Assembly: GCA_964439025.1 (NCBI GenBank)
Contig: CAYTMW010000009.1
Location: 35,749 to 99,748, forward strand
Reading direction: 5' to 3'
Length of the DNA stretch: 64,000 nt
From: an uncultured Gemmatimonas sp.
GTDB taxonomy: Bacteria > Gemmatimonadota > Gemmatimonadetes > Gemmatimonadales > GWC2-71-9
This document shows, one piece after another, positions 1 through 64,000 of the stretch. Within the stretch, counting starts at the first letter, position 1. Every line of letters starts with the position of its first letter. The notes beneath the pieces are model-generated. The model was not told where the DNA came from and did no database searches. It worked only from the letters and a program-made list of their open reading frames with translations. A program made the translations under genes and the position numbers.

Positions 1-1497
1 CTCTCGCTCCTGGTACTCGGATGCGAGGGCCGGCTGATCGATCGGGATCTTCCCACGACCCCGAGCTCGCCGCCCCCATCTCCCCCGTCGCTCGCGTTCC
101 GGGTCGGCGATATCAGCGCCGACGTGATCGCCGACATCGCGGTGGACCCGGTGGGGAATGTCTACCTCACCGGCACCTTCACCGGCAGCGTGGATTTCGA
201 TCCTGGCGCCGGCGTCGGCTCTCTCACCAGCCTGGGCTCGAACGACGTGTTCGTCGCGAAGTACTCGTCGGCTGGCACCTTCATCTCGGTCTCGCGCATC
301 GGAGGGACCGGCGCGGAGCGGGTGACCGGCCTCGCGAGCGATCCGGCGGGAAATCTCTACCTCGGCGGCGCGTTCGAAGGGTCAACCGATTTCGATCCCG
401 GCCCGGGATCCCAGATCCTGACGAGTCAGGGCGGCGAAGATGGATTCGTGGTCAAGCTCTCTGCACTCGGAGAGCTTCTCTGGAACCGCCGCATCGGAGG
501 CCCGAATGCCGATCAGGTCAGCGGCGTGGGAGTGGATGCCCTGGGCCGGACCTATGCCGCGGGCAACTTCAGCGGAAGCGCCAATACCCTTCCCGCCGCC
601 GGTCCGACGCTCGTGAGCAACGGCACCGCGCAGGACGCCTTCGTCATGGGGCTCGACGCGGCAGGCGCGATCAGCTTCGCGTTCCCCCTGGGCGGCCCGC
701 AGGCCGATGTGGCCAACGCCATCGCCGTGACGACGGGCGGAACGGTCGTCATCGGCGGCACCTTCCGGGGCAGCGCGAGTTTCCTCTCCGGAAGCACCGC
801 GACGCAGCTCACCTCACTGGGAGGGGGAGACGCGTTCCTCGCCGCCTACTCCAGCGCCGGGGTGCTCCAGTGGGCGCGCTCGCTCGGCGGTCCGGGAGAG
901 GAGGAGATCCGCGCCGGAGGGCTCGCTCCAGACAACGAGGGCGGTGTGGTGGCCACCGGGACCTTCACCGGCACCACCGACTTCGATGGCGGCGCGACGG
1001 TTGCGAGCCGAACCAGCCTCGGCTCCACCGACTGGTTCGCCGTGCGCTACGACGGGGCCGGCGGGTTTCTCTCGGCGTTCGCGGTCGGTGCGGTGGCGGC
1101 AGACCTGGCGCCCCGTCCCGCTGTCGATCCCGATGGTACGGTCCTCGTGACCGGCGCTTTCAGCGGGGCGGTGGATTTCGATCCAGGGAGCGGCTCACGG
1201 GTGATCGCGAGCCTTGGGAGCGGGGGCGCGACCGATGTCTTCACCGCGAAGTACACCACCGGCGGAGGACTCGTGTGGCTGAGCCGGTTCGGGGAGGGCA
1301 CCAGCGTGGGTGAGCGGCAAAATCGTGGCACCGGCATCGTCCCGTTTCCGGCGGGCGGGGTGCTGGTCTCGGGTCAGTTCTTCGGATCACCCGACTTCGA
1401 TCCCGGAACGAACGTCTTCCGGCTCACCAGCCTCGGGAGCGCGGATGTGTTCGTGGTCCTGCTCACCTCGTCGGGAGCGCTGACCCTCACTCCCTGA
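1..1497 (+). CDS. SBBP (beta-propeller) repeat lipoprotein; 5' end runs off the window
   Basis: Frame 1 is open from nt 1 (LSLLVLGCEG..., lipobox LVLGC) and runs into track ORF 124..1497. It carries repeated 'GN.YL.G.F.GS.DFDPG.G...L.S.G..D.FV.K' units typical of SBBP repeats. Confidence 0.75.
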   Translation, partial: LSLLVLGCEGRLIDRDLPTTPSSPPPSPPSLAFRVGDISADVIADIAVDPVGNVYLTGTFTGSVDFDPGAGVGSLTSLGSNDVFVAKYSSAGTFISVSRIGGTGAERVTGLASDPAGNLYLGGAFEGSTDFDPGPGSQILTSQGGEDGFVVKLSALGELLWNRRIGGPNADQVSGVGVDALGRTYAAGNFSGSANTLPAAGPTLVSNGTAQDAFVMGLDAAGAISFAFPLGGPQADVANAIAVTTGGTVVIGGTFRGSASFLSGSTATQLTSLGGGDAFLAAYSSAGVLQWARSLGGPGEEEIRAGGLAPDNEGGVVATGTFTGTTDFDGGATVASRTSLGSTDWFAVRYDGAGGFLSAFAVGAVAADLAPRPAVDPDGTVLVTGAFSGAVDFDPGSGSRVIASLGSGGATDVFTAKYTTGGGLVWLSRFGEGTSVGERQNRGTGIVPFPAGGVLVSGQFFGSPDFDPGTNVFRLTSLGSADVFVVLLTSSGALTLTP

Positions 1498-1642
1498 AGA
1501 CTCGGCTCCCCGAGCCCTGTCGGAGGATGCGGGCTCGGAACGAAGTGGACTTCGAGTCGCGAAATCTCCCCTGTGCGTCGTCGTGGTCGGCGCGCCAGCG
1601 GTGGCGCAGGTAGGCAAAGCGCTCCCCGGTCACGTCCCACCG

Positions 1643-2404
1643 TCACCGCGCGCTGAATCGATCGAGAAACTCCCGCTCCCCAACCGTCAGGCTGCCGATC
1701 CCCGCGGCGCTGATCTTGTCGAGGATGCGGTCCAGCTCGTCCCGGTTCACCTCGTGCAGCCCGTCGCGTTTGATCCGGCGCCATTTATCGAGCGACCCGG
1801 ACGCCGACTCGATCTTGCGCGTGCTCGGCACCGCCTGCTTCCGGAATTTCACCGCGCCGCCTCCGCGCTGCATCACCTTGAGGAACAGATAGCCGCCGAC
1901 GAAGCCGCCCAAGTGGGCAAAGTGCGCGATGCCGCCGGCGCCCCCGCCGAATCCGCCCCAGAGGGCGAGCCCCGTCATCAGCAGCACCATTACGCGCGCC
2001 TCGATCGGCACGATTCCCCAGATCAGCATCTGGTCTCGCGGCCAGAACATGGCGTACGCCAGCAGCACCCCGAACACCGCCCCCGACGCACCGATGATCG
2101 GCGCGTAGGGAGTGAAGGGAATCGAGAGCAACGCGCCCATCACCCCGGCTGAGAAGTACAGGCCGAGGAACGACCGCCCGCCGAGCCGCGCCTCGACCCG
2201 GGGCCCGAAGAAAAAGAGCGAGAGCATGTTGAAGAAGATGTGACCCAGACTGCCATGGAGAAACATGTAGGTCACGAACGACCAGGGCCGGACCAAGCCG
2301 AGCGCGGGCACCAGCACGAAGAGCTCGGTCACCACGGGCGCGGTCTGCTGCATGAAAAAAACGGCGACGTTGGCGATGATGAGCCGGAGAACCCAGGGTG
2401 TCAC
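1643..2404 (-). CDS. Rhomboid family intramembrane serine protease with a small C-terminal cytoplasmic domain
   Basis: Motifs: HGSLGHIFFNM, GASGAVFG (catalytic Ser), HLGGFVGG (catalytic His), plus multiple TM segments. Start set at GTG 2404-2402, which overlaps the cupin stop as GTGA. The track ORF extends to 2458. Confidence 0.85.
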   Translation of the reverse strand: MTPWVLRLIIANVAVFFMQQTAPVVTELFVLVPALGLVRPWSFVTYMFLHGSLGHIFFNMLSLFFFGPRVEARLGGRSFLGLYFSAGVMGALLSIPFTPYAPIIGASGAVFGVLLAYAMFWPRDQMLIWGIVPIEARVMVLLMTGLALWGGFGGGAGGIAHFAHLGGFVGGYLFLKVMQRGGGAVKFRKQAVPSTRKIESASGSLDKWRRIKRDGLHEVNRDELDRILDKISAAGIGSLTVGEREFLDRFSAR

Positions 2405-2844
2405 GCGACGCCGTCCCCTGCCCGCCGTGCGCTGGGATACGACACAATGTGCTCCCACTCCGAGGCGTCGGAGCGGGCCACCACGGCCACCACCGGCTCG
2501 GTCTCGCTCAGATTATAGACCTCGTGCGGCACGCCTGGCTCGATGAAGATGAAATCTCCAGCTCCGTTATCGATCTGCTGTCGCAGCCCCTCCCCGTAGA
2601 GGTGGCGCACCCGCCCCTCCAGGATATACAGCATCACTTCGAAGTCCACGTGAATGTGCGCGTAGGCGACGGCGCCGGGCGGAATCGTTGCCACGTTCAT
2701 CGATAGCGCGCGCGACCCCGCGTTGGCCCCCGACAACCCGCCCTTGTACCGGATGCCGTTCCAACTGCGGGAGACGCCGCTTCCCCGCAGCGTCGCGATG
2801 CCGCCGAGACGCTCGGCGTCGGGAATCGAATCGTCTGCACTCAT
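2401..2844 (-). CDS. Cupin domain protein
   Basis: 147 aa with a cupin-like core 'PPGAVAYAHIHVDFEVMLYILEGRV...GDFIFIEPGVPHEV'. Confidence 0.8.
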   Translation of the reverse strand: MSADDSIPDAERLGGIATLRGSGVSRSWNGIRYKGGLSGANAGSRALSMNVATIPPGAVAYAHIHVDFEVMLYILEGRVRHLYGEGLRQQIDNGAGDFIFIEPGVPHEVYNLSETEPVVAVVARSDASEWEHIVSYPSARRAGDGVA

Positions 2845-2848
2845 GGGA

Positions 2849-3988
2849 TCACCGCGGTCGCCGCGGCGCGCGAAGATCCACGGCGCCGGAGACCAGGATG
2901 TCGCGGTAGGTGACGGAATCCCCCCGCGCGCTCGTCATGAGGAACGCGGAAAGGGGCTGGAGGATCTGAGCGCTGAGATGCCCCGGCAGCGGCTGGGGCC
3001 ACTCCTCGCCGAAACCCCCGCCCATCATCATCCCGCCCCGGCCGAAGTAGCTGCGCATGATGACGCTTCCCGGCGCCGCCGGCAGATTTCGTACGTTGTC
3101 CGCGTAGCGCCCGAAGTTCCCCTGGCGGAAGAGATACATCTCGACGTTGGAGACGTACATCGCCGAGACATTCCGGCGGGTCTCCTTGAGATACGCGGCG
3201 ATCGCCTGCATGGCGGCGGGGCCGGAGAGATCACCAACCACGGGAACCACCTTGCCGCTTCGCTCCAGCTCCCGAACCACCCGGAACCGTTTTTCGGTCG
3301 AGAGATAGCTGACCTGGCGGCCATCGAGATCGGTCGAGAGATAGAGCTGGCGCTCAGAGGGATATCCGGGACGGGCGGCCCGCCCCAGGCTCGCATAGCG
3401 CAACTCGAGACCGGCGGCGAAGAACTCGTTGTGAAAACGGCGCAGCGTCTGGCGGTCGAGCGGCGTGAGCGGGACACCGTACTGTTCCACCTGGCCCATC
3501 AGCCCGGTGTGATTGAGATCGTGAAGCGCGGAATCCCCCCGCGTGCGGTCGATGTACGCCAGGATCTGATCCAGCGGGCGATTGCTCCAGCGATCGAGAT
3601 CGCGCGGCGCCGGGCGGCCATAGAGGAGGCAGAGATAGTCGAGACGGTTCCGCGCGGCGGTGAATATCGCGCGAAACAGCAGGTGCAGCAGCATGTTGTC
3701 GCGGCGGATGTCGATCAGGATCGCGATGTCGGGCTTGATCTCCGCCAGGTAGGAAAAATTCTGCTCCGGTCCGACGCCGAGATACGCGCCGCCCTGCACC
3801 TTGAGGGTCTTGAGCGCCGGGATCACGTGGAGATAGGAGGTCTCGTTCGATACCAGGTTGTCGCTGTCGAAGAATCCGCCGTTTTCCGAGAGCCGGGCGA
3901 CGAGGCGGCTGAATTCCGTGTCCTGGCGCGCCAGCGCCGCGGGCGCCGTGACCGCGAGCAGCTGAAGACTCAGAAAGAGGGAGCGCAT
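2849..3988 (-). CDS. Conserved hypothetical secreted protein
   Basis: Start moved to the ATG giving MRSLFLSLQLLAVTAPAALA (signal-like). The long 5' extension of the track ORF overlaps the upstream gene. Product not recognised. Confidence 0.7.
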   Translation of the reverse strand: MRSLFLSLQLLAVTAPAALARQDTEFSRLVARLSENGGFFDSDNLVSNETSYLHVIPALKTLKVQGGAYLGVGPEQNFSYLAEIKPDIAILIDIRRDNMLLHLLFRAIFTAARNRLDYLCLLYGRPAPRDLDRWSNRPLDQILAYIDRTRGDSALHDLNHTGLMGQVEQYGVPLTPLDRQTLRRFHNEFFAAGLELRYASLGRAARPGYPSERQLYLSTDLDGRQVSYLSTEKRFRVVRELERSGKVVPVVGDLSGPAAMQAIAAYLKETRRNVSAMYVSNVEMYLFRQGNFGRYADNVRNLPAAPGSVIMRSYFGRGGMMMGGGFGEEWPQPLPGHLSAQILQPLSAFLMTSARGDSVTYRDILVSGAVDLRAPRRPR

Positions 3989-3996
3989 TCGCGGCC

Positions 3997-5118
3997 TCAG
4001 AGAATCGTCACGATCCAGTCGCCCATCAGGTAACCAACCACCGCGACCCCCAGGCCGACGAGAAACATGTCGAGGCCGCTGCGGAAGACGCTGCGGCCGG
4101 TAAAGAAGCTGCGCGCGGCGCCGACGCCGAAGTGCGAGAGCATCGCGACCGCGAACGACGCCCAGATTGCCCACGGCTTCGTGCTCACAAGGAGCGGAGC
4201 CACCGGGATGAAGGCGCCGAAGGCGGTCGCGACGCCGGTCACCCACCCTTCGCGCATCGGAGTGCTGGTCGCTTCACCGATCTTGAGCTCCTCGCGGACC
4301 TTTTCCTCGAGCGCGCGCTCGGGATCGGCCATCACCGCCGTCGCCAGCTCACCGGCCTGTCCCGCGGGGATCCCCTTGGCCTGGTAGATCAGCGAGAGCT
4401 CTTCCCGCTCGAGCTCCGGCATCAGCCGGATCTCCTCCCGCTCCATCGCGATTTCGTGCTCGAAGACCTCACGCTCGCTCTTGGCCGCGAGGTACCCCGA
4501 CGAGCCCATTGAGAGCGCATCGGCCACCATCCCGGCGAGTCCCGCAACGACGACGGCGTGGCCCGTGCTGCCGAGCGCCGACTGAGCCCCGACCATCCCG
4601 GCGACCAGACCGAAGTTGGCGGTGAGCCCGTCGTTGAAGCCGTAGACGACGTTCCGCAGGAATCCGCCCGCCCCGGTCTTGTGCCACGGCTCGCGGTTCC
4701 CGCCCTTGATGAGTCCGGCGAGACGGTCGGCGTGCCCTTTCGACTCGATCGCCAGGGTGAGCGCCGTCGGACCTGCCGCGCCGTCCGGCTCCGAACGATA
4801 GAGCGCGAGGTAGCTCTTGACCTCCCGGCCCTCCTCCTCGAGGAGAAAGGGGAGGAGGAACCGGGGGCCGATCCGGCGTCCAAGCCACGCGGTGAAGCGC
4901 GCGCGCGTCGAGGGCTTCGGCTGCCCGATCTCGTGGCCGTGCTGGGCGAGAAGTCCGCGCCAGGCGACGACGTGGCGGTCCTCGACTTCCGCGAGCTGGG
5001 TGTAGATGGAAGCCTTGGTGGCGTCCGGTTCCGCACGGGCCAGCTCGCGGTAGAGAAACGCGGCGTCGGCCTCGTCGGCGAGATGGTGAAGCCAGGTGGG
5101 CGAAACCGGGTTCGGCAT
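3997..5118 (-). CDS. VIT1/CCC1-family iron/manganese transporter with N-terminal ferritin-like domain
   Basis: N-terminus 'EADAAFLYRELA...EVEDRHVVAW' is ferritin/rubrerythrin-like. C-terminus 'FLRNVVYGFNDGLTANFGLVAGM...' with TM helices is VIT1-like. Start at MPNPVSP; the track ORF 5' extension looks non-coding. Confidence 0.8.
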   Translation of the reverse strand: MPNPVSPTWLHHLADEADAAFLYRELARAEPDATKASIYTQLAEVEDRHVVAWRGLLAQHGHEIGQPKPSTRARFTAWLGRRIGPRFLLPFLLEEEGREVKSYLALYRSEPDGAAGPTALTLAIESKGHADRLAGLIKGGNREPWHKTGAGGFLRNVVYGFNDGLTANFGLVAGMVGAQSALGSTGHAVVVAGLAGMVADALSMGSSGYLAAKSEREVFEHEIAMEREEIRLMPELEREELSLIYQAKGIPAGQAGELATAVMADPERALEEKVREELKIGEATSTPMREGWVTGVATAFGAFIPVAPLLVSTKPWAIWASFAVAMLSHFGVGAARSFFTGRSVFRSGLDMFLVGLGVAVVGYLMGDWIVTIL

Positions 5119-5152
5119 ACCCCAAATGTAGCGAGCCAAGGGACTTATGGAC

Positions 5153-5180
5153 CCCTGAGCCCTGAGCCCTGACCCCTGAC
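5153..5180. repeat. Heptamer tandem array (CCCTGAG)x2(CCCTGAC)x2
   Basis: Read directly from the sequence. Sits in the divergent spacer between the VIT1 start (5118) and the ECF sigma start (5227). Confidence 0.9.
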
Positions 5181-5226
5181 CACTCGCTGGTGCGACTATC
5201 TTCGCTTCCCCTGCATCTTTACAGTC

Positions 5227-5784
5227 GTGCTGACCAGGATCCTCGCGATGGATGCCTACGGGCTGGCGAACGCCGATAGCGTGCTGCCCGGTGTGAAGGC
5301 TGGAGACCCGGCTGCCCAGGAGGCGCTGTATCGCGCCTTCGAGGGGCCGGTCTACAACCTGGCGCGCCGGATCTGCCGCACCACCGAGGATGCCGAAGAC
5401 GTGCTGCAGGAGACGTTTTTCGAGGTGTTCAGAAGTATCGGGCGGTACCGGGGTGACGGCAGCCTCTGGGGGTGGGTCCGCACCATCGCGTCGAGCAAAG
5501 CGCTGATGCGCCTCAGGCGCAACAAGTACCGGGACACCGATGAGCTGCAGGACGACGTGACGCCGCTCCGCCGGGAAGACGCCGCGCTCCGCATGGATCT
5601 GGAGTCGGCACTGGAGCGGCTCTCTGAAACCGCCCGCGCGGTGGTCTGGCTGCACGACGTGGAGGGCTACACCCATGAGGAAATTGCGGGGATGATGGAT
5701 CGCACAGTGAGTTTTTCGAAGTCGCAGCTGGCGCGGGCCCACAGCCGGCTCCGCCGCTGGCTGCAGGAGGAGGTGCCGGCATGA
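5227..5784 (+). CDS. ECF (sigma-70 family) RNA polymerase sigma factor
   Basis: Region 2 'DAEDVLQETFFEVFRSIGRYRG...WGWVRTIA' and region 4 'VVWLHDVEGYTHEEIAGMM..SVSFSKSQLARA'. GTG start; an internal ATG (MDAYG) is also possible. Confidence 0.9.
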   Translation: MLTRILAMDAYGLANADSVLPGVKAGDPAAQEALYRAFEGPVYNLARRICRTTEDAEDVLQETFFEVFRSIGRYRGDGSLWGWVRTIASSKALMRLRRNKYRDTDELQDDVTPLRREDAALRMDLESALERLSETARAVVWLHDVEGYTHEEIAGMMDRTVSFSKSQLARAHSRLRRWLQEEVPA

Positions 5785-6392
5785 CGCATTTGACGATGGA
5801 ACAGCTGCTCACGCTGCGGGAGCCCGGGCTGGAGCCCGGTGTGCAGGAGTGGCGGGATCACGCCATGGCCTGCGAGCTCTGCCGCGCCGAGCTCGATCGG
5901 ATGGACCAGCGCGTCGCGCGGCTGCGCGCGCTGCCGACGCTCGCCCCGGCTCGCAATCGCTTTGCCGAAATCCGGGCGCGGGCCGAAGCCGACCGGTGGC
6001 GGCGGCGCGCGGTGGTGTTCTCCCTGAGCGGCCTCGCGCTGGCCGCTACGGTCGCGCTTGCGGTGGTGCTCGGGCCCGGCGCGCCCGACGCACCGGTCCA
6101 GACGCTCTCCGAGCAGCAGGAGCTCGACGACATCATCGCGCGGTCCCAGTCGCTCGAGGGCGCGATCCAGGCATACAACCCCGAACAGCGGGTCACCGAC
6201 GGCCGGACCGCCGTGGTGGCCGCATCGCTCGAGGATCGGCTGGCGCTGGTGGATCAGCAGCTTCAGCTGGTCGATATGATGGACCAGAGGGTGCGCCAGC
6301 AGGAGGCGCTCCGGCTCTGGCGGGAGCGCGTGGGTTTGCTGAACGCGCTGGTGGACGTGCATGCGACCCGCGCGCGCGCGGTCGGGTTCTGA
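5781..6392 (+). CDS. Anti-sigma factor (single-pass membrane protein)
   Basis: ATGA overlap with the sigma gene. N-terminus carries H..C..C (HAMACELC) and one TM segment (VVFSLSGLALAATVALAVVL). Confidence 0.7.
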   Translation: MTHLTMEQLLTLREPGLEPGVQEWRDHAMACELCRAELDRMDQRVARLRALPTLAPARNRFAEIRARAEADRWRRRAVVFSLSGLALAATVALAVVLGPGAPDAPVQTLSEQQELDDIIARSQSLEGAIQAYNPEQRVTDGRTAVVAASLEDRLALVDQQLQLVDMMDQRVRQQEALRLWRERVGLLNALVDVHATRARAVGF

Positions 6393-6410
6393 CCTATGAG
6401 GAGTGATTCC

Positions 6411-7310
6411 ATGTCGTTTCGTCTGATGTCTCTCGCTGCCCTCTCCCTTGTGTCGGCCTTTCCGGCCGCTGCCCCGGCCCAGGAGCGGCAGCCCGTTACC
6501 CGCGCCAGAATCTATTTCGATGGCGACACCACCCTGATGCGGGACCGCATGCGCGCCATCACCCAGCGCAGGGCGCGTCTCGGTGTCGTCGTGGACATGC
6601 GCGCGAGCGACACCGACTCGATCGGCGCCACGCTGCAGACCGTCACCCCGGGGGGTCCGGCGGCCAAAGCCGGTCTCAAGACCGGCGATATCGTCACCCG
6701 CATCGACGGGAAGTCGCTGATCGCGACCGACAACACCAGGAGCGGCTCCGATGAATCGCTGCCTGGCGTCCGGCTGGTGGAATACGCCACCCAGCTCCAG
6801 CCTAACGACACCATCAGCGTCGAGTACCGGCGCAGCGGTTCGCGCCACACCGCCTCGCTGGTCACCGGTGATGAGCTCATCAGGATGGAAGTCTTTCCCG
6901 ACGGCGGCGACTTCAACTTCAAGGTGCCCGGTGGGATCACGATGGAACGGACTCCGTTTCGCGGCATGATCCGCGGCGAGCAGCTCCCCGGCGGCGCCAT
7001 GTCCTACTCCCTCGCCTTCGGAGGGGGGCCCCTTGCCGATCTCGAGCTCGCGCCGCTCAATGCCGACCTCGGCCAGTACTTCGCTACCACCGAAGGCGTG
7101 CTGGTGATCAACGTCCCGAAGGAGTCCACCCTGGGGCTCAAGGGGGGCGACGTCATCCTGGGCATCGATGGCCGCAAGGCGACGGGCCCCGGCAGCCTGC
7201 TGCGCATTCTCCGCAGCTATGACCCCGGGGACAGCTTCAAGCTCGACATCATGCGGAACAAGACCCGGACCACCATCACCGGAAAACTGGCAACAAAAAA
7301 CAGGGAGTAG
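6411..7310 (+). CDS. Secreted protein with two PDZ domains
   Basis: Signal peptide MSFRLMSLAALSLVSAFPAAAPAQ, preceded by GAGGAG. Two 'GGPAAKAGLKTGDI...IDG' / 'LGLKGGDVILGIDG' PDZ-type segments. The track ORF starts 15 nt earlier (6396). Confidence 0.8.
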   Translation: MSFRLMSLAALSLVSAFPAAAPAQERQPVTRARIYFDGDTTLMRDRMRAITQRRARLGVVVDMRASDTDSIGATLQTVTPGGPAAKAGLKTGDIVTRIDGKSLIATDNTRSGSDESLPGVRLVEYATQLQPNDTISVEYRRSGSRHTASLVTGDELIRMEVFPDGGDFNFKVPGGITMERTPFRGMIRGEQLPGGAMSYSLAFGGGPLADLELAPLNADLGQYFATTEGVLVINVPKESTLGLKGGDVILGIDGRKATGPGSLLRILRSYDPGDSFKLDIMRNKTRTTITGKLATKNRE

Positions 7311-7373
7311 GCAGGAGGCAGGAGGCAGGAGGCAGGAGGCAGGAGGGAAAAGCTTACCCACCTGCCTCCTCCC
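7311..7373 (+). terminator. (GCAGGAG)x5 heptamer array plus complementary CCTGCCTCCT arm; a hairpin followed by a T-rich tract
   Basis: Array at 7311-7345. AGGAGGCAGG pairs with CCTGCCTCCT (7361-7370). The downstream sequence is cttcgcttttcgctattcttct. Starts 1 nt after the PDZ gene stop. Confidence 0.45.
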
Positions 7374-7419
7374 ACTTCGCTTTTCGCTATTCTTCTCCCC
7401 ACCGTCCAATCGGAGTTCC

Positions 7420-8391
7420 ATGTCCCGACGCGCCTACAGTCGATGCGCGCTGGCGCTGGTCCTGGCAGGCATCCCGCTCCCGCCTGCGCTCGAGGCGCAG
7501 CGGCTCCCGCCGTATTCCTCGATGAATCCGATGGTGCAGCGGCGGAGCGGGCTCGCGACGATTCCCTGGGTCGAGGAGGGGACACGATGGCGGGTGAGCT
7601 GGCTCACCGATTACGCCAGCACCATCGAGTACACCGACCTCCCGGCGATCCAGTATCTCCAGGACGCGGAGCTAGTGCGTTTGGAGCTGACCGCGGCGCG
7701 AACGGTCGGGAGTCGGGGGTTCGTGCTGGTCTCGGGAAGCCTGCAGGGCGCCTACGATGGATTCCTCGACGGGTTGCTCAATTGGTACCACGATTTCACC
7801 GGTCTCCAGGTCGCGGCGCGGAAGCTCCGCCCGAAGAACGAGTTCGCCTACAAGGTCGCATTCGCCGGCGGGCAGTCGGCTGAGTATTCGCCGTCGTCGG
7901 GGTTTCTGGGCGACGTGCGGATCGGGGCGGGCCTCAGGCACTCGAAGCACTGGATGACCGCGTTCTCCGTCACCCTCCCGACCAGCACCGGCCCCAAAGG
8001 CTTTCGGAAAGGTGTACCGTCGTTCAATGCGACGACGACGCTGCGGAGTAATTTTGCGGAACGGTTCACTTACGAAGGCACGCTGAGCGCCGGTTACACG
8101 GGGGCGCACGGGGACTTCAAGGACCTGCAGCATACTACATTCCTGATGGTGACCCAGGGCCTGCGGGGGAGGGTTACCGGCCCGCTCCATCTCTACGCCA
8201 ACCTCATCTACCACTCGGCGCTCTATCGCGACACCGGAGCGAAGGCCCTCGACGCCCGAGAGCTCACCATCGACACCGGCGGATTCCTGAGGTTCAAGCG
8301 CGGCCCCGAGTGGATCCTTGGACTGACCGAGGATCTCGAGCCGAGCGGCCCGGCGATCGACGTGGCCTTCAGGTTTGGGGCGCGCTGGTAA
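7420..8391 (+). CDS. Hypothetical outer-membrane-like protein (possibly DUF3187-like)
   Basis: Start at MSRRAYSRCALALVLAG (signal-like). Beta-rich composition, C-terminal ...AFRFGARW. The family call is from memory only. Confidence 0.6.
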   Translation: MSRRAYSRCALALVLAGIPLPPALEAQRLPPYSSMNPMVQRRSGLATIPWVEEGTRWRVSWLTDYASTIEYTDLPAIQYLQDAELVRLELTAARTVGSRGFVLVSGSLQGAYDGFLDGLLNWYHDFTGLQVAARKLRPKNEFAYKVAFAGGQSAEYSPSSGFLGDVRIGAGLRHSKHWMTAFSVTLPTSTGPKGFRKGVPSFNATTTLRSNFAERFTYEGTLSAGYTGAHGDFKDLQHTTFLMVTQGLRGRVTGPLHLYANLIYHSALYRDTGAKALDARELTIDTGGFLRFKRGPEWILGLTEDLEPSGPAIDVAFRFGARW

Positions 8392-8611
8392 AGAGAAACT
8401 GCGCCATCTGGTCCAGTAGGTATTGTTTCGCCTTCGGCTCGCGAAGATTGAGGGCGTAGTGGTTGATCAGCTGCTGCTGGTACTTGAGCCACTCGGCCCA
8501 GCAAACCGCGCAGATCTCCTGGAAGACCCGCTTGCCTAGGTCGTTCGGGAAGGGAGCGAAGGCTTGGGCTTCGCGGGCAAGCCGGCAGCGGGTGCAGGTG
8601 GTTTGCGGCAT
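8369..8611 (-). CDS. yggX: Fe(2+)-trafficking / oxidative-damage protection protein YggX
   Basis: 80 aa with 'C.RC....EAQAF.PFP..LGKRV..EIC..CWAEWLK.QQ.LINHY.LN' matching the YggX pattern. Confidence 0.85.
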   Translation of the reverse strand: MPQTTCTRCRLAREAQAFAPFPNDLGKRVFQEICAVCWAEWLKYQQQLINHYALNLREPKAKQYLLDQMAQFLFTSAPQT

Positions 8612-8627
8612 GCCGGAAAATAACGGA

Positions 8628-8793
8628 TGTCACCCTGAGCGAAGCGAAGGGGCCGGTCCCTCCGCGGGCTCGGGGCGGACTGGCCTCCGGGGGCGCTCGA
8701 GTTCGCGGTACTCACTAGCGCCCCAGTCGTCAGCCCGCTCCCTGCGCCCGCTGGAGGTCGCGCCGACCATCGCGTGGGTCACCCGGGTGATGA
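8628..8793 (+). mobile_element. MITE-like foldback repeat, copy A (degraded right end)
   Basis: Aligns by eye with 22807-22990 and the reverse complement of 62440-62605. Shared left end (T)GTCACCCTGAGCGAAGCGAAGGGG and core CTCCGCGGGCTCGG..GCGG.CTGGCCTCCGGGGGCGCTCGAGTTCGCGGTACTCACTAGCGCCCC.GTCGTCAGCCCGCTCCCTGCGCCCGCTG. Confidence 0.6.
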
Positions 8794-8936
8794 GTGGGGC
8801 TCGCCATAGGGGACGTCGGGCCGTGAGGGCTCCGCGTGAAGTGATGAGGTGTGTTGGCCCGCAGGCCCCGTGGGCGAGTCCCACTCGAGCCCGGGGGTGA
8901 GACGGCAGTTCGTGTTCACCGCGCACGTTCACGCAG

Positions 8937-9233
8937 TTACCGGACGTCCCCCCGCTGCAGCGCCTTGACGCCGCTCCGCGTCCCCAGCCCCGCCCCGAGC
9001 CCGACCACCGCCGCCGTCACCCCGGTGATCACGATCTTGACCAGCGGAAGCATCGTCAGCGGCATGACCAGGATTGCCGCACCCACCGCGGCAAGGACCG
9101 GAGCCGCCGGAGAGCGGATCGCGTCCACGAACCGCAGGCGCCGGCGCACGAAGCCGCGCGCAAAACCGAAGGCCAGAACGCCGCTCCCAACCGTCACAGT
9201 CAGGGCCAGTATCGCAATGATGGTGTTGATCAT
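8937..9233 (-). CDS. Small membrane protein, unknown function
   Basis: Start at MINTIIAILALTV with GGAGG 6 nt upstream. Two or three hydrophobic helices. Confidence 0.6.
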   Translation of the reverse strand: MINTIIAILALTVTVGSGVLAFGFARGFVRRRLRFVDAIRSPAAPVLAAVGAAILVMPLTMLPLVKIVITGVTAAVVGLGAGLGTRSGVKALQRGDVR

Positions 9234-9303
9234 AGAGCCTCCAAGGCCAAGGAATCGTGTTTCACTACGAAACATAGCCCCAACAGGTTTCACCGCGAGG
9301 CTG

Positions 9304-10302
9304 TCACCACCGGAGAGCGCAGCTCGCCCAGACAAAGCCCGATCCGAATGCCGTGAGCACCACCAGATTCCCCGGCAAAAGCCGCCCGGCCCGGACGCAC
9401 TCGTCGAGGGCGATCGGAATCGTCGCCGCGGTGGTATTTCCGTAGCGCTGGATGTTGTTGTAGGTCTGATCGTCCCGGAGCCCGAGCGTCTTCTGGATTG
9501 CCTCGGAGATCCTGAGGTTGGCCTGGTGCGCGATGAGCAGGGTGATGTCCTCCACCCCCGACCCGACTTTCGCCAACACGGTGCGCACCGATTCCGGCAT
9601 CCGGATCACGGCGTGACGGAAGACCTCTTTGCCGTCCATCGACAGCCAGCACTTTCCGTCGGCGATCTCGTTCGGCCAGTCCTCCAGACGCACCATCGCG
9701 CTCGGACCCTCCACCCAGAGTTTTTCCGCGTTGTCGCCCTGACTGTGCAGATCGAAGGCGGCAAAGCCCCGCCCTGCCTCCTCGGTCGCCCCGAGCAGGA
9801 CGGCTCCCGCGCCGTCGGCAAAGATCACCGCCGTATTGCGGCCCTCCGTCGAGAGCTCCATGCGGGTCGACTGGATTTCCTGGCCCACCACGAGGACCCG
9901 GCGGAAGGCGCCGGTCTGGATATAGGCGTCGGCGACGGACAGCGCGTACACGAATCCGGCGCACTGCATCCGGATGTCGATCGCGGGAATGGTCGCGGTG
10001 AGCCCGAGGGCGCGCTGGAGGAACACCCCATTACCGGGAGCAAAATGGTCTGGAGTGGAAGTGGCGTAGACGATCGCGTCGACACTGCCCGGCTCAAGCC
10101 CGGCCATCTCCAGCGCCTGAAGCGAGGCGTCCCGGCCGAAGCTCACGCCCGACTCCCCCGGAACGATCCAGTGCCGCTGCTGGATCCCGGTGCGGGCCCG
10201 GATCCATTCGTCCGAGGTATCCATGTAGCGCGACAGGTCGTCATTGGTGACGACCTGTGCGGGAACAGCGCGTCCGGTGCCGAGGATGACGCTGCGAGGC
10301 AT
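9304..10302 (-). CDS. fabH: Beta-ketoacyl-ACP synthase III
   Basis: 332 aa: 'TSDEWIRARTGI..R', active-site 'QCAGFVYAL', 'AHQAN.RI', 'YGNTTAATIPIAL', 'FGSGF.WA'. Confidence 0.92.
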   Translation of the reverse strand: MPRSVILGTGRAVPAQVVTNDDLSRYMDTSDEWIRARTGIQQRHWIVPGESGVSFGRDASLQALEMAGLEPGSVDAIVYATSTPDHFAPGNGVFLQRALGLTATIPAIDIRMQCAGFVYALSVADAYIQTGAFRRVLVVGQEIQSTRMELSTEGRNTAVIFADGAGAVLLGATEEAGRGFAAFDLHSQGDNAEKLWVEGPSAMVRLEDWPNEIADGKCWLSMDGKEVFRHAVIRMPESVRTVLAKVGSGVEDITLLIAHQANLRISEAIQKTLGLRDDQTYNNIQRYGNTTAATIPIALDECVRAGRLLPGNLVVLTAFGSGFVWASCALRW

Positions 10303-10309
10303 ACGGGAA

Positions 10310-10346
10310 GCTAACGGCTAACCGCTAACAGCCGTTAGCCGTTAGC
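10310..10346 (-). terminator. Hairpin built from GCTAACN heptamers (13-bp perfect stem)
   Basis: GCTAACGGCTAAC (10310-10322) is the exact reverse complement of GTTAGCCGTTAGC (10334-10346), with an 11-nt loop. Lies 2 nt downstream of the permease stop and 8 nt upstream of the fabH start. Confidence 0.4.
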
Positions 10347-10348
10347 TC

Positions 10349-11563
10349 TTACTCATACCGCAACGCGTCAATGGTATTCAACCGCGCCGCCCGCCGCGCC
10401 GGCCAGAGGCCGAAGAAAAGCCCGACCAGTGCGCTGAACAGGAACGCCACGCCGACCGCCGCCGGCGAAATGAAGGTATTCCAGCCGAGGAATTGCGACA
10501 TCGCCTTGGCGCCGGCCGCCCCCACCATGACTCCAAGCAAGCCGCCCATCATGCACAGCACCAGCGCTTCGATCAGGAACTGGAGCATGACGTTGATCTT
10601 GGTCGCGCCCAGCGCCTTGCGAATGCCGATCTCACGGGTCCGCTCGGTGACGGAGACCAGCATGATGTTCATGATGCCGATCCCGCCCACGACGAGCGAG
10701 ACCGCCGCGATGCTGCCCAGCAGCATCTTGAAGGTCTCGGTGGTCTGCTGCTGGGTGGCCAGAATGTCCTGCTGGTTCCGGATCTGGAAATCGTTGTCGC
10801 CGCCCGGGCGGATCTTGTGCTCCCGGCGCATCACCCGCTCGATGTCCACCATCCCCTGGTCCAGCGGCACCCCGTCCTTCACCTGCACCGCGATGGAGCG
10901 GAGCCGGTCGGTGCCGAACATCCGGAACCGCGCCGTGCCCAGCGGGATGAGGATCTGCTCGTCGGGGTTCTGGAAGGAGCCCGCGGCGCCCTTCTCGCTC
11001 AGGATGCCGATGACCTCGAAGGGCTGGCCCCGGATCTGGATGTTCGTGTTGATGAGCGACACGGGATGCACTCCGAGCATCGCCGGAATCGCCGAGCCGA
11101 GGACCGCGTACCGTTGCCGGGCCCCGTCATCGCCCGGGGTGAACATCCGTCCGTGCGTGATGGTGTAGTTCCTCACCTCGGGAAAATTCGAGGTGGTCCC
11201 CAGAATGTTGATGTTGAAATTCTGGTTGCCGTACTTGACCTGGAGCGACCGGTTGAGCTCCGGCTGCACCGCCGACAACAGCTGGGCATCCCGGCTGAGC
11301 GCGGTGGCGTCGTCCACGGTGAGGCTCACCCGGGTATCACTGGCGCGTCCTCCCATGAACGACTGCCCGGGATAGACGGTGAGCAGATTGGCGCCCATGG
11401 CCTTGATCCGCTCCTCGATGGCCCGCTGGGCCCCGGTGCCGAGCGCCACCACCGCGATGACCGCGCCCACCCCGATGATGATGCCGAGCATGGTGAGCCC
11501 GGCGCGCAGCTTGTTGGCCCGGATGCTGGCAAACGCGACCCGGATGGTTTCGCCGATCATCAT
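10349..11563 (-). CDS. MacB/FtsX-family ABC efflux permease
   Basis: 404 aa. N-terminus 'IRVAFASIRANKLRAGLTMLGIIIGV', large periplasmic domain, C-terminal FtsX helices 'ERTREIGIRKALGA'. Confidence 0.9.
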   Translation of the reverse strand: MMIGETIRVAFASIRANKLRAGLTMLGIIIGVGAVIAVVALGTGAQRAIEERIKAMGANLLTVYPGQSFMGGRASDTRVSLTVDDATALSRDAQLLSAVQPELNRSLQVKYGNQNFNINILGTTSNFPEVRNYTITHGRMFTPGDDGARQRYAVLGSAIPAMLGVHPVSLINTNIQIRGQPFEVIGILSEKGAAGSFQNPDEQILIPLGTARFRMFGTDRLRSIAVQVKDGVPLDQGMVDIERVMRREHKIRPGGDNDFQIRNQQDILATQQQTTETFKMLLGSIAAVSLVVGGIGIMNIMLVSVTERTREIGIRKALGATKINVMLQFLIEALVLCMMGGLLGVMVGAAGAKAMSQFLGWNTFISPAAVGVAFLFSALVGLFFGLWPARRAARLNTIDALRYE

Positions 11564-11568
11564 GGCGG

Positions 11569-13188
11569 CTACCTCCCTCCCGGCGGACGGCCCCCGCCCG
11601 CCGGCGGGGCGCCCGTGGTGCCGGTCGTGCCCGTGGTGCCGGTCGTCCCGGAGCGGGTCGTCTGTTGGCTCATCCCCGGTACTCCGCCTCCGCCGGTCAT
11701 CCGGTTCACCCGGTCCCGTGCTTCGGTCTGCTGCTGCATCAGGCTGGCGCTCGGCAGCACCAGCACCGAATCCTGGGCGGTGAGCCCGCTCACCACCTCG
11801 CTGTAATCGAGGTCGGTCAGGCCGGTGCGGATGTACACCGGCACCGGTTCGCCGTCGCGGCGGACGAAGACGATGTAGTTGCCGCCGAACTGGAAGTCAG
11901 CTCCTCCGCTTCCACCCGCGCGGCGGCCGTCCATGCCGCCCCCGCCGAAGCCTCGACCACCGCCCCCGGCGCGGAACGCCTGCATGACCTTCTGGAGCGT
12001 CGCGCTCTCTGCTTCGCTGAGCTGCCCGCCGCCGAACCGCTTCTGCATGAGGCTCCGCGCCTCCGCCTCGGTGACCCCCTCGGGCAGCGGGACCTGGCGG
12101 CCGTCGGGCGTGGTCATCGTGTTGCCGGCCGGCCGCTTCGCGATGGTGTCGACCTTGACCGTATCGGTGCGGGGCGTCCGCGCCGCGAGGGTCGTCCGCA
12201 TGGAATCGCGGTTTATCTCCGCCTCGGCGAGCAGCGTCTTGAGGCGCTCGGCGTCGATCCCGAGCACCGTGGCCGCGCTGGCCACGTCGCGCGGGGTGCG
12301 GAGCGACGCGTTCGGCACCGCGAGCACGCTGTCGCGCTGCCCGATGTGCACCTCGACGTCGGCGTTCATGCCGGGCTTGAGCAGCCCGTTCCGGTTCTCG
12401 ATCCGGACCTGCACCGCGAACATGGTGACGTTCTGTACCGTCTCGGCGAGCGGCTCGATCTTGAGCACCGTGCCCTCGAACGGCTGGTTCGGATAGGAGC
12501 CGACCGTCACGGTCGCGCGGAGCCCCGGCCGGATCTTCCCGATGTCGGTCTCGTCCACCAGGGTCCGCACCTGCACCAGGTTGAGATCGGCCATCTTGAG
12601 CAGCACGGTGCCGCCGCCGACGTCGCTGGTGGGCGAGGAGATGACCTGGCCGCGCTCGACCGACTTCGAGATGATCGTCCCGGTGATGGGGGCGAGCACG
12701 TCGGTGTCTTCCATGGCGATCCTGGCATTGTCGTTCGCCACCTGGGCGCCGACCACCGCCGCGCGCGCATTGGCCACCGCCAGCACTGCCGTCTCATGTT
12801 CCTCGGTCGAGATCGACTGGGTTTTGAAGAGCTCGTCGGAGCGCTTCCGCTGCGATTCGGCGTTCTCGAACCGCGCCTTGGCCACGTCGAGGTCGGCCTG
12901 GGTCTGGTTGAGCCGGTTCCGCGGGGTGCGACGGTCAATCCGGACCAGCAGCGTGCTGCGCTGGACGGTCTGGCCGGTCTCGACCTTCATATCGAGGATT
13001 TCGCCCGAGGCCTTCGACTTCACTTCGACGACGGTGTCGGGCTGCACCGTCCCGGACGCGCGGGCCGAGACAATGATGGAGCGCTTCTCCACCGGGACGG
13101 CCTGGAATACCACCGCCTTCGGCTTCTCCTTGCAGGCAGCCGCGAGGAGGAGGACCGCGAACGGGGCGAGTGAACGGATGCGCATCAT
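11569..13188 (-). CDS. Efflux periplasmic adaptor (HlyD/MacA-type membrane fusion lipoprotein)
   Basis: Lipobox LLAAAC. Motifs 'V...G.V.P...V.V.S...G.I', a coiled-coil hairpin and a beta-barrel region. Gly/Thr-rich C-terminal tail. Confidence 0.88.
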
Positions 13189-13937
13189 GACCTTCCGGGT
13201 GTTGGACCGTCGCTCTCGATCATGCCGTCCTTCAAGTGCACCTGGCGGCGAGCATGTTGGGCGATGTCGTGTTCGTGAGTGACGAGAATGATGGTCTGGC
13301 CGTCGGCGTAGAGCTGCTCGAACAGCGAGAGAATTTCTTCGCTGGTCTTGGAATCGAGGTTGCCGGTGGGTTCGTCGGCGAGGATGATGCTGGGATTGTT
13401 CACCAGCGCACGCGCGATGGCGACGCGCTGCCGCTGGCCGCCCGAGAGCTCGTTGGGGCGATGGGACATCCGGTCCTTGAGTCCGACGCGGTCGAGCGCT
13501 TCCTCCGCCGCCTTCCGGCGCTCCTTCGAGGAGAATCCGGCGTAGATCATTGGCAGCTCGACGTTCTGCAGCGCCGAGGCCCGCGGCAGCAGGTTGAAGG
13601 TCTGGAAGACGAAACCGATCTCGCGGTTGCGGATCCGCGCGAGTTCATCGTCACCCAGCTCCGAGACCCGGTGGCCGTTGAGCCAGTATTCCCCTTCCGA
13701 CGGCGAATCGAGGCAGCCGATCAGGTTCATCAGGGTGGACTTGCCCGACCCCGACGGCCCCATGATCGCCACGAACTCGTTGCGCCGGATGGTGAAGTCG
13801 ACCCCGCGGAGGGCGCGAACCGTTTCGCTCCCCATTACGTACTCGCGTTTCATGTTGCGGACGACGATCATGGCATCACGCGGAACGTCCGCGGGAAGCA
13901 TGGCCATCCGCTCGGCGGTGCTGGAGACAGCGGTCAC
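13185..13937 (-). CDS. MacB/LolD-type ABC transporter ATP-binding protein
   Basis: Walker [10 protein letters not shown], signature [15 protein letters not shown], Walker [12 protein letters not shown]. 4-nt overlaps with both neighbouring genes. Confidence 0.93.
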
Positions 13938-15241
13938 AGCGTCCTCCCGATGAGGGCCGAGATCGACGCCCGGGCGCGCACGTAGTCGAACCGCGCGGTC
14001 ACGGCGTCCACTTCGGCCTGATTGAGCGCTTCCTGCGAGGTCAGGATGTCCACGATGGTGGCCGCCCCGAGGCGATAGCGCTCCTGCTGAATCCGGAGGT
14101 CCTCCTCGGCCGCGAGGACACTGGTCTGGGTAATCGTGATCGTGAGCCGTGCCGCCTCCAGCGCGGCAATGGCAGCGCTGAGGCTGGCGAGCACCGAGCG
14201 GCGCGAGTCCGCCGCCTGCGCTTCGGCGTTCTCCAGTGCGGTTAGCGAATTCACGATGCCCTGCTCGCGCTGAAACCGGTTGAAGATCGGCCAGTTGAGG
14301 CCCAGGCTGATCGACCGCGACTGCAGAAAGGTGTAGCTGTTCCGCGAGCTGCCGTTGAGCGAGGTGGAGCCCGAGAGGTTGAGCGTCGGATAGTAGCCCG
14401 CCCGCGACACCTGGATTGCTGCGCGCGCGGCCACCGCCGACGCTTCCGCCGCCTTGACCGAGGGAGAGTTGGCGACCGCCTCCTGGCGGAGCGCGGCGCT
14501 GTCGAGGACCGGCAGCATGGCGTAGAGCGTCGAATCATCCACCGCGCCGACCGGGCCGTCCGCGCCGACGAGGCGTCCGAGATTGGCCTCGGCGGTGGCG
14601 AGCGCGCTGCGCTGGTTGATCAACTGAAGCTGGGCGTTGCCGAGCGTCACCACCGAGCGCAGCGAATCGGGGCGAATGCCCCGTCCCGCGTGCAGCTTGG
14701 CCACCGACACCTTGAGCTGCTCCTCGGCGCGGCGCACACTGGACTCCCGGACCGTGAGCAGCTGTTCCGCGGCGAGTACGTCGAAGAACTGGTTCGTCGT
14801 GGTGAGCTGCTGCTGAAACCGGGCGTTCGACAGGCTGGCATCGGCGGCATCGCGGTTGGCGCTGGCCGCCTTTTTTTCGCCGGTGCGCCGGAATCCCGCG
14901 AAGAGATCGACGTTGGTGCTCAGGGTGGCGCCGGCGCTCCCGGTCGAGGTCCCGCTGGTGGTGAACTGCCCGGTGCTGGGGTCGAGCTGCTGCCCTTCAG
15001 AAAACTGGCTGGCGCGCGAGCCGCTCAAGGTGAGACTGGGAAGAAAAGCGCCGGAGGCCGAGCGCTGGCGCGCCTGGGCGTTCCGCACCGTGCCGCCCGC
15101 AGATATGACGCTCGGCTGGACCAGATTGGCCCGCTGGATCGCCTCCCCCAGGGTGATCTTGGGGGCCTGGGCCCCGACCGGTACCGCACCCACGAGCACG
15201 CTCAAGGAGAGAAGCAGGGCGCTGCGATTACCGACGACCAT
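13934..15241 (-). CDS. TolC-family outer membrane efflux protein
   Basis: Start at [26 protein letters not shown]. Two-repeat TolC-like pattern ('L.LGEAIQRA....P', 'YYPTLNLSG', 'NWPIFNRFQ'). Confidence 0.85.
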
Positions 15242-15623
15242 TCCGGCTCCGATCTCCCTCCGCGCGGCGGAGACTGTCCTGACGCTGCAGCGTGGTGTAC
15301 TTGGCCTGCTGCTCAGGGCTGAGCAGGGTATTGATCTGGTTGCGAATCGCCTGCCGCTCGGACTTGAATTGCGGCCGGATCGACTCCCAGAGCGAGTCCA
15401 TGGCCGGTTGGTGCCGGTCGAGCACTGCCCGCACACTGTCCTTCTGGGCGTCGCTCAGGCCGAGGTCGGCTCCGAGACGCTCGACGTAACTGGGCCGGGG
15501 ATGGTCGCCCCGGGTGCGGTGACCCTCGCGATCGGCCAGCGAGGTGGCGGCGCCTCCCACCAAGGCGCCGAGAACGAACGTCGCGATCAAAATACCGGCG
15601 GCGCCCAAGCGTGAGCGGGTCAT
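15228..15623 (-). CDS. Spy/CpxP-like periplasmic protein (two LTXXQ-type motifs)
   Basis: N-terminal TM/signal segment, then LSDAQ and LSPEQ motifs in a helical context. ATGA overlap with the upstream anti-sigma gene. Confidence 0.6.
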   Translation of the reverse strand: MTRSRLGAAGILIATFVLGALVGGAATSLADREGHRTRGDHPRPSYVERLGADLGLSDAQKDSVRAVLDRHQPAMDSLWESIRPQFKSERQAIRNQINTLLSPEQQAKYTTLQRQDSLRRAEGDRSRNGRR

Positions 15624-15973
15624 CGGGGTTCCCTCTCTCGCAGCGCGAGCATGATGTCATCGACCGCGGGGGGCAGCGCGGAGACGACCGCGTGCGCCGG
15701 AAGCGAGGACGCCATGGTGATCCCGGGATCGCTGGAACGCGCCATGTCTCCGAACCAGGCGCCGAGCCAGAGGAGGAATCCGGCGGCGATCGCGGCGGCG
15801 AGGACCCGGGGGCGAGCCCACCCGGCGAGCACATCCCACTGGTCGGCGGGGTCGGCTGCCACGGCAACCTTGAGGCGCCGCAGAAACGCTTCCGGCGCGG
15901 GACCGGTCAGCCGCTCGCGCAGCAGGCGCCCCAACTCCGGATCCGGCTGATTGTCGAACGGCGACATGGTCAT
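15620..15973 (-). CDS. Putative anti-sigma factor / membrane protein
   Basis: ATGA overlap with the ECF sigma gene. One TM segment (VLAAAIAAGFLLWLGAWF). No recognisable catalytic motif. Confidence 0.6.
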   Translation of the reverse strand: MTMSPFDNQPDPELGRLLRERLTGPAPEAFLRRLKVAVAADPADQWDVLAGWARPRVLAAAIAAGFLLWLGAWFGDMARSSDPGITMASSLPAHAVVSALPPAVDDIMLALREREPR

Positions 15974-16512
15974 TTCATTCCCTCCGCCAGCGTTCCGAGC
16001 GCCTGTCGCATGGCACGGCGCGCGTGAAATACATAGGACCGCACGGTTCCTTCGGGGACTCCCAGGGTCGCGGCGATATCCGCGTGACCCCACCCTTCTG
16101 CATCGAACAGGACCAGGGCAATGCGCTGCCGCTCCGGCAGCTCCGCGAGACCTGCATCGATCTTGATCCGCAGCAGCGCCGCCTCGGCCATGCGGTCCGG
16201 ACCGAGCCCTCCGGACTCCAGGGTTTCGGCGATCGGCTCGGCAGCCCGGACCTTGCCCCGGCGTCGGGCGTCGAGCGCCGCATTCACCACGATTCGCATG
16301 AGCCAGGGCCGGAATGGACGGGCGGGATCGAACCGGTCGATCGCCCGCCAGGCGGCCAGCATTCCTTCCTGCACCGCGTCATCCGCGTCGTCCTCGTCAC
16401 GCAGAATCGCGCGGGCCGCCCGCCGGGCGGCCAGACCGTGTCGGTCGATCAAGCTGCCGAACGCTTCGGGATCTCCGCGCACTGCCGATTGCGCGAGTTC
16501 GGCATCTTCCAC
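15970..16512 (-). CDS. ECF RNA polymerase sigma factor
   Basis: Contains 'DADDAVQEGMLAAWRAIDRFD...FRPWLMRIVVNAALD' and 'RIALVLFDAEGWGHADIAATLGVPEGTVRSYVFHAR'. Confidence 0.9.
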   Translation of the reverse strand: MEDAELAQSAVRGDPEAFGSLIDRHGLAARRAARAILRDEDDADDAVQEGMLAAWRAIDRFDPARPFRPWLMRIVVNAALDARRRGKVRAAEPIAETLESGGLGPDRMAEAALLRIKIDAGLAELPERQRIALVLFDAEGWGHADIAATLGVPEGTVRSYVFHARRAMRQALGTLAEGMK

Positions 16513-16649
16513 GTCATTACGCAGCGGGGGCTCCGGTCGTTGAGGTCGTTGATTTGTATGAAGATACGCCCTTGGGGGCAGCCTGACGAACGGGGCAGGT
16601 GGTCACGTCAGACACCGGATGATCAACACCCGGAAAGGGTCGCGCGGGA

Positions 16650-18038
16650 TCAGGGAACCTGGCCGTCGAGCCACGCCGTGAGGGCGAGCCAGAGGCTCAG
16701 GACCGCGAAGACGACGGCCATGCTGCGGGGGAAGAAAATGAAAAGCACGCCCACGATGGCAAGGGCGACACTGTAGGGAAGCAGCACGGTCCTGCGCGCA
16801 CCGCTCATGATCTGCTGCATGGCCACGACGGCGCGACCGCGCCGCTCGCGGAGGCTCGGCCGATGAATCGTCGACGCCAGTACCGGCTCGGGGGCGATCG
16901 AGTTCCTGCGGCGGCGGCCCCCGGAAAACGCGGGACCCTTGAGCCGGATCTCGGCGCTGCGCTCGGTATCCCGGCGGAACTGGGCCTCCATCCCGAGGGC
17001 CAGCGTCACGTCTTCCGCGATGATGTCGAGCTCGTAATTGGCGACGAGACTCGACAGGTTGAGGTTGCTCGAGCCCACCCGGACCCAGCGCCCATCCACG
17101 ACGATCGTCTTGGCGTGCAGCATCGCGCCTCGCCATTCGTAGATCTTGATCCCCGCCCGCAGCATGTCGAGGTATCCCATGCGGGTCCAGCTCTGCACGT
17201 GGGAGAGGTCGCTGGTGCCGGGGACGAGGAGCCGGACATCCACACCGCTTCGCGCCGCGTCGATCAGCGACCGGTAGATCCCCGGCGGCGCGACCAGATA
17301 CGCATCGGTGAGCCAGATCCGCTGCGCGGCGCCGGCGAGCAGCAGCTCGTTGGAGCGTGAGGCGCGCGCCCCTCCCGGCTCGCCGGCCACGACTCGCACC
17401 GCCGAATCGCCGCGTTCGGGCACTTCGGAGAGCAGTTCGGTTTCGTCGAGACCCTCGCCCACCAGCCGCCAGACCACGTCGAAAGCCTGGTCCATCACGG
17501 CGGCCGCCGGCCCATCGACGGCGACGGCGGTATCGCGCCAGGGCTGGCGATTCCGCGCGGTGTACCCCGACCATTCGTCGCCGATGCAGAGCCCGCCGGT
17601 GACCGCCGTCTCTCCATCCACGACGAGCAGCTTGCGATGATCGCGGGTCAGGTTCTGGCGCAGGCGGAGGAGATGCGGGGGGTTGAAGATGCGGACTGAG
17701 ACACCGGCGTCCTGGAGCCGGCGCCAGTAGCTCTTGCGGGTGCTCATCGAGCCGATCCAGTCGGTGAGCACCCGGACGGCTACGCCCGCCCTGGCGCGCT
17801 CGATCAGCGCATCGGCGAACCGCATGCCGGTCGCATCGGCGCGAATGATGTAGTTGTCGAGGTGCACCCATCGCCGGGCGGCCGCGATACGATCGAGCAT
17901 CGCGGGATAGACCTCGGGGCCGTCGAAGAGGAGGGTGACGCGATTGCCGGGAATGGGGCGGCTGCCGGCGGCGCGGTCCATGGCGCGCTCGACGACGTCC
18001 GGGGCGGCGTCCTCCGCGAGCGCCGGCTTCTGGTTCAC
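16650..18038 (-). CDS. Phospholipase D / cardiolipin synthase-like protein
   Basis: Two HKD motifs (HRKLLVVDG...GG.CIGDEW and HAKTIVVDG...GSSNLN) plus C-terminal TM helices. GTGA overlap with the upstream HD gene. Confidence 0.88.
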   Translation of the reverse strand: MNQKPALAEDAAPDVVERAMDRAAGSRPIPGNRVTLLFDGPEVYPAMLDRIAAARRWVHLDNYIIRADATGMRFADALIERARAGVAVRVLTDWIGSMSTRKSYWRRLQDAGVSVRIFNPPHLLRLRQNLTRDHRKLLVVDGETAVTGGLCIGDEWSGYTARNRQPWRDTAVAVDGPAAAVMDQAFDVVWRLVGEGLDETELLSEVPERGDSAVRVVAGEPGGARASRSNELLLAGAAQRIWLTDAYLVAPPGIYRSLIDAARSGVDVRLLVPGTSDLSHVQSWTRMGYLDMLRAGIKIYEWRGAMLHAKTIVVDGRWVRVGSSNLNLSSLVANYELDIIAEDVTLALGMEAQFRRDTERSAEIRLKGPAFSGGRRRRNSIAPEPVLASTIHRPSLRERRGRAVVAMQQIMSGARRTVLLPYSVALAIVGVLFIFFPRSMAVVFAVLSLWLALTAWLDGQVP

Positions 18039-18610
18039 GCGGAACCGAGGCCCAGGGTGCGCTCGTGCGGGCGGAGGGCGGCGATCACGAAGCCGATCAG
18101 CTCCTCGAGCGGCACGCCGAGCTCGGCGGCGCCGGTCGTCACGTCGTCGCGATTGACGCCGCGGGCGAACGCCTTGTCCTTGAGCTTCTTCTTGACGCTG
18201 GAGACTTCGAGGTCGGCGAGGCTCTTCGACGGACGCACCAGCGCGCAGGCGACCAGAAAGCCGGAGAGCTCGTCCACCCCGAAGAGGGCCTTGGCCAGGG
18301 GTGTCGTGCGCGGTATCCCGGTGTAGGCCGCGTGGCCAAGAATGGCCTGTTGCGCCTCCGGGCTCAGCCCGCGCTCCGCCAGAATTCGCACCCCCTCCGC
18401 CGGATGCTCGCGATCAGCGGCGTGATCGGCGTTGGGAAAGCGCTCGTAGTCGAAATCATGGACGAGACCGACGATGCCCCACTCCTCCGGATCGGCGCCG
18501 TAGCGCTCCGCCATCGCGCGCATGGCGATCTCGACGGCATACATGTGCTTGCGAAGCGCTTCGGAGGCGGTGTGTTGGTGCATGAGGGCGAGAGCAGTGG
18601 CGCGATCCAT
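18035..18610 (-). CDS. HD-domain phosphohydrolase
   Basis: Contains 'H..AVE.AMR..A...G...E.W...GL.HDFDYE' (H...HD signature). Confidence 0.8.
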   Translation of the reverse strand: MDRATALALMHQHTASEALRKHMYAVEIAMRAMAERYGADPEEWGIVGLVHDFDYERFPNADHAADREHPAEGVRILAERGLSPEAQQAILGHAAYTGIPRTTPLAKALFGVDELSGFLVACALVRPSKSLADLEVSSVKKKLKDKAFARGVNRDDVTTGAAELGVPLEELIGFVIAALRPHERTLGLGSA

Positions 18611-18626
18611 ATTACTCCGCTATAGG

Positions 18627-18650
18627 CTATCAGCTATCGGTCCGGCTATC
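18627..18650. repeat. Left arm of a 24-bp perfect inverted repeat (GCTATC-type heptamers)
   Basis: CTATCAGCTATCGGTCCGGCTATC is the exact reverse complement of 19035-19058. Pairing extends to 18619 / 19066 with one mismatch. Confidence 0.9.
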
Positions 18651-18688
18651 AGACGGAACCTACAAAGGAGCCCGGCTGGCGCAAGGAA

Positions 18689-19055
18689 ATGGCCGCTGTG
18701 GCGTTGGGATGGGTACCGGAGCGGTGCGCGGGGGCGAGGAAGATCTATCCGGTGACGCGGACGTTTCCATCTGATGAACGATTCGGTCTGACGATGTAAT
18801 GTCGGCGAGCCGCGGTCTCAATCATGGCGAATCTCGCAAGAAGGCTGCGGCCGCAATGGGGATAGGGAATTACGCCGCTTCGTCAACATCGCTCTCGGAT
18901 CTGCGGCGGAGTCGGACGCACATCTCACTCTCGCAAGTGATCTGGCGATGGCCCCGGCGGATCAGCTGACCCCGATTCAAGATGAGCTCGGGTCAATCCG
19001 CAGCATGCTCGCCCGCCTCGCTCAGAAGCTGTCCGATAGCCGGACCGATAGCTGA
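18689..19055 (+). pseudogene. Four-helix-bundle protein (23S rRNA intervening-sequence protein family) pseudogene
   Basis: Conceptual translation carries ..IYPVTRTFPSDERFGLTM*CRRAAVSIMANLA then, after a 1-nt shift, EGCGRNGDRELRRFVNIALGSAAESDAHLTLASDL... In-frame TAA at 18797-18799. Frameshift near 18838. Confidence 0.65.
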
Positions 19056-19058
19056 TAG
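19035..19058. repeat. Right arm of the 24-bp perfect inverted repeat; part of a GATAGCC array (19035-19078)
   Basis: GATAGCCGGACCGATAGCTGATAG. It overlaps the last codons and stop of the pseudogene. Confidence 0.9.
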
Positions 19059-19080
19059 CCGATAGCCGATCGCTATCCGG

Positions 19081-19491
19081 TCAATGCTGCATCCCCTCCT
19101 GTGCCAACGCCGACGCCGACAGCGGCACCCGCACCAGCGAGCCGCCATCGACCGCAATCTCGAAGGCGTACGTGCCGGGCCGGGGAAACGGCACATCGAA
19201 CACGAGCACCGCGCCCGCCTCGATCTCTGTCACCCCCGGCGGCGGCGGCCCGAAGTGCACCATCCCCTCGCCCCCGATCAGCTCCGCTCCCTGGTCGTCC
19301 ACGAAGCGGATACGGATCGGGTGATCGCCGACTTCGGAGCGGCGTCCCCGCACCCGCAGCACCAGGTGGGTGCGCGGATGCACCGCGGGGAACGCAGCCA
19401 CCCAGACGTGCTGGAAGATGCCCAGCACGGAGAGCTTCCCGTGCTGGTCGATCAGCGCGTAATCCGCGAGCACCGCGAAGTCGACCTGCAC
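19081..19491 (-). CDS. Hypothetical protein
   Basis: 136-aa ORF starting 1 nt after the cyclophilin gene on the same strand. Composition is plausible for coding. No motif recognised. Confidence 0.6.
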   Translation of the reverse strand: MQVDFAVLADYALIDQHGKLSVLGIFQHVWVAAFPAVHPRTHLVLRVRGRRSEVGDHPIRIRFVDDQGAELIGGEGMVHFGPPPPGVTEIEAGAVLVFDVPFPRPGTYAFEIAVDGGSLVRVPLSASALAQEGMQH

Positions 19492-19492
19492 C

Positions 19493-19939
19493 TCAAGACA
19501 CGCGAATTGATTTGATCTCGTCGTCCTTCTGAAGGGTGTTGACCACGTCCATCCCCTCCGTCACCTGCCCGAACACGGTGTGCTTCCGGTCGAGGTGCGG
19601 CTGGGGCGCGTGACAGATAAAAAACTGGCTCCCCCCGGTGTCCTTCCCCGCGTGCGCCATCGACAGGGTCCCGGCCACATGGCGGTGGGTGTTGAGATGC
19701 GTCTCGCACTTGATCTTGTAGCCGGGCCCGCCGGTGCCGACCCGGGGATCCTTCGGATTCCTCGAGAGGGGGTCGCCTCCCTGGACCATGAATTCCCCGA
19801 TGACCCGGTGGAATCGGGTGCCGTCGTAGAACTCCGCGTTGGCGAGCTTCTCGAAGTTTGCGACGGTGCCCGGCACTTCAGTGTCGTACAGCTCGGCCGT
19901 GAGGGTGCCTCGGCTCGTTTCGATCGTAGCAGTTTTCAT
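19493..19939 (-). CDS. Peptidyl-prolyl cis-trans isomerase (cyclophilin type)
   Basis: Contains 'G..T.ELY....P.TV.NF..L......YDG..FHRVI..FM.QGGDP' and 'G.L.MA.AG.DT.GSQFFI'. Confidence 0.92.
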
Positions 19940-19946
19940 GAGAGGA

Positions 19947-19999
19947 GGGGTTGGGGGTTGGGGGTTGGGGGTTGGGGGCTGGGGGTTGGGGGTTGGGGG
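19947..19999 (+). repeat. (GGGGGTT)x8 heptamer array (one CT variant); (CCCCCAA)n on the coding strand of the flanking genes
   Basis: Read directly from the sequence. Starts 8 nt upstream of the cyclophilin start codon and ends 13 nt downstream of the preceding gene's stop. Confidence 0.95.
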
Positions 20000-20011
20000 C
20001 GCGGGAGAATT

Positions 20012-22102
20012 CTAGTCGCCCGCGCCCGCGCCGGGAACGAGGGAGCGAAGCCGGGCGCTCCACTCCTCGGGATCGGCGGTCGGCGCGAGGCAGCGGTCGC
20101 CGGCGCACACAATCGCGCGCACCTCCCCCGCCAGCGGTACCAGCGCCCGGAGCGCCGGCGTCAGCCGCGCCGGATCGGCGCCGGGGAGGAGCCGGATCAC
20201 CACCTGCCGAGGCACGAAGAAGGCCAGCGCGCGGCGGTGCAGCTCGTCGGCGCCCGCGTCACCCTCCGGACCGGTGACGAGCAGGTGTACCGCCGGATGC
20301 ATGAGCCAGTCGGCAGCGAGCAGATATGCCGACGCGAAGATTCCCAGATGACTGCCCAGCCCGCCGAACGCGGTCACCAGCGCGCGATGGCGCTCTCGCC
20401 AGCGGTCCTCCCTGGTGTACTCGAAGAGCCGAGCCAGGGTGACGCCGGCCACCCCGTTGGAAGACGCGTTGGGACTGTCCTGAATCGGTTTTGCCGGAGC
20501 GGTGAGGAGACCCTCTCCGCCACGGTCGCGCGCGACATCGAGAAAGCCGCCGCGCTCTCCGTCCCAGTGATCCTCCCAGACCCGGTCCATCAACCCGGCG
20601 GCCCAGGTGAGCCAGCGGGTATGGCCGGTGACCTCGAAGGCATTGAGCGCCGAGGCGGCGCATTGCACCGGATCGTCGAGCAGGCCGGCCGCCCCGTCGG
20701 GGAGATGGGCGACGCGATCGCCCGGACCCTGCCCGCGCCGCACCTGTTCCAGCGCGTCGAGCCCGTGACGGACCGCCGTCTGGGAGCCGACCGCCGGCCC
20801 AGCACGAAGCAGCGCCCCCGCGAGCATCGCATTCCAGTTGGAATACGCCGTCGGATCGACGAAGGGCGCGGGGCGCTCGAGCCGCGCGGCCCGGAGGCGC
20901 ACCTCGATGCGCATCAGCATCGATTGCACCACAGCGAGGGCGAGATCGAATCGGCGCGCGAGCTCCTCGGGCGTGGCTGCGCGGAACAGCACGTTTCGGG
21001 TCGGGTCGTGGGGCATCCGGCCATGGGTTCCCACTCCGTACCGCGCGATGGCCAGCTCGTATTCGGCCTCGGAGAGGGCGGCGCGAATCTCCTCCGCGCT
21101 CCAGGTGAAGTAACTGCCGTCGTCCCCGGGGCCGCGATCGGCGTCCTGGCTCGCGCCAAATCCGCCGCCGTCGCGGGCCAGCACCTCACCGATCCAGCGC
21201 ACGACCTCACCAGCGGCATCGAGCCAGTCGGCACGCCGGAAGAGCGCACCCGCGGCCCCGAATACCGTCAGAAGCTCCGCGTTGTCGGAGGCCATCTTTT
21301 CGAAATGGGGAATGATCCACCGCTCGTCCACGCTGTAGCGATGGAATCCGCCGCCGAGGAGGTCCCGGAAGCCGCCGTTGGCCATACCGTCGAGCGTACG
21401 CTCGATGGCTGCGCGAAGCGTTGCCTCCGGCGCATCGCACCAGCGATGCAGGAGGAACATGAGCGTGGCAGGATGGGGAAACTTGGGTGAGAGGCCGAAT
21501 CCCCCGTGCACTCGGTCGGCGGCGGCGAGGATTCGGTGACCGGCGTCGGCGATCGCCGGACTGCTCACCTCACCGGGGGCGGTCTCGTCGAGGTACTCGG
21601 TCAGCGCCTCGCGCAACGCGCTCGCCTGCCGGGCGACGGTCGCGCGCTCGGTGCGCCAGACTTCCTCCACCCGCTCGAGGATCTGGAGGAATGAGGGGCG
21701 TCCGTGCGCCGGCTCGGGAGGGAAGTAGGTGCCTCCGAAAAACAGCTCGGCATCGGGGGTCAGAAACCCGGTGAGCGGCCAGCCGCCCTGCCGGGTAATC
21801 GCCTGCACCGCGCGCTGATAGCGCGTGTCCACGTCGGGGCGCTCGTCCCGATCCACCTTCACACAGACGAAATGCGCGTTGAGATACTCGGCGAGCGCCG
21901 GGTTCTCATAGGATTCTTCGTCCATCACGTGGCACCAGTGGCACCAGACCGCGCCGATATCCAGCAGGACGGGACGGTCGGTTTCCCTGGCCCGCTCGAA
22001 CGGCTCCGGCCCCCAGGCGTCCCACCACACCGGCTGGTGCGCCGCGCTGCGAAGATAGGCCGAGGGCGCCTCGCCCAGACGGTTGGTGCCCATGCGGCGC
22101 AA
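20012..22102 (-). CDS. Thioredoxin-domain (DUF255/YyaL-type) protein with N-acylglucosamine-2-epimerase-like alpha/alpha domain
   Basis: Contains 'W..WG.E.F..A.....P.LLDIGA.WCHWCHVM..ESYE......LN..FV.VKVDR.ERPD.D..Y'. 696 aa. Confidence 0.85.
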   Translation of the reverse strand: MRRMGTNRLGEAPSAYLRSAAHQPVWWDAWGPEPFERARETDRPVLLDIGAVWCHWCHVMDEESYENPALAEYLNAHFVCVKVDRDERPDVDTRYQRAVQAITRQGGWPLTGFLTPDAELFFGGTYFPPEPAHGRPSFLQILERVEEVWRTERATVARQASALREALTEYLDETAPGEVSSPAIADAGHRILAAADRVHGGFGLSPKFPHPATLMFLLHRWCDAPEATLRAAIERTLDGMANGGFRDLLGGGFHRYSVDERWIIPHFEKMASDNAELLTVFGAAGALFRRADWLDAAGEVVRWIGEVLARDGGGFGASQDADRGPGDDGSYFTWSAEEIRAALSEAEYELAIARYGVGTHGRMPHDPTRNVLFRAATPEELARRFDLALAVVQSMLMRIEVRLRAARLERPAPFVDPTAYSNWNAMLAGALLRAGPAVGSQTAVRHGLDALEQVRRGQGPGDRVAHLPDGAAGLLDDPVQCAASALNAFEVTGHTRWLTWAAGLMDRVWEDHWDGERGGFLDVARDRGGEGLLTAPAKPIQDSPNASSNGVAGVTLARLFEYTREDRWRERHRALVTAFGGLGSHLGIFASAYLLAADWLMHPAVHLLVTGPEGDAGADELHRRALAFFVPRQVVIRLLPGADPARLTPALRALVPLAGEVRAIVCAGDRCLAPTADPEEWSARLRSLVPGAGAGD

Positions 22103-22120
22103 AGCTAGTAGAATTGGCGG

Positions 22121-22774
22121 ATGGACGAGATGGAGCCGCTCCTGGAAGAAGCGATCCGCGCCCTCTCCGCCGCCTTCGCGACGGATCGACTGTCACTCGA
22201 CCAGTTCGAGTCCCGCCTGGTGCTGGTGCGCCAGGCCCCCAACCGCGCCACACTCGACGCGATCCTCGCCGACCTGGTGCCCTCGGAAGAATTCACCATC
22301 CCCACCGGACTCGTGGCGGCGGCGGATCACACCGGTGGGGCTGGGCACCATGAGCTCATTCCGGTCGAGCCGGCGGAGCTGCTGCGGATCAAAACGGTCA
22401 TGGGCTCTTCCAAACGGGCCGGCTCCTGGACGGTCCCGCTCCGCCTCGAGCTCAAGGTGGTTCTTGGAGAGCTCACCATCGACTTGCGCGATGCGGTCTT
22501 CTGCTCCGACGTGCTGGACGTCGACGTAAACGTGGTGCTCGGCAGCCTGACCCTGATTGTCCCCGCCGGCACCCAGGTCGAGAACGAAAGCGAGGAGAAA
22601 TTCAGCAGCTCGAGTCATTCGGTGCGCTCGACCAAGGGCCTTGCCCGGATCGGGCTCCTGGTCCGCATCACCGGCCAGGTCAAGTGGAGCAGCCTCGAGA
22701 TCAAGGAGAAGCGGCCCACGGGAGAAGGACCCCAGATGCCGCGATGGATGAAGATGCTGGGGGCGGGGGAGTGA
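22121..22774 (+). CDS. DUF1707 + LiaF-like C-terminal domain protein
   Basis: N-terminus 'DRLSLDQFESRL......A..RA.LDAILADL'. C-terminal beta-rich 'VLGELTIDLRDA...DV.VNVVLGSLTLIVP.G' is LiaF-like. Family call from memory. Confidence 0.6.
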   Translation: MDEMEPLLEEAIRALSAAFATDRLSLDQFESRLVLVRQAPNRATLDAILADLVPSEEFTIPTGLVAAADHTGGAGHHELIPVEPAELLRIKTVMGSSKRAGSWTVPLRLELKVVLGELTIDLRDAVFCSDVLDVDVNVVLGSLTLIVPAGTQVENESEEKFSSSSHSVRSTKGLARIGLLVRITGQVKWSSLEIKEKRPTGEGPQMPRWMKMLGAGE

Positions 22775-22798
22775 GCGGTGAGCGGTGAGCGGTGAGCG
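22771..22798. repeat. (GTGAGCG)x4 heptamer array
   Basis: Read directly from the sequence. The first unit contains the TGA stop (22772-22774) of the upstream gene. It abuts MITE copy B. Confidence 0.95.
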
Positions 22799-22806
22799 GG
22801 AACACC

Positions 22807-22990
22807 GTGTCACGCTGAGCGCAGCGAAGCCGAGGCTCACGTCTCTCCGCGGGCTCGGGAGCGGGCTGGCCTCCGGGGGCGCTCGAGTTCGCTATGCTCA
22901 CTAGCGCCCCCGTCATCAACCCGCTCCCTGCGCCCGCTGACAATCCCGGGTTGTCCACGCTTCGGTCGCTGCGCTCTTTCAGTGTGACAC
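22807..22990 (+). mobile_element. MITE-like foldback repeat, copy B (most complete, long terminal inverted repeats)
   Basis: Left end GTGTCACGCTGAGCGCAGCGAAGCCGAGG. Reverse complement of the right end GTGTCACACTGAAAGAGCGCAGCGACCGAAGCGTGG. Internal nested stems GGGAGCGGGCTG/CAaCCCGCTCCC and GGGGGCGCT/AGCGCCCCC. Confidence 0.65.
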
Positions 22991-23017
22991 CAGCACCCAG
23001 CATCCAGCATCCAGCAA
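22990..23017. repeat. (CCAGCAY)x4 heptamer array
   Basis: Read directly from the sequence. Lies between the right end of MITE B and the nth stop codon (23018-23020). Confidence 0.9.
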
Positions 23018-23650
23018 CTACACGAGGGAGCTCGGACACACCTGATTCAAGACACACTCCCCGCAGCGCGGCCTCCGCGCGATGCACACCCGCCGTCCAT
23101 GCCAGATCAGCAAGTGAGAAAACAGCGCCCACTCTTCTCGCGGCACCAGCGCCATCAGATCTTGTTCGATTTTTTCCGGGGTCGTCTGGCGGGTTAGGCC
23201 GAGGAGCGTCGAGAGCCGGGCCACGTGAGTATCCACGGTGACCCCCTCGTTGAGCCCGTAGGCGTTGCCCAGGATGACGTTGGCCGTCTTCCGGCCGACC
23301 CCGGGCAGCGCCTGCAGCGCATCCATGGTCTTCGGGGCCAGACCGCCATGGGATGCGGTAAGCGCCTGCGCCATTCCGATCAGACTCTTTGCCTTGTTGC
23401 GGAAGAATCCGGTGGAGCGGATCAGCTCCTCGACATCCTCCTGGCGGGCCTTCGCCAGCGCGGCCGACGTCGGATAGCGGGAGAACACCGCCGGGGTCAC
23501 CAGGTTCACCCTGACGTCGGTGCACTGCGCGGAGAGGATCGTGGCGACCAGGAGCTCGAAGGGGGTGCGGTGGTTGAGCTCGCAGTGGGCGTCGGGATAC
23601 GCCTGCTTGAGCAGTGCGATGACCCTCGCGGTCCGCTCCCGTTTTCTCAT
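23018..23650 (-). CDS. nth: Endonuclease III (DNA glycosylase/AP lyase)
   Basis: Contains '[17 protein letters not shown]', HhH '[11 protein letters not shown]', 'VDTHV.R', and an Fe-S cluster C-x6-C-x2-C-x5-C at the C-terminus. Confidence 0.93.
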
Positions 23651-25377
23651 ACGCCCCGCCGCCCCCGGGCGAACTGCAGGAACTCCTCGGCCGATCTGGT
23701 GTTCAGCACATCCGCCCTGGTGAGCCCGCCTTTCCGCGCGATCCCCACTCCGAATGGCATGTTGCCGATACCGGCGCGGCTGTGGGCATCGGAGCCGATG
23801 GAAATCATGACCCCGAGCTCGCGCGCCCGGCCAACCACCCGCCAGTCCAAGTCGAGCCGGTGGGGATCGGCGTTGATCTCGATGGCAACCCGATTCGCCG
23901 CGGCCTTCCGGAAGACCTGTTCGAGATCGATCGCGTACGGATCGCGGGACAGGAGCAGCCGGCCGGTGGGGTGGCCCAGAATGGTGAGATAGGGGCTGTC
24001 GAGGGCCCGGAGCACCCGCGCCGTCATTTCGGTCTCGCTCATGGCGAATCGAGAGTGGATCGATCCGATGACGAAGTCGAACCCGGCCAGGACCTCATCG
24101 TCGTAGTCCAGGCGTCCGTCGGCCAGGATATCCGATTCGATCCCCTTGAGGACCCGGATACCGGTGAGGCGCGCGTTCACCTGGTCGATCTCGGCCCACT
24201 GCTGGTGGAGTTTGTCCACCGAGAGGCCGCCGGCATAGGCTGCCGCCTTGCTGTGATCGGTGAGACCCACGTAGGTGTACCCCGCGTCCCGGCACGCCGT
24301 GGCGAGCTCCTCGATTTCGAGCGTCCCGTCGGAGTAGCTGGTGTGGCAGTGCAGAAAGCCGGCGAGGTCGGACTCCACCAGCAGCGCCGGCAGCGGACCC
24401 GCCGCCGCGCGGGCCACCTCGTCGCTTCCTTCGCGGAGCTCGGGAGGGATTTCGGCGAGCCCAAGCGCGCGATAGAGCGACGCTTCGTCCGGCGTCGGGA
24501 CAAACTCGCTGCCGCGCCAGAGCGCCGCGGCGGTAAAAGCCATCCCGCGCGCGGCGGCATGGGCGGTGAGGCGCTCGAGGTGGGCATCGCTTCCAGTGGC
24601 CTGAACCAGAACGGCGCCGACATTCGGCGGCGGAGTGACTACGATGCGGGCCGCCATGTCGCCGGGGGTCCTGAGCGTCACCCGCCGCTCGTCCTCGCCG
24701 CCGACCTCCTCCATTCCCGGGAAGTGCGCGAGGGCGCGGAAGATCTCGGCGGCGGGCGACTCGGAAACCACCACGTGCACGAGCTCGCGTACCACCTCGC
24801 AGCGCCTCCTGACTTCCCCCGCGACGATGGCGTCGGTTACGCCCGGCACGCGGGCGAGGGCGACGCGCAAGAGCTCCGCCTCTTCGGCAGCGTGATGGGC
24901 GAGCCGGAGCCCGACCACGCGTCGCTTCATGGCGATGCCCTTGAGTATGCTCTCCACCGTCTTCGGCCCGAATCCCGGCAGCTTGCCGAGCCGCCCATCG
25001 CGCGCCGCGGCCTCGAGATCCGCCAGCGATTCGATGCCAAGCTTCGCGTGGATGGCCTTGACGCGCGACGCGCCGAGCCCGGAGATACCGTGCATCTCGA
25101 GGAGACCAGCCGGCACCTCCCGCCGCAGGTCTTCCAGCAACACGCATTGCCCTGCCTCGATCAGCTCCTTCACGATGGAGAGGGTGGCCGGACCGACTCC
25201 CTTGGTGGCCTTGAGTGTACCGTCGGCGAGCGCGGCCGCCGGCTCGACGGCCAGTCCGCGAATTGCTTTCGCCACGATGCGGAAAGCGCGGATTCGGAAA
25301 GGATTCTCTTCGCGGAATTCCAGGTGGGCGGCGATCTGCTCCAGGACCCTCGCGATTGCCGTCCGATCCATGCTCAT
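23647..25377 (-). CDS. polX: Family X DNA polymerase with C-terminal PHP phosphoesterase domain (PolX)
   Basis: N-terminus '[13 protein letters not shown]' with HhH motifs ([16 protein letters not shown]). PHP domain 'HCHTSYSDG....E....A...[10 protein letters not shown]'. Start at the ATG overlapping the upstream stop (ATGA). Confidence 0.88.
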
Positions 25378-26027
25378 CGAGCCTCCTCCACACGCCACGC
25401 GAGCTCGAGCAGCTCTTCTTCGCCCTGGATGGAGGCGAGTCCCGCGGCCTCTCCCCCAGCAAGGGTCGGAGCGAACAGCGTGGAGCCATCGGTGCGCACG
25501 AGCCCGCGTGGCGCCTCGCCCGTCACCTCGGCAACCGTCAGTCCCTCCCGGCCGGGATGCAGTCCGAACACCGCGACGACCGAGCGCGCGCCGTCCCGCG
25601 GGGTAGTGAACCATCCGTCCAGCGGCTCGGGGGCGGCGCCCACGACCGGGAGGCCCCAGACCCGAAGCGAGGGAAGCTGAACGTATGCGGCGGCCGCTCG
25701 GGGGGTGCCCGCCGAGCGGTGATCCGTTCGAGCGGCCAGGAGTCGCGCAAGCAGAGAGTCGTCGATAGCCACCACCTGCTCGCCATCCAGCCAGAAGAGA
25801 TACGACGCGTGGATCAATGCGGCCAATCCCTGCACCTCTTCGCCGAACCCTTCGTCAGGCCGAAGCTCCTGCATCAGCAGGTTCACCTCGCGCACCAGCA
25901 GGAAGGCATCTCGATCGCTGGGATCGCGCCCCGCCTCGGCAATGGCCTGTCTGAGGGCGGGAAACCGCTCCGGCGCGAGCCCGCCGAAGACGAGAGAGAA
26001 CGGCGTGGGACGCTCCACGGTCATCAT
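25374..26027 (-). CDS. Hypothetical protein translationally coupled to PolX
   Basis: 217-aa ORF with ATGA overlaps at both ends. No motif recognised. Confidence 0.6.
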   Translation of the reverse strand: MMTVERPTPFSLVFGGLAPERFPALRQAIAEAGRDPSDRDAFLLVREVNLLMQELRPDEGFGEEVQGLAALIHASYLFWLDGEQVVAIDDSLLARLLAARTDHRSAGTPRAAAAYVQLPSLRVWGLPVVGAAPEPLDGWFTTPRDGARSVVAVFGLHPGREGLTVAEVTGEAPRGLVRTDGSTLFAPTLAGGEAAGLASIQGEEELLELAWRVEEAR

Positions 26028-26863
26028 GCTTCGCGCGGGAGAAAGTCATCCAGCGCGCGCGCGAAGAGCTCCGGCGATTCCACATAGGGGACGTGCCCGC
26101 ACTCCGGGAGCAGAACGAACCGGCCGCGCAGGAGCCCGGCGAGGTCGCGGGCGGTCTCCTCCGGAATCGGATCGTCGTCGCCATGCAGCACGAGCGCGGG
26201 AAGCTGGAGCGCGGGAATGCGCGGCCGGAGATCGAAGTCGCCCAGGCTCTCCCAGACCTCCTGCTGGGTGCGGCCGGTAATTCGGAATGGCGTCATCTCG
26301 CTCGCGCGCCGCCAATCGTGGAAATACCCGGCGACGGACAGCTCGAACATTTTCCGGCGATACTCCTCGGGGCTCCGCTCCCGCAGTCCGCCAGCCTGCA
26401 CCGCGGCGCGCTCCATCTGCACCTCAGGAGCGGCGTTCCGCGCCGCGAGCCGGCGTTCGAGCTCGCCGCGCGCGCCCCGCCAGACCGGCGCCGGCGACAC
26501 CAGGGCAAGACTCGCGACCTTGTCCGGGTGCTCGAGCGCGTAGAGCAGCGCCAGCAGGGCGCCCCACGAGTAGCCGGCGATGGAAAGGCGGGGGATGTCC
26601 CAGAGCGCGCGGAGCGCCTCGAGATCCTCGACCTGTTCAGGCCAACCCACCGGAACATCCCGTGCCACCGCCGAACGTCCCCCGCCGCGCTGATCGTAGT
26701 AGATCAGCAGCCGCCGGTGCGCCACCCGGTCGAATCCGGGAAGGAGATAGTCATGATGCGCGCCGGGCCCCCCGTGCAGCACCACGGTGGGAGGACCCGC
26801 GCCCTTCCGTCGCTCGAACAGCGTCACGCCGCGGACCGTGCGTTGGCTCGTGCTCTCAGGCAT
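26024..26863 (-). CDS. Alpha/beta hydrolase (proline iminopeptidase-like)
   Basis: Contains 'VVLHGGPGA', nucleophile elbow 'GYSWGA', and a C-terminal '..GH.P..E.P' His region. Confidence 0.8.
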   Translation of the reverse strand: MPESTSQRTVRGVTLFERRKGAGPPTVVLHGGPGAHHDYLLPGFDRVAHRRLLIYYDQRGGGRSAVARDVPVGWPEQVEDLEALRALWDIPRLSIAGYSWGALLALLYALEHPDKVASLALVSPAPVWRGARGELERRLAARNAAPEVQMERAAVQAGGLRERSPEEYRRKMFELSVAGYFHDWRRASEMTPFRITGRTQQEVWESLGDFDLRPRIPALQLPALVLHGDDDPIPEETARDLAGLLRGRFVLLPECGHVPYVESPELFARALDDFLPREA

Positions 26864-26893
26864 GACAGGCTCCGAGTGCGGCCACAGCGGGGA

Positions 26894-26938
26894 GCTAACA
26901 GCTAACCGCTAACTGCCGATAGCCGATAGCCAATAGCG
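26894..26938. repeat. Composite heptamer array (GCTAACN)x3 + GCC + (GATAGCC)x2 + AATAGCG
   Basis: Read directly from the sequence. Fills most of the spacer between the GAF gene stop (26941) and the hydrolase start (26863). Confidence 0.9.
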
Positions 26939-26940
26939 CT

Positions 26941-27396
26941 TCACAAGAGCACCGCGAGGGCATCTGCGATTTTCCGCACTTCCGCTTCCTCGTCCGGCGT
27001 GAACGGATCCTCCACATCGGAGTCCACGTCGATCTGGCCCAGGATGAGATCGCCGCGTCGAATGAGCACCACCAGTTCGGAGCGGGTGAAGAGATTGCAG
27101 GCGATGTAATGCTCGATCGCGCGCACGTCGCCCACGTTCTGGTCCCGTCCGGTCGCGACCGCGGTGCCGCACACCCCTCTCCCCACCGGAATCCGCTCGT
27201 GTTCGGTCTCCCGGCCGGCATAGGCCTCGAGCACGAGCTCGCTCCCATGGAGCATGTAGAGATAGACCGAGGTATAGGGCGGCCCGGCAGCCTGCATCCG
27301 CTCGGCCGCCATCGACAGCAGCTCGGAGCGCGATACATCCCGGGTAAACGCGCCCCGGAGCGCCGCGACGATCTTGTCCCCCATCAGCACCGCCAT
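26941..27396 (-). CDS. GAF domain protein
   Basis: 151 aa, containing 'Y......L.L.AY.G........P.G.GVCG.A...G....V.DV......IAC....RSE.V......G...G.IDVDS'. Confidence 0.75.
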   Translation of the reverse strand: MAVLMGDKIVAALRGAFTRDVSRSELLSMAAERMQAAGPPYTSVYLYMLHGSELVLEAYAGRETEHERIPVGRGVCGTAVATGRDQNVGDVRAIEHYIACNLFTRSELVVLIRRGDLILGQIDVDSDVEDPFTPDEEAEVRKIADALAVLL

Positions 27397-27491
27397 CCGG
27401 CTTTGCCTCCCGATCCAGGGGCCCGTTTCGATTGCCCGGTCCCGAAATTAAACCTATCTTGAGCCCACCCTGCCTCGGGTGTTTCCTGACG

Positions 27492-29009
27492 ATGTCGAGC
27501 CCCTATCAAGTCAGCTCTCTCTTCGGCGCCCTGTTTTTCCTGGTGCGCCACGACCCGAGCGCCACCGCCGATCACGCGGCGCTGGCCGCTGCCCTTCGCG
27601 CAGCGCAGGGACCGGGGGAGCTGCGGATCGATATCGAGCCGGATTCGCTACGGATCGACGGCCGTCCGGTGATGCTGGAGTCTCCCGGGGCCACCATGCT
27701 GTTCGAACAGATGTATCTGCACGGCGCGCGGTCTCTGCGCGTGCTGCCCTCCGCCACGGAAGCCGATCTCATCCGCTTCGCCTCGGTGCTGGGAGCGTTT
27801 CCCGGCACCTACAACTCGTACCAGCATGTCCTCCACGCGCTCGGACCGTCCGCCGAGCACCTGGCCCTGACGGAGGGCGCGAACGATTCCGAGGTCTTCC
27901 GCGCGATGCCCCGCCGGTCCTCGGGAGTGTTCGGATTCAGCGTGGAGGAAACCTCCCGCTTCGACGTCCCCCGGGTCCGCGGCGAGATCACCGCGGAATA
28001 CGAGCGGTTTCAGTATCTCGGGTCGAATCCCGATGCGGCGCGGGAGCTCGATGCGGAGGCCGGGGGCATGGGAGCAATCGGTCGCACCCGGCAGCCTCCG
28101 CTCGAGGAGCTGCTGCTCCGGGGGCGCGAGGCCATCGAGCGGGAGAATTGGGACGGACTCCTCGAGGTCGCCCTCCTGATCGCCGAAGGGGAAAGCGAGG
28201 CCCCCTCCGAGCTCGCCAGCAGCACCTACCGCATCGAGCTCAAGCGGCTCCTGTCGCGCAAGCATCTGGCGATGATCGCGCGCTTTCTGCAAAGCGAGCG
28301 CAAGCACGATGCGATTGCCCTCATGCGCCGTTTCGGCGCAGACTCGACCGAGATTCTCATGGATCTGCTCATCCAGGCGAGGACCATCGGCGAGCGTCGG
28401 GGGTACTACTCCGCAATCGCCCAAATGAGCAACGGAACGGAAGCGGTCGTCCAGTATCTGGGCCATCAGCAGTGGTATGTGGTGCGAAACGCCGCGGATC
28501 TGTGCGGCGAGATCGGGCTGGCGGATGCCGTTCCCGATCTCGCCCGGCAAATCGAGCACCCCGACGAACGCGTCCGGAAAGCGGTGGCGGAGGCGCTTGG
28601 AAAGATCGGAACGATGCAGGCCATGGAGCCGCTCCGGGCGCTGATGACCGATCCGTCCCCGGCGGTCCGACTCAAGGCGGTGTCCAATCTGACCGGGCGA
28701 AACACCCGCGGGATGCCGCCCGCGATTGCGGAGCTGCTCAAAAACGAAGACAACGCCGACGTGCAGCACGAGGCGCTGCTCGCGCTGGGCCGGATCGCAA
28801 CCCCGGACGCCATCGTGCAGCTTCGGGAGTGGGCTCAGCCGGGAGGAAAGCTGCTCGGGCGGAAGTCACTCGCGTTGCGGCTGGCTGCGATCAAGGGACT
28901 GGCGCTCGCGGGCCCCTCCGCCGTCGATGTGCTGGTTGCCCTCGAGCGGGACGCAGCCCCCGAAATTCGCGTCGTGGCGAGCGCCGCGGTCGCCGCAATG
29001 CGCCCCTGA
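27492..29009 (+). CDS. HEAT-repeat protein with N-terminal domain of unknown function
   Basis: Start at MSSPYQV. C-terminal half has 'VR.AA...LG.IG...AVP.L......PD..VR.AVAEALGKIG' type repeats. Confidence 0.75.
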   Translation: MSSPYQVSSLFGALFFLVRHDPSATADHAALAAALRAAQGPGELRIDIEPDSLRIDGRPVMLESPGATMLFEQMYLHGARSLRVLPSATEADLIRFASVLGAFPGTYNSYQHVLHALGPSAEHLALTEGANDSEVFRAMPRRSSGVFGFSVEETSRFDVPRVRGEITAEYERFQYLGSNPDAARELDAEAGGMGAIGRTRQPPLEELLLRGREAIERENWDGLLEVALLIAEGESEAPSELASSTYRIELKRLLSRKHLAMIARFLQSERKHDAIALMRRFGADSTEILMDLLIQARTIGERRGYYSAIAQMSNGTEAVVQYLGHQQWYVVRNAADLCGEIGLADAVPDLARQIEHPDERVRKAVAEALGKIGTMQAMEPLRALMTDPSPAVRLKAVSNLTGRNTRGMPPAIAELLKNEDNADVQHEALLALGRIATPDAIVQLREWAQPGGKLLGRKSLALRLAAIKGLALAGPSAVDVLVALERDAAPEIRVVASAAVAAMRP

Positions 29010-29022
29010 GCGCTAGCTCGGA

Positions 29023-29208
29023 ATGAAGTCGGCGGCCGCCGTCACCCGGTGCGCAAACGCCGCCAGCAACCCGCCCCCGCCCGGCACCCACTCGGCACCC
29101 CACTCCTTCGGGGTGACCTTCCCGTCGGTGGGTACCTTCAAGTTCTTTTGTGGAGTACATGGCGGACCCGACGCAGGCATGCACGGCACCATCACCGTGG
29201 TCCCATGA
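29023..29208 (+). pseudogene. Cupredoxin-like C-terminal remnant ORF (61 aa)
   Basis: Ends '...FGVTFPSVGTFKFFCGVHGGPDAGMHGTITVVP' (type-1 copper C-x2-H-xn-M loop), but there is an in-frame TAG 7 nt upstream of the ATG and the ORF is too short for a full domain. Confidence 0.3.
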
Positions 29209-29372
29209 CCGTGCGCCAATTCGGTGTCTGCGTAACCGCGTGCGCCCTGGTGACCACGGCGGTGTCGGCGCAAGGCACCACCGATTGCTTTCCCGCGAAG
29301 AATTCCAACGAAACGCGGACGATGGCGGTCTTCACCGGCAGCGTGGTGGGACGCATCAGACTCGGACGGTGA

Positions 29373-30683
29373 TCAGGGCGCCTGCCGGACGGTCCAGTCG
29401 CCTGGCCGCGGGCCGGAAACGAGTTGCCATCCCGGAAGCAGCTCCAGCACCCATCCAGGGCCGGTGAGCCGCCGTCCCACGGTGTCGGCCGGTGCGGGCA
29501 CCAGCGCGCGCCGGAAATCCGCAGCGATCAGCCCTCCCGAGACATCGCATAGCAGCACTCCCCACCGGTCGGTCAGCCGCAGCATCCCGTAGACCGACCC
29601 CAGGGAGCTCATCGCCTCCACCTTTGCGGGATCGAAGCTCATTTTCATCTCGGCGAGCGGCAGCTCGAGCACCGGTCCGGTCACCAATCGGGTGCGGAGC
29701 GCCGCGACGTGCTTCCTGCGCGCCACGACCCGCGCGTCTTCACTCTTCCGCACCGCAACCAGGCCGTAGGACGCTCCGCGCACCGATGCCGATCGCCCGG
29801 CTTCGCGCGGGGCCCCGAGGGATTTGGCCGCCGTCATCGCCAGGTCATCAGTTGCGCGCAGGATCACCCGCCACCCGGGCGCAAGGTCATCGAGCAACAA
29901 CCCCCACGCGGGGCCCGTGTGGTAGGCAAAGTCCCGCTCGAAATTGGTCGCACTGTCGAGCACCGCGAGCCTTCGATCGGCGAGCTCGCGTCGCGCGGCC
30001 ACCGATGTCGTGGCCAGCGCGATTCCGGAATACTCCGCCAGCCCTTCGTTGAGCTCCAGCGCGCGCTCATCGCTTTCGGATCCCGGAAACAGCGCCCGGC
30101 GCGCGTGGCGGAAGGCGACGGCGTCCTCCAGCGCCCGGGCGCGCGCCGCTCCGGTCGAGCCGAGCGCTTTACGAAGCGCGCGCCCCTCGAGCCGGAGCCA
30201 GAGCCGTCCATCGCGGGTGCCAAGGTGGGCGTTGGATTGAATCCCCGACGGGAAGCCGAGACTGTCCTGCACTCGGTGCCAGAGCTCGTGAGCAAAGAGC
30301 ACTTGGCGCTGGAGCGAGTCAGCCCCAGGTGGCCACACCACCATCGCCCAGGTGCGCCCCGCCCAGCGCAGCGAGGTATTCGCGATCGGCTCCGCATCGG
30401 GAAGAGTGCTGGTGAACATCCCGCCCAGCGGCTGCAGGGTTGCCTCGCCATCCGCCACGGCACTGAGAACAATTCTGGTCGATGCGTGGACGAACAGAAT
30501 CGGCCCCTCGAGCGACCGACCCCACAACGTCCCCGCATCCCGCGCGGCCAGCTCCGCAGCCTCGCGAAAATAGCGCCGCGCCTCGGCCGTATCCATCGGC
30601 ATCGGCGCGGCCTGCGCGCCGAGAGCCGGGGGGCCGAAGAGCAGCCCGCCGGCGCCGAGCGCCATGAAGAGTGGGGTTCGCAT
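29373..30683 (-). CDS. Secreted hypothetical protein with HExxH motif (putative metalloprotease)
   Basis: Signal MRTPLFMALGAGGLLFGPPALGAQA. 'LFAHELWHRVQ' contains HELWH. Confidence 0.7.
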   Translation of the reverse strand: MRTPLFMALGAGGLLFGPPALGAQAAPMPMDTAEARRYFREAAELAARDAGTLWGRSLEGPILFVHASTRIVLSAVADGEATLQPLGGMFTSTLPDAEPIANTSLRWAGRTWAMVVWPPGADSLQRQVLFAHELWHRVQDSLGFPSGIQSNAHLGTRDGRLWLRLEGRALRKALGSTGAARARALEDAVAFRHARRALFPGSESDERALELNEGLAEYSGIALATTSVAARRELADRRLAVLDSATNFERDFAYHTGPAWGLLLDDLAPGWRVILRATDDLAMTAAKSLGAPREAGRSASVRGASYGLVAVRKSEDARVVARRKHVAALRTRLVTGPVLELPLAEMKMSFDPAKVEAMSSLGSVYGMLRLTDRWGVLLCDVSGGLIAADFRRALVPAPADTVGRRLTGPGWVLELLPGWQLVSGPRPGDWTVRQAP

Positions 30684-30751
30684 TACCTGCAGGATGCCCG
30701 AGCCGCGCAGACGGTCGCCCGGATCCTGGCGGCGACCGCGTGCGCGGGCTC

Positions 30752-31936
30752 CTACTTACAGGACTCCGTGCGGTCGAACGACGGATCCTGGCCTGGGGCG
30801 ACTTTGAACTTGATGATCAGACTTCCTGCGCCCGGCAGCCCCGCAGGCAGAAGCTGCTGGTGCTGCATCCCGGTCACCCGGCCTCCCTCGTCGGATGCGC
30901 GGCTGTCCTGCCGCTCACTCACTTCGGCCCGGAAGGCCTGACCGTCCGGAAGCCCGGTGATGGGATCGAACGGCGTCGCGAGGAGGCTGCCGTCGGCGCG
31001 GAAGCTCTGCCGCACTTCACCCCCGGCGGCGGTCTGAACCTCCTGCTCAAGCTCCACTGGTCCTTGCACCAGGAGGTAGTCGAACGGCCCGTCGCTGCAG
31101 AACGGCTTCGGAATCACCTGGCTGAACTGAATGGTCATCCTCTGGCTCGTGGGCGCCGCGGCGGGCGCCTGGCCGGCCAGAACGAATGATGTCGCGTGCC
31201 CGTCGTTCGCGATGCCGACATCGGTCGCGACGCCTCCCAGCGGACCGCCGATGAGGAAGCGGAGGTCCACAGGAAGGCCGTTGTAAATCACGGCGGGAAT
31301 GGCGCGGTGTGCCGGTGCGGCAGTGATCGCAGCGGTCGGAGCAGGAGCGGCGCCAAGGAGTCCGGTACGAGCCAGATCATAGGTGACCAGTTGCTCGGCC
31401 AGCTCCCAGCTCAGCACCTGGTGATCTGTCGTGCCGGGAATCAGCACCTCGAAATGCGCATTGCCGATCGTGAACGGGCCCATCTTCACGAGGCGAAGGT
31501 GAAATCGGATCGGCCCGTAAGTGCCGCATTGCAGCTGGATCGCGGTTCCGCCCCACCCCGCGGCCTCGCCGTAACCCGCCATCAGTCCCCCGATGGCGTC
31601 CGACCAGGTGCAGGTGAAGGGGAACACCGGCGGGAACGGGGCGCCGCGAGTCCCATCGAGGCCCAGCAGTGCGTTCCGGATGGCGCGCGGATCAGCGGCG
31701 CCGGTAAACACCAGATTCACCGGGTCCTGGGAGGTCACCAGGTCGTCGGTGAGATACGGGAGGATCGTCGCCGATCCGGAGCCGACCGGAATCGTCACGA
31801 GGGGCGCGGCGGGAATCACTGCCTGCCGGAGCGAGGGCAGGGTCTCGGTCGGAAGCGTTTTGGATCGATCGCTGCAACCGGCGAGCGCGATAAGCGCGGT
31901 GACGGCGCTGGTGATCCGGCCTGAAAGCGATGACAT
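30752..31936 (-). CDS. Hypothetical lipoprotein
   Basis: Start at MSSLSGRITSAVTALIALAGCS (lipobox LAGC) with GGAG upstream. The track ORF 5' extension overlaps the upstream gene. Confidence 0.7.
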   Translation of the reverse strand: MSSLSGRITSAVTALIALAGCSDRSKTLPTETLPSLRQAVIPAAPLVTIPVGSGSATILPYLTDDLVTSQDPVNLVFTGAADPRAIRNALLGLDGTRGAPFPPVFPFTCTWSDAIGGLMAGYGEAAGWGGTAIQLQCGTYGPIRFHLRLVKMGPFTIGNAHFEVLIPGTTDHQVLSWELAEQLVTYDLARTGLLGAAPAPTAAITAAPAHRAIPAVIYNGLPVDLRFLIGGPLGGVATDVGIANDGHATSFVLAGQAPAAAPTSQRMTIQFSQVIPKPFCSDGPFDYLLVQGPVELEQEVQTAAGGEVRQSFRADGSLLATPFDPITGLPDGQAFRAEVSERQDSRASDEGGRVTGMQHQQLLPAGLPGAGSLIIKFKVAPGQDPSFDRTESCK

Positions 31937-31952
31937 GACTGAGTCTCCTGAG

Positions 31953-32654
31953 TTATGGTTGAATGAAGAAGCCTGCGCCGATCGTGTAGACGAGACGGGA
32001 CCGGTTCGTTCCGCCGAAGAAACCGTGCAGCGAGAGTCCGGGACCCCAGCTGAAGTCGCCCATCGGCACCGACAGGTCGAGAAAGGCGCCGATGCGCTCC
32101 TTGGAATCGGGGATCGGGGTCGTCGTGGCTCCCGCAAAGACCCTGAGCTTCCGGACCCGGCCCTGATTGAGCGCCACACCGACGCGAGGAAGGCCGGTGA
32201 GCCCCATTGTGGTCTCTGGAAAGCCGTAGTCAGCCCGGAAGTGGGCTCGGTCGAGCGGTCCGAGCCTGAGGGAACCGGAGGGCGACCAGGACCGGTCGAT
32301 CCCGCCGAACGACGCGATCCCCAGCCCGAGACCGAAGTTCTTCCGTTCGAGCACCGCCTCCGCCGCGCCGAACACCCCGTCCCGCTCGACCGTTCCGTCC
32401 TGCACGCTGCCCGCGGCTCCGTGAATACGCACCCGGTCGCTGACCCAGACCTCGGATGAGGCTCCCCAGCTGGTGTACTCGAGCGGTTCATACACCGATT
32501 CACCGGCGCAGGTCACCGCATCCCTGAACGCCAGGTCTCCGCCCCCGACGCCGAGCCCGAGCCGGATCCGGCCCGAGCCGTCCCGATGGATGTCGACCGG
32601 TGCGGTCTGCCAGAGCAGCAGGAGTAGAGGAGCAGTGAGGAGGCGTGCCGACAT
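31953..32654 (-). CDS. Hypothetical secreted beta-rich (outer-membrane-like) protein
   Basis: Signal-like MSARLLTAPLLLLLWQ. Gly/aromatic-rich alternating pattern. Confidence 0.6.
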   Translation of the reverse strand: MSARLLTAPLLLLLWQTAPVDIHRDGSGRIRLGLGVGGGDLAFRDAVTCAGESVYEPLEYTSWGASSEVWVSDRVRIHGAAGSVQDGTVERDGVFGAAEAVLERKNFGLGLGIASFGGIDRSWSPSGSLRLGPLDRAHFRADYGFPETTMGLTGLPRVGVALNQGRVRKLRVFAGATTTPIPDSKERIGAFLDLSVPMGDFSWGPGLSLHGFFGGTNRSRLVYTIGAGFFIQP

Positions 32655-32711
32655 CGCGATTCTCCGCCGAATGGTTCGACGACAGGATCGCCTGCAGGGG
32701 TCAAGCGAGGA

Positions 32712-34634
32712 TCAAGAGCCGGGAGGGACCGTCGGTGCGGAGGGAAGACCACTGCGCTGGCGCACCCGGGCCTGCTGGCCCGGCGTCATCATGTCGCGGG
32801 CAACGACCAGACGGGCCAGCGTGGCGACGAATCCGTAGCCCTGCCCGTCCACTTCGAGCCACCGTTGCCATTCGAGCTCGTCGAGGGCCGCCTCCACGCG
32901 GGCGGCGGGAAGTCCCGTGGCCTGAGTGAGCGACGCCTCGGTGGTCCTCCCGCCGAGCACCGCCGCCGCGGCGAGTACCTGCCGCGCGTCCTCGCCGAGC
33001 CGCCGGAATCCGATGCGGAGGGCGGCGACGACCGTGTCGGGAAGATCGGAAGGCAGGGTCTGGGTGAGGGTATGCGACGGCGCGGGCCAGGCGGCCGTGC
33101 CCTGCTTGAGGTCGAGGCCTTGAGCCACCGCGGACAGCAGCTCCACGGCGAGGAAGGGGATCCCCGCGGAATCACTGGCGACCCGGCGGGAAACCCGTTC
33201 GAGCGACAGCGCATCGTACGCCGGGAGCGCCCACGCGGCGAGCTGGCGGAGCGCCTCGCCACCCAGCGGCGAAAGCGCGATCGTCACGCCCGGGACGCCG
33301 GCGCCCAGCCGGCGACGGAGCTCATCCAGCTCTCCGCGCGGTGGGTGCGGGGTAGCGGCCAGCATCACACAGAGCGGCGCCCGTGGCAGGTCGCGCAGCA
33401 GGCCGACCAGCGCGAGGAGAGAGCTGCGATCGGCCCACTGGGCATCGTCGATGGCGAGCAACATCGGCGCCTCGCCAGCGGCGGCGGCCGTCACGGTGGA
33501 GAAGGCCCGGTTGAGCGGCATGGGGGCAACCTGAGCCACGCTCCGGAACCGCTCCGCCCATTCCGGCAGGTGAGCGGCGAATCCCGCCAGCGCCTCGGGG
33601 ACCGCCGCGGGAATTCCGGGCGCATCGAGCAACCCACCACGCGCGAGGCCGAGGATGCCGCTCTCTTCGTCGCTCCGGTCACTCTCGACCGCCCGCACCA
33701 GCACCACACTGGCGCCGGCAAGCACCGCGCGGCCCGCGAGCTCTTCAAGCAATCTCGTCTTCCCGGTGCCCGACTCACCCTCTACCACGATTGCCGTGGC
33801 GCCCTGACCCGCGCGGCAGCGGTCCCAGAGATCGAGCAGCGTCTGGAGCTCCTCGCTGCGGCCGACCAGCGGTGCGCGCCGATGCTCGATCTGCGCCGGC
33901 TGCGACGCGGGTTGCCTCGCCCGCATCCGCCCCTTCCGAATCCGCTCGGCGAGCTGGCGGGTCTCTTCCGCAGGGGCTGCTCCCAGCTCGCGCAGCCGGC
34001 CGGCAAAGCGCTCGGCGTGCGCGAGGGCTGCGCTGGCATCGCCCTCCCCCGCCAGCGCGGCCATGACCCCGCACGCCGCCGCATTCGACACGGGATCGAG
34101 CGCCTCGGCCCGACCCGCCGCCGCCAGCGCTTTAGCCGCGTGCCCCTGGCGGAGCAGCTCGCCACTCCAGCCCAGGAGCGCCGCGATGGAACGGCCGGTC
34201 CAGTGTCGCCGCTCTGAAGCCAGCCAGTCCTCGAAACCGTCGCAACCGGCCACCGCGAATCCTTCCAGGAATTCCCCCGCGACCAGCGAGGCGGCATCGG
34301 CCCAGGCCCCGTCGGTCATCAGCGCCTCCAGCGCCTCGGCATCGAGGCGGACGGCTTCGGGGACGAGGCGCACCTGCCCCGCCGAGGTATCCAGGCCCTC
34401 TTCGATGCCGCTCCGGCGCAGTACGCGCAACGCCTCGTTGAGCGAGTGCCGCGCGGCGCTCTCGTCCTTCTCCGGCCAGAGGAGTCCGCAGAGATGCTCC
34501 CGGGTGCGGGCGCGCTTGGGAGAGCGAGCCAGATAGACCAGCAGCGCGAGATGCTTGCGCCAGAGCAGCTCGGCGGGGGCGGGAGCGCCGTCGACGATCA
34601 CTTCGATCGGGCCCAGCACTCTGCACGTGATCAC
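32712..34634 (-). CDS. Winged-helix/BTAD + AAA ATPase transcriptional regulator (SARP/AfsR-like)
   Basis: N-terminus 'RVLGPIEV...G........RK..ALL.YLA......R..L..LLWP' followed by a BTAD region. Walker A 'GESGTGKTRLLEE'. GTG start overlaps the kinase stop as GTGA. Confidence 0.8.
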   Translation of the reverse strand: MITCRVLGPIEVIVDGAPAPAELLWRKHLALLVYLARSPKRARTREHLCGLLWPEKDESAARHSLNEALRVLRRSGIEEGLDTSAGQVRLVPEAVRLDAEALEALMTDGAWADAASLVAGEFLEGFAVAGCDGFEDWLASERRHWTGRSIAALLGWSGELLRQGHAAKALAAAGRAEALDPVSNAAACGVMAALAGEGDASAALAHAERFAGRLRELGAAPAEETRQLAERIRKGRMRARQPASQPAQIEHRRAPLVGRSEELQTLLDLWDRCRAGQGATAIVVEGESGTGKTRLLEELAGRAVLAGASVVLVRAVESDRSDEESGILGLARGGLLDAPGIPAAVPEALAGFAAHLPEWAERFRSVAQVAPMPLNRAFSTVTAAAAGEAPMLLAIDDAQWADRSSLLALVGLLRDLPRAPLCVMLAATPHPPRGELDELRRRLGAGVPGVTIALSPLGGEALRQLAAWALPAYDALSLERVSRRVASDSAGIPFLAVELLSAVAQGLDLKQGTAAWPAPSHTLTQTLPSDLPDTVVAALRIGFRRLGEDARQVLAAAAVLGGRTTEASLTQATGLPAARVEAALDELEWQRWLEVDGQGYGFVATLARLVVARDMMTPGQQARVRQRSGLPSAPTVPPGS

Positions 34635-37414
34635 GGGGGACAATGCTGCGCGGTGAACTGGCGGGCGGAATCGGCCCTGCTCTTGAAGGGGGGACCACCG
34701 TCCTTCCAGTGCCGGGCGACGGCGCGGTAAGCGGAGCATCGCTCCCGCGACGTGGTGCCTTTCAGATTCGCCAGGTGCCATCGCACCAGCGTCCCGAGTG
34801 CCCACGCCATTTCACCCGGCGTCGGGTCGCCGGTCCCGTGGCCGACGGTCTGCAAGTGCTCGTGCCAGAGCAGCGTGTTCCGCGCCGACTCGAATTCCTT
34901 CAGCCGCTCGAATTGTTCGGCGCGCAACAGGCGGATCATTGCATCCGCGAGAGGCGCCTCGTGTTTTGGCGCTTCTTCGAGCGGCGGCAGGCTGGGCAAC
35001 GCCGCGAGCGCGCCGCGTGCATCGCCCTGCTCGCCCAGAACCGCAGCGTGGAGAATCGCGCCAAAAGATTTTGGACCCCGCGACAGCGCCGTCGCGGCCG
35101 CTTTTCCGCGGGCCGGATCACCGGAACGGACCGCGAGGAGACCAGACGCCAGGGCGGCGCGCGTCTTGAGCGCGGAGTGTGCTGTGCCCGGCACGGAATA
35201 GGCGTCCAGCGCCGCGAGCAGGTCCGCCGGTGCACGGCGGACCGCCGGATCGGGGTCAAAGGTGAGAAGCGTGGCTTCCAGCTCCAGCGCGAGGAGAGGC
35301 AGTGAGACATCGGAAGACACCTGCTCGAGCCGCGCCCTGGTCACGCGCATCGAATCGAGTCGGCCCAACGCGGTGTATCCGAACAGCTGGCCGAGCAGCC
35401 CTTCGCGGACCGGCTCGGCGCGGCCAGGCCACGCGCGCGTGATCAATCCCCCGAGCTCGACGGCCCCGCGCGGCGCGTCCGCGGTCATCATGAGCCGCCC
35501 GCCGGCGGCGGCATCCTTGCTCCTCGCAAGCGCTGGATCCGACAGCACGGCGAGGGAGAAGGTCTTCGCACTGTCGGCGGGAAGAAAACGCCAGTGGTAC
35601 CCCAGACTGAGGAGCACCCGCATCCCGGCGGAAAATCCTCCGGCGGGCCCAGGCGGAAGCAGGAGAAGGCTGTCGAGCGCCGCACCGGCGGAGTTCGCGT
35701 TGCCCTCGCTCAGCAAGAGCCAGGTGAGGTGCTCCCAGCCAGGACCGAAGCGCGGTCGCAGCAGTACGGCCCGCTCGAGCGGCTCTTGCGCAGCGATGCG
35801 CGGGAAGCTGTGGAGCGGGCCCCGGTGAAAGAGCTCGTCCCCGTACTCGAAGGATGCCAGGAAAAAATCCCCGGCTTTGGCCGCCTGGGCCAGCGTGTCC
35901 AGCCGTGCGGGGAGTGGGGCGAGCGCGGCGTGAATGAGCCGCTGGTAATGGGAGGGAAAGCGGCCGATTCCAGCCCGGAGTCGCGCGAGGCGCGTCGAAT
36001 CGTGACCCTGCCCCAGCCATCGCTCGATATCGAGCAGGCGGAAGCTGCAGAGATAGCAGGCGGGGTCTGCCGCCTCCGCGCTCCGGAACGCATCGAACGC
36101 CTCCTCCCACCGCGCCTGGGCCAGGTACTGCTCGGCCCGCAGCCATTGATCGAAGCCCTGCTCATTCGAGGGCAGCGCGTCGACTGGCAGCCAGACGTCC
36201 GCCAGAGAGTCCCGCTGCCAGAGTGAACGCACCACTTTGAAAGAGAGCGCCTCCGCCACAGCGCCCAATTCCGCTCGTGCTCCTTCGACGCTCACCGTAT
36301 CCGAGGCGGTGCCTGCCGCCCACCGAGCGCGTATCCGGATCTTGCCGGCGGCCTCGCCGAAGGATCCGCTCACCCGCACCAGGGCGGAATCCGGTGGCCG
36401 CCCGAGAGGGAGCACGTTGAAGTCGGGATACTCGAGCGACCGGCGAAGCATTGCAGACACCGAGTCTCCGAGAGACGCGCTCACGCCGGGCGACTCCGAC
36501 CGGAATGTCTCGACGGCGATGGTGACCGCCCCCCGGGGAGCCGACACCGGACCCGCCGGGCGCAGGACTAGCCACCCCACGATGGCTGCCAGCACCGCCC
36601 CAATCCCGACGAGAGACCAGCGCGGCCGGCGGCGAGATTGTCCGAGCGCCTGAAGCAGCTCGCCGGCGTCGGACCATCGCTCGGAAGGATCGAGAGCGAG
36701 CGCGCGCCGCAGCGGAGAAACCAGCGCGGCGGGAACCTGCCGCCAATCGGCGGTTTCGGGCGCCTGATAGGCGGGCCAGCGACGGCCGGTACACGCTTCC
36801 CAGAGCACGAGACCGACGGCATACACATCGGTCCGCATCGTTACCGGAACGCCATCGCGTTGCTCGGGGGACATGTAGCGCGGGGTACCGATCAATTCGC
36901 CGGGCGTCGTGAGCCCGGCGTCGTGCTCCTGCCGCCACCGCGCGATTCCAAAATCTCCGAGCAGCGCCTGGCCCTGCCGGAGAAAGATGTTGGCGGGCTT
37001 CACGTCGCGGTGCACCACGCCCTGGGCGTGCGCTGCCCCGAGGGCTCGGAGAAGGTCCTGGCCCAGACGGAGGGCTTCGGCCGGCGGAAGCGGCCCGCGT
37101 CGCAGCCGGTCGGCGAGCGATTCCCCCTCGACGAACTCCATCACGTAGTACAGGAGACCGTCCGCTTCACCGGCGTCGTAGATCGGAACGATGTTGGGAT
37201 GGGAAAGCCGGGCCAGGATCCGGCCCTCGGCGAGGAATCGTTCGGCGGCAATTGCGGTGGCGAGCTCGGGCCGAAGAATCTTGATCGCGACGCGGCGGTC
37301 GAGACGCCGTTGCCGGGCCTCGAACACGATTCCCATACCACCGCCCGCCACCTCGCGCTCGATGTCGTATTCAGATGCAAGGGCGAGCCGGAACCGCTCG
37401 ATCAGAGAACTCAG
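34631..37414 (-). CDS. Ser/Thr protein kinase with TM segment and large C-terminal TPR-like domain
   Basis: Contains 'GGGMGIVFEA....RRVAIK', 'HRDVKPANI', 'DFGIA', 'GTPRYMSPE'. The 5' end is set at CTG 37414-37412 (see findings); the first canonical start is GTG 37351. Confidence 0.85.
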   Translation of the reverse strand: MSSLIERFRLALASEYDIEREVAGGGMGIVFEARQRRLDRRVAIKILRPELATAIAAERFLAEGRILARLSHPNIVPIYDAGEADGLLYYVMEFVEGESLADRLRRGPLPPAEALRLGQDLLRALGAAHAQGVVHRDVKPANIFLRQGQALLGDFGIARWRQEHDAGLTTPGELIGTPRYMSPEQRDGVPVTMRTDVYAVGLVLWEACTGRRWPAYQAPETADWRQVPAALVSPLRRALALDPSERWSDAGELLQALGQSRRRPRWSLVGIGAVLAAIVGWLVLRPAGPVSAPRGAVTIAVETFRSESPGVSASLGDSVSAMLRRSLEYPDFNVLPLGRPPDSALVRVSGSFGEAAGKIRIRARWAAGTASDTVSVEGARAELGAVAEALSFKVVRSLWQRDSLADVWLPVDALPSNEQGFDQWLRAEQYLAQARWEEAFDAFRSAEAADPACYLCSFRLLDIERWLGQGHDSTRLARLRAGIGRFPSHYQRLIHAALAPLPARLDTLAQAAKAGDFFLASFEYGDELFHRGPLHSFPRIAAQEPLERAVLLRPRFGPGWEHLTWLLLSEGNANSAGAALDSLLLLPPGPAGGFSAGMRVLLSLGYHWRFLPADSAKTFSLAVLSDPALARSKDAAAGGRLMMTADAPRGAVELGGLITRAWPGRAEPVREGLLGQLFGYTALGRLDSMRVTRARLEQVSSDVSLPLLALELEATLLTFDPDPAVRRAPADLLAALDAYSVPGTAHSALKTRAALASGLLAVRSGDPARGKAAATALSRGPKSFGAILHAAVLGEQGDARGALAALPSLPPLEEAPKHEAPLADAMIRLLRAEQFERLKEFESARNTLLWHEHLQTVGHGTGDPTPGEMAWALGTLVRWHLANLKGTTSRERCSAYRAVARHWKDGGPPFKSRADSARQFTAQHCPP

Positions 37415-37800
37415 AGGGTGGATCCCCCGGGCGGGGCGGGCTTGCGCGCAGGGTCCGCGAGCAGCCGCTCGGTAAAGTCCACCCGCTCCGCCAGTTCGCC
37501 CACTTCGCGGCGAAGCGATTCGATCTCATCGAGCAGCTCTTGCGGCACACCATGGGCCAGCGCGGCCGCGTCCTCCGGGTCCCAAAGCGCCACCCGGCGG
37601 CCATCGCCATCCCGGAATTCGCCGCTGGCGATGACAATCAGATCATACAAATACCAGAGGCCGAGGCCACCGAGCGTGCAGAGCTGCAGCAGCCCGGTGC
37701 CGATCTTCCCCACGTAAAAGCGGTGGGCGCCGAACACCCCGAGCGGGATGCAGAGTGCCAGCGCGACCGCCCGGGACTTTTCAGAGGGGTTCATTGCCAT
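37411..37800 (-). CDS. TM2 domain protein with C-terminal coiled-coil tail
   Basis: Contains 'LGVFGAHRFYVGKIGTGLLQL.TLGGLGLWYLYDLI'. Confidence 0.8.
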   Translation of the reverse strand: MAMNPSEKSRAVALALCIPLGVFGAHRFYVGKIGTGLLQLCTLGGLGLWYLYDLIVIASGEFRDGDGRRVALWDPEDAAALAHGVPQELLDEIESLRREVGELAERVDFTERLLADPARKPAPPGGSTL

Positions 37801-37879
37801 GGCGGGACGATACCATTGTCCCTCCAGATGTCCAGAGCGGCCCTAGCGGGAACGGTTTCACGGGTTACCTTGCCGCGCC

Positions 37880-38905
37880 ATGCGGAGTGCCATTGCCCTC
37901 GTCTGTCTCAGCGCGCTCAGCCGCCCCGCCCAGGCGCAGTGGGCCGCCCAGCGGTCCGGCACCGCGGCCGAGTTTCGCGGGCTCCACGCCGTGAACGATC
38001 GCGTAGTCTGGGCGGCCGGCCGGGGTGGGGTCGTCGCACGCACCACCGACGGCGGCGCCACCTGGTCCGCCGACAGCATTCCGGGCGCGTCGAATCTCTT
38101 TCTCATCGCGATTCGGGCGGTCGATCATCGCCGCGCCTGGGCGCTCGGCACGGCATTCTCCGGCCCGTCGGCGGCGCGGATCTATCGCACCGACGACGGC
38201 GGCCGAACCTGGCGTCTCCAATACGAGAACGCCACCACGGGGATTTTCTTCGACGGTATGGCGTTCTGGGACGCGAACAACGGGATCGCCTTCAGCGATC
38301 CGATCGATGGGCGATTCGTCATCATCACCACACGCGATGGCGGAGCGCACTGGAGCCGGATCGCTCCCGAGCGGATCCCGCCGGCGCTGCCGCGCGAAGC
38401 GGCATTCGCGGCGAGCGGCACCGCGATCACCGTGCGCAGGAAGAACGAGGTGTGGATCGGCACCGGCGGTGGCGCGAAAGCGCGGGTTCTGCGCTCGTCC
38501 GACCGCGGAAAGTCCTGGCAGGTGTTCGAGACGAAAGCGAGCGGGGGCCAGGCCAAGGGAATTTTCGGGTTGGCGTTCCGGGATGGCCGACACGGCGTCG
38601 CGGTCGGCGGAGACTATCAGCAGCGCGACGGCTCGCTGGAGAATCTCCTCCTCACCGACGACGGCGGCCGTACCTGGCGGATCGGATCGAGCGCGGCCCT
38701 GGCCGGCGTGCAATACGGCGTCGCCGTGGCGGGAGCGCGCACCTTCGTCGCGACAGGACCGATCGGAAGCGCCGTCTCGACCGACGGGGGACTCACCTGG
38801 CGCCGCCTCGAAGGACCAGGCTTCAACACGGTGAGCTGCGCCGGAGGCACCTGCTGGGCTGCCGGGGTCGCGGGCCGCATTTCCCGGCTCAGACCAGTGC
38901 GCTGA
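37880..38905 (+). CDS. BNR/Asp-box repeat beta-propeller protein (Ycf48/sialidase-like), secreted
   Basis: Signal MRSAIALVCLSALSRPAQAQ. Six S/T-x-D-x-G-x-T/S-W boxes (TTDGGATW, TDDGGRTW, TRDGGAHW, SSDRGKSW, TDDGGRTW, STDGGLTW). Confidence 0.85.
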   Translation: MRSAIALVCLSALSRPAQAQWAAQRSGTAAEFRGLHAVNDRVVWAAGRGGVVARTTDGGATWSADSIPGASNLFLIAIRAVDHRRAWALGTAFSGPSAARIYRTDDGGRTWRLQYENATTGIFFDGMAFWDANNGIAFSDPIDGRFVIITTRDGGAHWSRIAPERIPPALPREAAFAASGTAITVRRKNEVWIGTGGGAKARVLRSSDRGKSWQVFETKASGGQAKGIFGLAFRDGRHGVAVGGDYQQRDGSLENLLLTDDGGRTWRIGSSAALAGVQYGVAVAGARTFVATGPIGSAVSTDGGLTWRRLEGPGFNTVSCAGGTCWAAGVAGRISRLRPVR

Positions 38906-40358
38906 GCTCGCGGCCCAGATCGGCCACCGCGGTAACGAAGAGATCGAAATCGTCGAGACGGCTTCGATGGTTGGTGATGGCGACCCGGATCGCAAAGCGT
39001 TCGTTCAGTGATGTCGCCGACGGCACGGCGATGCCCCGCTCCTGAATCCGGAGGAGGAGTTCGCGATTCAGAGCATCGAGTGCTTCCCCCCTCCCTCTTC
39101 CCCCTTCCCCCTTCCCCACATACCGCAGGCACACGACATTGAGCGGGACGGGTGCCATCAGCTCCAGCTCGGCGTGCCGCTGGACGAGTCCCGCGAGATA
39201 CTTGGCCTGCTCCACGTTCTGCTCGATCAACCTCGCATACTTCGCCACTCCATGTTCCTGGAGCAGCATCCACACCTTGAGCCCGCGGAACTCGCGGGAG
39301 AGCTCGGGTCCAAGCGCGCCCGGGTCGTGGTCGTTCGGCGCGGCGCCGCGCGCCTCGCGAGCCAGGTAACTCGCTTTGGTTGCGAAGGGACGGCGGTGCG
39401 CCTCGCGGTCGCGCACCAGCACGCACCCGACGTCGTAGGGCATGTAAAGCCACTTGTGCAGGTCGTACGCGATCGAGTCGGCGCGCTCCATTCCCGCCAC
39501 CAGCGGCCGCAACCGGTCGGAGAGCGCGGCGAGGGCGCCGAACGCGCCATCGACGTGGAACCAGAGCCCCTCGCGCTCACAGAGGTCCGCCAGCGCGGAA
39601 AGATCATCGATCGCTCCCGTGTTGACGGTGCCGGCGTTCCCGACCACGCAGAACGGCCGCCGTCCCGCCGCGCGATCGTCGGTAATCGCCCGCGCGAGGG
39701 CGGCGAGATCGATCCGGAACTCCGCATCCACCGGAACCGCCCGAAACGCGCGCTGGCCGAGGCCGAGGAGGCGGACCGCCTTGTCCACGGAGTTGTGGGT
39801 CTGCGTGGACGCGTAGAGCACCGGTGATCCGTCGAGCGCGGCGAGTCCCTCTTCGGTGATCCTGGGATCGCCTGCGTCGCGCGCCGCCGCGAGTGCCACG
39901 AGATTGGCGACCGATCCCCCCGTCACCAGCACGCCACTCGCTTCGGCGGGATACCCCACCATCGTCTTGCACCAGTCGATCACCTGCTCCTCGACATAGG
40001 GCGCCGCCTGGTGACCGCCGCCGGCGTTGGTATTGATGACCGCCGTCGCGAGTTCGGCGAGCGCGCCGCTCGGGCTCCCGGTCCCGTTGACCCATCCCCA
40101 GAAGCGCGGGTGCACGTTCCCCCAGGGGTACGGCAGCACCGATCGGCGAAACTCGTCCCAGCTTGCCTTGAGCCCGCAGCCTTCCTGCGGCAAGGGGCGC
40201 CGGAGTGCCGCGCGCACCTCCTCCGGCACCGGCTGCCAGACCGGCCGGTCTCGCAACGTGCGCAGCCACTCGAAGAGCTCGTCGAGCACCTGGTGGCCGT
40301 GGGCACGGAATTCATCCCAGGATTCGGGGTCGAGGGACTCATGCGGGCGACTGGTCAT
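38889..40358 (-). CDS. PLP-dependent group II (aromatic amino acid/glutamate-type) decarboxylase
   Basis: Contains 'HPRFWGWV', 'GGSVANL.ALAAAR', 'W.HVDGA.GA' and 'DLHKWLY.PYD.G' (PLP lysine). Confidence 0.85.
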   Translation of the reverse strand: MTSRPHESLDPESWDEFRAHGHQVLDELFEWLRTLRDRPVWQPVPEEVRAALRRPLPQEGCGLKASWDEFRRSVLPYPWGNVHPRFWGWVNGTGSPSGALAELATAVINTNAGGGHQAAPYVEEQVIDWCKTMVGYPAEASGVLVTGGSVANLVALAAARDAGDPRITEEGLAALDGSPVLYASTQTHNSVDKAVRLLGLGQRAFRAVPVDAEFRIDLAALARAITDDRAAGRRPFCVVGNAGTVNTGAIDDLSALADLCEREGLWFHVDGAFGALAALSDRLRPLVAGMERADSIAYDLHKWLYMPYDVGCVLVRDREAHRRPFATKASYLAREARGAAPNDHDPGALGPELSREFRGLKVWMLLQEHGVAKYARLIEQNVEQAKYLAGLVQRHAELELMAPVPLNVVCLRYVGKGEGGRGRGEALDALNRELLLRIQERGIAVPSATSLNERFAIRVAITNHRSRLDDFDLFVTAVADLGRELSALV

Positions 40359-40405
40359 GCGAAGCTCCTCTTGCGGCGGAAGTTCGGACCGTGGAAGATA
40401 CTTGC

Positions 40406-41956
40406 ATGCTTCTCTTCGCTCTTTCGTTGTTCACCAGCATCCAGTCTCCAGCATCCAGCATCCAGCTGCCGGATTCCTCCCTGCGCTCCCGCGTCGCATC
40501 CTGGCGCGCCTCCCGCGAAACGGACATCGTAGCCGAGCTGACGCGCTTCCTCTCCATTCCGAACGTCGCGAGCGACTCGGTCAATATCCGGCGCAACGCG
40601 GCACTGATCATCGCGATGCTCGAACGCCGCGGCGCCACGGCCCGCATCCTCGAGTCGCCCGGGTCGCCCCCAGCGGTGTACGGCGAGCTGCTCACCCCCG
40701 GCGCGGCCCGGACCGTGGTGTTCTACGCGCACTACGACGGGCAGCCGGTTGATTCGGCGCGATGGGTGACACCGCCCTGGCGGGTGGTGTTGCGTGACGG
40801 CGCCCTCACCAAAGGTGCACGCGAAATCGCCTTCCCCACCGCGGGGGGGCGATTCGATCCGGAGTGGCGACTCTACGCGCGCTCGGCAAGCGACGACAAA
40901 TCTCCCATCGTCGCGATGCTGACCGCGCTCGATGCCCTGAAGGCGCTCGGGCAGCGACCGTCGATCAATCTCAAATTCTTCTTCGAGGGAGAGGAAGAAG
41001 CCGGTTCCGCGCATCTCGGCGAGATGCTCACTCGTCATGCCGCCCTGCTCAAGGCCGATCTCTGGCTCTTCGGGGATGGGCCGGTGCACCAGAGCAGGCA
41101 GCCCAAGGTGTCGTTCGGGGTGCGCGGCGTGATGGGCGTCAATCTCACCGTGTACGGCCCTGCGCGCCCGCTGCACAGCGGTCACTACGGGAACTGGGCC
41201 CCCAATCCCAACGTGATGCTCGCCCATCTCATTGCCTCGCTGCGCGACGAGGAGGGGAGGATCTTGATCGAGCGTTTCTACGATGACGTGCTTCCGTTTT
41301 CGGCAGCGCAGCGCGCCGCGCTCGCAACGATGCCCCATATCGACGCGCAGCTGACGGCGGATCTCCGGCTCGGCCGAACCGAAGGATCCGGCGCGGGCCT
41401 GGCGGAACAGGTCTCGCGACCGGGACTCAATGTCAGCGGAATGTCGGGGGGGCGCACCGGTGCCGCCGCCGCGAACGTTATCGTCCCCGAGGCCACCGCG
41501 TATATCGATTTCCGGCTGGTACCGGATCAGCGACCCGAGCGGGTACGCGCGCTCCTCGAAGCACATCTCGTCACGCGGGGCTACCACGTCGTGCACGAAG
41601 ATCCCGATTCGGCGACCCGTCGCGCCCATCCTCGCATCATCAAGGTGACCGGGGACGGCGGCTATCCCGCAATCAGCACCGCGCTCGATCTCCCCGTCTC
41701 CCGCGCGGTGATTCGCGCGGCGGAAGCCGCCCTCGGAGAGCCGGTGGTCGTGGAGCCGCCGCTCGGGGGGAGTCTCCCGCTGTACCAGTTCAAGGAAGTG
41801 CTCGGCGCCACGCTCATCATGGTGCCGATCGTGAATCACGACAACAATCAACACGCCGAGAACGAGAACCTGCGGATCAAGAATCTGTGGGACGGGATCG
41901 AGCTGTATGCGGGATTGCTGGCCTATCTGGGGGCGTTCTGGGGGCAGGTGCCGTAG
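40406..41956 (+). CDS. M20-family dipeptidase/peptidase
   Basis: Contains 'L..FLSIPNV', 'YAHYDGQPV', 'RSASDDK', 'FFFEGEEE.GS', 'N.H..NE'. The start is uncertain: the first 21 codons include a heptamer array. Confidence 0.85.
   Translation: MLLFALSLFTSIQSPASSIQLPDSSLRSRVASWRASRETDIVAELTRFLSIPNVASDSVNIRRNAALIIAMLERRGATARILESPGSPPAVYGELLTPGAARTVVFYAHYDGQPVDSARWVTPPWRVVLRDGALTKGAREIAFPTAGGRFDPEWRLYARSASDDKSPIVAMLTALDALKALGQRPSINLKFFFEGEEEAGSAHLGEMLTRHAALLKADLWLFGDGPVHQSRQPKVSFGVRGVMGVNLTVYGPARPLHSGHYGNWAPNPNVMLAHLIASLRDEEGRILIERFYDDVLPFSAAQRAALATMPHIDAQLTADLRLGRTEGSGAGLAEQVSRPGLNVSGMSGGRTGAAAANVIVPEATAYIDFRLVPDQRPERVRALLEAHLVTRGYHVVHEDPDSATRRAHPRIIKVTGDGGYPAISTALDLPVSRAVIRAAEAALGEPVVVEPPLGGSLPLYQFKEVLGATLIMVPIVNHDNNQHAENENLRIKNLWDGIELYAGLLAYLGAFWGQVP
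40434..40468. repeat. (CCAGCAT-like)x5 heptamer array
   Basis: CCAGCAT CCAGTCT CCAGCAT CCAGCAT CCAGCTG, the same unit as at 22990-23017. Lies in the 5' end of the predicted M20 ORF. Confidence 0.9.
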
Positions 41957-41959
41957 ACA

Positions 41960-42018
41960 GAGGCAAGGAGGCAAGGAGGCAAGGACTGACGACTGAAGGC
42001 CGACGACCACTTTGCCTC
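41960..42018. terminator. (GAGGCAAG)x3 octamer array with complementary TTGCCTC arm; a hairpin between convergent genes
   Basis: Array at 41960-41983. TTGCCTC at 42012-42018 is the reverse complement of GAGGCAA. Sits between the M20 stop (41956) and the DinB-like stop (42022). Confidence 0.35.
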
Positions 42019-42021
42019 GAA

Positions 42022-42558
42022 CTACACGCTGCCGCCCTCCGGCCGTCCCTCCCACGCCGCCCGCGGAATCCCGTCGATCACCCTGTAAAAACCGAGATCG
42101 GCTCCCGACCGCAGCTTGGCGATGTACACTATCTGTCCCGTGTGCATGCCGAAGTGCTCGACCGCGTGATAAATCGCTTCGAGGAGGGTGACGGTTCTGC
42201 CCTGCACCTGCCGCCGCTCGCTGAGCGACGCGGGATCGGTGGCCGCGATGACGGAGTCGGCCTGGAGCACCGCTTCGGTGATCAGCGCGAGCAGCTCGGT
42301 CCGGGAAAGCGGCTCGCGGCTCGCGAACTCGGAGGCGCGATCGCGGCGATCGGGCGCGCCTCCCACTCCGCTCACCACCCACTGCCGGATATTGCCGGCC
42401 AGATGCAGCAGAAGATTCCCGATGCTGTTGGCGGCTTCGTGGGGACGCCACCAGAGATCGGCCTCCGACAGCACATCCACCGACCCGCCAATCTTGGGGA
42501 GATAGTGCGCGGTGAGGTATTCACGCGACTGGGCGAGAAAGGCGGCGCCGCTATCCAT
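42022..42558 (-). CDS. DinB-superfamily (DUF1572-like) protein
   Basis: Contains 'NSIGNLLLHLAGN.RQW' and 'EAIYHAVEHFGMHTGQIVYI' (His triad pattern). Confidence 0.8.
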   Translation of the reverse strand: MDSGAAFLAQSREYLTAHYLPKIGGSVDVLSEADLWWRPHEAANSIGNLLLHLAGNIRQWVVSGVGGAPDRRDRASEFASREPLSRTELLALITEAVLQADSVIAATDPASLSERRQVQGRTVTLLEAIYHAVEHFGMHTGQIVYIAKLRSGADLGFYRVIDGIPRAAWEGRPEGGSV

Positions 42559-42566
42559 GGGAACTC

Positions 42567-42594
42567 GCTATCGGCTATCGGCTATCGGTCCGGC
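42567..42594. repeat. (GCTATCG)x3 + GTCCGGC array
   Basis: Read directly from the sequence. It encodes the last residues (..AGPIADSR) and the stop of the TetR gene. GCTATCGGTCCGGC is also present at 18634-18647, and its reverse complement at 19039-19052. Confidence 0.9.
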
Positions 42595-43278
42595 CAGCAC
42601 AGCCGGCACGATCATGCCCAGTACGGTCTCTTCTGCGGTCGTCGCGGAGATCTGCGCGCCGTCGGGCGTCCACTCCCTGTGGACGGCCATCCACGTCAGG
42701 GATTCTACTATCAGGTGGGCAGCCGCGAGGTGATCGTGCCGGGCCGGCAGGGCCCCCTCCTTGGTGCGCCGCTGGAGGTAATCCGCCAGGCGGCGGACCC
42801 CGCCCCGCCAGAATCTCCGGAAAAAGACCTGGGAGACATCCGGCCAGTCGCCCCCACACCGCTCAACCAGCTTTACCCCCCGGCGGTATCGGTGGAGCCA
42901 TCGGTAGAGCTCCCGGATAATCCCTTCCACCTCCGAGGCAATGTCCTCAGGTGGCTGAGATTCGGTCGCAAGCCAAAGCTGGGGAAAATGGGATGCGTTT
43001 CGGAGACAGCGCCATAGGGCATCGGCGACGGCGCCCGGCTCGGGTGCCGGATGGGGAAAGGTCATGGTCCAGACCGTCGGATCCTCCATCGCCCGCCGGA
43101 TGGCCAGATCGAAAAGCGCTTCTTTTCCTGCGGCGTACAGGTAGATCGTTCCCGGTCCTACTCTGGCTCGCTCGGCGATTAGAGCAATCTTTGCAGTTGC
43201 GTAGCCATGAAGAATAAATACCTCAGTCGCCGCATCAGCTATATGATCTATACGGTTAGCTGCTTTTACCCTAGGCAT
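42568..43278 (-). CDS. TetR/AcrR-family transcriptional regulator
   Basis: N-terminal HTH 'I..AA.EVF...GY...KIA.IAERA.VG.GTIY.Y...KEALF'. The 5' ~130 nt are markedly AT-rich. Confidence 0.85.
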   Translation of the reverse strand: MPRVKAANRIDHIADAATEVFILHGYATAKIALIAERARVGPGTIYLYAAGKEALFDLAIRRAMEDPTVWTMTFPHPAPEPGAVADALWRCLRNASHFPQLWLATESQPPEDIASEVEGIIRELYRWLHRYRRGVKLVERCGGDWPDVSQVFFRRFWRGGVRRLADYLQRRTKEGALPARHDHLAAAHLIVESLTWMAVHREWTPDGAQISATTAEETVLGMIVPAVLAGPIADSR

Positions 43279-43287
43279 GATTATGAT

Positions 43288-43306
43288 AATAACTGAATCA
43301 GTTATT
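43288..43306. promoter_or_regulatory. Perfect 19-bp palindrome AATAACTGA-A-TCAGTTATT (candidate TetR operator)
   Basis: 9-1-9 perfect dyad beginning 10 nt upstream of the TetR start codon. Confidence 0.4.
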
Positions 43307-43575
43307 TAAAAACAGATGTCCCCATTTCTCTATCAAGTTATCGCGCGATCGGCAGATTCTTGCGGTCTGACATTGGTCGTGCTTAGAGAATGATTTTCGG
43401 TCTGTAGCCAGGATCACTTCATCCTCATAGCCATTAGTATCCCTTACTACTGCTAGGCTTTTCCACGGGCCCGGCAGCCTCAAAATGCGTCATCCGAGTG
43501 CTCGATTTCAGGTCGTATTGTACCACCTGATAGCCTGACCGAAAGCCGATTGCCGAAGCCAATGGCTGCTTCCTA

Positions 43576-43602
43576 GCAACCTTTTCTGGCGCTCTACTGT
43601 CC
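43576..43602 (+). promoter_or_regulatory. Candidate ECF-type promoter GCAACC-N16-TGTCC
   Basis: About 44 nt upstream of the GTG start of the ECF sigma gene. Resembles the GGAAC-N16-(C)GTC class only loosely. Confidence 0.2.
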
Positions 43603-43645
43603 AATCGCACAGAATAGGGGTCGACCCTCTAGAACCCGGGGCAGG

Positions 43646-44188
43646 GTGGAACCAACCAGTCTCGTTGCCCGCGTTCTGGCGGGCGACCAGGATGCCGAGC
43701 GCGAGCTGTACGGCTCGCACGTGGACCGGGTATATCGTCTCGTCTACCGGATGGTGGGAGACGGGGAGCTGGCGGCCGACTATACCCAGGACACTTTTAT
43801 CCGGACGTTCGACCGCCTGGCCACCTTTCGGGGCGAATCGGCGCTCTCGACCTGGATCACCTCGATCGCGATCTCGGTGGTCTACAACGGGCAGCGGAAG
43901 GTGAAGCGACTCAGGGCCCGGGAGGTCGACTTGGAGCACGCGGAGCCGGTGGCGATGCCACATCGGGAGGCCGACCCGGACCTCAAGGTCAAGCTGGCCT
44001 CGGCGATCGAGGACCTGCCGATGGGGTATCGCACCGTGTTTCTCATGCACGACGTGGAGGGGTTTACGCACCTGGAAATCGGCAGCGCGCTGGGGATCCA
44101 GGAGGGGACTTCGAAGGCGCAGTTGAGCCGGGCGCGCGCGAAACTTCGGCAGCAGCTGGCAGAGTACGCGGGAGATATTGCCTCATGA
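43646..44188 (+). CDS. ECF RNA polymerase sigma factor
   Basis: Contains 'LAADYTQDTFIRTFDRLATFRGES.LSTWI.SIA' and 'RTVFLMHDVEGFTHLEIG.ALGI.EGTSKAQLSRAR'. Confidence 0.9.
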   Translation: MEPTSLVARVLAGDQDAERELYGSHVDRVYRLVYRMVGDGELAADYTQDTFIRTFDRLATFRGESALSTWITSIAISVVYNGQRKVKRLRAREVDLEHAEPVAMPHREADPDLKVKLASAIEDLPMGYRTVFLMHDVEGFTHLEIGSALGIQEGTSKAQLSRARAKLRQQLAEYAGDIAS

Positions 44189-44850
44189 TGGATGATCGGG
44201 AAGACCGTCTGGATAATCTGATTCGCGACGCGGCCCGCGACTACCACGCGCCCCCCGCGACGCCCCGGGCGGAGATGTGGGAAGCGATTCGGGCGAGCCG
44301 TGACGCGGCGCGCACCGAGGTGCGGCCGCTCGTGGTGCGGCCGGCCCGTTCACCGCTTCGCCTGGTGTTCGGCATCGCGGCGCTCCTCGCGCTGGGTATC
44401 GCCATCGGCCGGCTGACCGTCCCTTCGCGGGGCGGTACGGCAGCGGCTCCGCCTCAGCCGATCATCGCCGCCCTGCCCGAGGCGGCCGCAGCCGCGCCGG
44501 AACAGCGCGAGCGGGGCGAAGTCGCCGCCCGCTATGCGACCGACGATCACCTGACCCAGGTGGAGACTTTCCTGACCGAGTTCGGCACCCGGCCCGCGGC
44601 GCTCGATTTCTCCGCGCAGGCGCAGGATCTTCTCACCGACACCCGTCTCCTGCTCGACTCGAAGCGGGTGGTGGACCCGAGAACCCGCAAGCTGCTCGAA
44701 GATCTCGAGCTGGTGCTGGCACAGATCGCCACGCTCGATCCCCGCGAGAATAACCGGGATCGCGATCTGATTGCCGACGGTCTGGCGCAGAGTCATCTCC
44801 GCACCCGCCTCCGGAATGCCATCCCGGCGGGCTCGGCCATTCGATTGTAA
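44185..44850 (+). CDS. Anti-sigma factor-like membrane protein
   Basis: ATGA overlap with the sigma gene. One TM segment (LRLVFGIAALLALGIAIG). Confidence 0.65.
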   Translation: MMDDREDRLDNLIRDAARDYHAPPATPRAEMWEAIRASRDAARTEVRPLVVRPARSPLRLVFGIAALLALGIAIGRLTVPSRGGTAAAPPQPIIAALPEAAAAAPEQRERGEVAARYATDDHLTQVETFLTEFGTRPAALDFSAQAQDLLTDTRLLLDSKRVVDPRTRKLLEDLELVLAQIATLDPRENNRDRDLIADGLAQSHLRTRLRNAIPAGSAIRL

Positions 44851-44861
44851 GGAGCTCGACC

Positions 44862-46526
44862 ATGTCTTCCGTTCGTTACTTCGTCCTCGCCCTCTCCGCC
44901 GCGTCGGCGAGTTCCCTGCACGCGCAGGCCACCACCAGGACAGCTCCGGTGGTGATCCAGGTGCCCGACCTCGCGTGGCTGGCCCCGGTCGTGGCGGATG
45001 CCCAGGCTCGCGCCGCGATGTCACTCGCCCAGGTGCGACCCTCGCTCGCCGGGCTCGGTCCCGCCTTGGCGCAGGCGCGCATGGGACTGATGCACGCCCA
45101 GGCAGCGCTGGCCACGACGGGCGCCCGCATGGGACGTTTCGGCTCCTTCGGCTTTGCGATGGCCTACGACGAAATCGCCGAATCTCCCCCAGCGCCGTGG
45201 GCGCAGCAGGATCCCGCCGATCAGATCTACCGGGACGCCCGGAGCGAGCTGACCCGCGGCCGCTATGCGACCGCCGCCAATCTCTTCGCGAGCATCTACA
45301 GCAGGTACCCGCGCTCCACCTACGCCGGCGATGCGTACTACTGGCAGGCGTACGCGCTGAGCAAGCGGGACAACGATGAAGCGCTTCGGCAGGCGCTCGG
45401 CGTCCTGGAGCAGCAGAAGGTAAAGGCGCGGGGCGCGAGCTCGCGGCGCGATGCCGATCAGCTTCGCATCCGGATCTGCGGCGAGCTGGCCCAGCGGGGT
45501 GACTCCGATTGCGCCGCGGAGATCAACGCCGAGGCGCGCGCCGCCATGGAGCCCACCCCGGCGCCGGCACCCCGGGCCGCCCCCCAGCCGCGAGACGGGC
45601 CGAACCCCCCGCGCGCGACCACCCGGCGGCCGGGCCGGGAGCGCTGCGACAACGAGGACGATATCCAGTCCGCCGCGCTCAATGCGCTGTTGCAGATGGA
45701 TGGCGACAAGGCGCTGCCGGTTCTGAAGAAGGTCCTGGCCCGGCGCGATGAGGGCTCGCTCTGCCTGCGCCGCAAGGCGGTGTTCCTGGTGTCCCAGCAC
45801 GAAGGGCCGGAGACCGAGCGGATTCTCCTCGATGCCGCGCGCACCGACCCCGATGGCGAGGTGCGCGAGCAGGCGGTGCAGTGGCTCTCGCAGGTCGATT
45901 CACCGGCCGCCGTCGCCGCGCTCGATTCGATCCTCCGGAGCGCGAATGATCCGGCGCTGCAGGACAAGGCCATCTTCGCCCTCTCGCAACAGGATTCGCC
46001 GCGCGCCCGGCAGGCACTCAAGGACTTTGCGCTCCGCGGCGGCGTCTCCTCTGATCTCCGCCAAAAGGCGATCTTCTGGATCGGCCAGGGCGACGATCCC
46101 GATCGCTCGGGCTTCCTCAAGACGCTCTATGTCCAGCTCAAGGACACGGAGTCGCGCGAGAAAATCCTCTTCTCGATGTCGCAGATCGACGGACCGGAGA
46201 GCCAGCGCTGGCTGCTGCAGATCGCCAGCGACGTCAACGAGGGTATCGAGCTTCGGAAGAAGGCGCTCTTCTGGGTGGGTCAGTCGGACATCCCGGCGAC
46301 TGATCTCTTTACCCTCTACGAGAAAATGCCGAGCCGGGAAATGAAGGACCAGCTGATCTTCGTTTACTCGCAGCGGGACGAGCGGGCGGCGGTGGACAAG
46401 CTGTTCGAAATCGCCAGGACCGAGCCCGACCGCGAGCTCAAGAAGAAGGCGATCTTCTGGCTCGGCCAGTCCGACGACCCGCGCGTGCCGGCGTTCCTCG
46501 AGCGACTTCTCGAAAAGCCGAACTGA
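44862..46526 (+). CDS. Secreted TPR-like + HEAT-repeat protein
   Basis: AAGGAG RBS and signal MSSVRYFVLALSAASASSLHAQ. Eight repeats of '(K/R)..A(I/V/L)F..(S/G)Q.D.P'. Confidence 0.8.
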   Translation: MSSVRYFVLALSAASASSLHAQATTRTAPVVIQVPDLAWLAPVVADAQARAAMSLAQVRPSLAGLGPALAQARMGLMHAQAALATTGARMGRFGSFGFAMAYDEIAESPPAPWAQQDPADQIYRDARSELTRGRYATAANLFASIYSRYPRSTYAGDAYYWQAYALSKRDNDEALRQALGVLEQQKVKARGASSRRDADQLRIRICGELAQRGDSDCAAEINAEARAAMEPTPAPAPRAAPQPRDGPNPPRATTRRPGRERCDNEDDIQSAALNALLQMDGDKALPVLKKVLARRDEGSLCLRRKAVFLVSQHEGPETERILLDAARTDPDGEVREQAVQWLSQVDSPAAVAALDSILRSANDPALQDKAIFALSQQDSPRARQALKDFALRGGVSSDLRQKAIFWIGQGDDPDRSGFLKTLYVQLKDTESREKILFSMSQIDGPESQRWLLQIASDVNEGIELRKKALFWVGQSDIPATDLFTLYEKMPSREMKDQLIFVYSQRDERAAVDKLFEIARTEPDRELKKKAIFWLGQSDDPRVPAFLERLLEKPN

Positions 46527-46540
46527 CGGGGAGGCACACC

Positions 46541-47344
46541 ATGCGGCGTCTCATCGGCATCACCCCGTTGCTGCTCGCCGGCCTCACCGGCTCCGTCGGC
46601 GGCCAGGCGCTCACCGACCGGATCCTCGCGGTACGGGAGGGAACGGTGCGGCTCTCCTACGGCGTCCGTGACGGCATCTGCGGCGACGGGGAGACCTTCA
46701 TCCGCGACCGCTCGCGGGGCGAGGACAACTTCACGACGTTTGACGACGTGAACTCGCGCTGGAGCGGCCGGGGATGGCGCGATCGTCCCTGTGAGCCGGG
46801 CCCGGCGCGGATCGCAATCACCAAGTCCGGCGGAGAAGTCACCCGGCTTCGCGTGTATGTCGGCGGCGACTGGCGGAGCGGCAGCGGCAGCATCACCGAC
46901 CTCGGCATGGTCTCTGCGCCTGTCGCGGCCAAGGCGTTGGTGGCGCTCGCCGCGCGGGCGTACAATGCCGATCGCGCGATCTACGGAGCGATCATCGCCG
47001 ACAGCGCGGTCGTCTGGCCCGATCTCCTGGCCCTCGCCAAGGACACCAGGGCCCGCACGGAGACCCGGAAGAACGCGGTCTTCTGGCTGAGCCAGGCCGC
47101 CGGTGACGAAGCCACCCGAGGGCTCTCCGCGCTCGCTGAGAATGACGACGAGAACAGGGACATCAGGGAGCAGGCGGTCTTCGCGATCTCGCAGCTCCGG
47201 AACGACGAAGGGGTGCCCGTGCTCATCCGGATCGCGCGCAGCAACCGGGATCCCAAAATCCGCCGGAAGGCGCTGTTCTGGCTGGGGCAGTCGGATGATC
47301 CGCGAGCGTTGCGGTTGTTCGAAGAGATTCTGACGAAGGGCTAA
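46541..47344 (+). CDS. Secreted HEAT-repeat protein (paralogous C-terminal module)
   Basis: Signal MRRLIGITPLLLAGLTG. Three repeats of the same motif. C-terminus 'RRKALFWLGQSDDPRALRLFEEIL' parallels 'KKKAIFWLGQSDDPRVPAFLERLL' of the upstream protein. Confidence 0.8.
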   Translation: MRRLIGITPLLLAGLTGSVGGQALTDRILAVREGTVRLSYGVRDGICGDGETFIRDRSRGEDNFTTFDDVNSRWSGRGWRDRPCEPGPARIAITKSGGEVTRLRVYVGGDWRSGSGSITDLGMVSAPVAAKALVALAARAYNADRAIYGAIIADSAVVWPDLLALAKDTRARTETRKNAVFWLSQAAGDEATRGLSALAENDDENRDIREQAVFAISQLRNDEGVPVLIRIARSNRDPKIRRKALFWLGQSDDPRALRLFEEILTKG

Positions 47345-47350
47345 CCGCTA

Positions 47351-50137
47351 TCAACGCCCGAACGTCACCTCGACCCTCGTATACACAAACCTCCCGTTAT
47401 ACCCGAACGGCGACGGCTGCGGGTAGAGGAAAATCCCGAAGCTATTGTCGGCATTGAGGCGATCGGGATACTTGTCGAACAGGTTCCTGACCCCGATCGA
47501 CACGTTCAAATTCCGCGGCAGCAAGTAACCGACTTCGGCGTCGAAGACCCCCGCGGAACCGATCGTCTGCACGCAATCCGCGCAATTGGTGCCCGACAGC
47601 TGCGACGTCTGGTATTTGCCGTACCAGGACGACCGCAGCAGCCCGTGAAGGGCCCCGCGCGCATAGTCCAGGGTGACGGTGGAGCGCCAGTCCGGGCGCT
47701 CCTTCTCCAGCGCGATGCTTCCCCCCGACACAAACGGATCGAACAGCACCGCCCCGGTCCCCGCGAGCTCCGGCGGCTCGTTCACCCGCCGGATCCGGTT
47801 CTGGGTCCAGTTGAATCCACCCGACAGTTCCAGCCGCTGCGCGTCGCCCACCGGGACCCGCCACGCTGCCGTGAGATCCACGCCGGTGGTCTTGGTATCG
47901 AGCGCGTTAGTGAAGTACTGCGCCGTCTCGACGTTGGTGATGCCGTTATCCCGGAGAATCTGGGTGACGCCGTCTCCTCCGAGCACCCCGGTCAGGATGA
48001 TCCGTCCGTCGATCGTGACGTAGAACAGGTCGGCGGTCAGGGTGAGGCGCTCGGTGGGACTCACGGCGAGCCCCGCGCTCAGATTCACCGAGGTCTCCGC
48101 CTTGAGCGGCTCGGCGCCCAGGGCCTGCGCGGCGGCCGTGGAAACAGGAAAGATCCCGCCTTCCACCGGCACCGGCTGACCCGTCTGCGTGTCGAGCACG
48201 AAGTTGGTGATCGTGGCGCCGTAGAAGCTCTGGCTCGGCGAGGGGGCGCGGAACCCGGTGCTCACCGCGCCGCGCAGCGTCACCCGGTTCGACGGGGCCA
48301 GCCGGAGCGCCAGCTTTCCGGTGACCTTGGAGCCGAAATCGCTGTAGTTCTCAAACCGGCCGGCAACATTGGCGAGAAGTGTACCGGAGAGATTGGTTTC
48401 GAGATCGACATACGCGCCCACGTTGTGCCGGCTGTCATCGACCTCGTTGGACGGCTGAAACCCTCCGAAAACCTGTGAGCCCGGCGGGGCGGGATCGCCG
48501 CTCCGGTTGAGATGCCCACCCTGGATGTAGGACGCCCTCTCGCCCGCGACGATCTGGTATTTCTCCCGCCGGAACTGGAGCCCCGTGGCGACGTTGAGAT
48601 CGCCGGGAAGGCCGATCGAGACGGCCTTGGCAATGTTGAGCGCTGCGACCAGCTCGTTGAGCTTGAGCGTGCCGGCGTCGATCTCGGTCTGATTCGGAAT
48701 CCCCGGATCGTCGGCGTTCCCGAAGATGCCGTCCAGGCCCGGTGCGCACGCGATGGTCAGGCAGGGCCCGAGCGAGACGTTCATCGTGTTGCGAAGGTCA
48801 TAGAAGAAACTGTTGTAGCCAAAGGACGCACCGAGGTCGTAGGCCCAGCCGCCGGTCGTGCCCCGGAGCCCCGCCGCCCCGGAAGCGTCCTTCACCGTCG
48901 GATGGAATTCCGGCAGGTATCCGAGCGGATAGATCTCAGGCCAGTTCCGGTCCGAAATGGCCTGGCGGCGGAAGCCGTTGCCGGTGCCGATCCGGTGACT
49001 GTATCCGGCGAAGGCGTACAATTCGCTCGACCCCGACGCGTTGAGGGGGAAACGCGCATTCACGAACCCCAGAGCATCCCGGGCGAGCCCGTCGCCCCAA
49101 TGGTGATTCGGCTGGGGCACCGGATTGTTCTTCTGGGTGACCTTGCCGTCCGCGTCGATCTCATCGGCGTCGCCGGGCACGACCTGATCTTCGGGATCCG
49201 CGCCGGAGCGATTGGTCGCGTCGCGATGCCGGAACTCTCCGAACACGCTGATCGATCCGCGGCCGACCGGAATGCCCCATCCGCCGCCCAGGTTATACGT
49301 CGTGCCGTCATCGGGAAACGGGCCGGTCAGGTAGCGACCGGCATCGCCACGGAGGAACGGCGCGAATTCTCCTTCCCGGATCACCAAATTGACGACTCCG
49401 GCAATGGCATCGGAGCCGTACTGAGCCGCCGCGCCGTCCCGTAGAACCTCGATCCGGTCGATTGCGCTGGCCGGAAGGGCATTCATGTCGACGCCGCTGG
49501 AGCCCGCGCCCATTCCCGAAGCAAAATTGTGGACCAGGGCCGTCCGGTGCCGCCGCCAGCCGTTGACCAGCACCAGGGCATGGTCGGGGGAGAGGCCGCG
49601 GAGCGTGAACGGCCGGACGATGTCGCTCGCGTCGGCAACACTCTGGCGCGGGAAATTGACCGAGGGGGAAAGCCGGGCGAGCACTTCACCGGTTTCGGTG
49701 GAGCCGATCTGCCGAATCTTTTCCGACCCGAAGACGTCCACCGGAACGGCCAGCTCCTCGGCGGCGGTATGGCGGGCCCGGGAGCCCACCACGACGTCGA
49801 TCGGGGCCAGCCGCACGACGCTCTTGCCCAGAACGAAATTGCGCTGGATATCGCCGCCGGGCGGGATCGATACCTGAGCGCTTGCCGGGGCGTGCCCGAT
49901 GAGCCGGGCTCGCACGGTGTAGGTCCCGGCGGGAACGTTCCGCAGCTCGTAATCGCCCTGGGCTCCCGCGGTCGCCCGGAGGAGAGTCCCCTCGACGGTC
50001 ACTACCGCGCCCAGGAGGCCCATACCGGCGCTGTCGCTCACCCGGCCCCGAAGCCTCCCGGTCTGGGCCGCCAGCGTCTCCGCAGCCGCAAGCACTACCA
50101 GGGCCACCCCCGTGATCACGATCCGGAGCCGTCGCAT
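47351..50137 (-). CDS. TonB-dependent receptor with N-terminal carboxypeptidase-regulatory-like domain (Oar-like)
   Basis: Contains 'G.L.G.V.D..G..L.GA.V.V......A.....G.Y.L.N.P.G.Y.V.A..IG', a plug region 'LRGLSPDHALVLVNG', and a long beta-barrel. Confidence 0.88.
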   Translation of the reverse strand: MRRLRIVITGVALVVLAAAETLAAQTGRLRGRVSDSAGMGLLGAVVTVEGTLLRATAGAQGDYELRNVPAGTYTVRARLIGHAPASAQVSIPPGGDIQRNFVLGKSVVRLAPIDVVVGSRARHTAAEELAVPVDVFGSEKIRQIGSTETGEVLARLSPSVNFPRQSVADASDIVRPFTLRGLSPDHALVLVNGWRRHRTALVHNFASGMGAGSSGVDMNALPASAIDRIEVLRDGAAAQYGSDAIAGVVNLVIREGEFAPFLRGDAGRYLTGPFPDDGTTYNLGGGWGIPVGRGSISVFGEFRHRDATNRSGADPEDQVVPGDADEIDADGKVTQKNNPVPQPNHHWGDGLARDALGFVNARFPLNASGSSELYAFAGYSHRIGTGNGFRRQAISDRNWPEIYPLGYLPEFHPTVKDASGAAGLRGTTGGWAYDLGASFGYNSFFYDLRNTMNVSLGPCLTIACAPGLDGIFGNADDPGIPNQTEIDAGTLKLNELVAALNIAKAVSIGLPGDLNVATGLQFRREKYQIVAGERASYIQGGHLNRSGDPAPPGSQVFGGFQPSNEVDDSRHNVGAYVDLETNLSGTLLANVAGRFENYSDFGSKVTGKLALRLAPSNRVTLRGAVSTGFRAPSPSQSFYGATITNFVLDTQTGQPVPVEGGIFPVSTAAAQALGAEPLKAETSVNLSAGLAVSPTERLTLTADLFYVTIDGRIILTGVLGGDGVTQILRDNGITNVETAQYFTNALDTKTTGVDLTAAWRVPVGDAQRLELSGGFNWTQNRIRRVNEPPELAGTGAVLFDPFVSGGSIALEKERPDWRSTVTLDYARGALHGLLRSSWYGKYQTSQLSGTNCADCVQTIGSAGVFDAEVGYLLPRNLNVSIGVRNLFDKYPDRLNADNSFGIFLYPQPSPFGYNGRFVYTRVEVTFGR

Positions 50138-50368
50138 GTCGCCTCGATGAAGTGGTTAAGAGGTAATCTGGGCGCTGACTGGAAACCGACCGGGTTCAAT
50201 ACGCGTCTGGACCTTGACGGTGTCAAGTGGCAACGCCGAACCGGCTGGCGAATCCCCCCACCTTGGGCCGCCGTAGTCATTATTATTAGGGTCGGTGTCC
50301 TACAGATTCGCGACGGCGCCATTCCGGTGTCCGTCGCGGCTTCGTCCTGCGGCAATGGAGCGGGTAAC

Positions 50369-51955
50369 ATGAGGATGCGTTCACTAGCGATCGGCGGGGC
50401 CCTGCTGCTGCTCCCATTGGCAGCCGGGGCCTTCCTTCGGCAGGGCGGCCAGACCGCGGACGGGGCCCGCCTTTTTTCGCAGGTCCTGCAGCGCATCGAA
50501 GACAACGCGGTGGACTCGCTGTCCCGGAATGCCATTTATGAAAAGGCCGCGCGGGGGCTGATCAAGAACCTCAAGGACCCCTACGCAGAGCTGTACTCGC
50601 CGGAGGAGATCGCCGACTTCCAGCGGAACACGCTGCGAAACAACTACGGCGGTCTCGGGATGCAGATCGAGCCCCAAGATGACCAGATCGTCGTCGCGCG
50701 GGTCTTCCCCAAGAGCCCCGCCGAGGCCGGTGGCGTGCAGCCCGGCGATCACATCATGGCGGTGGATTCGGTGCCGGTCGTGGGTCTCAAGCTCACCCAG
50801 GTCTCGGGGCGCCTCCTCGGGCGGCCCGGCACCAAGGTGGATGTGGTCTTCCAGCGCGCCGGCGTGCCGCAGCCGATCCGCGGCCGGTTCACCCGGGCGA
50901 TCATCCGCGTCCCCGCGGTACCCTACTCGCTGGCGCTGGACGGTGGCGTCGGATACATCCCGCTCCAGAGCTTCAACGATTCCGCCGCGGAGGACGTGGC
51001 GAAGGCGCTGCTCGACCTCAAGCGCCGGGGCGCCCGGAGCTTCGTGCTCGACCTGCGCGGCAACGGCGGCGGCTCCCTGGATCAGGCGCTCGACATCAGC
51101 GACCTCTTCCTCAAGCCCGGCCAGGAGATCGTCGTCGTGCGCCACCGCGGCAAGGCGCCGGAGATCGCGTCCGCCAGCCGTCCGTCGGTCATCGATTCGA
51201 TGCCGATCGTCGTGCTGGTGGACGGGGGCAGCGCCTCCGCCTCGGAGATCGTCGCCGGCGCCCTGCAGGATCATGACCGTGGGCTGGTGGTGGGAACCAC
51301 ATCGTTCGGCAAGGGATTGGTGCAGACGCTCTTCCCTATGGAAGGCGGCTGGTACATCAAGCTCACCACCGGCAAGTGGTATACGCCGAGCGGCCGTTCG
51401 ATTCAGGCCGAGCATGACCGGCTGGGTGACGATCGTTTCGTGGAATACGCGCGGGATTCGGTGGCCGGCGACACGGTCAGGAACCGCCCGGTCTTCAAGT
51501 CCGACGCGGGCCGGAAGATCCTCGGCGGCGGCGGGATCACACCGGATATCGTCGTTGCCCAGGACACTGCCACCGCCGCGGAGCGCGAGCTGGCCCGGGC
51601 CGTGGCCCCAGCCGGACAGGCCTGGTACGTGACGCTCTACAACTACGCCATCGAGTCGAAGGGCTCCGTGACCCGCGACTTCACGGTGACACCCGCGATG
51701 CGCAACGAGTTCTACAACCGGCTGGTCAAAGCGAAGCTGCCAATCACCCGGACCCAGTTCGACGCGGCCCAGGATGTGATCGACAGAAACCTCGAGCAGC
51801 GCTTCATCAGCCTGGCCTTCGGCGATTCCACCGCGTTCCGTCGCGGCATCCCGCAGGACCCGCAGATAACGATGGCGCTCAACATGCTCCGCCGCGGCAC
51901 GACCCAGCGTCAGCTGCTGGCGCTGGCGGCGCAGGAGCCGAGGAAGGTCCAGTAA
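50369..51955 (+). CDS. S41-family C-terminal processing peptidase
   Basis: Start at MRMRSLAIGGALLLLPLAAGA. PDZ 'P.SPAE.AGV.PGD.I..VD', plus 'DLRGNGGGSL' and 'VLVD..SASASEI'. Confidence 0.88.
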   Translation: MRMRSLAIGGALLLLPLAAGAFLRQGGQTADGARLFSQVLQRIEDNAVDSLSRNAIYEKAARGLIKNLKDPYAELYSPEEIADFQRNTLRNNYGGLGMQIEPQDDQIVVARVFPKSPAEAGGVQPGDHIMAVDSVPVVGLKLTQVSGRLLGRPGTKVDVVFQRAGVPQPIRGRFTRAIIRVPAVPYSLALDGGVGYIPLQSFNDSAAEDVAKALLDLKRRGARSFVLDLRGNGGGSLDQALDISDLFLKPGQEIVVVRHRGKAPEIASASRPSVIDSMPIVVLVDGGSASASEIVAGALQDHDRGLVVGTTSFGKGLVQTLFPMEGGWYIKLTTGKWYTPSGRSIQAEHDRLGDDRFVEYARDSVAGDTVRNRPVFKSDAGRKILGGGGITPDIVVAQDTATAAERELARAVAPAGQAWYVTLYNYAIESKGSVTRDFTVTPAMRNEFYNRLVKAKLPITRTQFDAAQDVIDRNLEQRFISLAFGDSTAFRRGIPQDPQITMALNMLRRGTTQRQLLALAAQEPRKVQ

Positions 51956-51957
51956 GA

Positions 51958-52010
51958 GGGGTTGGGGGTTGGGGATTGGGGAACTCCCCCAGCCCCCAAC
52001 CCCCAAACCC
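51958..52010. terminator. Long imperfect G-run/C-run hairpin built from GGGGTT-type units between convergent genes
   Basis: GGGGTTGGGGGTTGGGGATTGGGG-AACT-CCCCCAGCCCCCAACCCCCAAACCC. Sits between the S41 stop (51955) and the M61 stop (52010-52012). Confidence 0.45.
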
Positions 52011-53833
52011 TACCCCCCCGTCGTCCCCGTCAATATCCCCCGCCTGATCCTCGCCGCCTTCGGGCTCGCCGTCGCATCCCACAAGAGCCGCGTGTCCACG
52101 ATGAGCTCCCGGCGTACCTCCATCTGCACCGTACGCTCGGCATCGTTCCGGCGGACCACGACGGGAATCGTGCTGCCGACGGCGTCGGCGTAGCGCGTCC
52201 GAAATTGCAGCGCGAAGTTTTCGTCTTTGACCTCGACCTCTCCGACCTTGAGGATCTGATCACCGGGCTCGATGCCGGCGTCGAAGGCCGCGCTGCCGCG
52301 CGTCACCGCGGTCACGAAGACGCGTAAGCTGTCGGACAGCGTGTTGACGCCCAGTCGCAGCTCGCGCGTGCTGTCGGCGACTTGCCTGATCCCGCCGAGG
52401 GCGCCCACCGTGGCCCAGGGAAACGGCTCCCTGCCATCGATATACTTCGCGGCGAACTCGGTGAACGGGCGCCCCCCCGCCGCGGCGGTGACCGCCGCCC
52501 ACCACTCCGCGGTGGTGAAGCCTTTCCCCTTCTTGTACGTGCTCTGGTAGAGACCCCGCATCACGTCGTCGAGCGAGCGGCGATTGTCGCTCCCGTCACG
52601 AATCAGGATGTCCAGCAGCAGTCCCGCGAGAGACCCTTTGTCGTAGTAGATGTCGCCGGTCCCATCGGTCGGATCGATCCAGCTGGTGAGCGACGCATCT
52701 TCGAGGGCGATCGGCACCGTCTGGTCGGTATGCTCCCGTTTGCCCTCGGTGACGCTCAGGAATACCGTCGAATCGAGAATGCCCCCGCGCACCAGTGCGA
52801 GATCGGCGTAGTAATCGGTGATCCCCTCGCTCACCCAGAGCAGCGTGGTCGGCTGCGGCTGGTCATATCGGTACGGCACCATCTCGGACGGGCGGAGCCG
52901 CTTCACGTTCCAGGCGTGGAAGATCTCGTGCGCAGTGATCGAGGCCAGCAGCGCGGTACCGATGAACTGCGGATTGTAGATGCCGACGTGCGAGTTCTGG
53001 TGCTCGAGGGCGCTCCCGCCGGCGAACGACGGCTCGAAGATCAGCATCGTGGTGTAGTGCTTCCACGGCGTCTCGCCGAAGATCTTGGACTGGGGCGGAA
53101 CCATCGCCTGAATCTGCTCCCAGAGCACTCGGCGCGCGGCGGTCCGGAGCTCTCCCGACGGGTAGCTCGCAAGGCGGTGCCAGACCCCCTCGACCTGGGC
53201 GCTGTCCACATCGAGGCGGCCGATAAAAAATGGCATGTCGACCAGGTCGTGATAGTTCGTGGCGCGGTAGCGCCCCGCGCCGCCGTCCCGGTCGAGACCG
53301 GTGACGATCTGCCAACCCGGTGCGGTGGTGACGCTCACCCGCGCGGGGAAATCCATCCCCTGGCCCTCAGGATATGGAAAGACGTTGGTGCCGTTGATCA
53401 GGAGAAAATCGGGTTTCGCCCAGGCCATCGCGTTGTCGAGGGTGTCGGCCAGGAAATCGAACTCCACCCGGACCGGGCCGGCCGCCACCGGCCGCACCCG
53501 CCAGGTGTCGTAGTCGGTCTTGTCCCAAACGAGCGGCCGCCCACCGCTGGTCGCCGAAAAACTGGAGACCTTCCGGGCATAGTTGTTGAGCTCGTACGCG
53601 CCCGGCGTCCACGCAGGGAGGGAAAGCAGTACCGGCCCCGCGCGCGGGACGTCGAACTCCATTCCGATGCGCACGCTGCGGCGCTCGGCGTTCGCCGAGT
53701 CGAAGATGAGCTCGTAGCGCAGATTCGTTGCGACGCCCGGAGCCCGCGCGGGACGCGGCTGCGCCATGAGCGGGACAGCGCAGCCAATCAGGAAAACCGC
53801 GGACGCGGCGAGAGAACGAAAGCGGCCTGACAC
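52010..53833 (-). CDS. M61-family metallopeptidase with C-terminal PDZ domain
   Basis: Signal/lipobox-like MSGRFRSLAASAVFLIGCA. Contains 'HEIFHAWNVKRLRP' (HExxH..WN) and a C-terminal PDZ 'AA.DAGI.PGD.I..V'. Confidence 0.88.
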   Translation of the reverse strand: MSGRFRSLAASAVFLIGCAVPLMAQPRPARAPGVATNLRYELIFDSANAERRSVRIGMEFDVPRAGPVLLSLPAWTPGAYELNNYARKVSSFSATSGGRPLVWDKTDYDTWRVRPVAAGPVRVEFDFLADTLDNAMAWAKPDFLLINGTNVFPYPEGQGMDFPARVSVTTAPGWQIVTGLDRDGGAGRYRATNYHDLVDMPFFIGRLDVDSAQVEGVWHRLASYPSGELRTAARRVLWEQIQAMVPPQSKIFGETPWKHYTTMLIFEPSFAGGSALEHQNSHVGIYNPQFIGTALLASITAHEIFHAWNVKRLRPSEMVPYRYDQPQPTTLLWVSEGITDYYADLALVRGGILDSTVFLSVTEGKREHTDQTVPIALEDASLTSWIDPTDGTGDIYYDKGSLAGLLLDILIRDGSDNRRSLDDVMRGLYQSTYKKGKGFTTAEWWAAVTAAAGGRPFTEFAAKYIDGREPFPWATVGALGGIRQVADSTRELRLGVNTLSDSLRVFVTAVTRGSAAFDAGIEPGDQILKVGEVEVKDENFALQFRTRYADAVGSTIPVVVRRNDAERTVQMEVRRELIVDTRLLWDATASPKAARIRRGILTGTTGG

Positions 53834-54042
53834 AATGAATCCTTTCCCCAGGTCGGAAATTGCGGCCGAAGGCGTGCCCGTCGGCTACGGGAAGTATCTC
53901 ACGATATGGCGGCGATTGACCAGCGGACCGGAGAGGCGGGAGGCGGCAAGCAGGCAGAGCGCCGCGAGAAGCGTCACGCCCCGGAGTCGGAAAGGAGGAG
54001 TCACTCTGTCACGACGGCGAGCGCGGCGGTGCGGTTTCAGGA

Positions 54043-54822
54043 CTACGATACCGCGCGCTTGTCGAACGTGCGGAGGCCCACCGCCATGAAGATCGCGCTG
54101 AGCAGCACCAGCGCCCCGGCGACGACCGCCTGATTCATGTGGGGCAGCGACGGCGTGAGGGCGCCCCGCATCCCCTCCGAGACATAGACCAGGGGATTCA
54201 CGAGGACGAGTACCTGCACGACGGGCACGGCCGAGAGCGCCTTCCAGGGATAGTACGCGCACCCGAAGAAGACCATCGGCGCGACGATCAGCCCGAACAT
54301 GAGGCCGATCTGCTCCCCGCGAATCGCGGTGCCGAGCAGGAGGCCGAATGCCGAGAAGGTGAAGGCGCCGAGCAGCGTCATCCCCACGACCACGCCGAAG
54401 TGCGCGAAGTCCAACCCCGCAATCGGCCCCATGATCAGGCGGGCGACCGGCAGCACGAAGAGCGCCGCGATCACGCCCTGGATGGTTCCGGCGATCACTT
54501 TCTCCAGCGCGATCACCGAGGTCGGCACCGGCGCGAGCAGCCGGTCCTCGATCTCCCGCGTCCACCCGAAGTCCGCCACCATCGGGAGAGCGACCGCCTG
54601 CACGCTGGCAAACGCCAGGCTCACCCCGAGGATGCCGGGAAGCAGGGCGCCGGTGTATCCGGACTGCACGAAGCCCATCTGCGGCAGGAGATAACCGAAG
54701 ACGATAGTGAACATGATCGGCTGCAGCGTGGTGCGGAGGAGGAAGAACGGGAGCTCCCTCGAAACCACGTGAATGTCCCGGCGCACCAGGGCGCCGAACA
54801 CCTTCCAGGGCGATGGGCTCAC
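54043..54822 (-). CDS. ABC-2-type exporter permease
   Basis: Six hydrophobic segments. GTG start overlaps the ATPase stop as GTGA. The track ORF extends to 54900. Confidence 0.8.
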   Translation of the reverse strand: MSPSPWKVFGALVRRDIHVVSRELPFFLLRTTLQPIMFTIVFGYLLPQMGFVQSGYTGALLPGILGVSLAFASVQAVALPMVADFGWTREIEDRLLAPVPTSVIALEKVIAGTIQGVIAALFVLPVARLIMGPIAGLDFAHFGVVVGMTLLGAFTFSAFGLLLGTAIRGEQIGLMFGLIVAPMVFFGCAYYPWKALSAVPVVQVLVLVNPLVYVSEGMRGALTPSLPHMNQAVVAGALVLLSAIFMAVGLRTFDKRAVS

Positions 54823-55841
54823 TCGAGCTTTCTCCCGGTGAGCGACACAAAGAGGGTTTCGAGGCTGGGCGGGGTGAGGCGGATGTCCACCGGTGCGCAA
54901 CCCGATTGCTCCAGGGCGCGCAGAATCGCCGGAAGCGTTTCACCGGCCCGCTCGGCATACATCGAGAGCTCCGATCCCCTGGCGCTCGCTTTCGTGACGC
55001 CGGGAATGCTGCCCGCGTCCTGCAGCACGCGCAGCGCCTCGCCATCGAGCGTGATCTGGATCAGCGTGGCTCCCGGTGCGCGAGCCTTCAGTCCGGCCGG
55101 CGTGTCGAGGGCGAGGAGCCTTCCACGATCGATGATCGCGAGCCGCTCGCAGAGCCGCTCGGCTTCTTCCATGTAGTGCGTGGTCATGATGATGGTGCGG
55201 CCCTGCTGGTGCAGCGAGCGGAGGATGTCCCACAGCGCGAGTCGTGCCTGGGGATCGAGCCCCACCGTCGGCTCGTCCAGAAAGAGAATCTCCGGCTCGT
55301 GAATGAGCGCCCGAGCGATCATCAGGCGCTGCTGCTGGCCGCCGGAGAGCTGGTCCACTCTCGCTTCGCCCCGGTCGCCGATTTCGAGCTGGTCGAGCAG
55401 CGCCTGCGCCCGCGGGAGGGAGACCGAGCGCGGAATGCCGAAATAGGCGGCATGGAAGAGCAGATTCTGGATGGCGGTGAGTTGCCGGTCGGGGTTGGGC
55501 TGTTGCGGAACCACGCCGATCCGCTGCTTGACGCCCACTGGGTCGCGGACGACGTCGATGCCCGCCACCGCGGCAGTTCCCGAGCTGGGCCGCACCCGGG
55601 TGGTCAGGACCCCGATGGTTGTCGTCTTCCCGGCGCCATTGGGTCCCAGCAACCCGAAGAATTCCCCCGGATGAACCGAGAGGTCGAGGCCGTCGAGAGC
55701 CTGAATTTCGCGCGCACCAGATGAGGCGGAGTGCGCAAGGGGTCCGCCGGGAGCCATTTGTGGACCGGAGGGGCCGCGGCGCCGCACCGGGGGCGCCGGA
55801 TACACCTTCTTGAGCGCCCGGGTCTCGATCGCTGGTCCCAT
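54819..55841 (-). CDS. ABC transporter ATP-binding protein (ABC-2/DrrA-like)
   Basis: Start at MGPAIETRAL. Walker A GPNGAGKTT, signature LSGGQQQRL, Walker B LFLDEPT. Confidence 0.9.
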   Translation of the reverse strand: MGPAIETRALKKVYPAPPVRRRGPSGPQMAPGGPLAHSASSGAREIQALDGLDLSVHPGEFFGLLGPNGAGKTTTIGVLTTRVRPSSGTAAVAGIDVVRDPVGVKQRIGVVPQQPNPDRQLTAIQNLLFHAAYFGIPRSVSLPRAQALLDQLEIGDRGEARVDQLSGGQQQRLMIARALIHEPEILFLDEPTVGLDPQARLALWDILRSLHQQGRTIIMTTHYMEEAERLCERLAIIDRGRLLALDTPAGLKARAPGATLIQITLDGEALRVLQDAGSIPGVTKASARGSELSMYAERAGETLPAILRALEQSGCAPVDIRLTPPSLETLFVSLTGRKLE

Positions 55842-56050
55842 GCGCGATAATCTAAATCCCCTGGTGCGGCCGCCACAGGCTATCGTGTTATGATGCAACT
55901 GTTTCGGGGCTTTGCACGCCAGAAGAAGAGCAGCGAGGCGCCGATCGAGCCGCTGCTTACCCCGATCCTCGATCCGCTCCGGCAGCATCCCCGGTTCGCG
56001 AGGCTGGTGAGGGGTCTCGGCTTGTCGGAGAGGGTGCTGAGATGAAAAGC

Positions 56051-56101
56051 GTGAACGCTGAACGGTGAACCGGAAAAGCCTCGACCGATAGCCGGACCGA
56101 T
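56051..56101. repeat. (GTGAACG/CTGAACG/GTGAACC) heptamer array followed by GATAGCCGGACCGAT
   Basis: Heptamers at 56051-56071. The 15-mer at 56087-56101 is identical to 19035-19049. Confidence 0.85.
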
Positions 56102-56127
56102 CGCCGGTAGCTGAAGGCTGCTAGCGC

Positions 56128-57417
56128 TCAATTTCCCGGTGAATTTCCGAACCGGGGATTGACGGTGTTCGCAAACTTCGACCCGAAGGTGTAGCTCAGC
56201 CCCACCGACATTTCCCACTGGTACGAGGTCTGCAGCTGCTTGAGCCGCAGCAGAATCTCTTCGTCGGTAATATCCGCCTTGGCCAGTGACAGCTGATCCC
56301 GGATCCTGGCGTAGCTCGCGAACATGTTGAAGTTGAGTCCCCGCACGATCCGCACCTCTCCGAACGCGAACACCGAGATCCGGTTCTTCGAGAAGTCGTC
56401 CAGATAGGTCGAGCCGACCAGCTGGGCTTCCAGCCTGCCCCAAGGCTGGGTCGCCGCCCCCGCGACGGTCAACCGGTTGACCGGCCGCTTCTCCACCAGC
56501 TTGTCATAGATCGTGGTGTCGCGATAATTCTCGTAATTGAGCCCGAGCGAATAAATGAACACGAATTGCCGGCGCGACGATTCGCTGTAGGGAAATACGT
56601 TGTACTCGATTCCGGGCTCGACCTTAAGGAGGAGATCGTAGTTTTCGCGGGTGGATCGCTCGCCGGTCACTTCGAGCCCCAGCGACCACTGCTTGGTGAG
56701 ACTCCGTACCAGAAGGCCGCCCAGGGCATAGCTGCTGGTCGTGCGCTCGAAGACCTCATTCTCGAGCTGGAAGGAGCTGTGACTCCGGTTTCCTTCGATC
56801 TCGGTGCGGAACTTCCATTTGTCGCTGACCCGCGACGCTTCGAGCGATCCGTTCAGGTGGGTCTGCTTGGTCTGCGATTCGCCGGCGAAGAAGCCGCTCA
56901 TCCCGACCTCGAAGACCCAGAGATTCCAGGGATCCTTCGGTTGCTGCGCGGGCGCGGTGGCCGAGCCGGCGGGGGCGGAGAAGGTGAGCTGGAACCGATC
57001 GGCGAGGATTCCTTTCGCGACGTATCGCGCGAGTCCGAGCGCGATTCGCTGGGTCTGCCGGCGCCGGATCTCGTCGTCGGTCTCCGATTGCTGGGTCGTG
57101 AACCGGAGCTCGTCGTCCGCATTGAGGAACGCGCGCAGGCCGATGAACCGCAGCACATACTCCTGGCCCCCTCCGGTGCTCTGCGAGGTGACGATGAGAT
57201 GCACGTCGGCATCGGCGCGGTCCCGCACCCAGTTGACGTAGGTGATTTCCCGCCGCAGGTGATCGAAGTCGCAGAAGGTGTTGCAGTCGAGAAAGACCCG
57301 CGTGGCCTCACCAGCCGGCGGAGTGGCCGGCGTGCCCTGCCGGGCCGCCAGCGGGAGCGGCGTAATGGCACAGTAGAGCACCACGACTGCCGCCGGAACG
57401 AACCGGTGCATGCGCAT
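56128..57417 (-). CDS. Hypothetical outer-membrane beta-barrel-like protein
   Basis: Start at MRMHRFVPAAVVVLYCAITPLPLAA. Long alternating beta-strand-like C-terminal region. Family not recognised with confidence. Confidence 0.65.
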   Translation of the reverse strand: MRMHRFVPAAVVVLYCAITPLPLAARQGTPATPPAGEATRVFLDCNTFCDFDHLRREITYVNWVRDRADADVHLIVTSQSTGGGQEYVLRFIGLRAFLNADDELRFTTQQSETDDEIRRRQTQRIALGLARYVAKGILADRFQLTFSAPAGSATAPAQQPKDPWNLWVFEVGMSGFFAGESQTKQTHLNGSLEASRVSDKWKFRTEIEGNRSHSSFQLENEVFERTTSSYALGGLLVRSLTKQWSLGLEVTGERSTRENYDLLLKVEPGIEYNVFPYSESSRRQFVFIYSLGLNYENYRDTTIYDKLVEKRPVNRLTVAGAATQPWGRLEAQLVGSTYLDDFSKNRISVFAFGEVRIVRGLNFNMFASYARIRDQLSLAKADITDEEILLRLKQLQTSYQWEMSVGLSYTFGSKFANTVNPRFGNSPGN

Positions 57418-57744
57418 CGGAAAGCTCGCAATCTCGGGGAAAACTTGATCCAGGTCAGGACTATGACGCCATTCGGCCCGAATAGGTTGCAACCGGGCCA
57501 ATCCGTGCGTTCTCCGCCTTCCGGACCTGGATAGCGCTCATTGCCGTGTCAACACAGTATTGACCGCCACAAGATCCGCCCGCACCGCCGTCACCTTCCC
57601 ATTGGTGCGGATAAACCGGTAGCGCGCGGAGCGCCGTCCGAAAACTCCGTCGCCCAGATGAACGAGCGGCTGTGCTGCGCGCTGAGAGGCGCGGCGGCCG
57701 TGAGGCAGAGAATTGCGAGCTGGAGGCGCATGCTGGAGACTAGT

Positions 57745-57798
57745 CGCGAAGACGCGAAGACGCGAAGTGAATAACCTTCCCTCCCCGCGTCCCCGCGT
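57745..57798. repeat. (CGCGAAGA)x3 and partly complementary (CCCCGCGT)x2 octamer arrays
   Basis: Read directly from the sequence. Lies in the spacer upstream of the M28 peptidase gene. Confidence 0.85.
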
Positions 57799-57877
57799 CC
57801 CACTCGGATGCTCGCGGCGATGGACGAGTAGAAGCGGCACCACTATCCTACCCGCAGTCTCTTTCCGGGCCCATTCG

Positions 57878-59284
57878 ATGATCCGCCGTCCCCTTGTGCT
57901 ACCCCTCGCCCTCCTGGCATGGACGCTGGTGCTTCCCCTCTCGGCACAGAACCGGAGAGCCGCGGCGCAGGCCAACCCCATCCAGCGCGAGTACCAGGCG
58001 GCCGCCGACCGGATCATCGCCGCGGCAACCGCCGACAGCGCGGCATGGAACAAGCTGGCCGAACTCACCGACGGCTTCGGCCATCGGCTGAGCGGCAGCG
58101 AGGCGCTGGAGCAGGCCATCGACTGGGTCATCGCCCGGATGAAGTCCGAAGGATTGGAGAACGTCCGCGGGGAGCCGGTGATGGTGCCCCGCTGGGTCCG
58201 GGGCCACGAGCAGGCTGAGCTACTGGAGCCCCGCTACGCCAAGCTGTCGATGCTCGGCCTTGGGCAAAGCGTCGGCACGCGCCGCGGCGGGATCCAGGCG
58301 GAGGTGCTGGTCGTCTCGAGCTTCGACGAGCTCAAGGCGCACGCGGCCGAGGCGCGGGGAAGAATCGTGCTGTTCGACGTGCCGTTTACGAATTATGGCC
58401 AGACGGTGCGGTATCGCGGGACCGGCGCGGTCGAGGCGGCAAAGGTCGGCGCGGTGGCGATGCTGCTCCGGTCGGTCGGACCGTTCGGGATGCGGACGCC
58501 GCACACCGGCTCGATGCAGCCGTACGATTCGACGGTGACGCGGATTCCCGCCGCGGCGATCACGATGGAAGACGCCGCGCTGCTGCACCGCATGCAGCAG
58601 CGCGGCCAGAAGATCGTCGTCCGGCTCGAGATGGAAGCCCAGATGCTTCCCGATTCGCCCTCGCGCAATGTGGTGAGCGAGCTCACCGGGCGGGAGAAGC
58701 CGGCGGAGGTGGTGGTCTTCGGCGGCCACATTGATTCCTGGGACGTGGGCACCGGAGCGATGGATGACGCCGGCGGTGTGGTCATCGCCTGGGAGGCCGT
58801 ACGCCTGCTGCAGAAGCTCGGGCTCCGCCCCCGGCGCACCATCCGCGTCGTCGGATGGACCAACGAGGAGAACGGCGGGCGCGGCGGCCAAGCCTATCGC
58901 GACGCGCACCGGAGCGAGCTCGTCGGCCACGTGGCGGCGATCGAGTCCGACGGCGGGACATTCAAGTTCCGCGGCTTCGGCTTCACCGGCAGCGATTCCG
59001 CCTACGCGATGGTCCGGCAGATCGCCAAGCTGCTCCGGCCGCTGGGCGGGGATTCGGTGACCGTGGGAGGCGGCGGCGCCGACATCGGGCCGATCATGGC
59101 GCTCGGCGTCCCCGGCCTCTCGCACAACGTGGATGGCACCCGATACTTCTGGTACCATCACACCGACGCCGACACCGTGGACAAGATCGACCCCCGGGAG
59201 CTGGCCGAGAACGTGGCGGCGATGGCGATCATGGCGTATGTACTGGCTGACCTGCCCAGTCCGCTACCACGTATTAGGCAGTAG
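57878..59284 (+). CDS. M28-family aminopeptidase, secreted
   Basis: Start at MIRRPLVLPLALLAWTLVLPLSAQ. Contains 'FGHRLSGSEALE.AI.W' and 'VVFGGHIDSWD.GTGA.DD..G'. Confidence 0.85.
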   Translation: MIRRPLVLPLALLAWTLVLPLSAQNRRAAAQANPIQREYQAAADRIIAAATADSAAWNKLAELTDGFGHRLSGSEALEQAIDWVIARMKSEGLENVRGEPVMVPRWVRGHEQAELLEPRYAKLSMLGLGQSVGTRRGGIQAEVLVVSSFDELKAHAAEARGRIVLFDVPFTNYGQTVRYRGTGAVEAAKVGAVAMLLRSVGPFGMRTPHTGSMQPYDSTVTRIPAAAITMEDAALLHRMQQRGQKIVVRLEMEAQMLPDSPSRNVVSELTGREKPAEVVVFGGHIDSWDVGTGAMDDAGGVVIAWEAVRLLQKLGLRPRRTIRVVGWTNEENGGRGGQAYRDAHRSELVGHVAAIESDGGTFKFRGFGFTGSDSAYAMVRQIAKLLRPLGGDSVTVGGGGADIGPIMALGVPGLSHNVDGTRYFWYHHTDADTVDKIDPRELAENVAAMAIMAYVLADLPSPLPRIRQ

Positions 59285-59341
59285 ACAGTAGGCAGTAGGC
59301 AAGAGCTGTTCACTACTGCCAATTGCCCACTCCCTATTGCC
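59277..59341. repeat. (GGCAGTA-like)x4 array and inverted (TANTGCC-like) period-7 array; the central 8-bp stem may act as a terminator
   Basis: GGCAGTA GACAGTA GGCAGTA GGCAAGA at 59277-59304. TACTGCC AATTGCC CACTCCC TATTGCC at 59314-59341. The M28 TAG stop lies inside the first array. Confidence 0.85.
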
Positions 59342-59352
59342 TCCCATTGTAT

Positions 59353-59386
59353 TTCTATGGGGAACGGAGTTATGATTCCCATAGAA
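59353..59386. promoter_or_regulatory. Inverted repeat TTCTATGGG-N16-CCCATAGAA upstream of padR (candidate operator or hairpin)
   Basis: Perfect 9-bp arms ending 17 nt upstream of the PadR start codon, in a locally AT-richer stretch. Confidence 0.35.
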
Positions 59387-59402
59387 CTTCTAGGGAGAGC
59401 TG

Positions 59403-59756
59403 ATGTCACAGCCAATCGACGTCCTCCGCGGCACCCTCGACCTCCTCATCCTCAAAGCCCTGAGCTGGGGCCCCGCCCACGGCTATTCGGTGGCCGAATG
59501 GATCGAGCGGGTCACCGACGACACCCTGGTGATCGAGGAGGGCTCGCTCTACCCCGCCCTGCACCGCCTTGACGAGCGCGGGCTCATCGAGGCGGAATGG
59601 GGCCTTTCGGGCAACAACCGCCGAGCCAAGTATTACGCGCTGACTACGCCGGGACGGCAGGCGCTGAAGGCGGAATCGGCCACCTGGATCCGCTACGCGC
59701 GCGCGATCTTCGCTGCGCTGGAGGCGCCGGCGTCGCTCAAGCCGGCGTCGGTCTGA
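59403..59756 (+). CDS. PadR-family transcriptional regulator
   Basis: Contains '[13 protein letters not shown]...P.HGY.V...I.......[34 protein letters not shown]'. Confidence 0.92.
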
Positions 59757-62434
59757 TGTCCGCCCGCCGAGAGCCACTCTGGCGCCGCTACCTCCGATTC
59801 TTCGGACCCGACGTGAACGCGGATGTCGAGGAAGAGCTCCGCTTCCACCTCGAGATGCGGGAGCAGCACTATCTGGCCCGCGGGATGGATCCCGCCGAAG
59901 CGCGCGAGGCGGCCCGCCGGAAATTCGGCGACCTTGACCGCCACCGCCGGGCGCTCCGCCGCCAGGACGGCCGTCGCCTTCGGCGGAACGTCTGGGCGGA
60001 ACACCTTGGCGAGTGGGGACAGGATCTCCGCTACGCGGTCCGCATGCTCTGGCATCACCGGGGGTTTTCGGCGGCGGTCATCGCGACACTCGCCCTCGGC
60101 ATCGGCGCCACGACCGCGATCTTCAGCGCGGTGGACGCGGCGATGCTCCGGCCCCTGCCGTTCGCCGCGCCCGAGCGCCTCGTGGAGCTCCCACGCGTCG
60201 ACGTCCCCTTCGCCCCGAGAGGCCAGGAGGAGGAGCCCAGTCCGCGTCCCAACATACGGACGGTGGGTCAGATGCGCGACGTGTTTTCCGAGGTCGCCGT
60301 CTATGCAGTCGGCGGTCTCAACCTGAGTGGAATCGGTGCCCCACTGCGAGCGCGGGTCGGCGTGGTGACGGAAAGATTCTTCCGTGCGCTCGGTGTTTCG
60401 GTCGCCCAGGGACGAACGTTCTCGCCGGACGAGGCCCGGCCTGCCGGCCCTCTGGTGACGGTGATTTCCCACGGACTCTGGCAGCGGCAATTCGGCGGCC
60501 AGCCCGCGGTGGGTCAGACCGTCCGGCTCAACGGCAAGGCCTATCAGGTCATCGGCATCACGCCTCGGGAATTCCGTTTCCCCGAGAATTCCGACCTCTG
60601 GATCCCGCTCACCGTCCCGATGACGTTCCAGTCGTTCGAGGCCTTCCGCGGATACATCCCGTCCACCACGATCGCCCGGCTCGCGCCTGGAATGCGCAAA
60701 GAAATCGCCGCCGACCGGCTGGGTACGCTGTGGAGAGCTCTCCCCGCCGACCAGGAAGCCGAAGCCAGAGACGTCATTGCCGAGCCGCTACGCCTTCTGC
60801 AAGGCTCGCTGCTGGGCGACCGAAAGACTCCCATGCTCATCCTGCTGGGCGCCACCGGGCTCCTCTTGCTCATCGCCTGCGTCAATGCCACCAACCTGCT
60901 GCTGGCCCACGCAGCCATGCGGGAGCGGGAGCTCGCCGTGCGCGCCGTGCTGGGGGCGACCCGCGGCCGCCTGGTGCGCCAGCTGCTGATCCAGAGCCTG
61001 GTGCTTTCCCTCACGGGAGCGGTAGCGGGCCTGTTGCTGGCCTACACCACACTGGGAGTCGTCGCCGCGCTCCTCCCCCGGGAAATGGTCGAGCTCGCAG
61101 CGCCGGCTCTTGATGGCCGGCTGCTCGCGTTTGCGATCGGTCTCGCGATCCTCACGGGGCTCGGGTTCGGCGTCTTGCCCGCCCTGGGAGCGGCGCGGAT
61201 CGACGCGCACTCGGTGATGAAGAGTGGCGGCGGCCACGGGACGACGGCGGCCCGGCGCGGCCGGACCCGGCGGATCCTGGTCACCGCTGAGCTGGCCCTG
61301 GCGCTCATGCTGCTCGCTGGGTCGGGTCTGATGCTCCGCAGTTTCCGCGCGGTGCTGGAGACCGATCCGGGGTTTGCTTCCGAACATGTCGCGAGCGCGC
61401 AGATGGCATTCGACCGGATCAGCTATCCCCGGCCCGGCGCGCGCCTCGCGGTGATCCAACGGCTGCTTGACCGGATGCGGCGCGTCCCGGGAATCGAGGC
61501 GGCGGGCGTGATCAACGATCTGCCGCTGAGTGGTGTGGGCGGCATTTCCATTCAGGTGAACCCGGAGGAGGGGCCGCTCGGTCCCGGCATCGAGGAGCCC
61601 TACGCCAGGTACCTCAAGGCCGATGAAGGTTACTTCCGCACCCTCGGCATCCGGCTGCTGCAAGGCAGGCTGATGAACGAGCGCGACGACAGCCTGGCGC
61701 CGAGGGTGATGGTGGTGAGCGCCCGGATGGCCCGGGAGGTCTGGCCAAACCAGAACCCGCTCGGAAAACGCATCCGGCTGCTCGACAGCACCGATTTCCG
61801 TTCCGTGGTGGGGGTGGTAAGCGATGTCCGGGAGAGCAGCCTCGACAAGGCGGCGCGGTGGCAGATGTACTACCCCGTCCACGAGGAGCCGCCCGACAAA
61901 ATTGCGCTGGTGGTTCGGGGGTCGCTTCCGGCGGATCAGATGCTCGCAGCACTCCGCGCCGCGGTCCGGGATGTCGACCCGAATCAGCCGGTGTTCAGCG
62001 TCCGGACGCTGAACGACATCGTGCGCACGTCGCTGACCGCCCGGCGTTCCAACACGGCGCTCATCACCGCATTCGGGGCCCTCGCACTCCTTTTGGCCGT
62101 CATCGGCGTCTATGGCGTGGTGGCATACGGGGTGACCCTGCGCACCCGGGAGCTCGGCATTCGCTCCGCGCTGGGGGCGCGCCGGGGTGATCTGGTGCGG
62201 CTGGTGGTGCGTGAGGGGCTCGCCGTCGGAGTGCTCGGCGCCGCCGTTGGTCTGGTGGGAGCGTTCGCGCTGGCGGGGCTGTTACGGGGCCTGCTCTATG
62301 GCGTTGCGCCCTCCGATCCCGCGGCCTTCCTCGGGGCGGCGCTGGTCCTGCTGCTGCCGGTGGTGTCGGCGACGCTCATTCCCGCCCGCCGAGCGGCGCG
62401 GCTTGACCCAGTGGAGGTGATGCGAGCGGAGTAG
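59756..62434 (+). CDS. ADOP-family duplicated FtsX/MacB-type permease (PadR-associated)
   Basis: N-terminal 'permease prefix' ([14 protein letters not shown].....GM.P.EA...A...FG), then two MacB-periplasmic-core + FtsX modules. The start ATG overlaps the PadR TGA by 1 nt. Confidence 0.88.
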
Positions 62435-62439
62435 TCCGG

Positions 62440-62605
62440 GTGTCACGCTGAGGGGCCCACCCGTATCTGCAGCGGGCGTAGCGAGCGGGCTGACGACGGG
62501 GGTGCTAGTGAGTACCGCGAACTCGAGCGCCCCCGGAGGCCAGCCCGCTCCCGAGCCCGCGGAGAGACACGGGGATCCGCCCCTTCGCTTCGCTCAGGGT
62601 GACAA
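62440..62605 (-). mobile_element. MITE-like foldback repeat, copy C (inverted orientation)
   Basis: Its reverse complement aligns with copies A and B over the whole core. It fills the convergent spacer between the permease stop (62434) and the TldD/PmbA stop (62613). Confidence 0.6.
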
Positions 62606-62612
62606 CTGTAGG

Positions 62613-63956
62613 CTATACAGCGTCAGACAAGCTCGTGAACGTGAAATCCCGAACCCGCATCGGCGGGACCATGCTCCCCTGCACCCGCACCGGGCGGCCC
62701 AGCGCCTCGACATTATTGAGCATGATGATCGGCGACTCGTTGAAGCGGAAATTCTTGATCGCGTGCTTGATCGCGCCGTTCTCGATGTAGAACGTCCCGT
62801 CCCGGGTGAGCCCGGTGAGCAGCAGGGTCTGGGGATCCACGAAGCGGATGTACCAGAACCGGGTGACCAGCACCCCGCGCGCCACGTCCTTGATCATGTC
62901 CGCCGCCGAGGAGGTGCCGCCTGCCATGATCATGTTCGTCGGGACCATGAACATGTTGGTCGGAAACGGGGTGGCCGGCTTCTTCTGCTTCTCCGCCCAG
63001 TAGCGCGAATAAAAGAGATTGGCCACCACGCCCTTGTCGATCCACGCGGTGCGGGCGGTGGGGCGGCCGTCGCCGATCCACGGACTGGCGGGGACGTCCT
63101 TGTCCTGGGGATCGGACCAGATGCTGATCCGCGAGTCCACGAACTTCTCGCCCAGCTTGCTTCCCCCGCCGGGCTTGGACAGGAAGCTCCGGCCCTCGTC
63201 GGTCTGCCGGGCGTTGAAGCTCCCCACCAGCGGCTGCAGCATTTCCACTACCGCCTCGGGCTCCAGGATCACGGTGTACTTGCCCGGCTCGATGGCCTGC
63301 GGGTTACGCGAGGCGACCGCCTTCTCGAGCGCAATCCCCGAAATCTCTTCGGGGCTGAACCCGGCGATGTCGTTGACGTCGCGCGCCACGTACCCCGAGC
63401 CGGTGCCGTCGTTGCTGCGCACCGTCACCGAGAGGCTGGCCTGGGTCTGCCGGTAGAACGCGGACAGCCCCTTGGAGTTCAGCATCCCCTGCCAATTGAC
63501 GCCATCCTGGAAGAATCCGGCGGCGGTGCAGTCCCTGGCCGCCGCGGGATTGATGCTCGCCCCGGCGACCCGCGCGCGGTACTCCGGCGTGATGGCCGCC
63601 GTGGCCGGGGTGTACGCCCCCCCGCTCGGAGCCACATACTGCTGGGGGCCGAGCGGCGGCATGAACTCCGGATCCTCCGGCGCGAGGCGGGCGAGCTCCT
63701 CCGAGCGCCGCACCGCGCGCTCGATGCTCGCGTCGTCGAATTCGTTGGCGGTCACGGTGCCGGTGCGGGTACCGAAATTCGACTGGACCACGAGGGTGGT
63801 GTCGTCGTTGGCCCCGGCGGTGGACACGCTGTTTCGGGCGTACCGGATATTGCCGCCCCGGTTGCCGAAGATGTTGGCCTCGAACGCCTCCGCCTTGGAA
63901 AAGGAGAGCGCGCGCTCGAGCAACTTCCGCATTTCCTGATCGGTCATTTCAGCCAT
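62613..63956 (-). CDS. TldD/PmbA-family metalloprotease subunit
   Basis: 447 aa with 'A.....A....E......G.N.R.A.N......' at the N-terminus and 'G.F.IENG.I....K.FRFN.S' near the C-terminus. I cannot say which paralog this is. Confidence 0.8.
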   Translation of the reverse strand: MAEMTDQEMRKLLERALSFSKAEAFEANIFGNRGGNIRYARNSVSTAGANDDTTLVVQSNFGTRTGTVTANEFDDASIERAVRRSEELARLAPEDPEFMPPLGPQQYVAPSGGAYTPATAAITPEYRARVAGASINPAAARDCTAAGFFQDGVNWQGMLNSKGLSAFYRQTQASLSVTVRSNDGTGSGYVARDVNDIAGFSPEEISGIALEKAVASRNPQAIEPGKYTVILEPEAVVEMLQPLVGSFNARQTDEGRSFLSKPGGGSKLGEKFVDSRISIWSDPQDKDVPASPWIGDGRPTARTAWIDKGVVANLFYSRYWAEKQKKPATPFPTNMFMVPTNMIMAGGTSSAADMIKDVARGVLVTRFWYIRFVDPQTLLLTGLTRDGTFYIENGAIKHAIKNFRFNESPIIMLNNVEALGRPVRVQGSMVPPMRVRDFTFTSLSDAV

Positions 63957-63964
63957 GGGTTCCG

Positions 63965-64000
63965 TCAGATCTTCCGTGCGGTGTTGAGGACGTTGACGTT
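63965..64000 (-). CDS. 3' end of an upstream gene (probably the partner TldD/PmbA paralog), truncated by the window edge
   Basis: Open frame ...NVNVLNTARKI* ending 8 nt upstream of the next start. The pairing with a paralog is inferred from the usual tldD-pmbA arrangement. Confidence 0.4.
   Translation of the reverse strand, partial: NVNVLNTARKI

Follow-up and report, generated by a model that had tools for sequence, protein, structure and literature searches.

The 64-kb stretch of DNA from an uncultured Gemmatimonas sp. that we analyzed in its entirety (hereinafter, the window) contains three copies of a non-coding, non-autonomous mosaic repeat of a Gemmatimonas-like chromosome, 140-190 nt in length. 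The element consists of an outward-facing terminal hairpin, a linker, and an inner hairpin of ~92 nt with a GA-GCGNAGC-GA apex on the opposite strand; complete copies add a short inverted terminal head (GTGACA). That this is a real mobile repeat appears to be close to certain. We further propose, with a probability that we put at about 0.55, that it is a REPIN/MITE-like composite element of the class of Ssn-related motifs (SRM) that is probably handled in trans by a nuclease of the Ssn type.

The three copies, denoted A, B and C, had been noticed in a preliminary description of this DNA; both an alignment within the window and a search of the 64 kb with a profile of the core, which retrieved these copies and no others, agree with it on their positions. 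The common core of the three copies spans 92-99 nt at 91-94% identity; pairwise, copies B and C share a 99-nt core (92% identity; complementary arms at 22841-22939 and 62470-62568), and copies A and C share an 85-nt core (92% identity; complementary arms at 8672-8756 and 62467-62551). All three copies open with TGTCAC(C/G)CTGAGCG(A/C)AGCGAAG, and the common start reported previously, GTCAC(C/G)CTGAGCG(A/C)AGCGAAG, is found three times in the window against 0.02 matches expected. As had been suggested, the whole element can fold into a single rod, with energies of -118.1 kcal/mol for copy B (z = -8.9), -98.8 kcal/mol for copy C (z = -5.1) and -97.5 kcal/mol for copy A (z = -2.9); the foldback is retained after the true ends are set, and the long imperfect terminal inverted repeats ascribed to copy B are seen in its fold. 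The three-copy repeat is real and stands well above chance.

Some of the boundaries required revision (Table 1). The right boundary of copy A had been misplaced: GGGTCACCCGGGTGATGAG, which was taken for its right end, belongs to the head of the neighboring element, a member of a separate foldback family that we denote fam2, and copy A itself ends at about the base that precedes this neighbor. For copy B, the presence of the copy was recognized correctly but the left edge was set six bases short of that given by the empty-site comparison described below. Similarly, the claim that copies B and C fill convergent gene spacers holds for copy C (spacer 62435-62612) but not for copy B, which takes up 188 of 243 nt, with heptamer arrays accounting for most of the rest.

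Table 1. Features of the repeat copies and their immediate surroundings, in window coordinates
Feature	Coordinates	Strand	Evidence and remarks
Copy B, complete inserted element, 188 nt	22802-22989	+	Empty-site comparison, rod fold
Copy B, left terminal hairpin motif TGTCACGCTGAGCGCAGCGAAGCCGA	22808-22833	+	Pattern match; stem partly degenerate, head and loop the same as in the widespread motif
Copy B, conserved core hairpin	22847-22939	+	nhmmer E = 3.6e-24; 88-95% identical to the other eight copies
Copy B, core apex	22889-22899	-	Reads GAGCATAGCGA, one mismatch relative to the loop module GAGCGNAGCGA
Copy B, right arm	22958-22989	-	Imperfect inverted repeat of the left arm, ends with GTGTGACA; pairs with 22807-22835 in the fold
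Heptamer array (GTGAGCG)x4, left of the copy B insertion site	22771-22799	.	TRF
Heptamer array (CCAGCAT)x3.9, right of the copy B insertion site	22990-23016	.	TRF and empty sites
Copy A	8628-8764	+	Terminal hairpin motif 8628-8653, core 8662-8753; right inverted end absent, another element abuts there
fam2, separate foldback repeat family adjoining copy A	8765-8922	+	Copies elsewhere: 87% identity to L121:3099-3251 and L121:4957-5090; rod fold z = -5.3
Copy C	62441-62604	-	Terminal hairpin motif 62579-62604, core 62470-62562; short right inverted end CTCAGCGTGACA at 62441-62452
Terminal hairpin, top-strand oligonucleotide sequence			TGTCACCCTGAGCGAAGCGAAGGGGC

The case for mobility comes from the comparison of orthologous loci. 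Copy B is located between the convergent genes for a DUF1707 protein and Nth, and the spacer between these genes is 243 nt long in the window compared to 60-75 nt in four related lineages from which we took the orthologous PolX-nth/DUF1707 locus (L263, L253, L265 and L257-L262, with Nth proteins 93%, 92%, 89% and 87% identical to that of the window, respectively). In L265 and L257, the heptamer arrays found on either side of copy B adjoin each other directly, with the flanks GGGA and CCAGCAC in contact: the spacer reads (GGTGAGC)n-GGGA-CCGACCCAGCATCCAG in L265 and (GTGAACG)n-GGA-CCAGCACCCAG in L257, compared to (GGTGAGC)n-GGGA / ACACCG-TGTCAC...GTGTGACA / CCAGCACCCAGCATCCAG in the window, where the slashes delimit the additional DNA. 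Copy B is a clean insertion of 188 nt that, with an ambiguity of one base, lies exactly between the heptamer arrays; at this one site with an empty allele, the target-site duplication is at most 1 nt. The empty site in four related lineages shows that the element was inserted and hence is mobile, and the insertion/empty polymorphism shows that a given site can do without it.

An invariant 20-mer from the core was used to scan one genome per species and yielded 13 matches, six of which are true copies, all in a single metagenome-assembled genome (MAG), 'uncultured Gemmatimonas sp.' CAZHSO01 (GCA_964535105.1), so that the count in this MAG is at least six; the other seven matches were discarded as chance occurrences inside coding DNA of unrelated taxa. 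The Nth protein of the window is 92% identical to that of this MAG, which is the same genome as L253, that is, one that carries six copies elsewhere and has an empty nth/DUF1707 spacer; the window thus derives from a related species that is Gemmatimonas-like. Copies from the window have cores 92% identical to one another, copies from the MAG 91%, and cores compared between the two genomes are 91% identical as well; the copies do not cluster by genome. A blastn search of PLSDB and INPHARED with copy B and a viral-type doublet produced no match. The preliminary description had proposed a non-autonomous mobile element as one of two possibilities and had pointed out that this view would suffer if only the three copies existed with no empty-site polymorphism; the additional copies in the related MAG and the four lineages with an empty spacer bear it out.

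Alignment of nine copies shows that the ~92-nt core (CCGCGGGCTCGGG...GCCCGCTG) is the most conserved part of the element, and that the outer parts are homologous among the copies but have accumulated many insertions and deletions. Three copies (A, C and L121) have a complete terminal hairpin and three (B, L127 and L131) a degenerate one; L122 and L132 have none. On the 3' side, an inverted head is present in B, C, L127 and L131, a direct copy in L121 and L129, and neither in the rest; the inverted ends are 12-14 nt long (TGTCACSCTGAG / CTCAGSGTGACA), and longer in copy B. TGTCAC is preceded by approximately six semi-conserved bases, which in copy B are part of the inserted DNA. On the minus strand, the sequence at the core apex is AGT-GAGCG(C/T)AGCGA-ACT, with a perfect GAGCG(C/T)AGCGA in L122, L127, L131 and L132 and 1-3 mismatches in the window copies; this is the same loop module as in the terminal hairpin, placed on a long stem and lacking the GTC head. 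Most of the mismatches in the core are C.A on the plus strand, which corresponds to G.U/G.T on the minus strand, and in six of the nine copies it is the minus strand that yields the better fold, a weak signal on which we do not rely.

The surroundings of the copies are ordinary chromosomal genes, as judged by third-position G+C and Pfam matches, including those for rhomboid, VIT1, FabH, MacB/HlyD/OEP efflux, Nth, PolX, a TonB receptor and peptidases; the Pfam search detected no transposase, integrase, Y1/HUH or GIY-YIG genes within the 64-kb window. Like copy B, copy C is located between convergent genes, with the stop codon of a MacB/FtsX permease gene on one side (62434) and that of pmbA on the other (62613), and altogether, five of the nine copies reside in convergent spacers. 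Copy A occupies the spacer of co-directional minus-strand genes, with its head 17 nt upstream of the yggX start, as noted previously (ORF 8369-8611, minus strand, matching Pfam Iron_traffic). The 487-aa plus-strand ORF beside copy A has no Pfam match and is antisense to fabH and, therefore, looks spurious.

The terminal hairpin represents a widespread motif of the form (T/C)GTC, 5-bp stem, GA, GCGNAGC, GA, stem, C. The search pattern GTCAYNCTGAGCGNAGCGAAG identified, among the matches listed, more than 120 stretches in IMG/VR, in agreement with the remark in the preliminary description that this end motif turns up in many genomes; 149 non-redundant instances were used for base and pair statistics. 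The consensus of the instances is T-GTC-A-T-Y-C-T-GAGCGNAGCGA-A-G-R-A-T-C-T-C, and of 191 instances, 127 have a stem that is exactly 5 bp long. Watson-Crick pairing at the free stem pair is seen in 141 of the 149 instances (T-A in 68, C-G in 61, G-C in 8 and A-T in 4), compared to a mean of 61.7 and a maximum of 84 in shuffles, with none of the 10,000 above 84. The N in the loop takes all four bases. Two further positions that are not imposed by the search pattern are strongly biased: the base after the palindrome is C in 141/149, and the base before GTC is T in 129/149 and C in 15/149. The widespread form opens with A-T and T-A pairs; its 5-bp stem is followed by tandem G.A, a shorter stem of 2 bp and a loop of 3 nt, and its tail is C-T-C. 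In the window copies, the outer stem is ACCCT/AGGGG, which opens with an A.G mismatch and continues with C-G. Each of the three copies has TGTC; a C directly follows the palindrome in copies A and C (AGGGG-C) and not in copy B. Nearest-neighbor DNA folding yields the expected shape but at only -1.9 to -3.1 kcal/mol, no better than shuffles, so the support for the terminal hairpin comes from covariation rather than from energy. The flanking GA/GA would, we presume, form tandem sheared pairs. The loop sequence GCGNAGC, in which N is free, is the motif that Hirao and co-workers call 'mini-hairpin DNA' (PMC13037366).

An inverted partner of the motif is found downstream, with the heads facing outward, in 27 of 150 cases, compared to 6 in the upstream control, which makes for elements 54-156 nt in length; the element in Gemmatimonas is a heads-outward doublet of this kind, only longer. 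In co-directional spacers, the orientation of the motif relative to the genes shows no bias (33 vs 30), and it has no recurrent neighbor: next to it in 120 viral motif loci there are only phage structural genes, with no transposase among them. The preliminary description had allowed for an assignment of the repeat to a known Rfam family; at the gathering score, Rfam had no matches in the window, where only chance miRNA-hairpin matches with E > 0.2 were found, and in ten viral motif loci it recognized nothing but one tRNA. A reading of CTGAGCG...GAAG as hammerhead-like was dismissed on inspection, given that it does not conform to the CUGANGA core. A full-text literature search for the motif string found no printed occurrence beyond chance primer matches, and searches for studies of repeats in Gemmatimonas and for follow-up studies of Ssn added none to the papers cited here. 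A class has been described for this type of end hairpin, which includes the CGTC-tagged REPs and the Ssn-related motifs; the preliminary description had named no curated family.

The Ssn proteins are small GIY-YIG nucleases that bind and cut NTS/SRM hairpins (CGTCATTCCCGCGMAVGCGGGAATCYRG) only in the form of single-stranded DNA; cleavage requires the three bases before the palindrome (GTC), binding depends most on the C that directly follows it, and the cut is reported to occur 'a few nucleotides upstream' (PMC11893778). The ssn genes are bracketed by SRMs in an insertion-sequence-like arrangement, and the activities demonstrated for Ssn are single-strand DNA cutting and modulation of transformation, never transposition (PMC11893778). 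A consensus Ssn query retrieved thousands of ~95-aa PF01541 proteins with 75-82% identity. In 75 of 80 metagenome loci, the ssn gene is flanked by (C/T)GTC-headed hairpins in the SRM-ssn-SRM layout, typically with one hairpin ~40 nt upstream on the plus strand and another ~40 nt downstream on the minus strand; the canonical flanking type in these loci is ATTCCCGCG-NNN-GCGGGAAT-CCA. The ssn gene of Nitrosomonas nitrosa (L194) has the upstream hairpin CGTCATTGC-GAACGTAGTGA-AGCAATCCA and the downstream hairpin CGTCATTGCGAGGCGGC...GCCGCCGYGGCAATCCA, and is surrounded by tandem units of ~230 bp that are bounded by CGTCATTGC-GAGCGCAGCGA-AGCAATCCA and the second hairpin and vary in number between strains. 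The GAGCATAGCGA apex variant also occurs in the ssn-flanking hairpins of N. nitrosa.

Among the relatives of the N. nitrosa protein, 104 of 120 matches contain the subclade signature REKQIKAGSR; in the first Ssn set, REKQIKKWNR is present in 102/120. In five betaproteobacterial lineages with ssn genes of the IKAGSR subclade (N. nitrosa, an 85%-identical relative, the P0148 group, P0146 and Ferriphaselus amnicola), the flanks conform to GTCATTGC-GA(G/A)CG(N)AG(C/T)G-GCAATCCA. Because it flanks ssn in these lineages, the GA-GCGNAGC-GA loop type is a genuine class of ssn-flanking hairpins, and the Ssn protein clade and the type of the flanking hairpin co-vary. Read-through N-termini such as 'CHCERSVAIQ' are consistent with the flanking hairpins of the IKAGSR subclade. 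Further SRMs, with loops containing GCGCAGCGAAG, are found in alpha-like viral loci, and the exact ATTCT stem type is found less than 0.5 kb from a canonical ssn cassette (L138). Searches for Ssn-like ORFs with phmmer, regular expressions and an HMM, which covered the window, the six loci of the MAG and the 120 viral loci with the motif, identified none; in viral contigs, gapped DNA patterns that combine the motif with conserved Ssn codons had no matches, and a second small GIY-YIG type used as the query retrieved two uninformative loci only. We found no Ssn clade that is specifically paired with the ATYCT or ACCCT stem type.

These observations suggest a mechanism in which the hairpin would form when DNA becomes single-stranded during replication, repair or uptake, and would be bound by a small GIY-YIG nuclease of the Ssn type that is encoded elsewhere in the genome. 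Reading the GTC head and the C after the palindrome, the nuclease would introduce nicks a few bases upstream. If the folded strand is then repaired or copied, the element could spread into gene-end spacers without target-site duplication. Given that no ssn gene is located within the window, we infer the Ssn step, namely, that a cognate Ssn is encoded in the source genome and that cleavage by Ssn drives mobility rather than only marking or restricting single-stranded DNA. Mobility driven by Ssn is a tentative proposition, to which we would assign somewhat less than even odds. The left boundary of copy B is 7 nt upstream of GTC, a distance that is compatible in scale with the reported Ssn cut and is not evidence for it. 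The ends of the element are less conserved than the core and are missing altogether in L122 and L132; such loose ends are unusual if the ends are the sites of action, and the Ssn model accounts neither for them nor for the strong conservation of the core. One possibility is that the core serves as a second recognition module, given the loop that its apex shares with the terminal hairpin; another is that it is under separate selection. A much broader generalization, which we consider doubtful, is that the motif hairpin represents a very widespread bacterial and phage class of single-stranded DNA recognition sites for Ssn-type nucleases, with the rods being 'Ssn-MITEs'.

The involvement of an Ssn-type nuclease has to be weighed against other routes of spread. 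REPIN/PATE-type elements, too, are inverted doublets of a short hairpin whose conserved head is unpaired (PMC3116915, PMC3337134), and accordingly the Gemmatimonas element could be mobilized by a tyrosine transposase of the Y1 (HUH) type, namely, a RAYT or an IS200/IS605 TnpA. The Y1 enzymes recognize subterminal single-stranded DNA hairpins and leave no target duplication, which fits an intergenic element that lacks such a duplication. Nevertheless, this route seems unlikely because the head is (T/C)GTC rather than GT[AG]G; CGTC REPs are reported not to be associated with RAYT genes (Di Nocera et al. 2013, PMC3733652); a Y1 gene is neither present in the window nor recurrent beside the motif in the 120 viral loci; and in five lineages, the loop type flanks ssn rather than Y1 genes. 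Even less likely is a classical MITE, that is, an internally deleted insertion sequence with a DDE transposase that moves via its terminal inverted repeats. The inverted ends of B, C, L127 and L131 are of the kind expected of such an element; the fixed-length duplication is lacking, with no more than 1 nt at copy B, the one site with an empty allele, which argues against a classical MITE. Furthermore, what would be the terminal inverted repeat is an internally covarying hairpin that occurs across many unrelated contigs rather than an end specific to one insertion sequence, the ends are optional whereas the core is conserved, and no parent insertion sequence was seen.

A different kind of explanation is that the repeat is a functional structured module of transcripts (a 3'-end stabilizer, a bidirectional hairpin terminator or a small RNA), in which case the conservation of the core would reflect selection on RNA and the copies would have been spread by recombination. 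REPs of E. coli affect mRNA decay. The location of five of the nine copies in convergent spacers is compatible with such a role, as are the conservation of the core between copies, at the level of coding DNA, and the G.U character of its mismatches on the better-folding minus strand. However, no Rfam family matches the repeat, its orientation relative to the neighboring genes is inconsistent, the widespread motif has no strand bias relative to genes, and there is no U-tract and no promoter or terminator match; moreover, the loop N varies exactly as in the DNA GNA mini-hairpin, and the insertion/empty polymorphism shows that the repeat is not needed at a given site. Without orientation bias, U-tract, promoter or terminator match, the structured RNA/terminator alternative that the preliminary description had placed next to a mobile element has little support, in contrast to the mobile element itself, which is upheld by the empty site and the extra copies. 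A role at the RNA level is disfavored as the primary one and, overall, improbable, although a side effect on mRNA 3' ends may exist.

If the element is indeed mobilized by Ssn, a GIY-YIG single-strand nuclease would be the engine of a transposition-like process with no covalent intermediate and no target duplication, and the extraordinarily stable d(GCGNAGC) mini-hairpin would be the structural key of this process. An unannotated repeat of Gemmatimonadota is now tied to a recently discovered enzyme family, and both the published SRM definition and Rfam miss a hairpin class that is abundant in metagenomic and viral contigs. Presumably, in line with a remark in the preliminary description, this class gives rise to many spurious 'hypothetical proteins'; with the motif masked, false ORFs would disappear, and contig breaks in soil MAGs would be explained. 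Chenal et al. (2025) raise the question whether SRM-ssn-SRM units and their gene-less derivatives are mobile (PMC11893778). The clean empty site, together with the strain-variable ssn arrays of Nitrosomonas, makes SRM-ssn-SRM mobility directly testable. The new points reported here are the empty site, the widespread GA-GCGNAGC-GA hairpin class, and its pairing with a distinct Ssn subclade.

Among the known systems, the BIMEs of enterobacteria, which are mosaics of REPs and other short motifs, resemble the Gemmatimonas element in their mosaic, modular build: here, the outer hairpin is inverted, direct, degenerate or absent around a constant inner module. The BIMEs of E. coli differ in their sequences and in their partner proteins, namely, gyrase, IHF and RAYT. 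With the REPIN/RAYT system, the element shares the formation of one long hairpin from two inverted short hairpin repeats, non-autonomy, the lack of target duplication and apparent persistence in a lineage; REPINs carry a GTAG head and are partnered by a Y1 transposase, neither of which is seen in the window element or among the window genes (PMC3116915). The head of the window element is GTC-A, and there is no PF01797 gene among the window genes.

The CGTC-tagged REPs possess an unpaired CGTC/TGTC head, an A-T, T-A opening and a 3-nt tail, form dimers, which in turn fold into larger hairpins, and are described as having 'no dedicated transposase' (PMC3733652). The motif described here shares with them the CGTC/TGTC head, the short unpaired 3' tail, the lack of a dedicated transposase, the intergenic location, mainly at gene ends, and the dimers that fold into larger hairpins. 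The described families of CGTC-REPs, in contrast, have stems of 8-9 bp and loops of 4-5 nt, which the motif here does not; their dimers are mostly head-to-head, whereas the doublets here have the heads facing outward with a family-specific 92-nt hairpin in between; and Gemmatimonadota are not among the phyla for which they were reported (PMC3733652). The SRMs (PMC11893778) share the unpaired GTC head before the palindrome, the C after it and, in the case of the widespread form, the A-T, T-A opening, as well as the high copy number and the heads-outward pairs as found around ssn genes; in addition, the GA-GCGNAGC-GA loop type itself flanks ssn genes of the IKAGSR subclade. The motif fails, however, the published SRM expression HGTCWYN(0-2)YYVSBRHN(0-5)WNVSBRGN(0-2)RNCYNB, which matches the canonical NTS, has no matches in the whole window, and misses copies A, B and C, the viral consensus, and the ssn-flanking motif of N. 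nitrosa. The SRM stem is a continuous 8-9 bp and the tail is CCA, compared to a 5-bp stem followed by tandem G.A and a 2-bp/3-nt mini-hairpin, and a tail of CTC or CCG/CGG, in the motif here; likewise, the outer stem of the window copies (ACCCT/AGGGG, with the first pair mismatched) and their tail differ from the ATTGC...GCAAT-CCA type beside ssn. On balance, we assign the end hairpin, with good confidence, to the CGTC-REP/SRM class, and the element as a whole is best filed within the REP/REPIN and CGTC-REP/SRM kind rather than as a new category.

Directly abutting copy A of the mobile foldback repeat is a member of another foldback family, characterised by a GTCACCCGGG head; this sequence forms a rod on folding (z = -5.3), and two 87% copies of it are present in a single locus of a related MAG (L121, positions 3099-3251 and 4957-5090). 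A 487-aa open reading frame found nearby is probably spurious because it has no Pfam match and runs antisense to fabH. A small hydrophobic ORF on the minus strand (~8950-9232) seemingly lies between fabH and the repeats. Elsewhere in the window, an isolated GAGCGCAGCGA motif is located at 14655-14665, within an outer-membrane efflux (OEP) gene; at this site, there is neither an in-register flanking stem nor a GTC-A head, and the motif is therefore most likely a chance occurrence.

Repeat, ORF and heptamer-array coordinates in the window
Feature	Position	Strand
Second foldback repeat	8765-8922	
487-aa ORF	8851-10314	+
fabH	9304-10302	-
Heptamer array	5150-5181	
Heptamer array	7309-7346	
Heptamer array	19033-19070	
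Heptamer array	19947-19999	
Heptamer array	22771-22799	
Heptamer array	22990-23016	
Heptamer array	39083-39117	
Heptamer array	40434-40466	
Heptamer array	42567-42588	
Heptamer array	51958-51981	
Heptamer array	59275-59301	

Many spacers of the window, as detected with TRF, contain short tandem heptamer arrays, mostly at gene ends, with the unit types GACCCCT, AGGCAGG, CCGATAG, GGGGTTG, GTGAGCG, CCAGCAT, CTTCCCC, GCTATCG and TAGGCAG. In the spacer between nth and the DUF1707 gene, the unit types differ even among close relatives: two related-lineage loci (L253 and L263) carry CTTCCCC-type heptamers, a third (L257) carries GTGAACG and CCAGCAC, and the window shares GGTGAGC and CCAGCAT with a fourth (L265). 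Thus, the turnover of these arrays is fast.

Proteins of the Ssn family of small GIY-YIG single-strand DNA nucleases fall into two subclades that are distinguished by the signatures REKQIKAGSR (matches P0121-P0240) and REKQIKKWNR (P0001-P0120); the flanking hairpins are of the type ATTGC-GAGCGNAGCG-GCAAT in the former and ATTCCCGCG-NNN-GCGGGAAT in the latter. In Nitrosomonas nitrosa (L214-L219), the ssn gene (1501-1791) is embedded in tandem arrays of ~230-bp units, each bounded by two different hairpins of the Ssn-related motif (SRM) type with the heads facing outward, and the number of units varies among strains (for example, downstream of ssn, one in L215 versus five in L214). A long-stem variant, CGTCATTCTGGG-GAGCGAAGCGA-CTCCAGAATC, occurs at positions 381 and 621 of contig L181, on which ssn is also encoded, together with a canonical SRM belonging to that gene. 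In viral contigs (L239, L241 and L243-L245), the hairpins on either side of ssn have long loops, GTCATCCCGCA-CGAAGCGCAGCGAAGA-TGCGGGACCCAG, and consist of a canonical SRM shell with an inserted mini-hairpin module.

Follow-up and report, generated by a model that had tools for sequence, protein, structure and literature searches.

The window analysed here is a stretch of DNA of 64 kb that carries a cluster of six genes on its minus strand, in the order TM2-kinase-regulator-P4-P5-P6 (Table 1). All six ORFs of the initial annotation are present at the positions it gave, and re-measurement of its gaps returned the same values (57 nt between regulator and P4, 16 nt between P4 and P5, 68 nt between P5 and P6). 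The GC3 of the six ORFs lies between 0.78 and 0.84, as is typical of coding sequence in this DNA. P4, P5 and P6, initially read as three secreted proteins without a family, have no match in Pfam or NCBIfam. A search of the cluster for canonical terminators gave none. The neighbours in the window and in the loci of relatives (numbered L001 and following) are TM2, kinase, P4, P5, P6, HEAT, GAF and BNR genes; no biosynthetic genes were found among the cluster neighbours.

Table 1. Features of the six-gene cluster and its immediate surroundings, in the direction of the minus strand.
Feature	Coordinates in the window	Strand	Basis
Candidate sigma-70-like promoter TGGACA-16-TG-TATCGT	37807..37834	-	consensus scan
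TM2-domain membrane protein, 129 aa	37411..37800	-	Pfam TM2, E 2.5e-20
Hanks-type Ser/Thr kinase	34631..37414	-	Pkinase, E 1e-39
SARP-LAL-type regulator, 640 aa	32712..34634	-	Pfam BTAD + AAA_16
22-bp tandem direct repeat (CTTGATCCTCG CTTGACCCCTG), predicted SARP-dimer box	32695..32716	-	CTTGA-N6-CTTGA
-10-like hexamer GATCCT (NANNNT)	32684..32689	-	5-6 nt downstream of the box
P4, Gly-rich, beta-rich protein, 233 aa	31953..32654	-	ORF, no Pfam/NCBIfam match
P5 lipoprotein, 394 aa	30752..31936	-	lipobox LAGC
GC-rich hairpin, no U tract	30689..30755	-	RNA fold, -44.2 kcal/mol, z -3.3
P6 secreted protein, 436 aa	29373..30683	-	HELWH motif, no family match
Two gene remnants	29062..29369	+	tblastn with the intact L087 and L001 genes

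The first gene codes a protein that scores 72.9 bits with the Pfam TM2 model (cutoff 27.9) and has two hydrophobic segments, its helices, and a coiled-coil-like C-terminal tail. The candidate promoter listed in Table 1 lies in the 79-bp divergent region 5′ of this gene, where the consensus scan returned two sites versus 0.4 expected. The kinase encoded next retains all its catalytic motifs, as read from the sequence (VAIK, HRDVKPAN, DFG and SPE). A single hydrophobic segment, the transmembrane helix (residues 265-283), precedes an extracytoplasmic domain of ~640 aa with no family assignment; the TPR-like character once proposed for this C-terminal domain is at most faintly suggested by a TPR_14 match (E 0.034) and a BLAST match to a TPR kinase (E 0.006). 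The CTGA overlap described between the TM2 and kinase genes exists if kinase translation begins at CTG 37414, a position without a canonical start; CTG 37405 is the other candidate. From the in-frame stop on its 5′ side down to GTG 37351 the kinase frame contains no ATG, GTG or TTG, and the kinase start may therefore be non-canonical. Initiation at GTG 37351, the first canonical start, would cut off the first strand of the kinase domain; in relatives the aligned kinase start codon is ATG or TTG. At the 3′ end of the kinase gene the GTGA overlap is real: the GTG start of the regulator overlaps the kinase TGA stop, and an NTGA overlap is kept in 13 of 15 relatives. Through this overlap the two genes appear to be translationally coupled.

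In the regulator, an OmpR-type winged helix and a BTAD (residues ~1-250) are followed by an AAA_16 P-loop ATPase (~255-430), and the C-terminal region is helical. Pfam recognises the BTAD (residues 112-233; 32.4 bits, cutoff 22.1) and AAA_16 (residues 255-423; 80.6 bits, above cutoff; Walker A GESGTGKT); Trans_reg_C taken alone reaches 18.8 bits, below its cutoff of 26.2. The same scan of the regulator gave no GerE/LuxR, NB-ARC, TPR or FHA match, and no known phospho-recognition module, FHA or other, was found in the protein. When a profile of 15 orthologues was compared with the PDB it matched EmbR (2fez, E 3.8e-11, residues 6-247) and the SARP domain of AfsR (8hvr, E 1.8e-5, residues 6-235). 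The EmbR alignment ends at EmbR residue 268, ahead of its FHA domain, and the matches of the profile to TPR proteins fall within the BTAD region. Pfam and profile matches thus confirm the pairing of a kinase with a BTAD/SARP-type ATPase regulator that had been recognised initially. By its domains, the regulator is a SARP with winged helix and BTAD, built on the SARP-LAL (PimR-type) architecture. An identical 640-aa protein starting at 34634 is present in a public collection.

P4 has a highly conserved hydrophobic segment at its N-terminus (APLLLLLWQxAP) and only 15 clusters of homologues in 5.8 billion proteins. Where gene context is available (L006, L087-L089) it always sits between the regulator and P5; in L005 it has shrunk to an in-frame remnant of 36 codons. 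Its distribution suggests that P4 is a lineage-restricted accessory, the first gene of the regulated unit.

A collection of 1.84 billion proteins contains 371 representatives of the P5 family. The lipobox noted initially in P5 is present (...IALAGC), and its cysteine, C21, is invariant in 20 homologues. Together with four further invariant cysteines the lipobox fits an exported protein. The alignment shows further invariant residues in the N-terminal alpha/beta domain (R144/H146/R148, H161/E163, H172, E178/E181), which is followed by a C-terminal domain of long beta-strands. Neither the AF2 model (pLDDT 80.5), searched against the PDB with Foldseek, nor the sequence, searched against PDB sequences, found a significant match. 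Our best guess is that P5 acts on envelope lipids or another envelope component, as an enzyme or as a ligand-binding protein; the hint of lipid remodelling comes solely from genes neighbouring P5 in sister lineages.

In P6 the HExxH motif first noted is HELWH (residues 132-136), invariant among homologues together with a second motif, NEGLAEY (residues 212-218). The fully conserved positions are H132, E133, H136 and E213. The AF2 model (pLDDT 89.8) combines a beta-sheet and the HExxH helix with a bundle of helices and, at the C-terminus, a beta-sandwich. P6 resembles the gluzincins (clan MA; M1, Peptidase_MA_2) in having HExxH plus NEGxAEY with an invariant Glu and, in the model, a beta-sheet followed by the HExxH helix. 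It differs from them in the 76 residues that separate the second His from the candidate Glu ligand, a spacing of about 18-30 in M1 and similar families. Pfam, NCBIfam, PDB-sequence and Foldseek-PDB searches gave no match, and no similarity to clan MA was detected. P6 is probably a zinc peptidase of gluzincin-like type whose family is not yet annotated. Between P5 and P6 lies a strong hairpin that begins at the P5 stop codon and whose 3′ half is the deletion endpoint in L091 and L092; it may act as a terminator or attenuator.

A 22-bp tandem direct repeat is located at the junction of regulator and P4, its first repeat including the regulator stop codon (TGA, 32714-32712). A single CTTGA-N6-CTTGA is present in the window, where 0.02 would be expected, and 69 copies are found in the 1.35 Mb made up by the related loci and the window, versus about 0.4 expected. 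Almost all these copies share the strand of P5 and lie 5′ of P5, P4 or co-regulated units. The box is found at most 400 nt from P5 in 36 of 52 Gemmatimonadota loci, and in nine more of them it stands 5′ of the gene that opens the P5 unit, P4 or a different one. It is present 5′ of P5 even without an adjacent regulator (L023, L029, L057, L070, L072) and is degenerate in L096, which has lost P5. Alignment of 61 unique sites uncovered a -10-like NANNNT element 5-6 nt past the box, at a fixed distance from the repeats, with A at position 29 and T at position 33 in 55 sites each. In the window this element predicts a transcription start near 32677, and a Shine-Dalgarno sequence (GGAGA) stands ahead of the P4 ATG at 32654. 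The TTGAC repeats resemble -35 hexamers but cannot serve as a normal -35, since they are spaced from the conserved -10 by 9 and 20 nt. In the afsS promoter two 11-bp repeats extend from -40 to -19 and the -10 element from -12 to -7 (PMC10936776), and in silico comparison gave the same box/-10 geometry here, in agreement with the AfsR cryo-EM model. The box is therefore a predicted site that fits the SARP target rule of direct repeats with an 11-bp period that abut or cover the -35 region, near a -10. The link first drawn between the regulatory pair and the downstream secreted genes is strengthened by this conserved SARP-type operator/promoter at the regulator stop, 5′ of P4-P5.

The regulator lies 5′ of P5 and co-directional with it in 36 of 46 Gemmatimonadota species-representative loci collected around P5. 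The two genes are less than 500 bp apart in 22 of these 36 loci, less than 1.2 kb in three and 2.9-5.8 kb in 11. Kinase-domain matches are found 5′ of the regulator in the P5-anchored Gemmatimonadota loci; the order kinase-regulator-P5 is conserved across Gemmatimonadales, and the linkage between regulator and P5 persists down to 39-41% P5 identity. L096 keeps kinase and regulator with no adjacent P5, and the regulator may therefore have other targets.

Other phyla show an independent, parallel arrangement: a GAF-sigma54-HTH activator, with 57-62% identity from phylum to phylum, is encoded divergently from P5 in 15 loci, which belong to Zixibacteria/GN15, Ignavibacteria, Deferrimicrobium, Acidoferrum and unclassified bacteria. 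Of about 12 loci in which the sequence extends far enough, 11 have a Ser/Thr kinase beside this activator. The -24/-12 element GGCAY-N5-TTGCW is present 5′ of P5, exactly in 13 of the 15 loci and also in L040, and as a looser match in L042 and L047; its stricter form starting with T occurs just 14 times in 1.29 Mb of loci. This promoter and the divergent GAF-AAA+-HTH activator indicate that P5 is activator-dependent in these phyla too. The activator type thus appears to have been exchanged across phyla while kinase and P5 were kept, which makes the circuit a clear natural case of non-orthologous replacement in signalling, with kinase and output unchanged. The P5 family (371 representative clusters) thereby gains two independent regulatory handles, the SARP box and the sigma-54 promoter. 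Among the loci with P5, 7 of 52 in Gemmatimonadota and about 19 of 34 in other phyla have neither element 5′ of P5.

Pairs formed by an AfsK/AfsR-type kinase and a SARP-ATPase are known regulatory pairs in Actinobacteria. As in Streptomyces coelicolor AfsK/AfsR, a Ser/Thr kinase gene is found here near the gene of a SARP activator with a STAND-type ATPase, and the predicted operator, two 11-bp direct repeats ~6 nt before a weak -10 with no usable -35, resembles the afs box (PMC10936776). The two systems differ in host (Actinomycetota versus Gemmatimonadota) and in the ATPase, which in AfsR is an NB-ARC-type NOD with TPR and here an AAA_16 (LAL-type) without NB-ARC or TPR Pfam match. They differ also in gene arrangement: afsK and afsR are two genes apart, whereas kinase and regulator are predicted to be translationally coupled here. 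Unlike the afs box, the operator overlaps the stop codon of the regulator itself, and its repeat sequence, GCTTGAC, is different. The AfsR target is a small regulator of antibiotic synthesis, whereas the predicted target here is the exported lipoprotein P5. Phosphorylation of AfsR by AfsK changes activation in vitro only slightly (PMC10936776); the link between kinase and regulator may therefore work differently here.

The Streptomyces regulators PimR, SanG and PolR share the domain order of an N-terminal SARP followed by a LAL-type P-loop ATPase with no LuxR HTH, and their 22-nt operator boxes are likewise two heptamers with 4-nt spacers (PMC5930380). The PimR box (CGGCAAG) is upstream of the -35, which it does not overlap, whereas the present box is set against the -10. 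PimR-type regulators are situated in antibiotic clusters and have no paired kinase, unlike the regulator studied here, which has a coupled kinase and no biosynthetic cluster. In Mycobacterium tuberculosis PknH, a Ser/Thr kinase of the membrane whose sensor domain is extracytoplasmic, controls EmbR, a SARP regulator of envelope genes and the best PDB match of the N-terminal 250 residues of our regulator. EmbR reads phosphorylation with a C-terminal FHA domain and is devoid of an ATPase domain, whereas the regulator described here has AAA_16 and no FHA. The activators divergent from P5 in Zixibacteria, Ignavibacteria and other phyla are similar to sigma-54 EBPs of the NifA/FhlA type with a GAF domain. 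That arrangement is absent from the window, and the activator, non-homologous to a SARP, occupies its functional slot. To our knowledge, pairing with a Hanks kinase has not been described for NifA/FhlA-type proteins.

The region is probably a kinase-gated transcription switch for an envelope lipoprotein, flanked by the resident genes TM2 and P6. TM2, kinase and regulator would be read from the promoter 5′ of TM2, and the membrane kinase would sense an extracytoplasmic signal through its ~640-aa C-terminal domain. By analogy with AfsK/AfsR and PknH/EmbR, the kinase might then modify, or control in another way, the cytoplasmic SARP-LAL regulator, whose AAA_16 ATPase could provide a second, nucleotide-dependent switch. 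Two SARP domains are expected to bind the 22-bp repeat, where they would substitute for the missing -35 and recruit RNA polymerase to GATCCT. The internal promoter near 32677 would drive P4-P5 and possibly, through the hairpin, P6. P5, exported and lipid-anchored, would perform the actual response. P4-P5 could also simply be co-transcribed with the upstream genes, given the gaps of 57 and 16 nt. We know of SARP regulators and their kinase partners almost solely from work in actinomycetes, where they were studied as switches of antibiotic synthesis. Here the SARP-kinase logic is found in Gemmatimonadota, a soil phylum that has received little study, and 61 unique sites define its 22-bp operator sharply.

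More tentatively, and with rather less confidence, the sequence comparisons may point to a previously unrecognised envelope-response circuit of kinase, ATP-dependent activator and P5. This circuit would be common to at least five phyla (Gemmatimonadota, Zixibacteria/GN15, Ignavibacteria, the Desulfobacterota-like Deferrimicrobium and Acidobacteriota), with an activator exchanged non-orthologously and P5 as a new fold or enzyme family. Were this true, expression of P5, a protein with no solved relative, would be strictly signal-gated, and Gemmatimonadota would provide the first example, outside actinomycetes, of a SARP regulon whose operator is defined.

P5 might not be the output, or not only the output, of the kinase. 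Kinase and P5 stay paired despite the exchange of activator type between phyla, the kinase C-terminal domain and P5 are both extracytoplasmic, and the dense patch of invariant polar residues in P5 suits ligand binding. All this would be expected of a lipoprotein co-sensor that binds the kinase ectodomain, presents or modifies the signal and has its own expression under positive feedback. We consider this unlikely: several kinases of sigma-54-type loci (L043, L037, L047) have no transmembrane segment, which would place their TPR domains in the cytoplasm, out of reach of P5, and in several loci (L029, L057) P5 has the box but no adjacent kinase.

The lipoprotein switch, with P5 as its output, also has to be weighed against the initial view of all six genes as one self-contained sensing module, in which TM2 would be integral to the sensor and P6, P5 and P4 would be the cargo, as protease, lipoprotein partner and outer-membrane component respectively. 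In favour of this view, all six genes run in one direction with little space between them, L001 and L007 keep the order TM2-kinase-regulator-P5-SnoaL-P6 with gaps of 35-56 nt, P6 has metallopeptidase-like motifs, and no canonical terminator was detected in the cluster. Loci collected around P5 retain the kinase-regulator-P5 part of this module as a conserved core but not TM2, P4 and P6. P5 is present in none of 80 P6-anchored loci, and among the 52 P5-anchored Gemmatimonadota loci P6 is near P5 in four, TM2 in about four and P4 in about four. A TM2 gene precedes the kinase gene in the close sublineage alone (L001, L007, L087, L088, L092, L096). P6 is replaced in L087-L089 by a beta-lactamase-family gene and a Rieske/FAD gene, and its distant homologues stand in unrelated contexts. 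TM2 and P6 also remain after deletion of the core: L091 has lost kinase, regulator, P4 and P5, TM2 being followed directly by P6, and L092, another natural deletion variant, has TM2, kinase and a remnant of the regulator, then P6. The scarcity of P4 homologues, its decay in L005 and the hairpin between P5 and P6 argue in the same direction, and a single six-gene module is accordingly quite improbable. The conserved unit is instead the membrane kinase, the AfsR/EmbR-like activator, lipoprotein P5 and the 22-bp site, which supports the initial proposal only in part; TM2 and P6 appear to be resident flanking genes outside the switch. The relatives form a deletion series (full; without P5; without regulator; nothing between TM2 and P6) that can be used for phenotype assignment.

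The gene remnants that adjoin the downstream end of the cluster, the occurrence of kinase and STAND-like ATPase pairs in defence and the matches of the kinase domain to PADLOC kinase models might suggest an island acquired horizontally, or phage defence by a kinase, a STAND NTPase and effectors. This reading is very improbable, since cluster and flanks are syntenic over more than 20 kb, GC content is uniform (0.66-0.73), no tRNA and no integrase-like neighbour gene were found, the PADLOC matches (PD-T4-6, mad6) concern the generic kinase domain only, the best PADLOC E-value of the regulator is 0.002, TM2, P4, P5 and P6 have no PADLOC match, and the ATPase bears a DNA-binding SARP domain with a conserved operator. 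Synteny of the cluster and both flanks is seen in L001, L007, L087 and L088. The remnants reported initially at 29023-29372 are real, and tblastn identified them as two decayed genes. They do not speak for insertion, with which they had first seemed compatible, being explained by deletions in the neighbouring operon. The segment 29062-29205 (+) preserves the 3′ end, 48 codons, of a cupredoxin gene (73% identity, E 2e-18), and 29244-29369 (+) is what is left of a gene for a secreted protein of 286/301 aa after an internal deletion of ~230 codons (E 9e-5). Both decayed genes belong to the neighbouring HEAT-cupredoxin-301aa operon, which is intact in L001, L087, L091 and L096.

The six minus-strand ORFs proposed in the initial annotation are real, as are the gaps of 57, 16 and 68 nt that it placed between the last four of them. 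GC content at the third codon position is 0.78–0.84 in these ORFs versus 0.63–0.65 in the stretches that earlier starts would add, which makes the shorter ORFs the correct ones. An identical 640-aa regulator starting at the GTG at 34634 is found in the public protein collection. P4 (Gly- and beta-rich), the lipoprotein P5 and the secreted HExxH protein P6 have no Pfam match, and a scan against NCBIfam adds nothing. The kinase has intact catalytic motifs and a single hydrophobic helix (residues 265–283). No ATG, GTG or TTG is found upstream of its glycine loop, and translation would thus begin at a CTG or by re-initiation after the TM2 stop. Within 37351–37414 a CTG overlapping or following this stop codon is the sole candidate. 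The aligned position is ATG in L001 and L007, TTG in L087 and L088 (such handles designate relatives' loci collected for comparison) and TCT followed by CTG in the window; the "CTGA" arrangement between TM2 and kinase is present in L087 and L088 too. The sequence points to non-AUG initiation, termination–reinitiation or a recently damaged start. The 79-bp spacer separating TM2 from the divergent BNR-repeat gene contains a sigma-70-like site. The TM2 protein is conserved far better than the products of the neighbouring genes: where relatives show 60–80% identity in P5 and P6, their TM2 proteins show 85–93%. Clustering at 90% identity groups 45 proteins with it, and a faint PspB-like match (E 0.13) was obtained for its C-terminal tail. 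The GC content is 0.57–0.58 at window positions 42500–43500 versus ~0.68 elsewhere; this stretch spans a TetR-like regulator gene (42568–43278, minus strand) and the spacer before an ECF sigma/anti-sigma pair.

Features of the six-gene cluster and its surroundings (window coordinates)
Feature	Position	Strand	Basis or remark
TM2	37800-37411	-	Pfam TM2, E 2.5e-20
Kinase	~37414-34631	-	Pfam Pkinase, E 1e-39
Regulator	34634-32712	-	Pfam BTAD and AAA_16, weak Trans_reg_C
P4	32654-31953	-	ORF
P5	31936-30752	-	ORF
P6	30683-29373	-	ORF
BNR-repeat secreted gene, divergent	37880-38905	+	79 bp upstream of cluster
HEAT-repeat gene, convergent	27432-29009	+	Downstream of cluster
Cupredoxin remnant, last 48 residues	29062-29205	+	Sequence match
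286/301-aa secreted-protein gene without ~230 internal codons	29244-29369	+	Sequence match
ECF sigma factor and anti-sigma pair	43646-44850	+	Beyond low-GC stretch

Gene linkage was assessed in 80 loci anchored on P5, one genome per species, which were then searched for relatives of all window proteins. A co-directional regulator lies at most 500 bp upstream of P5 in 22 of the 46 Gemmatimonadota loci, at most 1.2 kb upstream in three and 2.9–5.8 kb upstream in 11. It was not found in nine loci with at least 2.5 kb of sequence upstream of P5; the last one also shows no regulator, its upstream sequence being too short to judge. Kinase domains are found upstream of the regulator in these loci, an arrangement kept down to 39–41% P5 identity, and the regulator start overlaps the kinase stop (GTGA, ATGA or TTGA) in 13 of the 15 loci examined. 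P4, of which the entire protein collection contains 15 clusters of homologues, is always positioned between regulator and P5, and is shrunk to a 36-codon in-frame remnant in L005. Linkage of TM2 is confined to the closest sublineage. P6 is near P5 in four loci only. No P5 relative is present in any of 80 metagenome loci anchored on P6, ~52 of which extend 1.3 kb or more upstream of P6, and distant P6 homologues have unrelated genes as neighbours.

The loci of the closest relatives line up as a series of natural deletions. L087 and L088 carry TM2-kinase-regulator-P4-P5 followed by beta-lactamase-family and Rieske/FAD genes where P6 would be, while the order is TM2-kinase-regulator-P5-SnoaL-P6 in L001 and L007. 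P5 is lost from L096 (TM2-kinase-regulator-SnoaL-P6), L092 retains TM2, the kinase and a 20-codon frameshifted regulator remnant before P6, and L091 is reduced to TM2-P6. These deletions and the linkage counts define kinase-regulator-(P4)-P5 as the conserved core; TM2 and P6 are resident neighbours, retained when the core is lost. The self-contained module of six genes initially proposed therefore holds for a kinase/SARP pair controlling secreted cargo, which the conserved operator described below favours, and fails in its extent, given the rarity of P6 beside P5. A second pair of kinase and SARP-LAL regulator genes converges on P5 in L009, L011 and L013 (~11100–13100, minus strand), so that P5 is placed there between two paralogous regulator genes, and arrays of several kinase genes surround the module in L016 and L082.

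The gene remnants abutting the downstream end of the cluster had been considered compatible with insertion. The cupredoxin and 286/301-aa genes are both intact after the HEAT gene in relatives, showing that the remnants result from decay of the neighbouring operon and are not an insertion scar. An insertion or island was rejected on the basis of synteny and the uniform GC content across the region, and tRNA and Rfam scans of the region were empty. A role in defence was rejected, as PADLOC matches are limited to the generic kinase domain.

A profile of 15 regulator orthologues matches EmbR (residues 6–247, E 3.8e-11) and the AfsR SARP domain (E 1.8e-5), which identifies the N-terminal 250 residues as a SARP domain. 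The rest of the protein is an AAA_16 P-loop ATPase with no LuxR HTH. The regulator shares this SARP-LAL architecture with PimR, for which it was described (PMC5930380). Lining up the short spacers between regulator and P5 revealed that nearly all carry the tandem direct repeat GCTTGAY-N4-GCTTGAS, the regulator TGA stop lying inside the first copy. This 22-bp box is the predicted operator of the regulator. Its CTTGA-N6-CTTGA core occurs once in the 64-kb window (32716–32701, minus strand; 0.02 expected). The loci and the window together, 1.35 Mb, contain 69 copies, versus ~0.4 expected at the rate obtained by shuffling the window; with few exceptions they lie on the P5 strand. Of 52 Gemmatimonadota loci, 36 have the box no more than 400 nt ahead of P5. 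In nine others the P5 unit is led by P4 or by a 574-aa gene without Pfam family, and the box stands before that gene. It is also present upstream of P5 without an adjacent regulator (L023, L029, L057, L070, L072), is degenerate in L096, where P5 is lost, and is absent from the collected loci of other phyla.

Alignment of 61 unique sites revealed, at a fixed distance from the box, an A at position 29 and a T at position 33, each in 55 of the 61 sites. They are the best-conserved pair of a putative −10 hexamer NANNNT (positions 28–33). Spacers of 9 and 20 nt separate the TTGAC repeats from the hexamer. Neither repeat can therefore act as a −35 element, and their reading as ordinary −35 hexamers was rejected. 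The box, composed of two 11-bp repeats, ends 5–6 nt before the −10. The same layout relative to the −10 is found in the afsS promoter, whose afs box (−40 to −19) and −10 element (−12 to −7) accommodate two SARP protomers side by side (PMC10936776). In the window, a −10 element GATCCT (32689–32684) and a transcription start near 32677 are predicted, giving a putative leader of 23 nt with GGAGA before the P4 AUG.

These elements could be combined in a regulatory scheme in which an extracytoplasmic signal would act on the membrane kinase, the kinase would control the translationally coupled SARP-LAL regulator, and a regulator dimer would bind the box at the regulator's own stop codon to fire an internal promoter for P4-P5. 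We consider this architecture, leading from kinase to SARP-LAL regulator, box and P4-P5, to be probably correct; we infer phosphorylation of the regulator, activation at the box and the biochemical role of P5. The cluster differs from AfsK/AfsR, PknH/EmbR and PimR in phylum, ATPase type, coupling, operator position and sequence, and target family.

An independent parallel arrangement was found in 15 loci from Zixibacteria/GN15, Ignavibacteria, Deferrimicrobium, Acidoferrum and unclassified bacteria. A divergent activator with GAF, Sigma54_activat and HTH_8 domains, 57–62% identical between these phyla, is encoded upstream of P5, with a Ser/Thr kinase on its other side in 11 of the ~12 loci with enough sequence. 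A −24/−12 element GGCAY-N5-TTGCW upstream of P5 is exact in 13 of the 15 loci, and in L040, about 90–360 nt from the P5 start; L042 and L047 have a looser match only. Over 1.29 Mb of loci, the stricter form beginning with T was found only 14 times. Considering the SARP box and the sigma-54 arrangement, P5 appears to be activator-dependent in two unrelated ways, with a kinase nearby in both. The two activator types support the view that P5 is the regulated output, and their distribution shows an apparent non-orthologous exchange of the activator between phyla.

The P5 family is compact (371 representatives in 1.84 billion proteins). The lipobox cysteine and four further cysteines are invariant, as is a dense set of polar residues in the N-terminal domain (DPxNL, DPR, R144/H146/R148, H161/E163, H172 and E178/E181). 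In the AF2 model (pLDDT 80.5) the N-domain is alpha/beta and the C-domain is built of long beta-strands. Foldseek found nothing in the PDB at E ≤ 0.001; weak matches (E 0.1–1, TM about 0.1), among lipid-transfer and pore-forming beta-sheet proteins, carry no weight as evidence. Profile searches of the PDB with the P5 and P6 alignments gave no meaningful match, nor did any alignment member match Pfam or NCBIfam at E up to 10. The best 150 matches of an exhaustive P5 profile search are all family members, with no bridge to a known family among them. A resemblance of the P5 N-domain to LssY_C-type domains was considered and dropped, since no scan supported it. Rare fusions join the P5 domain to an N-terminal radical-SAM domain (protein P0285, 817 aa, P5 part 421–808) or to PQQ/BamB-like beta-propeller repeats (P0177, 587 aa), and may be gene-call artefacts or functional hints.

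In sister lineages the box also heads two other gene units, between regulator and P5 (L009–L013, L084) or just after P5 (L024, L048). One comprises an alpha/beta-hydrolase and a fatty-acid desaturase, the other an epimerase/NAD_binding_4 reductase, a PAP2 phosphatase, a second epimerase and a CPBP (Rce1-like) protease. This gene content hints at a lipid- or envelope-related regulon but does not define the activity of P5. The box-headed units are located at 3611–9103 in L024 and 2033–4869 in L048. The first 19 residues of P4 (MSARLLNAPLLLLLWQVAP, window 32598–32654) are conserved far above what is normal for a signal peptide, with P9, L11, L12, L14, W15, Q16 and P19 invariant. The 36-codon mini-ORF of L005 (~890–1000) retains exactly this conserved N-terminus and the C-terminal FIQP.

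P6 (AF2 model pLDDT 89.8) has the invariant motifs HELWH and NEGLAEY. They would fit a gluzincin-like zinc peptidase. The distance between them is unusual, and neither sequence profiles nor Foldseek versus the PDB at E ≤ 0.001 gave a family or fold match. The spacer between P5 and P6 contains a strong GC-rich hairpin (−44 kcal/mol, z −3.3). Two independent deletions, kinase through P5 in L091 (4600–4830) and regulator through P5 in L092 (4300–4480), end in its 3′ half, ggcgaccgt...catcctgcagNtgATG (window 30684–30720), making the hairpin a recurrent rearrangement endpoint. P6 adjoins the HEAT gene in the window (27432–30683). A P6 homologue, an M28/M42-family peptidase and a HEAT_2 protein are encoded within ~6 kb in Blastocatellia L003 (10001–17136) and Gemmatimonadales L001 (10001–15639), and P6 may have a deeper link with HEAT/peptidase genes. 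In two independent contigs (L002, 11340–12194, and one Logan contig), a Lactamase_B_3 (metallo-hydrolase) gene lies 50 nt downstream of a P6 homologue of 49% identity.

Follow-up and report, generated by a model that had tools for sequence, protein, structure and literature searches.

The analysed window, a stretch of 64,000 nucleotides assigned to the Gemmatimonadales by the names of homologous records, contains on its minus strand a kinase gene that lacks an ATG, GTG or TTG codon in front of its conserved N-terminus. Comparison with relatives makes it probable that the kinase initiates at CUG 37414-37412, which overlaps the stop codon of the preceding TM2-domain gene, with initiation probably coupled to TM2 termination. 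The initiator tRNA would read this CUG as fMet, yielding M-S-S-L-I-E-R-F-R-L-A-L-A-S-E-Y-D-I-E-R-E-V-A-G-G-G-M-G and so forth, a complete kinase N-terminus.

The kinase N-terminus and its canonical start codons

The encoded protein has a Hanks-type kinase domain followed by a single membrane helix and, towards the C-terminus, a large sensor region; full-length orthologues are 915-950 aa long. As originally predicted, the first canonical start in the minus-strand ORF is GTG 37351, inside the glycine-rich loop, and the 21 in-frame codons 5' of it, LSSLIERFRLALASEYDIERE, of which the CTG at 37414-37412 is the first, correspond to the usual N-terminus of a kinase. The Pkinase profile (PF00069) aligns over model positions 1-196 with 136.8 bits against a cut-off of 31.7, and its position 1 falls on the tyrosine encoded at 37369-37367, so that a protein started at the GTG would lose model positions 1-6, that is, strand beta-1. 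The catalytic motifs AGGGMG, VAIK, HRDVKPAN and GDFG are all present in the translation, and the alignment between PknB and the kinase domain (E = 1e-40) begins at residue 12.

The kinase frame extends upstream to the TGA at 37528-37526, not to the stop at 37865-37867 reported in the original prediction, and is closed again at 37645-37643 and 37783-37781. From the nearest of these stops to GTG 37351, there are 58 codons without ATG, GTG or TTG, a run with a chance probability of about 0.035 (about 0.30 for 21 codons). This run is unremarkable by itself, so the finding rests on homology, which was tested and holds. A canonical start able to yield the conserved N-terminus is missing from the window and from 14 further distinct relatives. 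In this family, the canonical start has been lost more than once, namely, in the clade of the window, with the ATG-bearing P0004 nested within it, and in the separate lineage of L176, where the candidate starts are an ATA that overlaps a TAG stop and the CTG of L-I-E-R.

Within the comparison set, the 20 codons that follow the CTG (codons 2-21) have a pN/pS of 0.34 in the kinase frame, whereas the remaining two frames give 1.04 and 3.08; the kinase domain has a value of 0.19. For the 12 codons upstream of the CTG, the kinase frame gives 1.58. Variable sites at codon positions 1, 2 and 3 number 10, 5 and 18, respectively, of 20 after the CTG, and there is no such pattern upstream. In the relative with 91% identity, H-P is changed to D-Y in the kinase frame upstream of the CTG, whereas the TM2 frame retains S-T-L/I. 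These comparisons indicate that the 20 codons after the CTG are subject to purifying selection in the kinase frame, that the region upstream is unconstrained in this frame, and that selection on the kinase frame begins at the CTG codon.

This pattern bears directly on the public annotation, under which the kinase would be truly truncated, starting at GTG 37351 or ATG 37336, with the upstream codons as a relic. The case for such a start is that these two codons are the only canonical ones, that GGTGG and GAGG motifs precede ATG 37336, and that gene callers choose sites of the GTG/ATG type, at or after GGMG, in 25 of the 120 best homologues, some of which are fragments. We nevertheless consider truncation quite unlikely. 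Purifying selection on the 20 upstream codons, detected among sequences that differ at about 47% of synonymous sites, implies that these codons are not a relic; GTG 37351 is not conserved as a start because it is GTT in relative L084; and the truncated product would lack beta-1 (Pfam positions 1-6 or more) and, if started at ATG 37336, half of the glycine loop as well. The N-terminal stretch missing from the truncated form includes SSLIERFRLALASEYDIER. Shortened homologues occur in other clades, too (P0045, P0050, P0052, P0077, P0094 and P0103).

Table 1 Features of the TM2-kinase locus and stop-start overlaps in the window
Feature	Coordinates	Strand	Remarks
TM2-domain gene	37411..37800	-	129 aa; stop TGA 37413-37411; PF05154, E = 2.5e-20
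Nearest upstream in-frame stop (TGA), kinase frame	37526..37528	-	
GGGGG run, Shine-Dalgarno-like	37424..37428	-	7-8 nt upstream of CTG; also encodes Gly-Gly of the TM2 tail
Proposed kinase start codon, CTG (CUG)	37412..37414	-	Overlaps TM2 stop TGA 37413-37411 as CTGA, -4 nt
Invariant hexamer CTGAGT	37409..37414	-	Proposed start codon, TM2 stop and second codon AGT (Ser)
20 kinase N-terminal codons, SSLIERFRLALASEYDIERE	37352..37411	-	Upstream of any canonical start; include start of the Pkinase domain (Y 37369-37367)
GTG, first canonical in-frame start	37349..37351	-	Inside glycine-rich loop; gives V-AGGGMGIVFEA
ATG of the GGGMG motif	37334..37336	-	Start used in public gene call P0001, 901 aa
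Revised kinase gene	34631..37414	-	927 aa if CTG-started; stop TGA 34633-34631
GTGA overlap of kinase stop and start of downstream BTAD/AAA_16 regulator	34631..34634	-	
Unambiguous ATGA/GTGA pairs (stops)	16025+, 44186+, 23649-, 18037-, 13936-, 13187-		
Probable ATGA/GTGA pairs (stops)	34633-, 54821-, 2403-		

Conservation of the CTGA junction

The comparison set draws on independent assemblies of metagenomes and MAGs (JGI, ENA, NCBI and Logan) and comprises 15 distinct sequences with 62-91% kinase identity. The overlap of CTG 37414-37412 with the TM2 stop, correctly described in the original prediction, is embedded in a hexamer, CTGAGT, that is found at the TM2 stop in all 15 sequences without a canonical start ahead of the glycine loop. 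Its positions (0 to +5) are invariant, and the flanking positions, -9 to -1 and +6 to +8, are all variable. The orthologue alignment proposed at the outset thus reveals a conserved junction and a conserved CTG, and together with the onset of selection, it favours the predicted translation from the CTG.

The same 15 sequences bear on the suggestion that a sequencing or assembly indel deleted a normal start or split a single gene. A homopolymer of five G, located 10 nt upstream of the CTG, speaks for such an error, but the frame arrangement and CTGAGT are common to the independent assemblies, which refutes this explanation; we assign it a practically negligible probability.

Among the relatives without a canonical start, no near-cognate codon other than the CTG is shared by all. 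The open kinase frame of L166 begins just 12 codons before the CTG, and none of those 12 is an NTG or ATN codon; in L083, the next near-cognate codon after the CTG does not appear before codon 18, inside beta-1. Initiation at the CTG would place 24 residues ahead of GGMG, the modal N-terminal length (40 of 95 annotated homologues), and orthologue L001 has a TTG at exactly the same codon, 1 nt past the TM2 TGA. By these two measures, N-terminal length and the TTG of L001, the CTG is homologous to the start codon of the orthologues.

Three other near-cognate codons in frame, CTG 37405, ATC 37402 and, upstream, ATC 37423, might serve instead of or along with CTG 37414, and the candidates in L176 show that the family can tolerate other solutions. 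The comparative data nonetheless make such a start unlikely. In L084, L083, L081/82 and L174, CTG 37405 is CTC or CTT, and ATC 37402 is CTC. The upstream ATC, the secondary candidate of the original prediction, fares no better, being TCC, TTC or CGG in relatives and lying in the unconstrained part of the kinase frame. In the window, some initiation might still take place at CTG 37405 or ATC 37402.

How much weight the invariance of CTG 37414 can bear depends on the constraints imposed by the TM2 gene. Since the TM2 gene needs its TGA stop, part of the CTG conservation is to be expected. The base preceding TGA is always C although the TM2 residue at this position varies (L, I, T or V). Among codon columns with an invariant amino acid in the same set, invariance at the nucleotide level is seen in 5 of the 42 four-fold columns (12%) and in 6 of the 33 two-fold columns, and AGT is the minor serine codon elsewhere (2 AGT vs 11 AGC). 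The joint estimate for an invariant C and AGT, about 0.02, is rough, given the few independent lineages (about 3-4 subclades). Furthermore, L173 carries CTGAG(C) with an ATG two codons later, so the hexamer was in place before the ATG disappeared and did not necessarily arise as a start.

Probable coupling between the TM2 and kinase genes

The TM2 protein (72.9 bits with PF05154 vs a cut-off of 27.9) consists of two predicted membrane helices and a tail of about 70 aa that ends in PPGGSTL. In relatives, the TM2 gene sits 5' of the kinase gene, and wherever it is present, the spacing is -4, +1, +2, +5, +10 or +12 nt. The two genes are co-directional, their stop and start would share the bases TG, and this arrangement is kept in 15 relatives. 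Because the CUG shares two bases with the TM2 UGA (CUGA, -4 nt), ribosomes that complete TM2 would be delivered straight onto it, and given this geometry, translational coupling by termination-reinitiation is the likeliest mechanism, a plausible one for this gene pair. If the start is weak and needs upstream translation, kinase levels would stay low and follow TM2 synthesis. In E. coli, CUG is inefficient as a start, and we assume here that reinitiating bacterial ribosomes accept it better.

The two frames could also be connected by programmed -1 ribosomal frameshifting late in TM2, which would yield a TM2-kinase fusion protein. The kinase frame is indeed -1 relative to TM2, and in the window it contains no stop for 37 codons ahead of the CTG; in L011, L174, L083 and L081, heptamers of the form G GGG GGA or G GGG GGT lie 14 nt upstream. 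The window, L084 and all of L161-L172 lack a slippery heptamer, however, and upstream of the CTG the open stretch of the kinase frame measures just 12 codons in L166 and 8 in L170. Orthologues with an ATG have separate TM2 and kinase genes with spacers of 1-12 nt, and each of the best 120 TM2 homologues (79-94% identity) is a separate protein of 119-162 aa, with no TM2-kinase fusion among them. Nor is there a conserved downstream structure: the junction consensus folds at -8.95 kcal/mol with a covariation term of -0.7, and the window junction, with z = +1.19, folds less well than shuffled controls. Frameshifting, one of the alternatives raised in the original prediction, is accordingly very unlikely. 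The same folding data leave unsupported a coupling mechanism in which translation of TM2 would unfold a hairpin that hides the start.

Initiation at the CUG may be assisted, in the subgroup of the window genome, by the G-rich run upstream. The anti-Shine-Dalgarno duplex at this run has a predicted energy of -8.6 kcal/mol, approximately in the top 5% of the window background, and those of the closest relatives reach -9.4 to -10.6 kcal/mol; the values in the L161-L168 subgroup are -4.8 to -5.8 kcal/mol. As an explanation for the entire clade, a Shine-Dalgarno interaction is half supported, the strong run being confined to the subgroup of the window. Across the genes of the window, Shine-Dalgarno motifs show no enrichment, with the mean equal to background.

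In a stronger version of the coupling model, the CUG is not just a tolerated relic: selection would maintain it as a weak start for reinitiation with obligate coupling. An A, G or T before the TGA would make ATG, GTG or TTG, respectively, and a change to G would leave a TM2 codon for Leu, Thr or Val with the same meaning, yet none of the 15 sequences departs from C. The second codon is likewise always the rare AGT, and the repeated loss of the canonical start in this family points the same way. We regard this version as possible but doubtful. If it is correct, the kinase would be made only by ribosomes fresh from TM2, so that the two members of a membrane signalling pair would stand in a fixed ratio, with the kinase low relative to TM2.

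Relation to known starts, overlaps and kinases

The kinase adds an example to a rare known kind, represented by E. coli hda and FIB rep, and does not introduce a new principle, since both CTG starts and coupling at NTGA have been described before. Initiation at CTG is proven experimentally in E. coli, for hda and yfjD (PMC3531124), and likewise for the rep gene of FIB plasmids, whose start databases misplace at a GTG 14 codons downstream (PMC11983097); CUG initiation in E. coli operates at about 1-2% of the AUG level (bioRxiv 10.1101/063800). Like the kinase, hda, yfjD and the FIB (F / P307 / pO157) rep gene lack a canonical start that could serve the conserved N-terminus and carry a CTG that relatives share. 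In rep as in the kinase, annotation shifts the start downstream to a GTG or ATG, by 14 codons in the former and 21-26 in the latter. A weak start has been proposed to hold expression of these genes low (PMC3531124, PMC11983097), as we suggest for the kinase. The differences are that the starts of hda, yfjD and rep were proven by N-terminal sequencing or mutagenesis, whereas that of the kinase is predicted from sequence comparison; that rep relies on a good ribosome-binding site, whereas the kinase clade has a strong Shine-Dalgarno-like run only in part; and that the kinase CTG, unlike the others, lies in a CTGA overlap with an upstream stop.

NTGA is the commonest coupling geometry (PMC12548453), and gene pairs with this -4 nt overlap are coupled by termination-reinitiation (Huber et al. 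2019, PMC6728339; reviewed in PMC12548453). The TM2-kinase pair resembles them in being co-directional, with two bases shared by stop and start and with conserved neighbours. However, N is A, G or T in the described pairs and C in the TM2-kinase pair, which makes the downstream codon non-canonical. We found no paper on CUGA overlaps in bacteria, and the one explicit paper found on reinitiation at non-canonical codons (PMC4648390) deals with eukaryotic translation and is not transferable. The junction is a clean, natural, clade-conserved case of a candidate non-canonical start inside a stop-start overlap, and could be used to test CUG reinitiation by terminating bacterial ribosomes and the role of weak coupled starts as setters of the ratio between two proteins.

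There is also a practical side. Gene callers restricted to ATG, GTG and TTG cut 21-26 residues, among them strand beta-1 and some of the glycine loop that binds ATP, both in the public record of the window itself and in many relatives. Proteins modelled or expressed from such database entries would be crippled kinases.

The window contains other overlaps of the ATGA/GTGA type, as the original prediction pointed out, but with the crude gene calls available, six are unambiguous and about three probable (Table 1), short of the 13 or more claimed. Another CTGA, at the stop 3999-3997 on the minus strand, was considered as a second case; the next gene has a normal ATG at 3988 and a signal peptide, so this is not another CTG start.

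The closest parallels among kinases are receptor-type Hanks Ser/Thr kinases such as PknB and PknA of M. tuberculosis, which share with the kinase the catalytic domain, one membrane helix, an extracytoplasmic sensor region and a short lead-in before beta-1. In contrast to these proteins, the kinase has an unrelated C-terminal sensor region without PASTA domains, and its gene has a TM2-domain gene and a BTAD/AAA_16 regulator as partners. The 4-nt overlap between the kinase and regulator genes is also present at orthologous loci.

The TM2–kinase junction

In the window, the long open reading frame of a Ser/Thr kinase follows a TM2-domain gene on the same strand. As the original prediction had it, the first canonical start (ATG, GTG or TTG) of the kinase frame is GTG 37351, and 21 family-like codons lie ahead of it, which translate as LSSLIERFRLALASEYDIERE. 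The Pfam kinase profile begins at the Y of EYDIERE and GTG 37351 falls at profile position 7; the alignment with Mycobacterium tuberculosis PknB begins at residue 12 of the CTG-started kinase. Reading of the sequence bears out the overlap of CTG 37414-37412 with the TM2 stop as CTGA. The upstream in-frame stop, previously placed at 37865, is actually TGA 37528-37526, with further stops at 37645 and 37783. Runs of codons free of canonical starts are not rare by chance (P about 0.30 for 21 codons and about 0.035 for 58 codons) and, therefore, the case depends on homology.

Features of the TM2–kinase neighbourhood (window coordinates)
Feature	Coordinates	Strand	Details
Four-gene neighbourhood	32712-38905		kept in all relatives examined
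Divergent BNR/Sortilin-like gene	37880-38905	plus	341 aa
TM2-domain gene	37800-37411	minus	129 aa; PF05154, E = 2.5e-20; stop TGA 37413-37411
CTG	37414-37412	minus	codon 1 of the 21 preceding GTG; overlaps TM2 stop as CTGA
First ATG/GTG/TTG of kinase frame (GTG)	37351-37349	minus	
Hanks-type Ser/Thr kinase, long ORF after TM2 gene		minus	one membrane helix and large C-terminal region
GTGA overlap	34634-34631	minus	kinase stop with GTG start of BTAD/AAA_16 regulator

The overlaps of the ATGA/GTGA type that the original prediction counted at 13 or more other gene pairs of the window do occur, with 6 clear and about 3 probable cases, short of that number. A second in-frame CTGA junction is present at 3988-4000 on the minus strand; there, an ATG located 9 nt past the stop opens a signal peptide (MRSLFLSLQLLAVTAPAALA), so that this gene has an ordinary start and was rejected as a second CTG case.

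Relatives of the junction and coding selection

Loci of relatives were drawn from genome bins, JGI metagenomes and exact protein look-up, and their junctions were then read. Fifteen distinct sequences (the window, L011, L174, L084, L083, L081, L082 and L161-L168) lack ATG, GTG and TTG from the TM2 stop to the glycine-loop region, and all 15 carry CTG AGT at the TM2 TGA; L011 is 91% identical to the window over 160 residues. The gene order, namely, divergent BNR-like gene, TM2, kinase and BTAD/AAA_16 regulator, is kept in the relatives as well. An assembly indel is therefore ruled out by this arrangement shared across the DNA of the relatives.

For codons 2-21 after the CTG, pN/pS in the kinase frame is 0.34, compared to 1.04 and 3.08 for the same bases in the other two frames, and to 0.19 for the kinase domain in the kinase frame. 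In the 12 codons before the CTG, pN/pS is 1.58 in the kinase frame and 0.81 in the TM2 frame. Variable sites at codon positions 1/2/3 number 10/5/18 of 20 after the CTG and 40/33/103 of 120 in the kinase domain, and there is no coding pattern in the kinase frame in the 12 codons before the CTG (12/11/8). In the 91% identical relative, H-P is replaced by D-Y when the three codons before the CTG are read in the kinase frame, whereas the TM2 frame retains S-T-L/I. Together, these observations indicate that kinase-frame coding begins at the CTG, or no more than one or two codons away. Selection on the codons upstream of the GTG also contradicts a kinase that is genuinely truncated.

The TM2 protein (37411-37800) is much more strongly conserved than the adjoining kinase, with 79-94% identity over its best 120 matches against about 40-70% for the kinase in the same bins, and its 90%-identity cluster includes 45 members. 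The kinase homologue P0024 (L174/L175) is almost identical to window 34631-37414 in its first 150 residues and junction DNA, but over its full length it shares only 54% identity with the window kinase, and the tree places it in another clade. P0024 thus resembles a mosaic whose C-terminal sensor region was apparently exchanged by recombination.

The start codon and the history of CTGA

Other candidate starts are absent in one relative or another. CTG 37405 and ATC 37402 are CTC/CTT and CTC, respectively, in five relatives, ATC 37423 is replaced by TCC, TTC or CGG in others, and GTG 37351 is GTT in L084. The kinase frame of L166 opens just 12 codons ahead of the CTG, a stretch without NTG or ATN codons, and the first near-cognate codon after the CTG in L083 is codon 18, already inside beta-1. 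This leaves the CTG of CTGA as the sole candidate start common to all 15 sequences. Such a start yields 24 residues ahead of the GGMG motif of the glycine-rich loop, the commonest length in annotated homologues (40/95), and the orthologue at L001 has a TTG start at exactly the CTG-equivalent codon, one base past the TM2 TGA. The comparative evidence thus supports the central claim of the original prediction, translation from this CTG, and we consider it likely that the kinase initiates at CUG. Given the geometry, this initiation is probably coupled to TM2 termination, although with less certainty.

CTGAGT is invariant in the 15 sequences, and each of the nine preceding and three following positions is variable. 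Where the amino acid of a codon column is invariant in the same set, the nucleotides are invariant too in only 5 of the 42 four-fold and 6 of the 33 two-fold columns, and AGT is elsewhere the minor serine codon. The final TM2 residue differs (L, I, T or V), yet the third base of its codon is always C, even though with any other base before TGA the overlap would become canonical (ATGA, GTGA or TTGA), and G is silent for three of the four residues. Such constancy hints at a weak CTG codon that is kept on purpose; however, there are few independent lineages, and TGA itself is fixed as the TM2 stop.

P0004 (L173), which is nested in the clade in the neighbour-joining tree, has the junction CTG AGC ATG CTG CTG GAG, with ATG two codons past the CTG, and P0006 (L170-L172) has CTG AAT GAA TTG, with TTG as codon 4. 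From these junctions and the position of P0004, the CTGA junction is older than the ATG loss; the canonical start disappeared two or more times, or else disappeared a single time and was later regained. The ATG is likewise lost in L176 (P0035; L177 is identical), on a separate branch, sister to the ATG-starting P0025. There (L176 1400-1500), TAG is the TM2 stop, and in the kinase frame the sequence runs ATA GCC GCG GCG CTG ATC GAG, the non-canonical options being ATA, overlapping the stop as ATAG, and CTG at the L of L-I-E-R.

Probable coupling, known CTG starts and annotation

A frameshift fusing TM2 to the kinase would fit the position of the kinase frame, -1 relative to TM2, and the G GGG GGA/T heptamer present in four relatives. 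However, this heptamer is missing in the window, L084 and all of L161-L172, there is no conserved RNA structure at the junction, which in the window is less stably folded than shuffled controls (z = +1.19), and each of the best 120 TM2 homologues is a stand-alone protein (119-162 aa). With regard to coupled initiation at the CTG, loci that combine TM2 with a canonically started kinase have an intergenic spacing of +1 to +12 nt, a distance at which coupling is still effective (PMC12548453, PMC10666635). A G-run 7-8 nt before the CTG, which doubles as codons for Gly-Gly of the TM2 tail, pairs with the anti-Shine-Dalgarno sequence at -8.6 kcal/mol in the window, more strongly than in any of 20 window genes with little start ambiguity, and at -9.4 to -10.6 kcal/mol in the nearest relatives; in the L161-L168 subgroup, pairing reaches only -4.8 to -5.8 kcal/mol. 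Possibly, the G-run is a helper for the CTG start, not a requirement. Among window genes whose starts are largely unambiguous, anti-Shine-Dalgarno pairing is not enriched over random positions (mean -3.7 vs -3.6 kcal/mol); the organism may rely little on such sites, although the start calls were crude and could have masked a signal.

Rare as they are, CTG starts have been proven in bacteria, namely, for Escherichia coli hda and yfjD (PMC3531124) and for the rep gene of the FIB plasmid. For rep, too, databases put the start too far downstream, at a GTG, and the weak codon has been proposed to keep expression low (PMC11983097). A figure cited in PMC11983097 puts CTG starts at about 0.024% of the genes annotated in model genomes. 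CUG efficiency is about 1-2% of that of AUG in E. coli (10.1101/063800). The NTGA overlap is the commonest coupling geometry (PMC12548453, PMC6728339). The kinase locus joins these two already known features, a small step from known cases; our literature search turned up no account of a CUGA overlap that is conserved.

The probable CTG start is clearly useful for the correction of gene annotation. With the extended kinase as the query, a protein search retrieved full-length orthologues in Gemmatimonadales metagenome bins, those at 40-55% identity mostly with a normal ATG (M-x-x-L-L-E-R or M-L-(L/I)-E-R). The closest orthologues (62-72% identity) are nearly all annotated from MG(V/I)VFEA, MREVAGG or VREVAGG, that is, truncated in the same way as P0001, the public call for the window sequence (901 aa), which begins at an ATG within GGGMG. 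Among the best 120 homologues, 25, some of them fragments, are annotated from GGMG or beyond, and several of these 25 belong to other clades (P0045, P0050, P0052, P0077, P0094 and P0103). Gene callers thus seem to cut off the N-terminus of many members of this kinase family.
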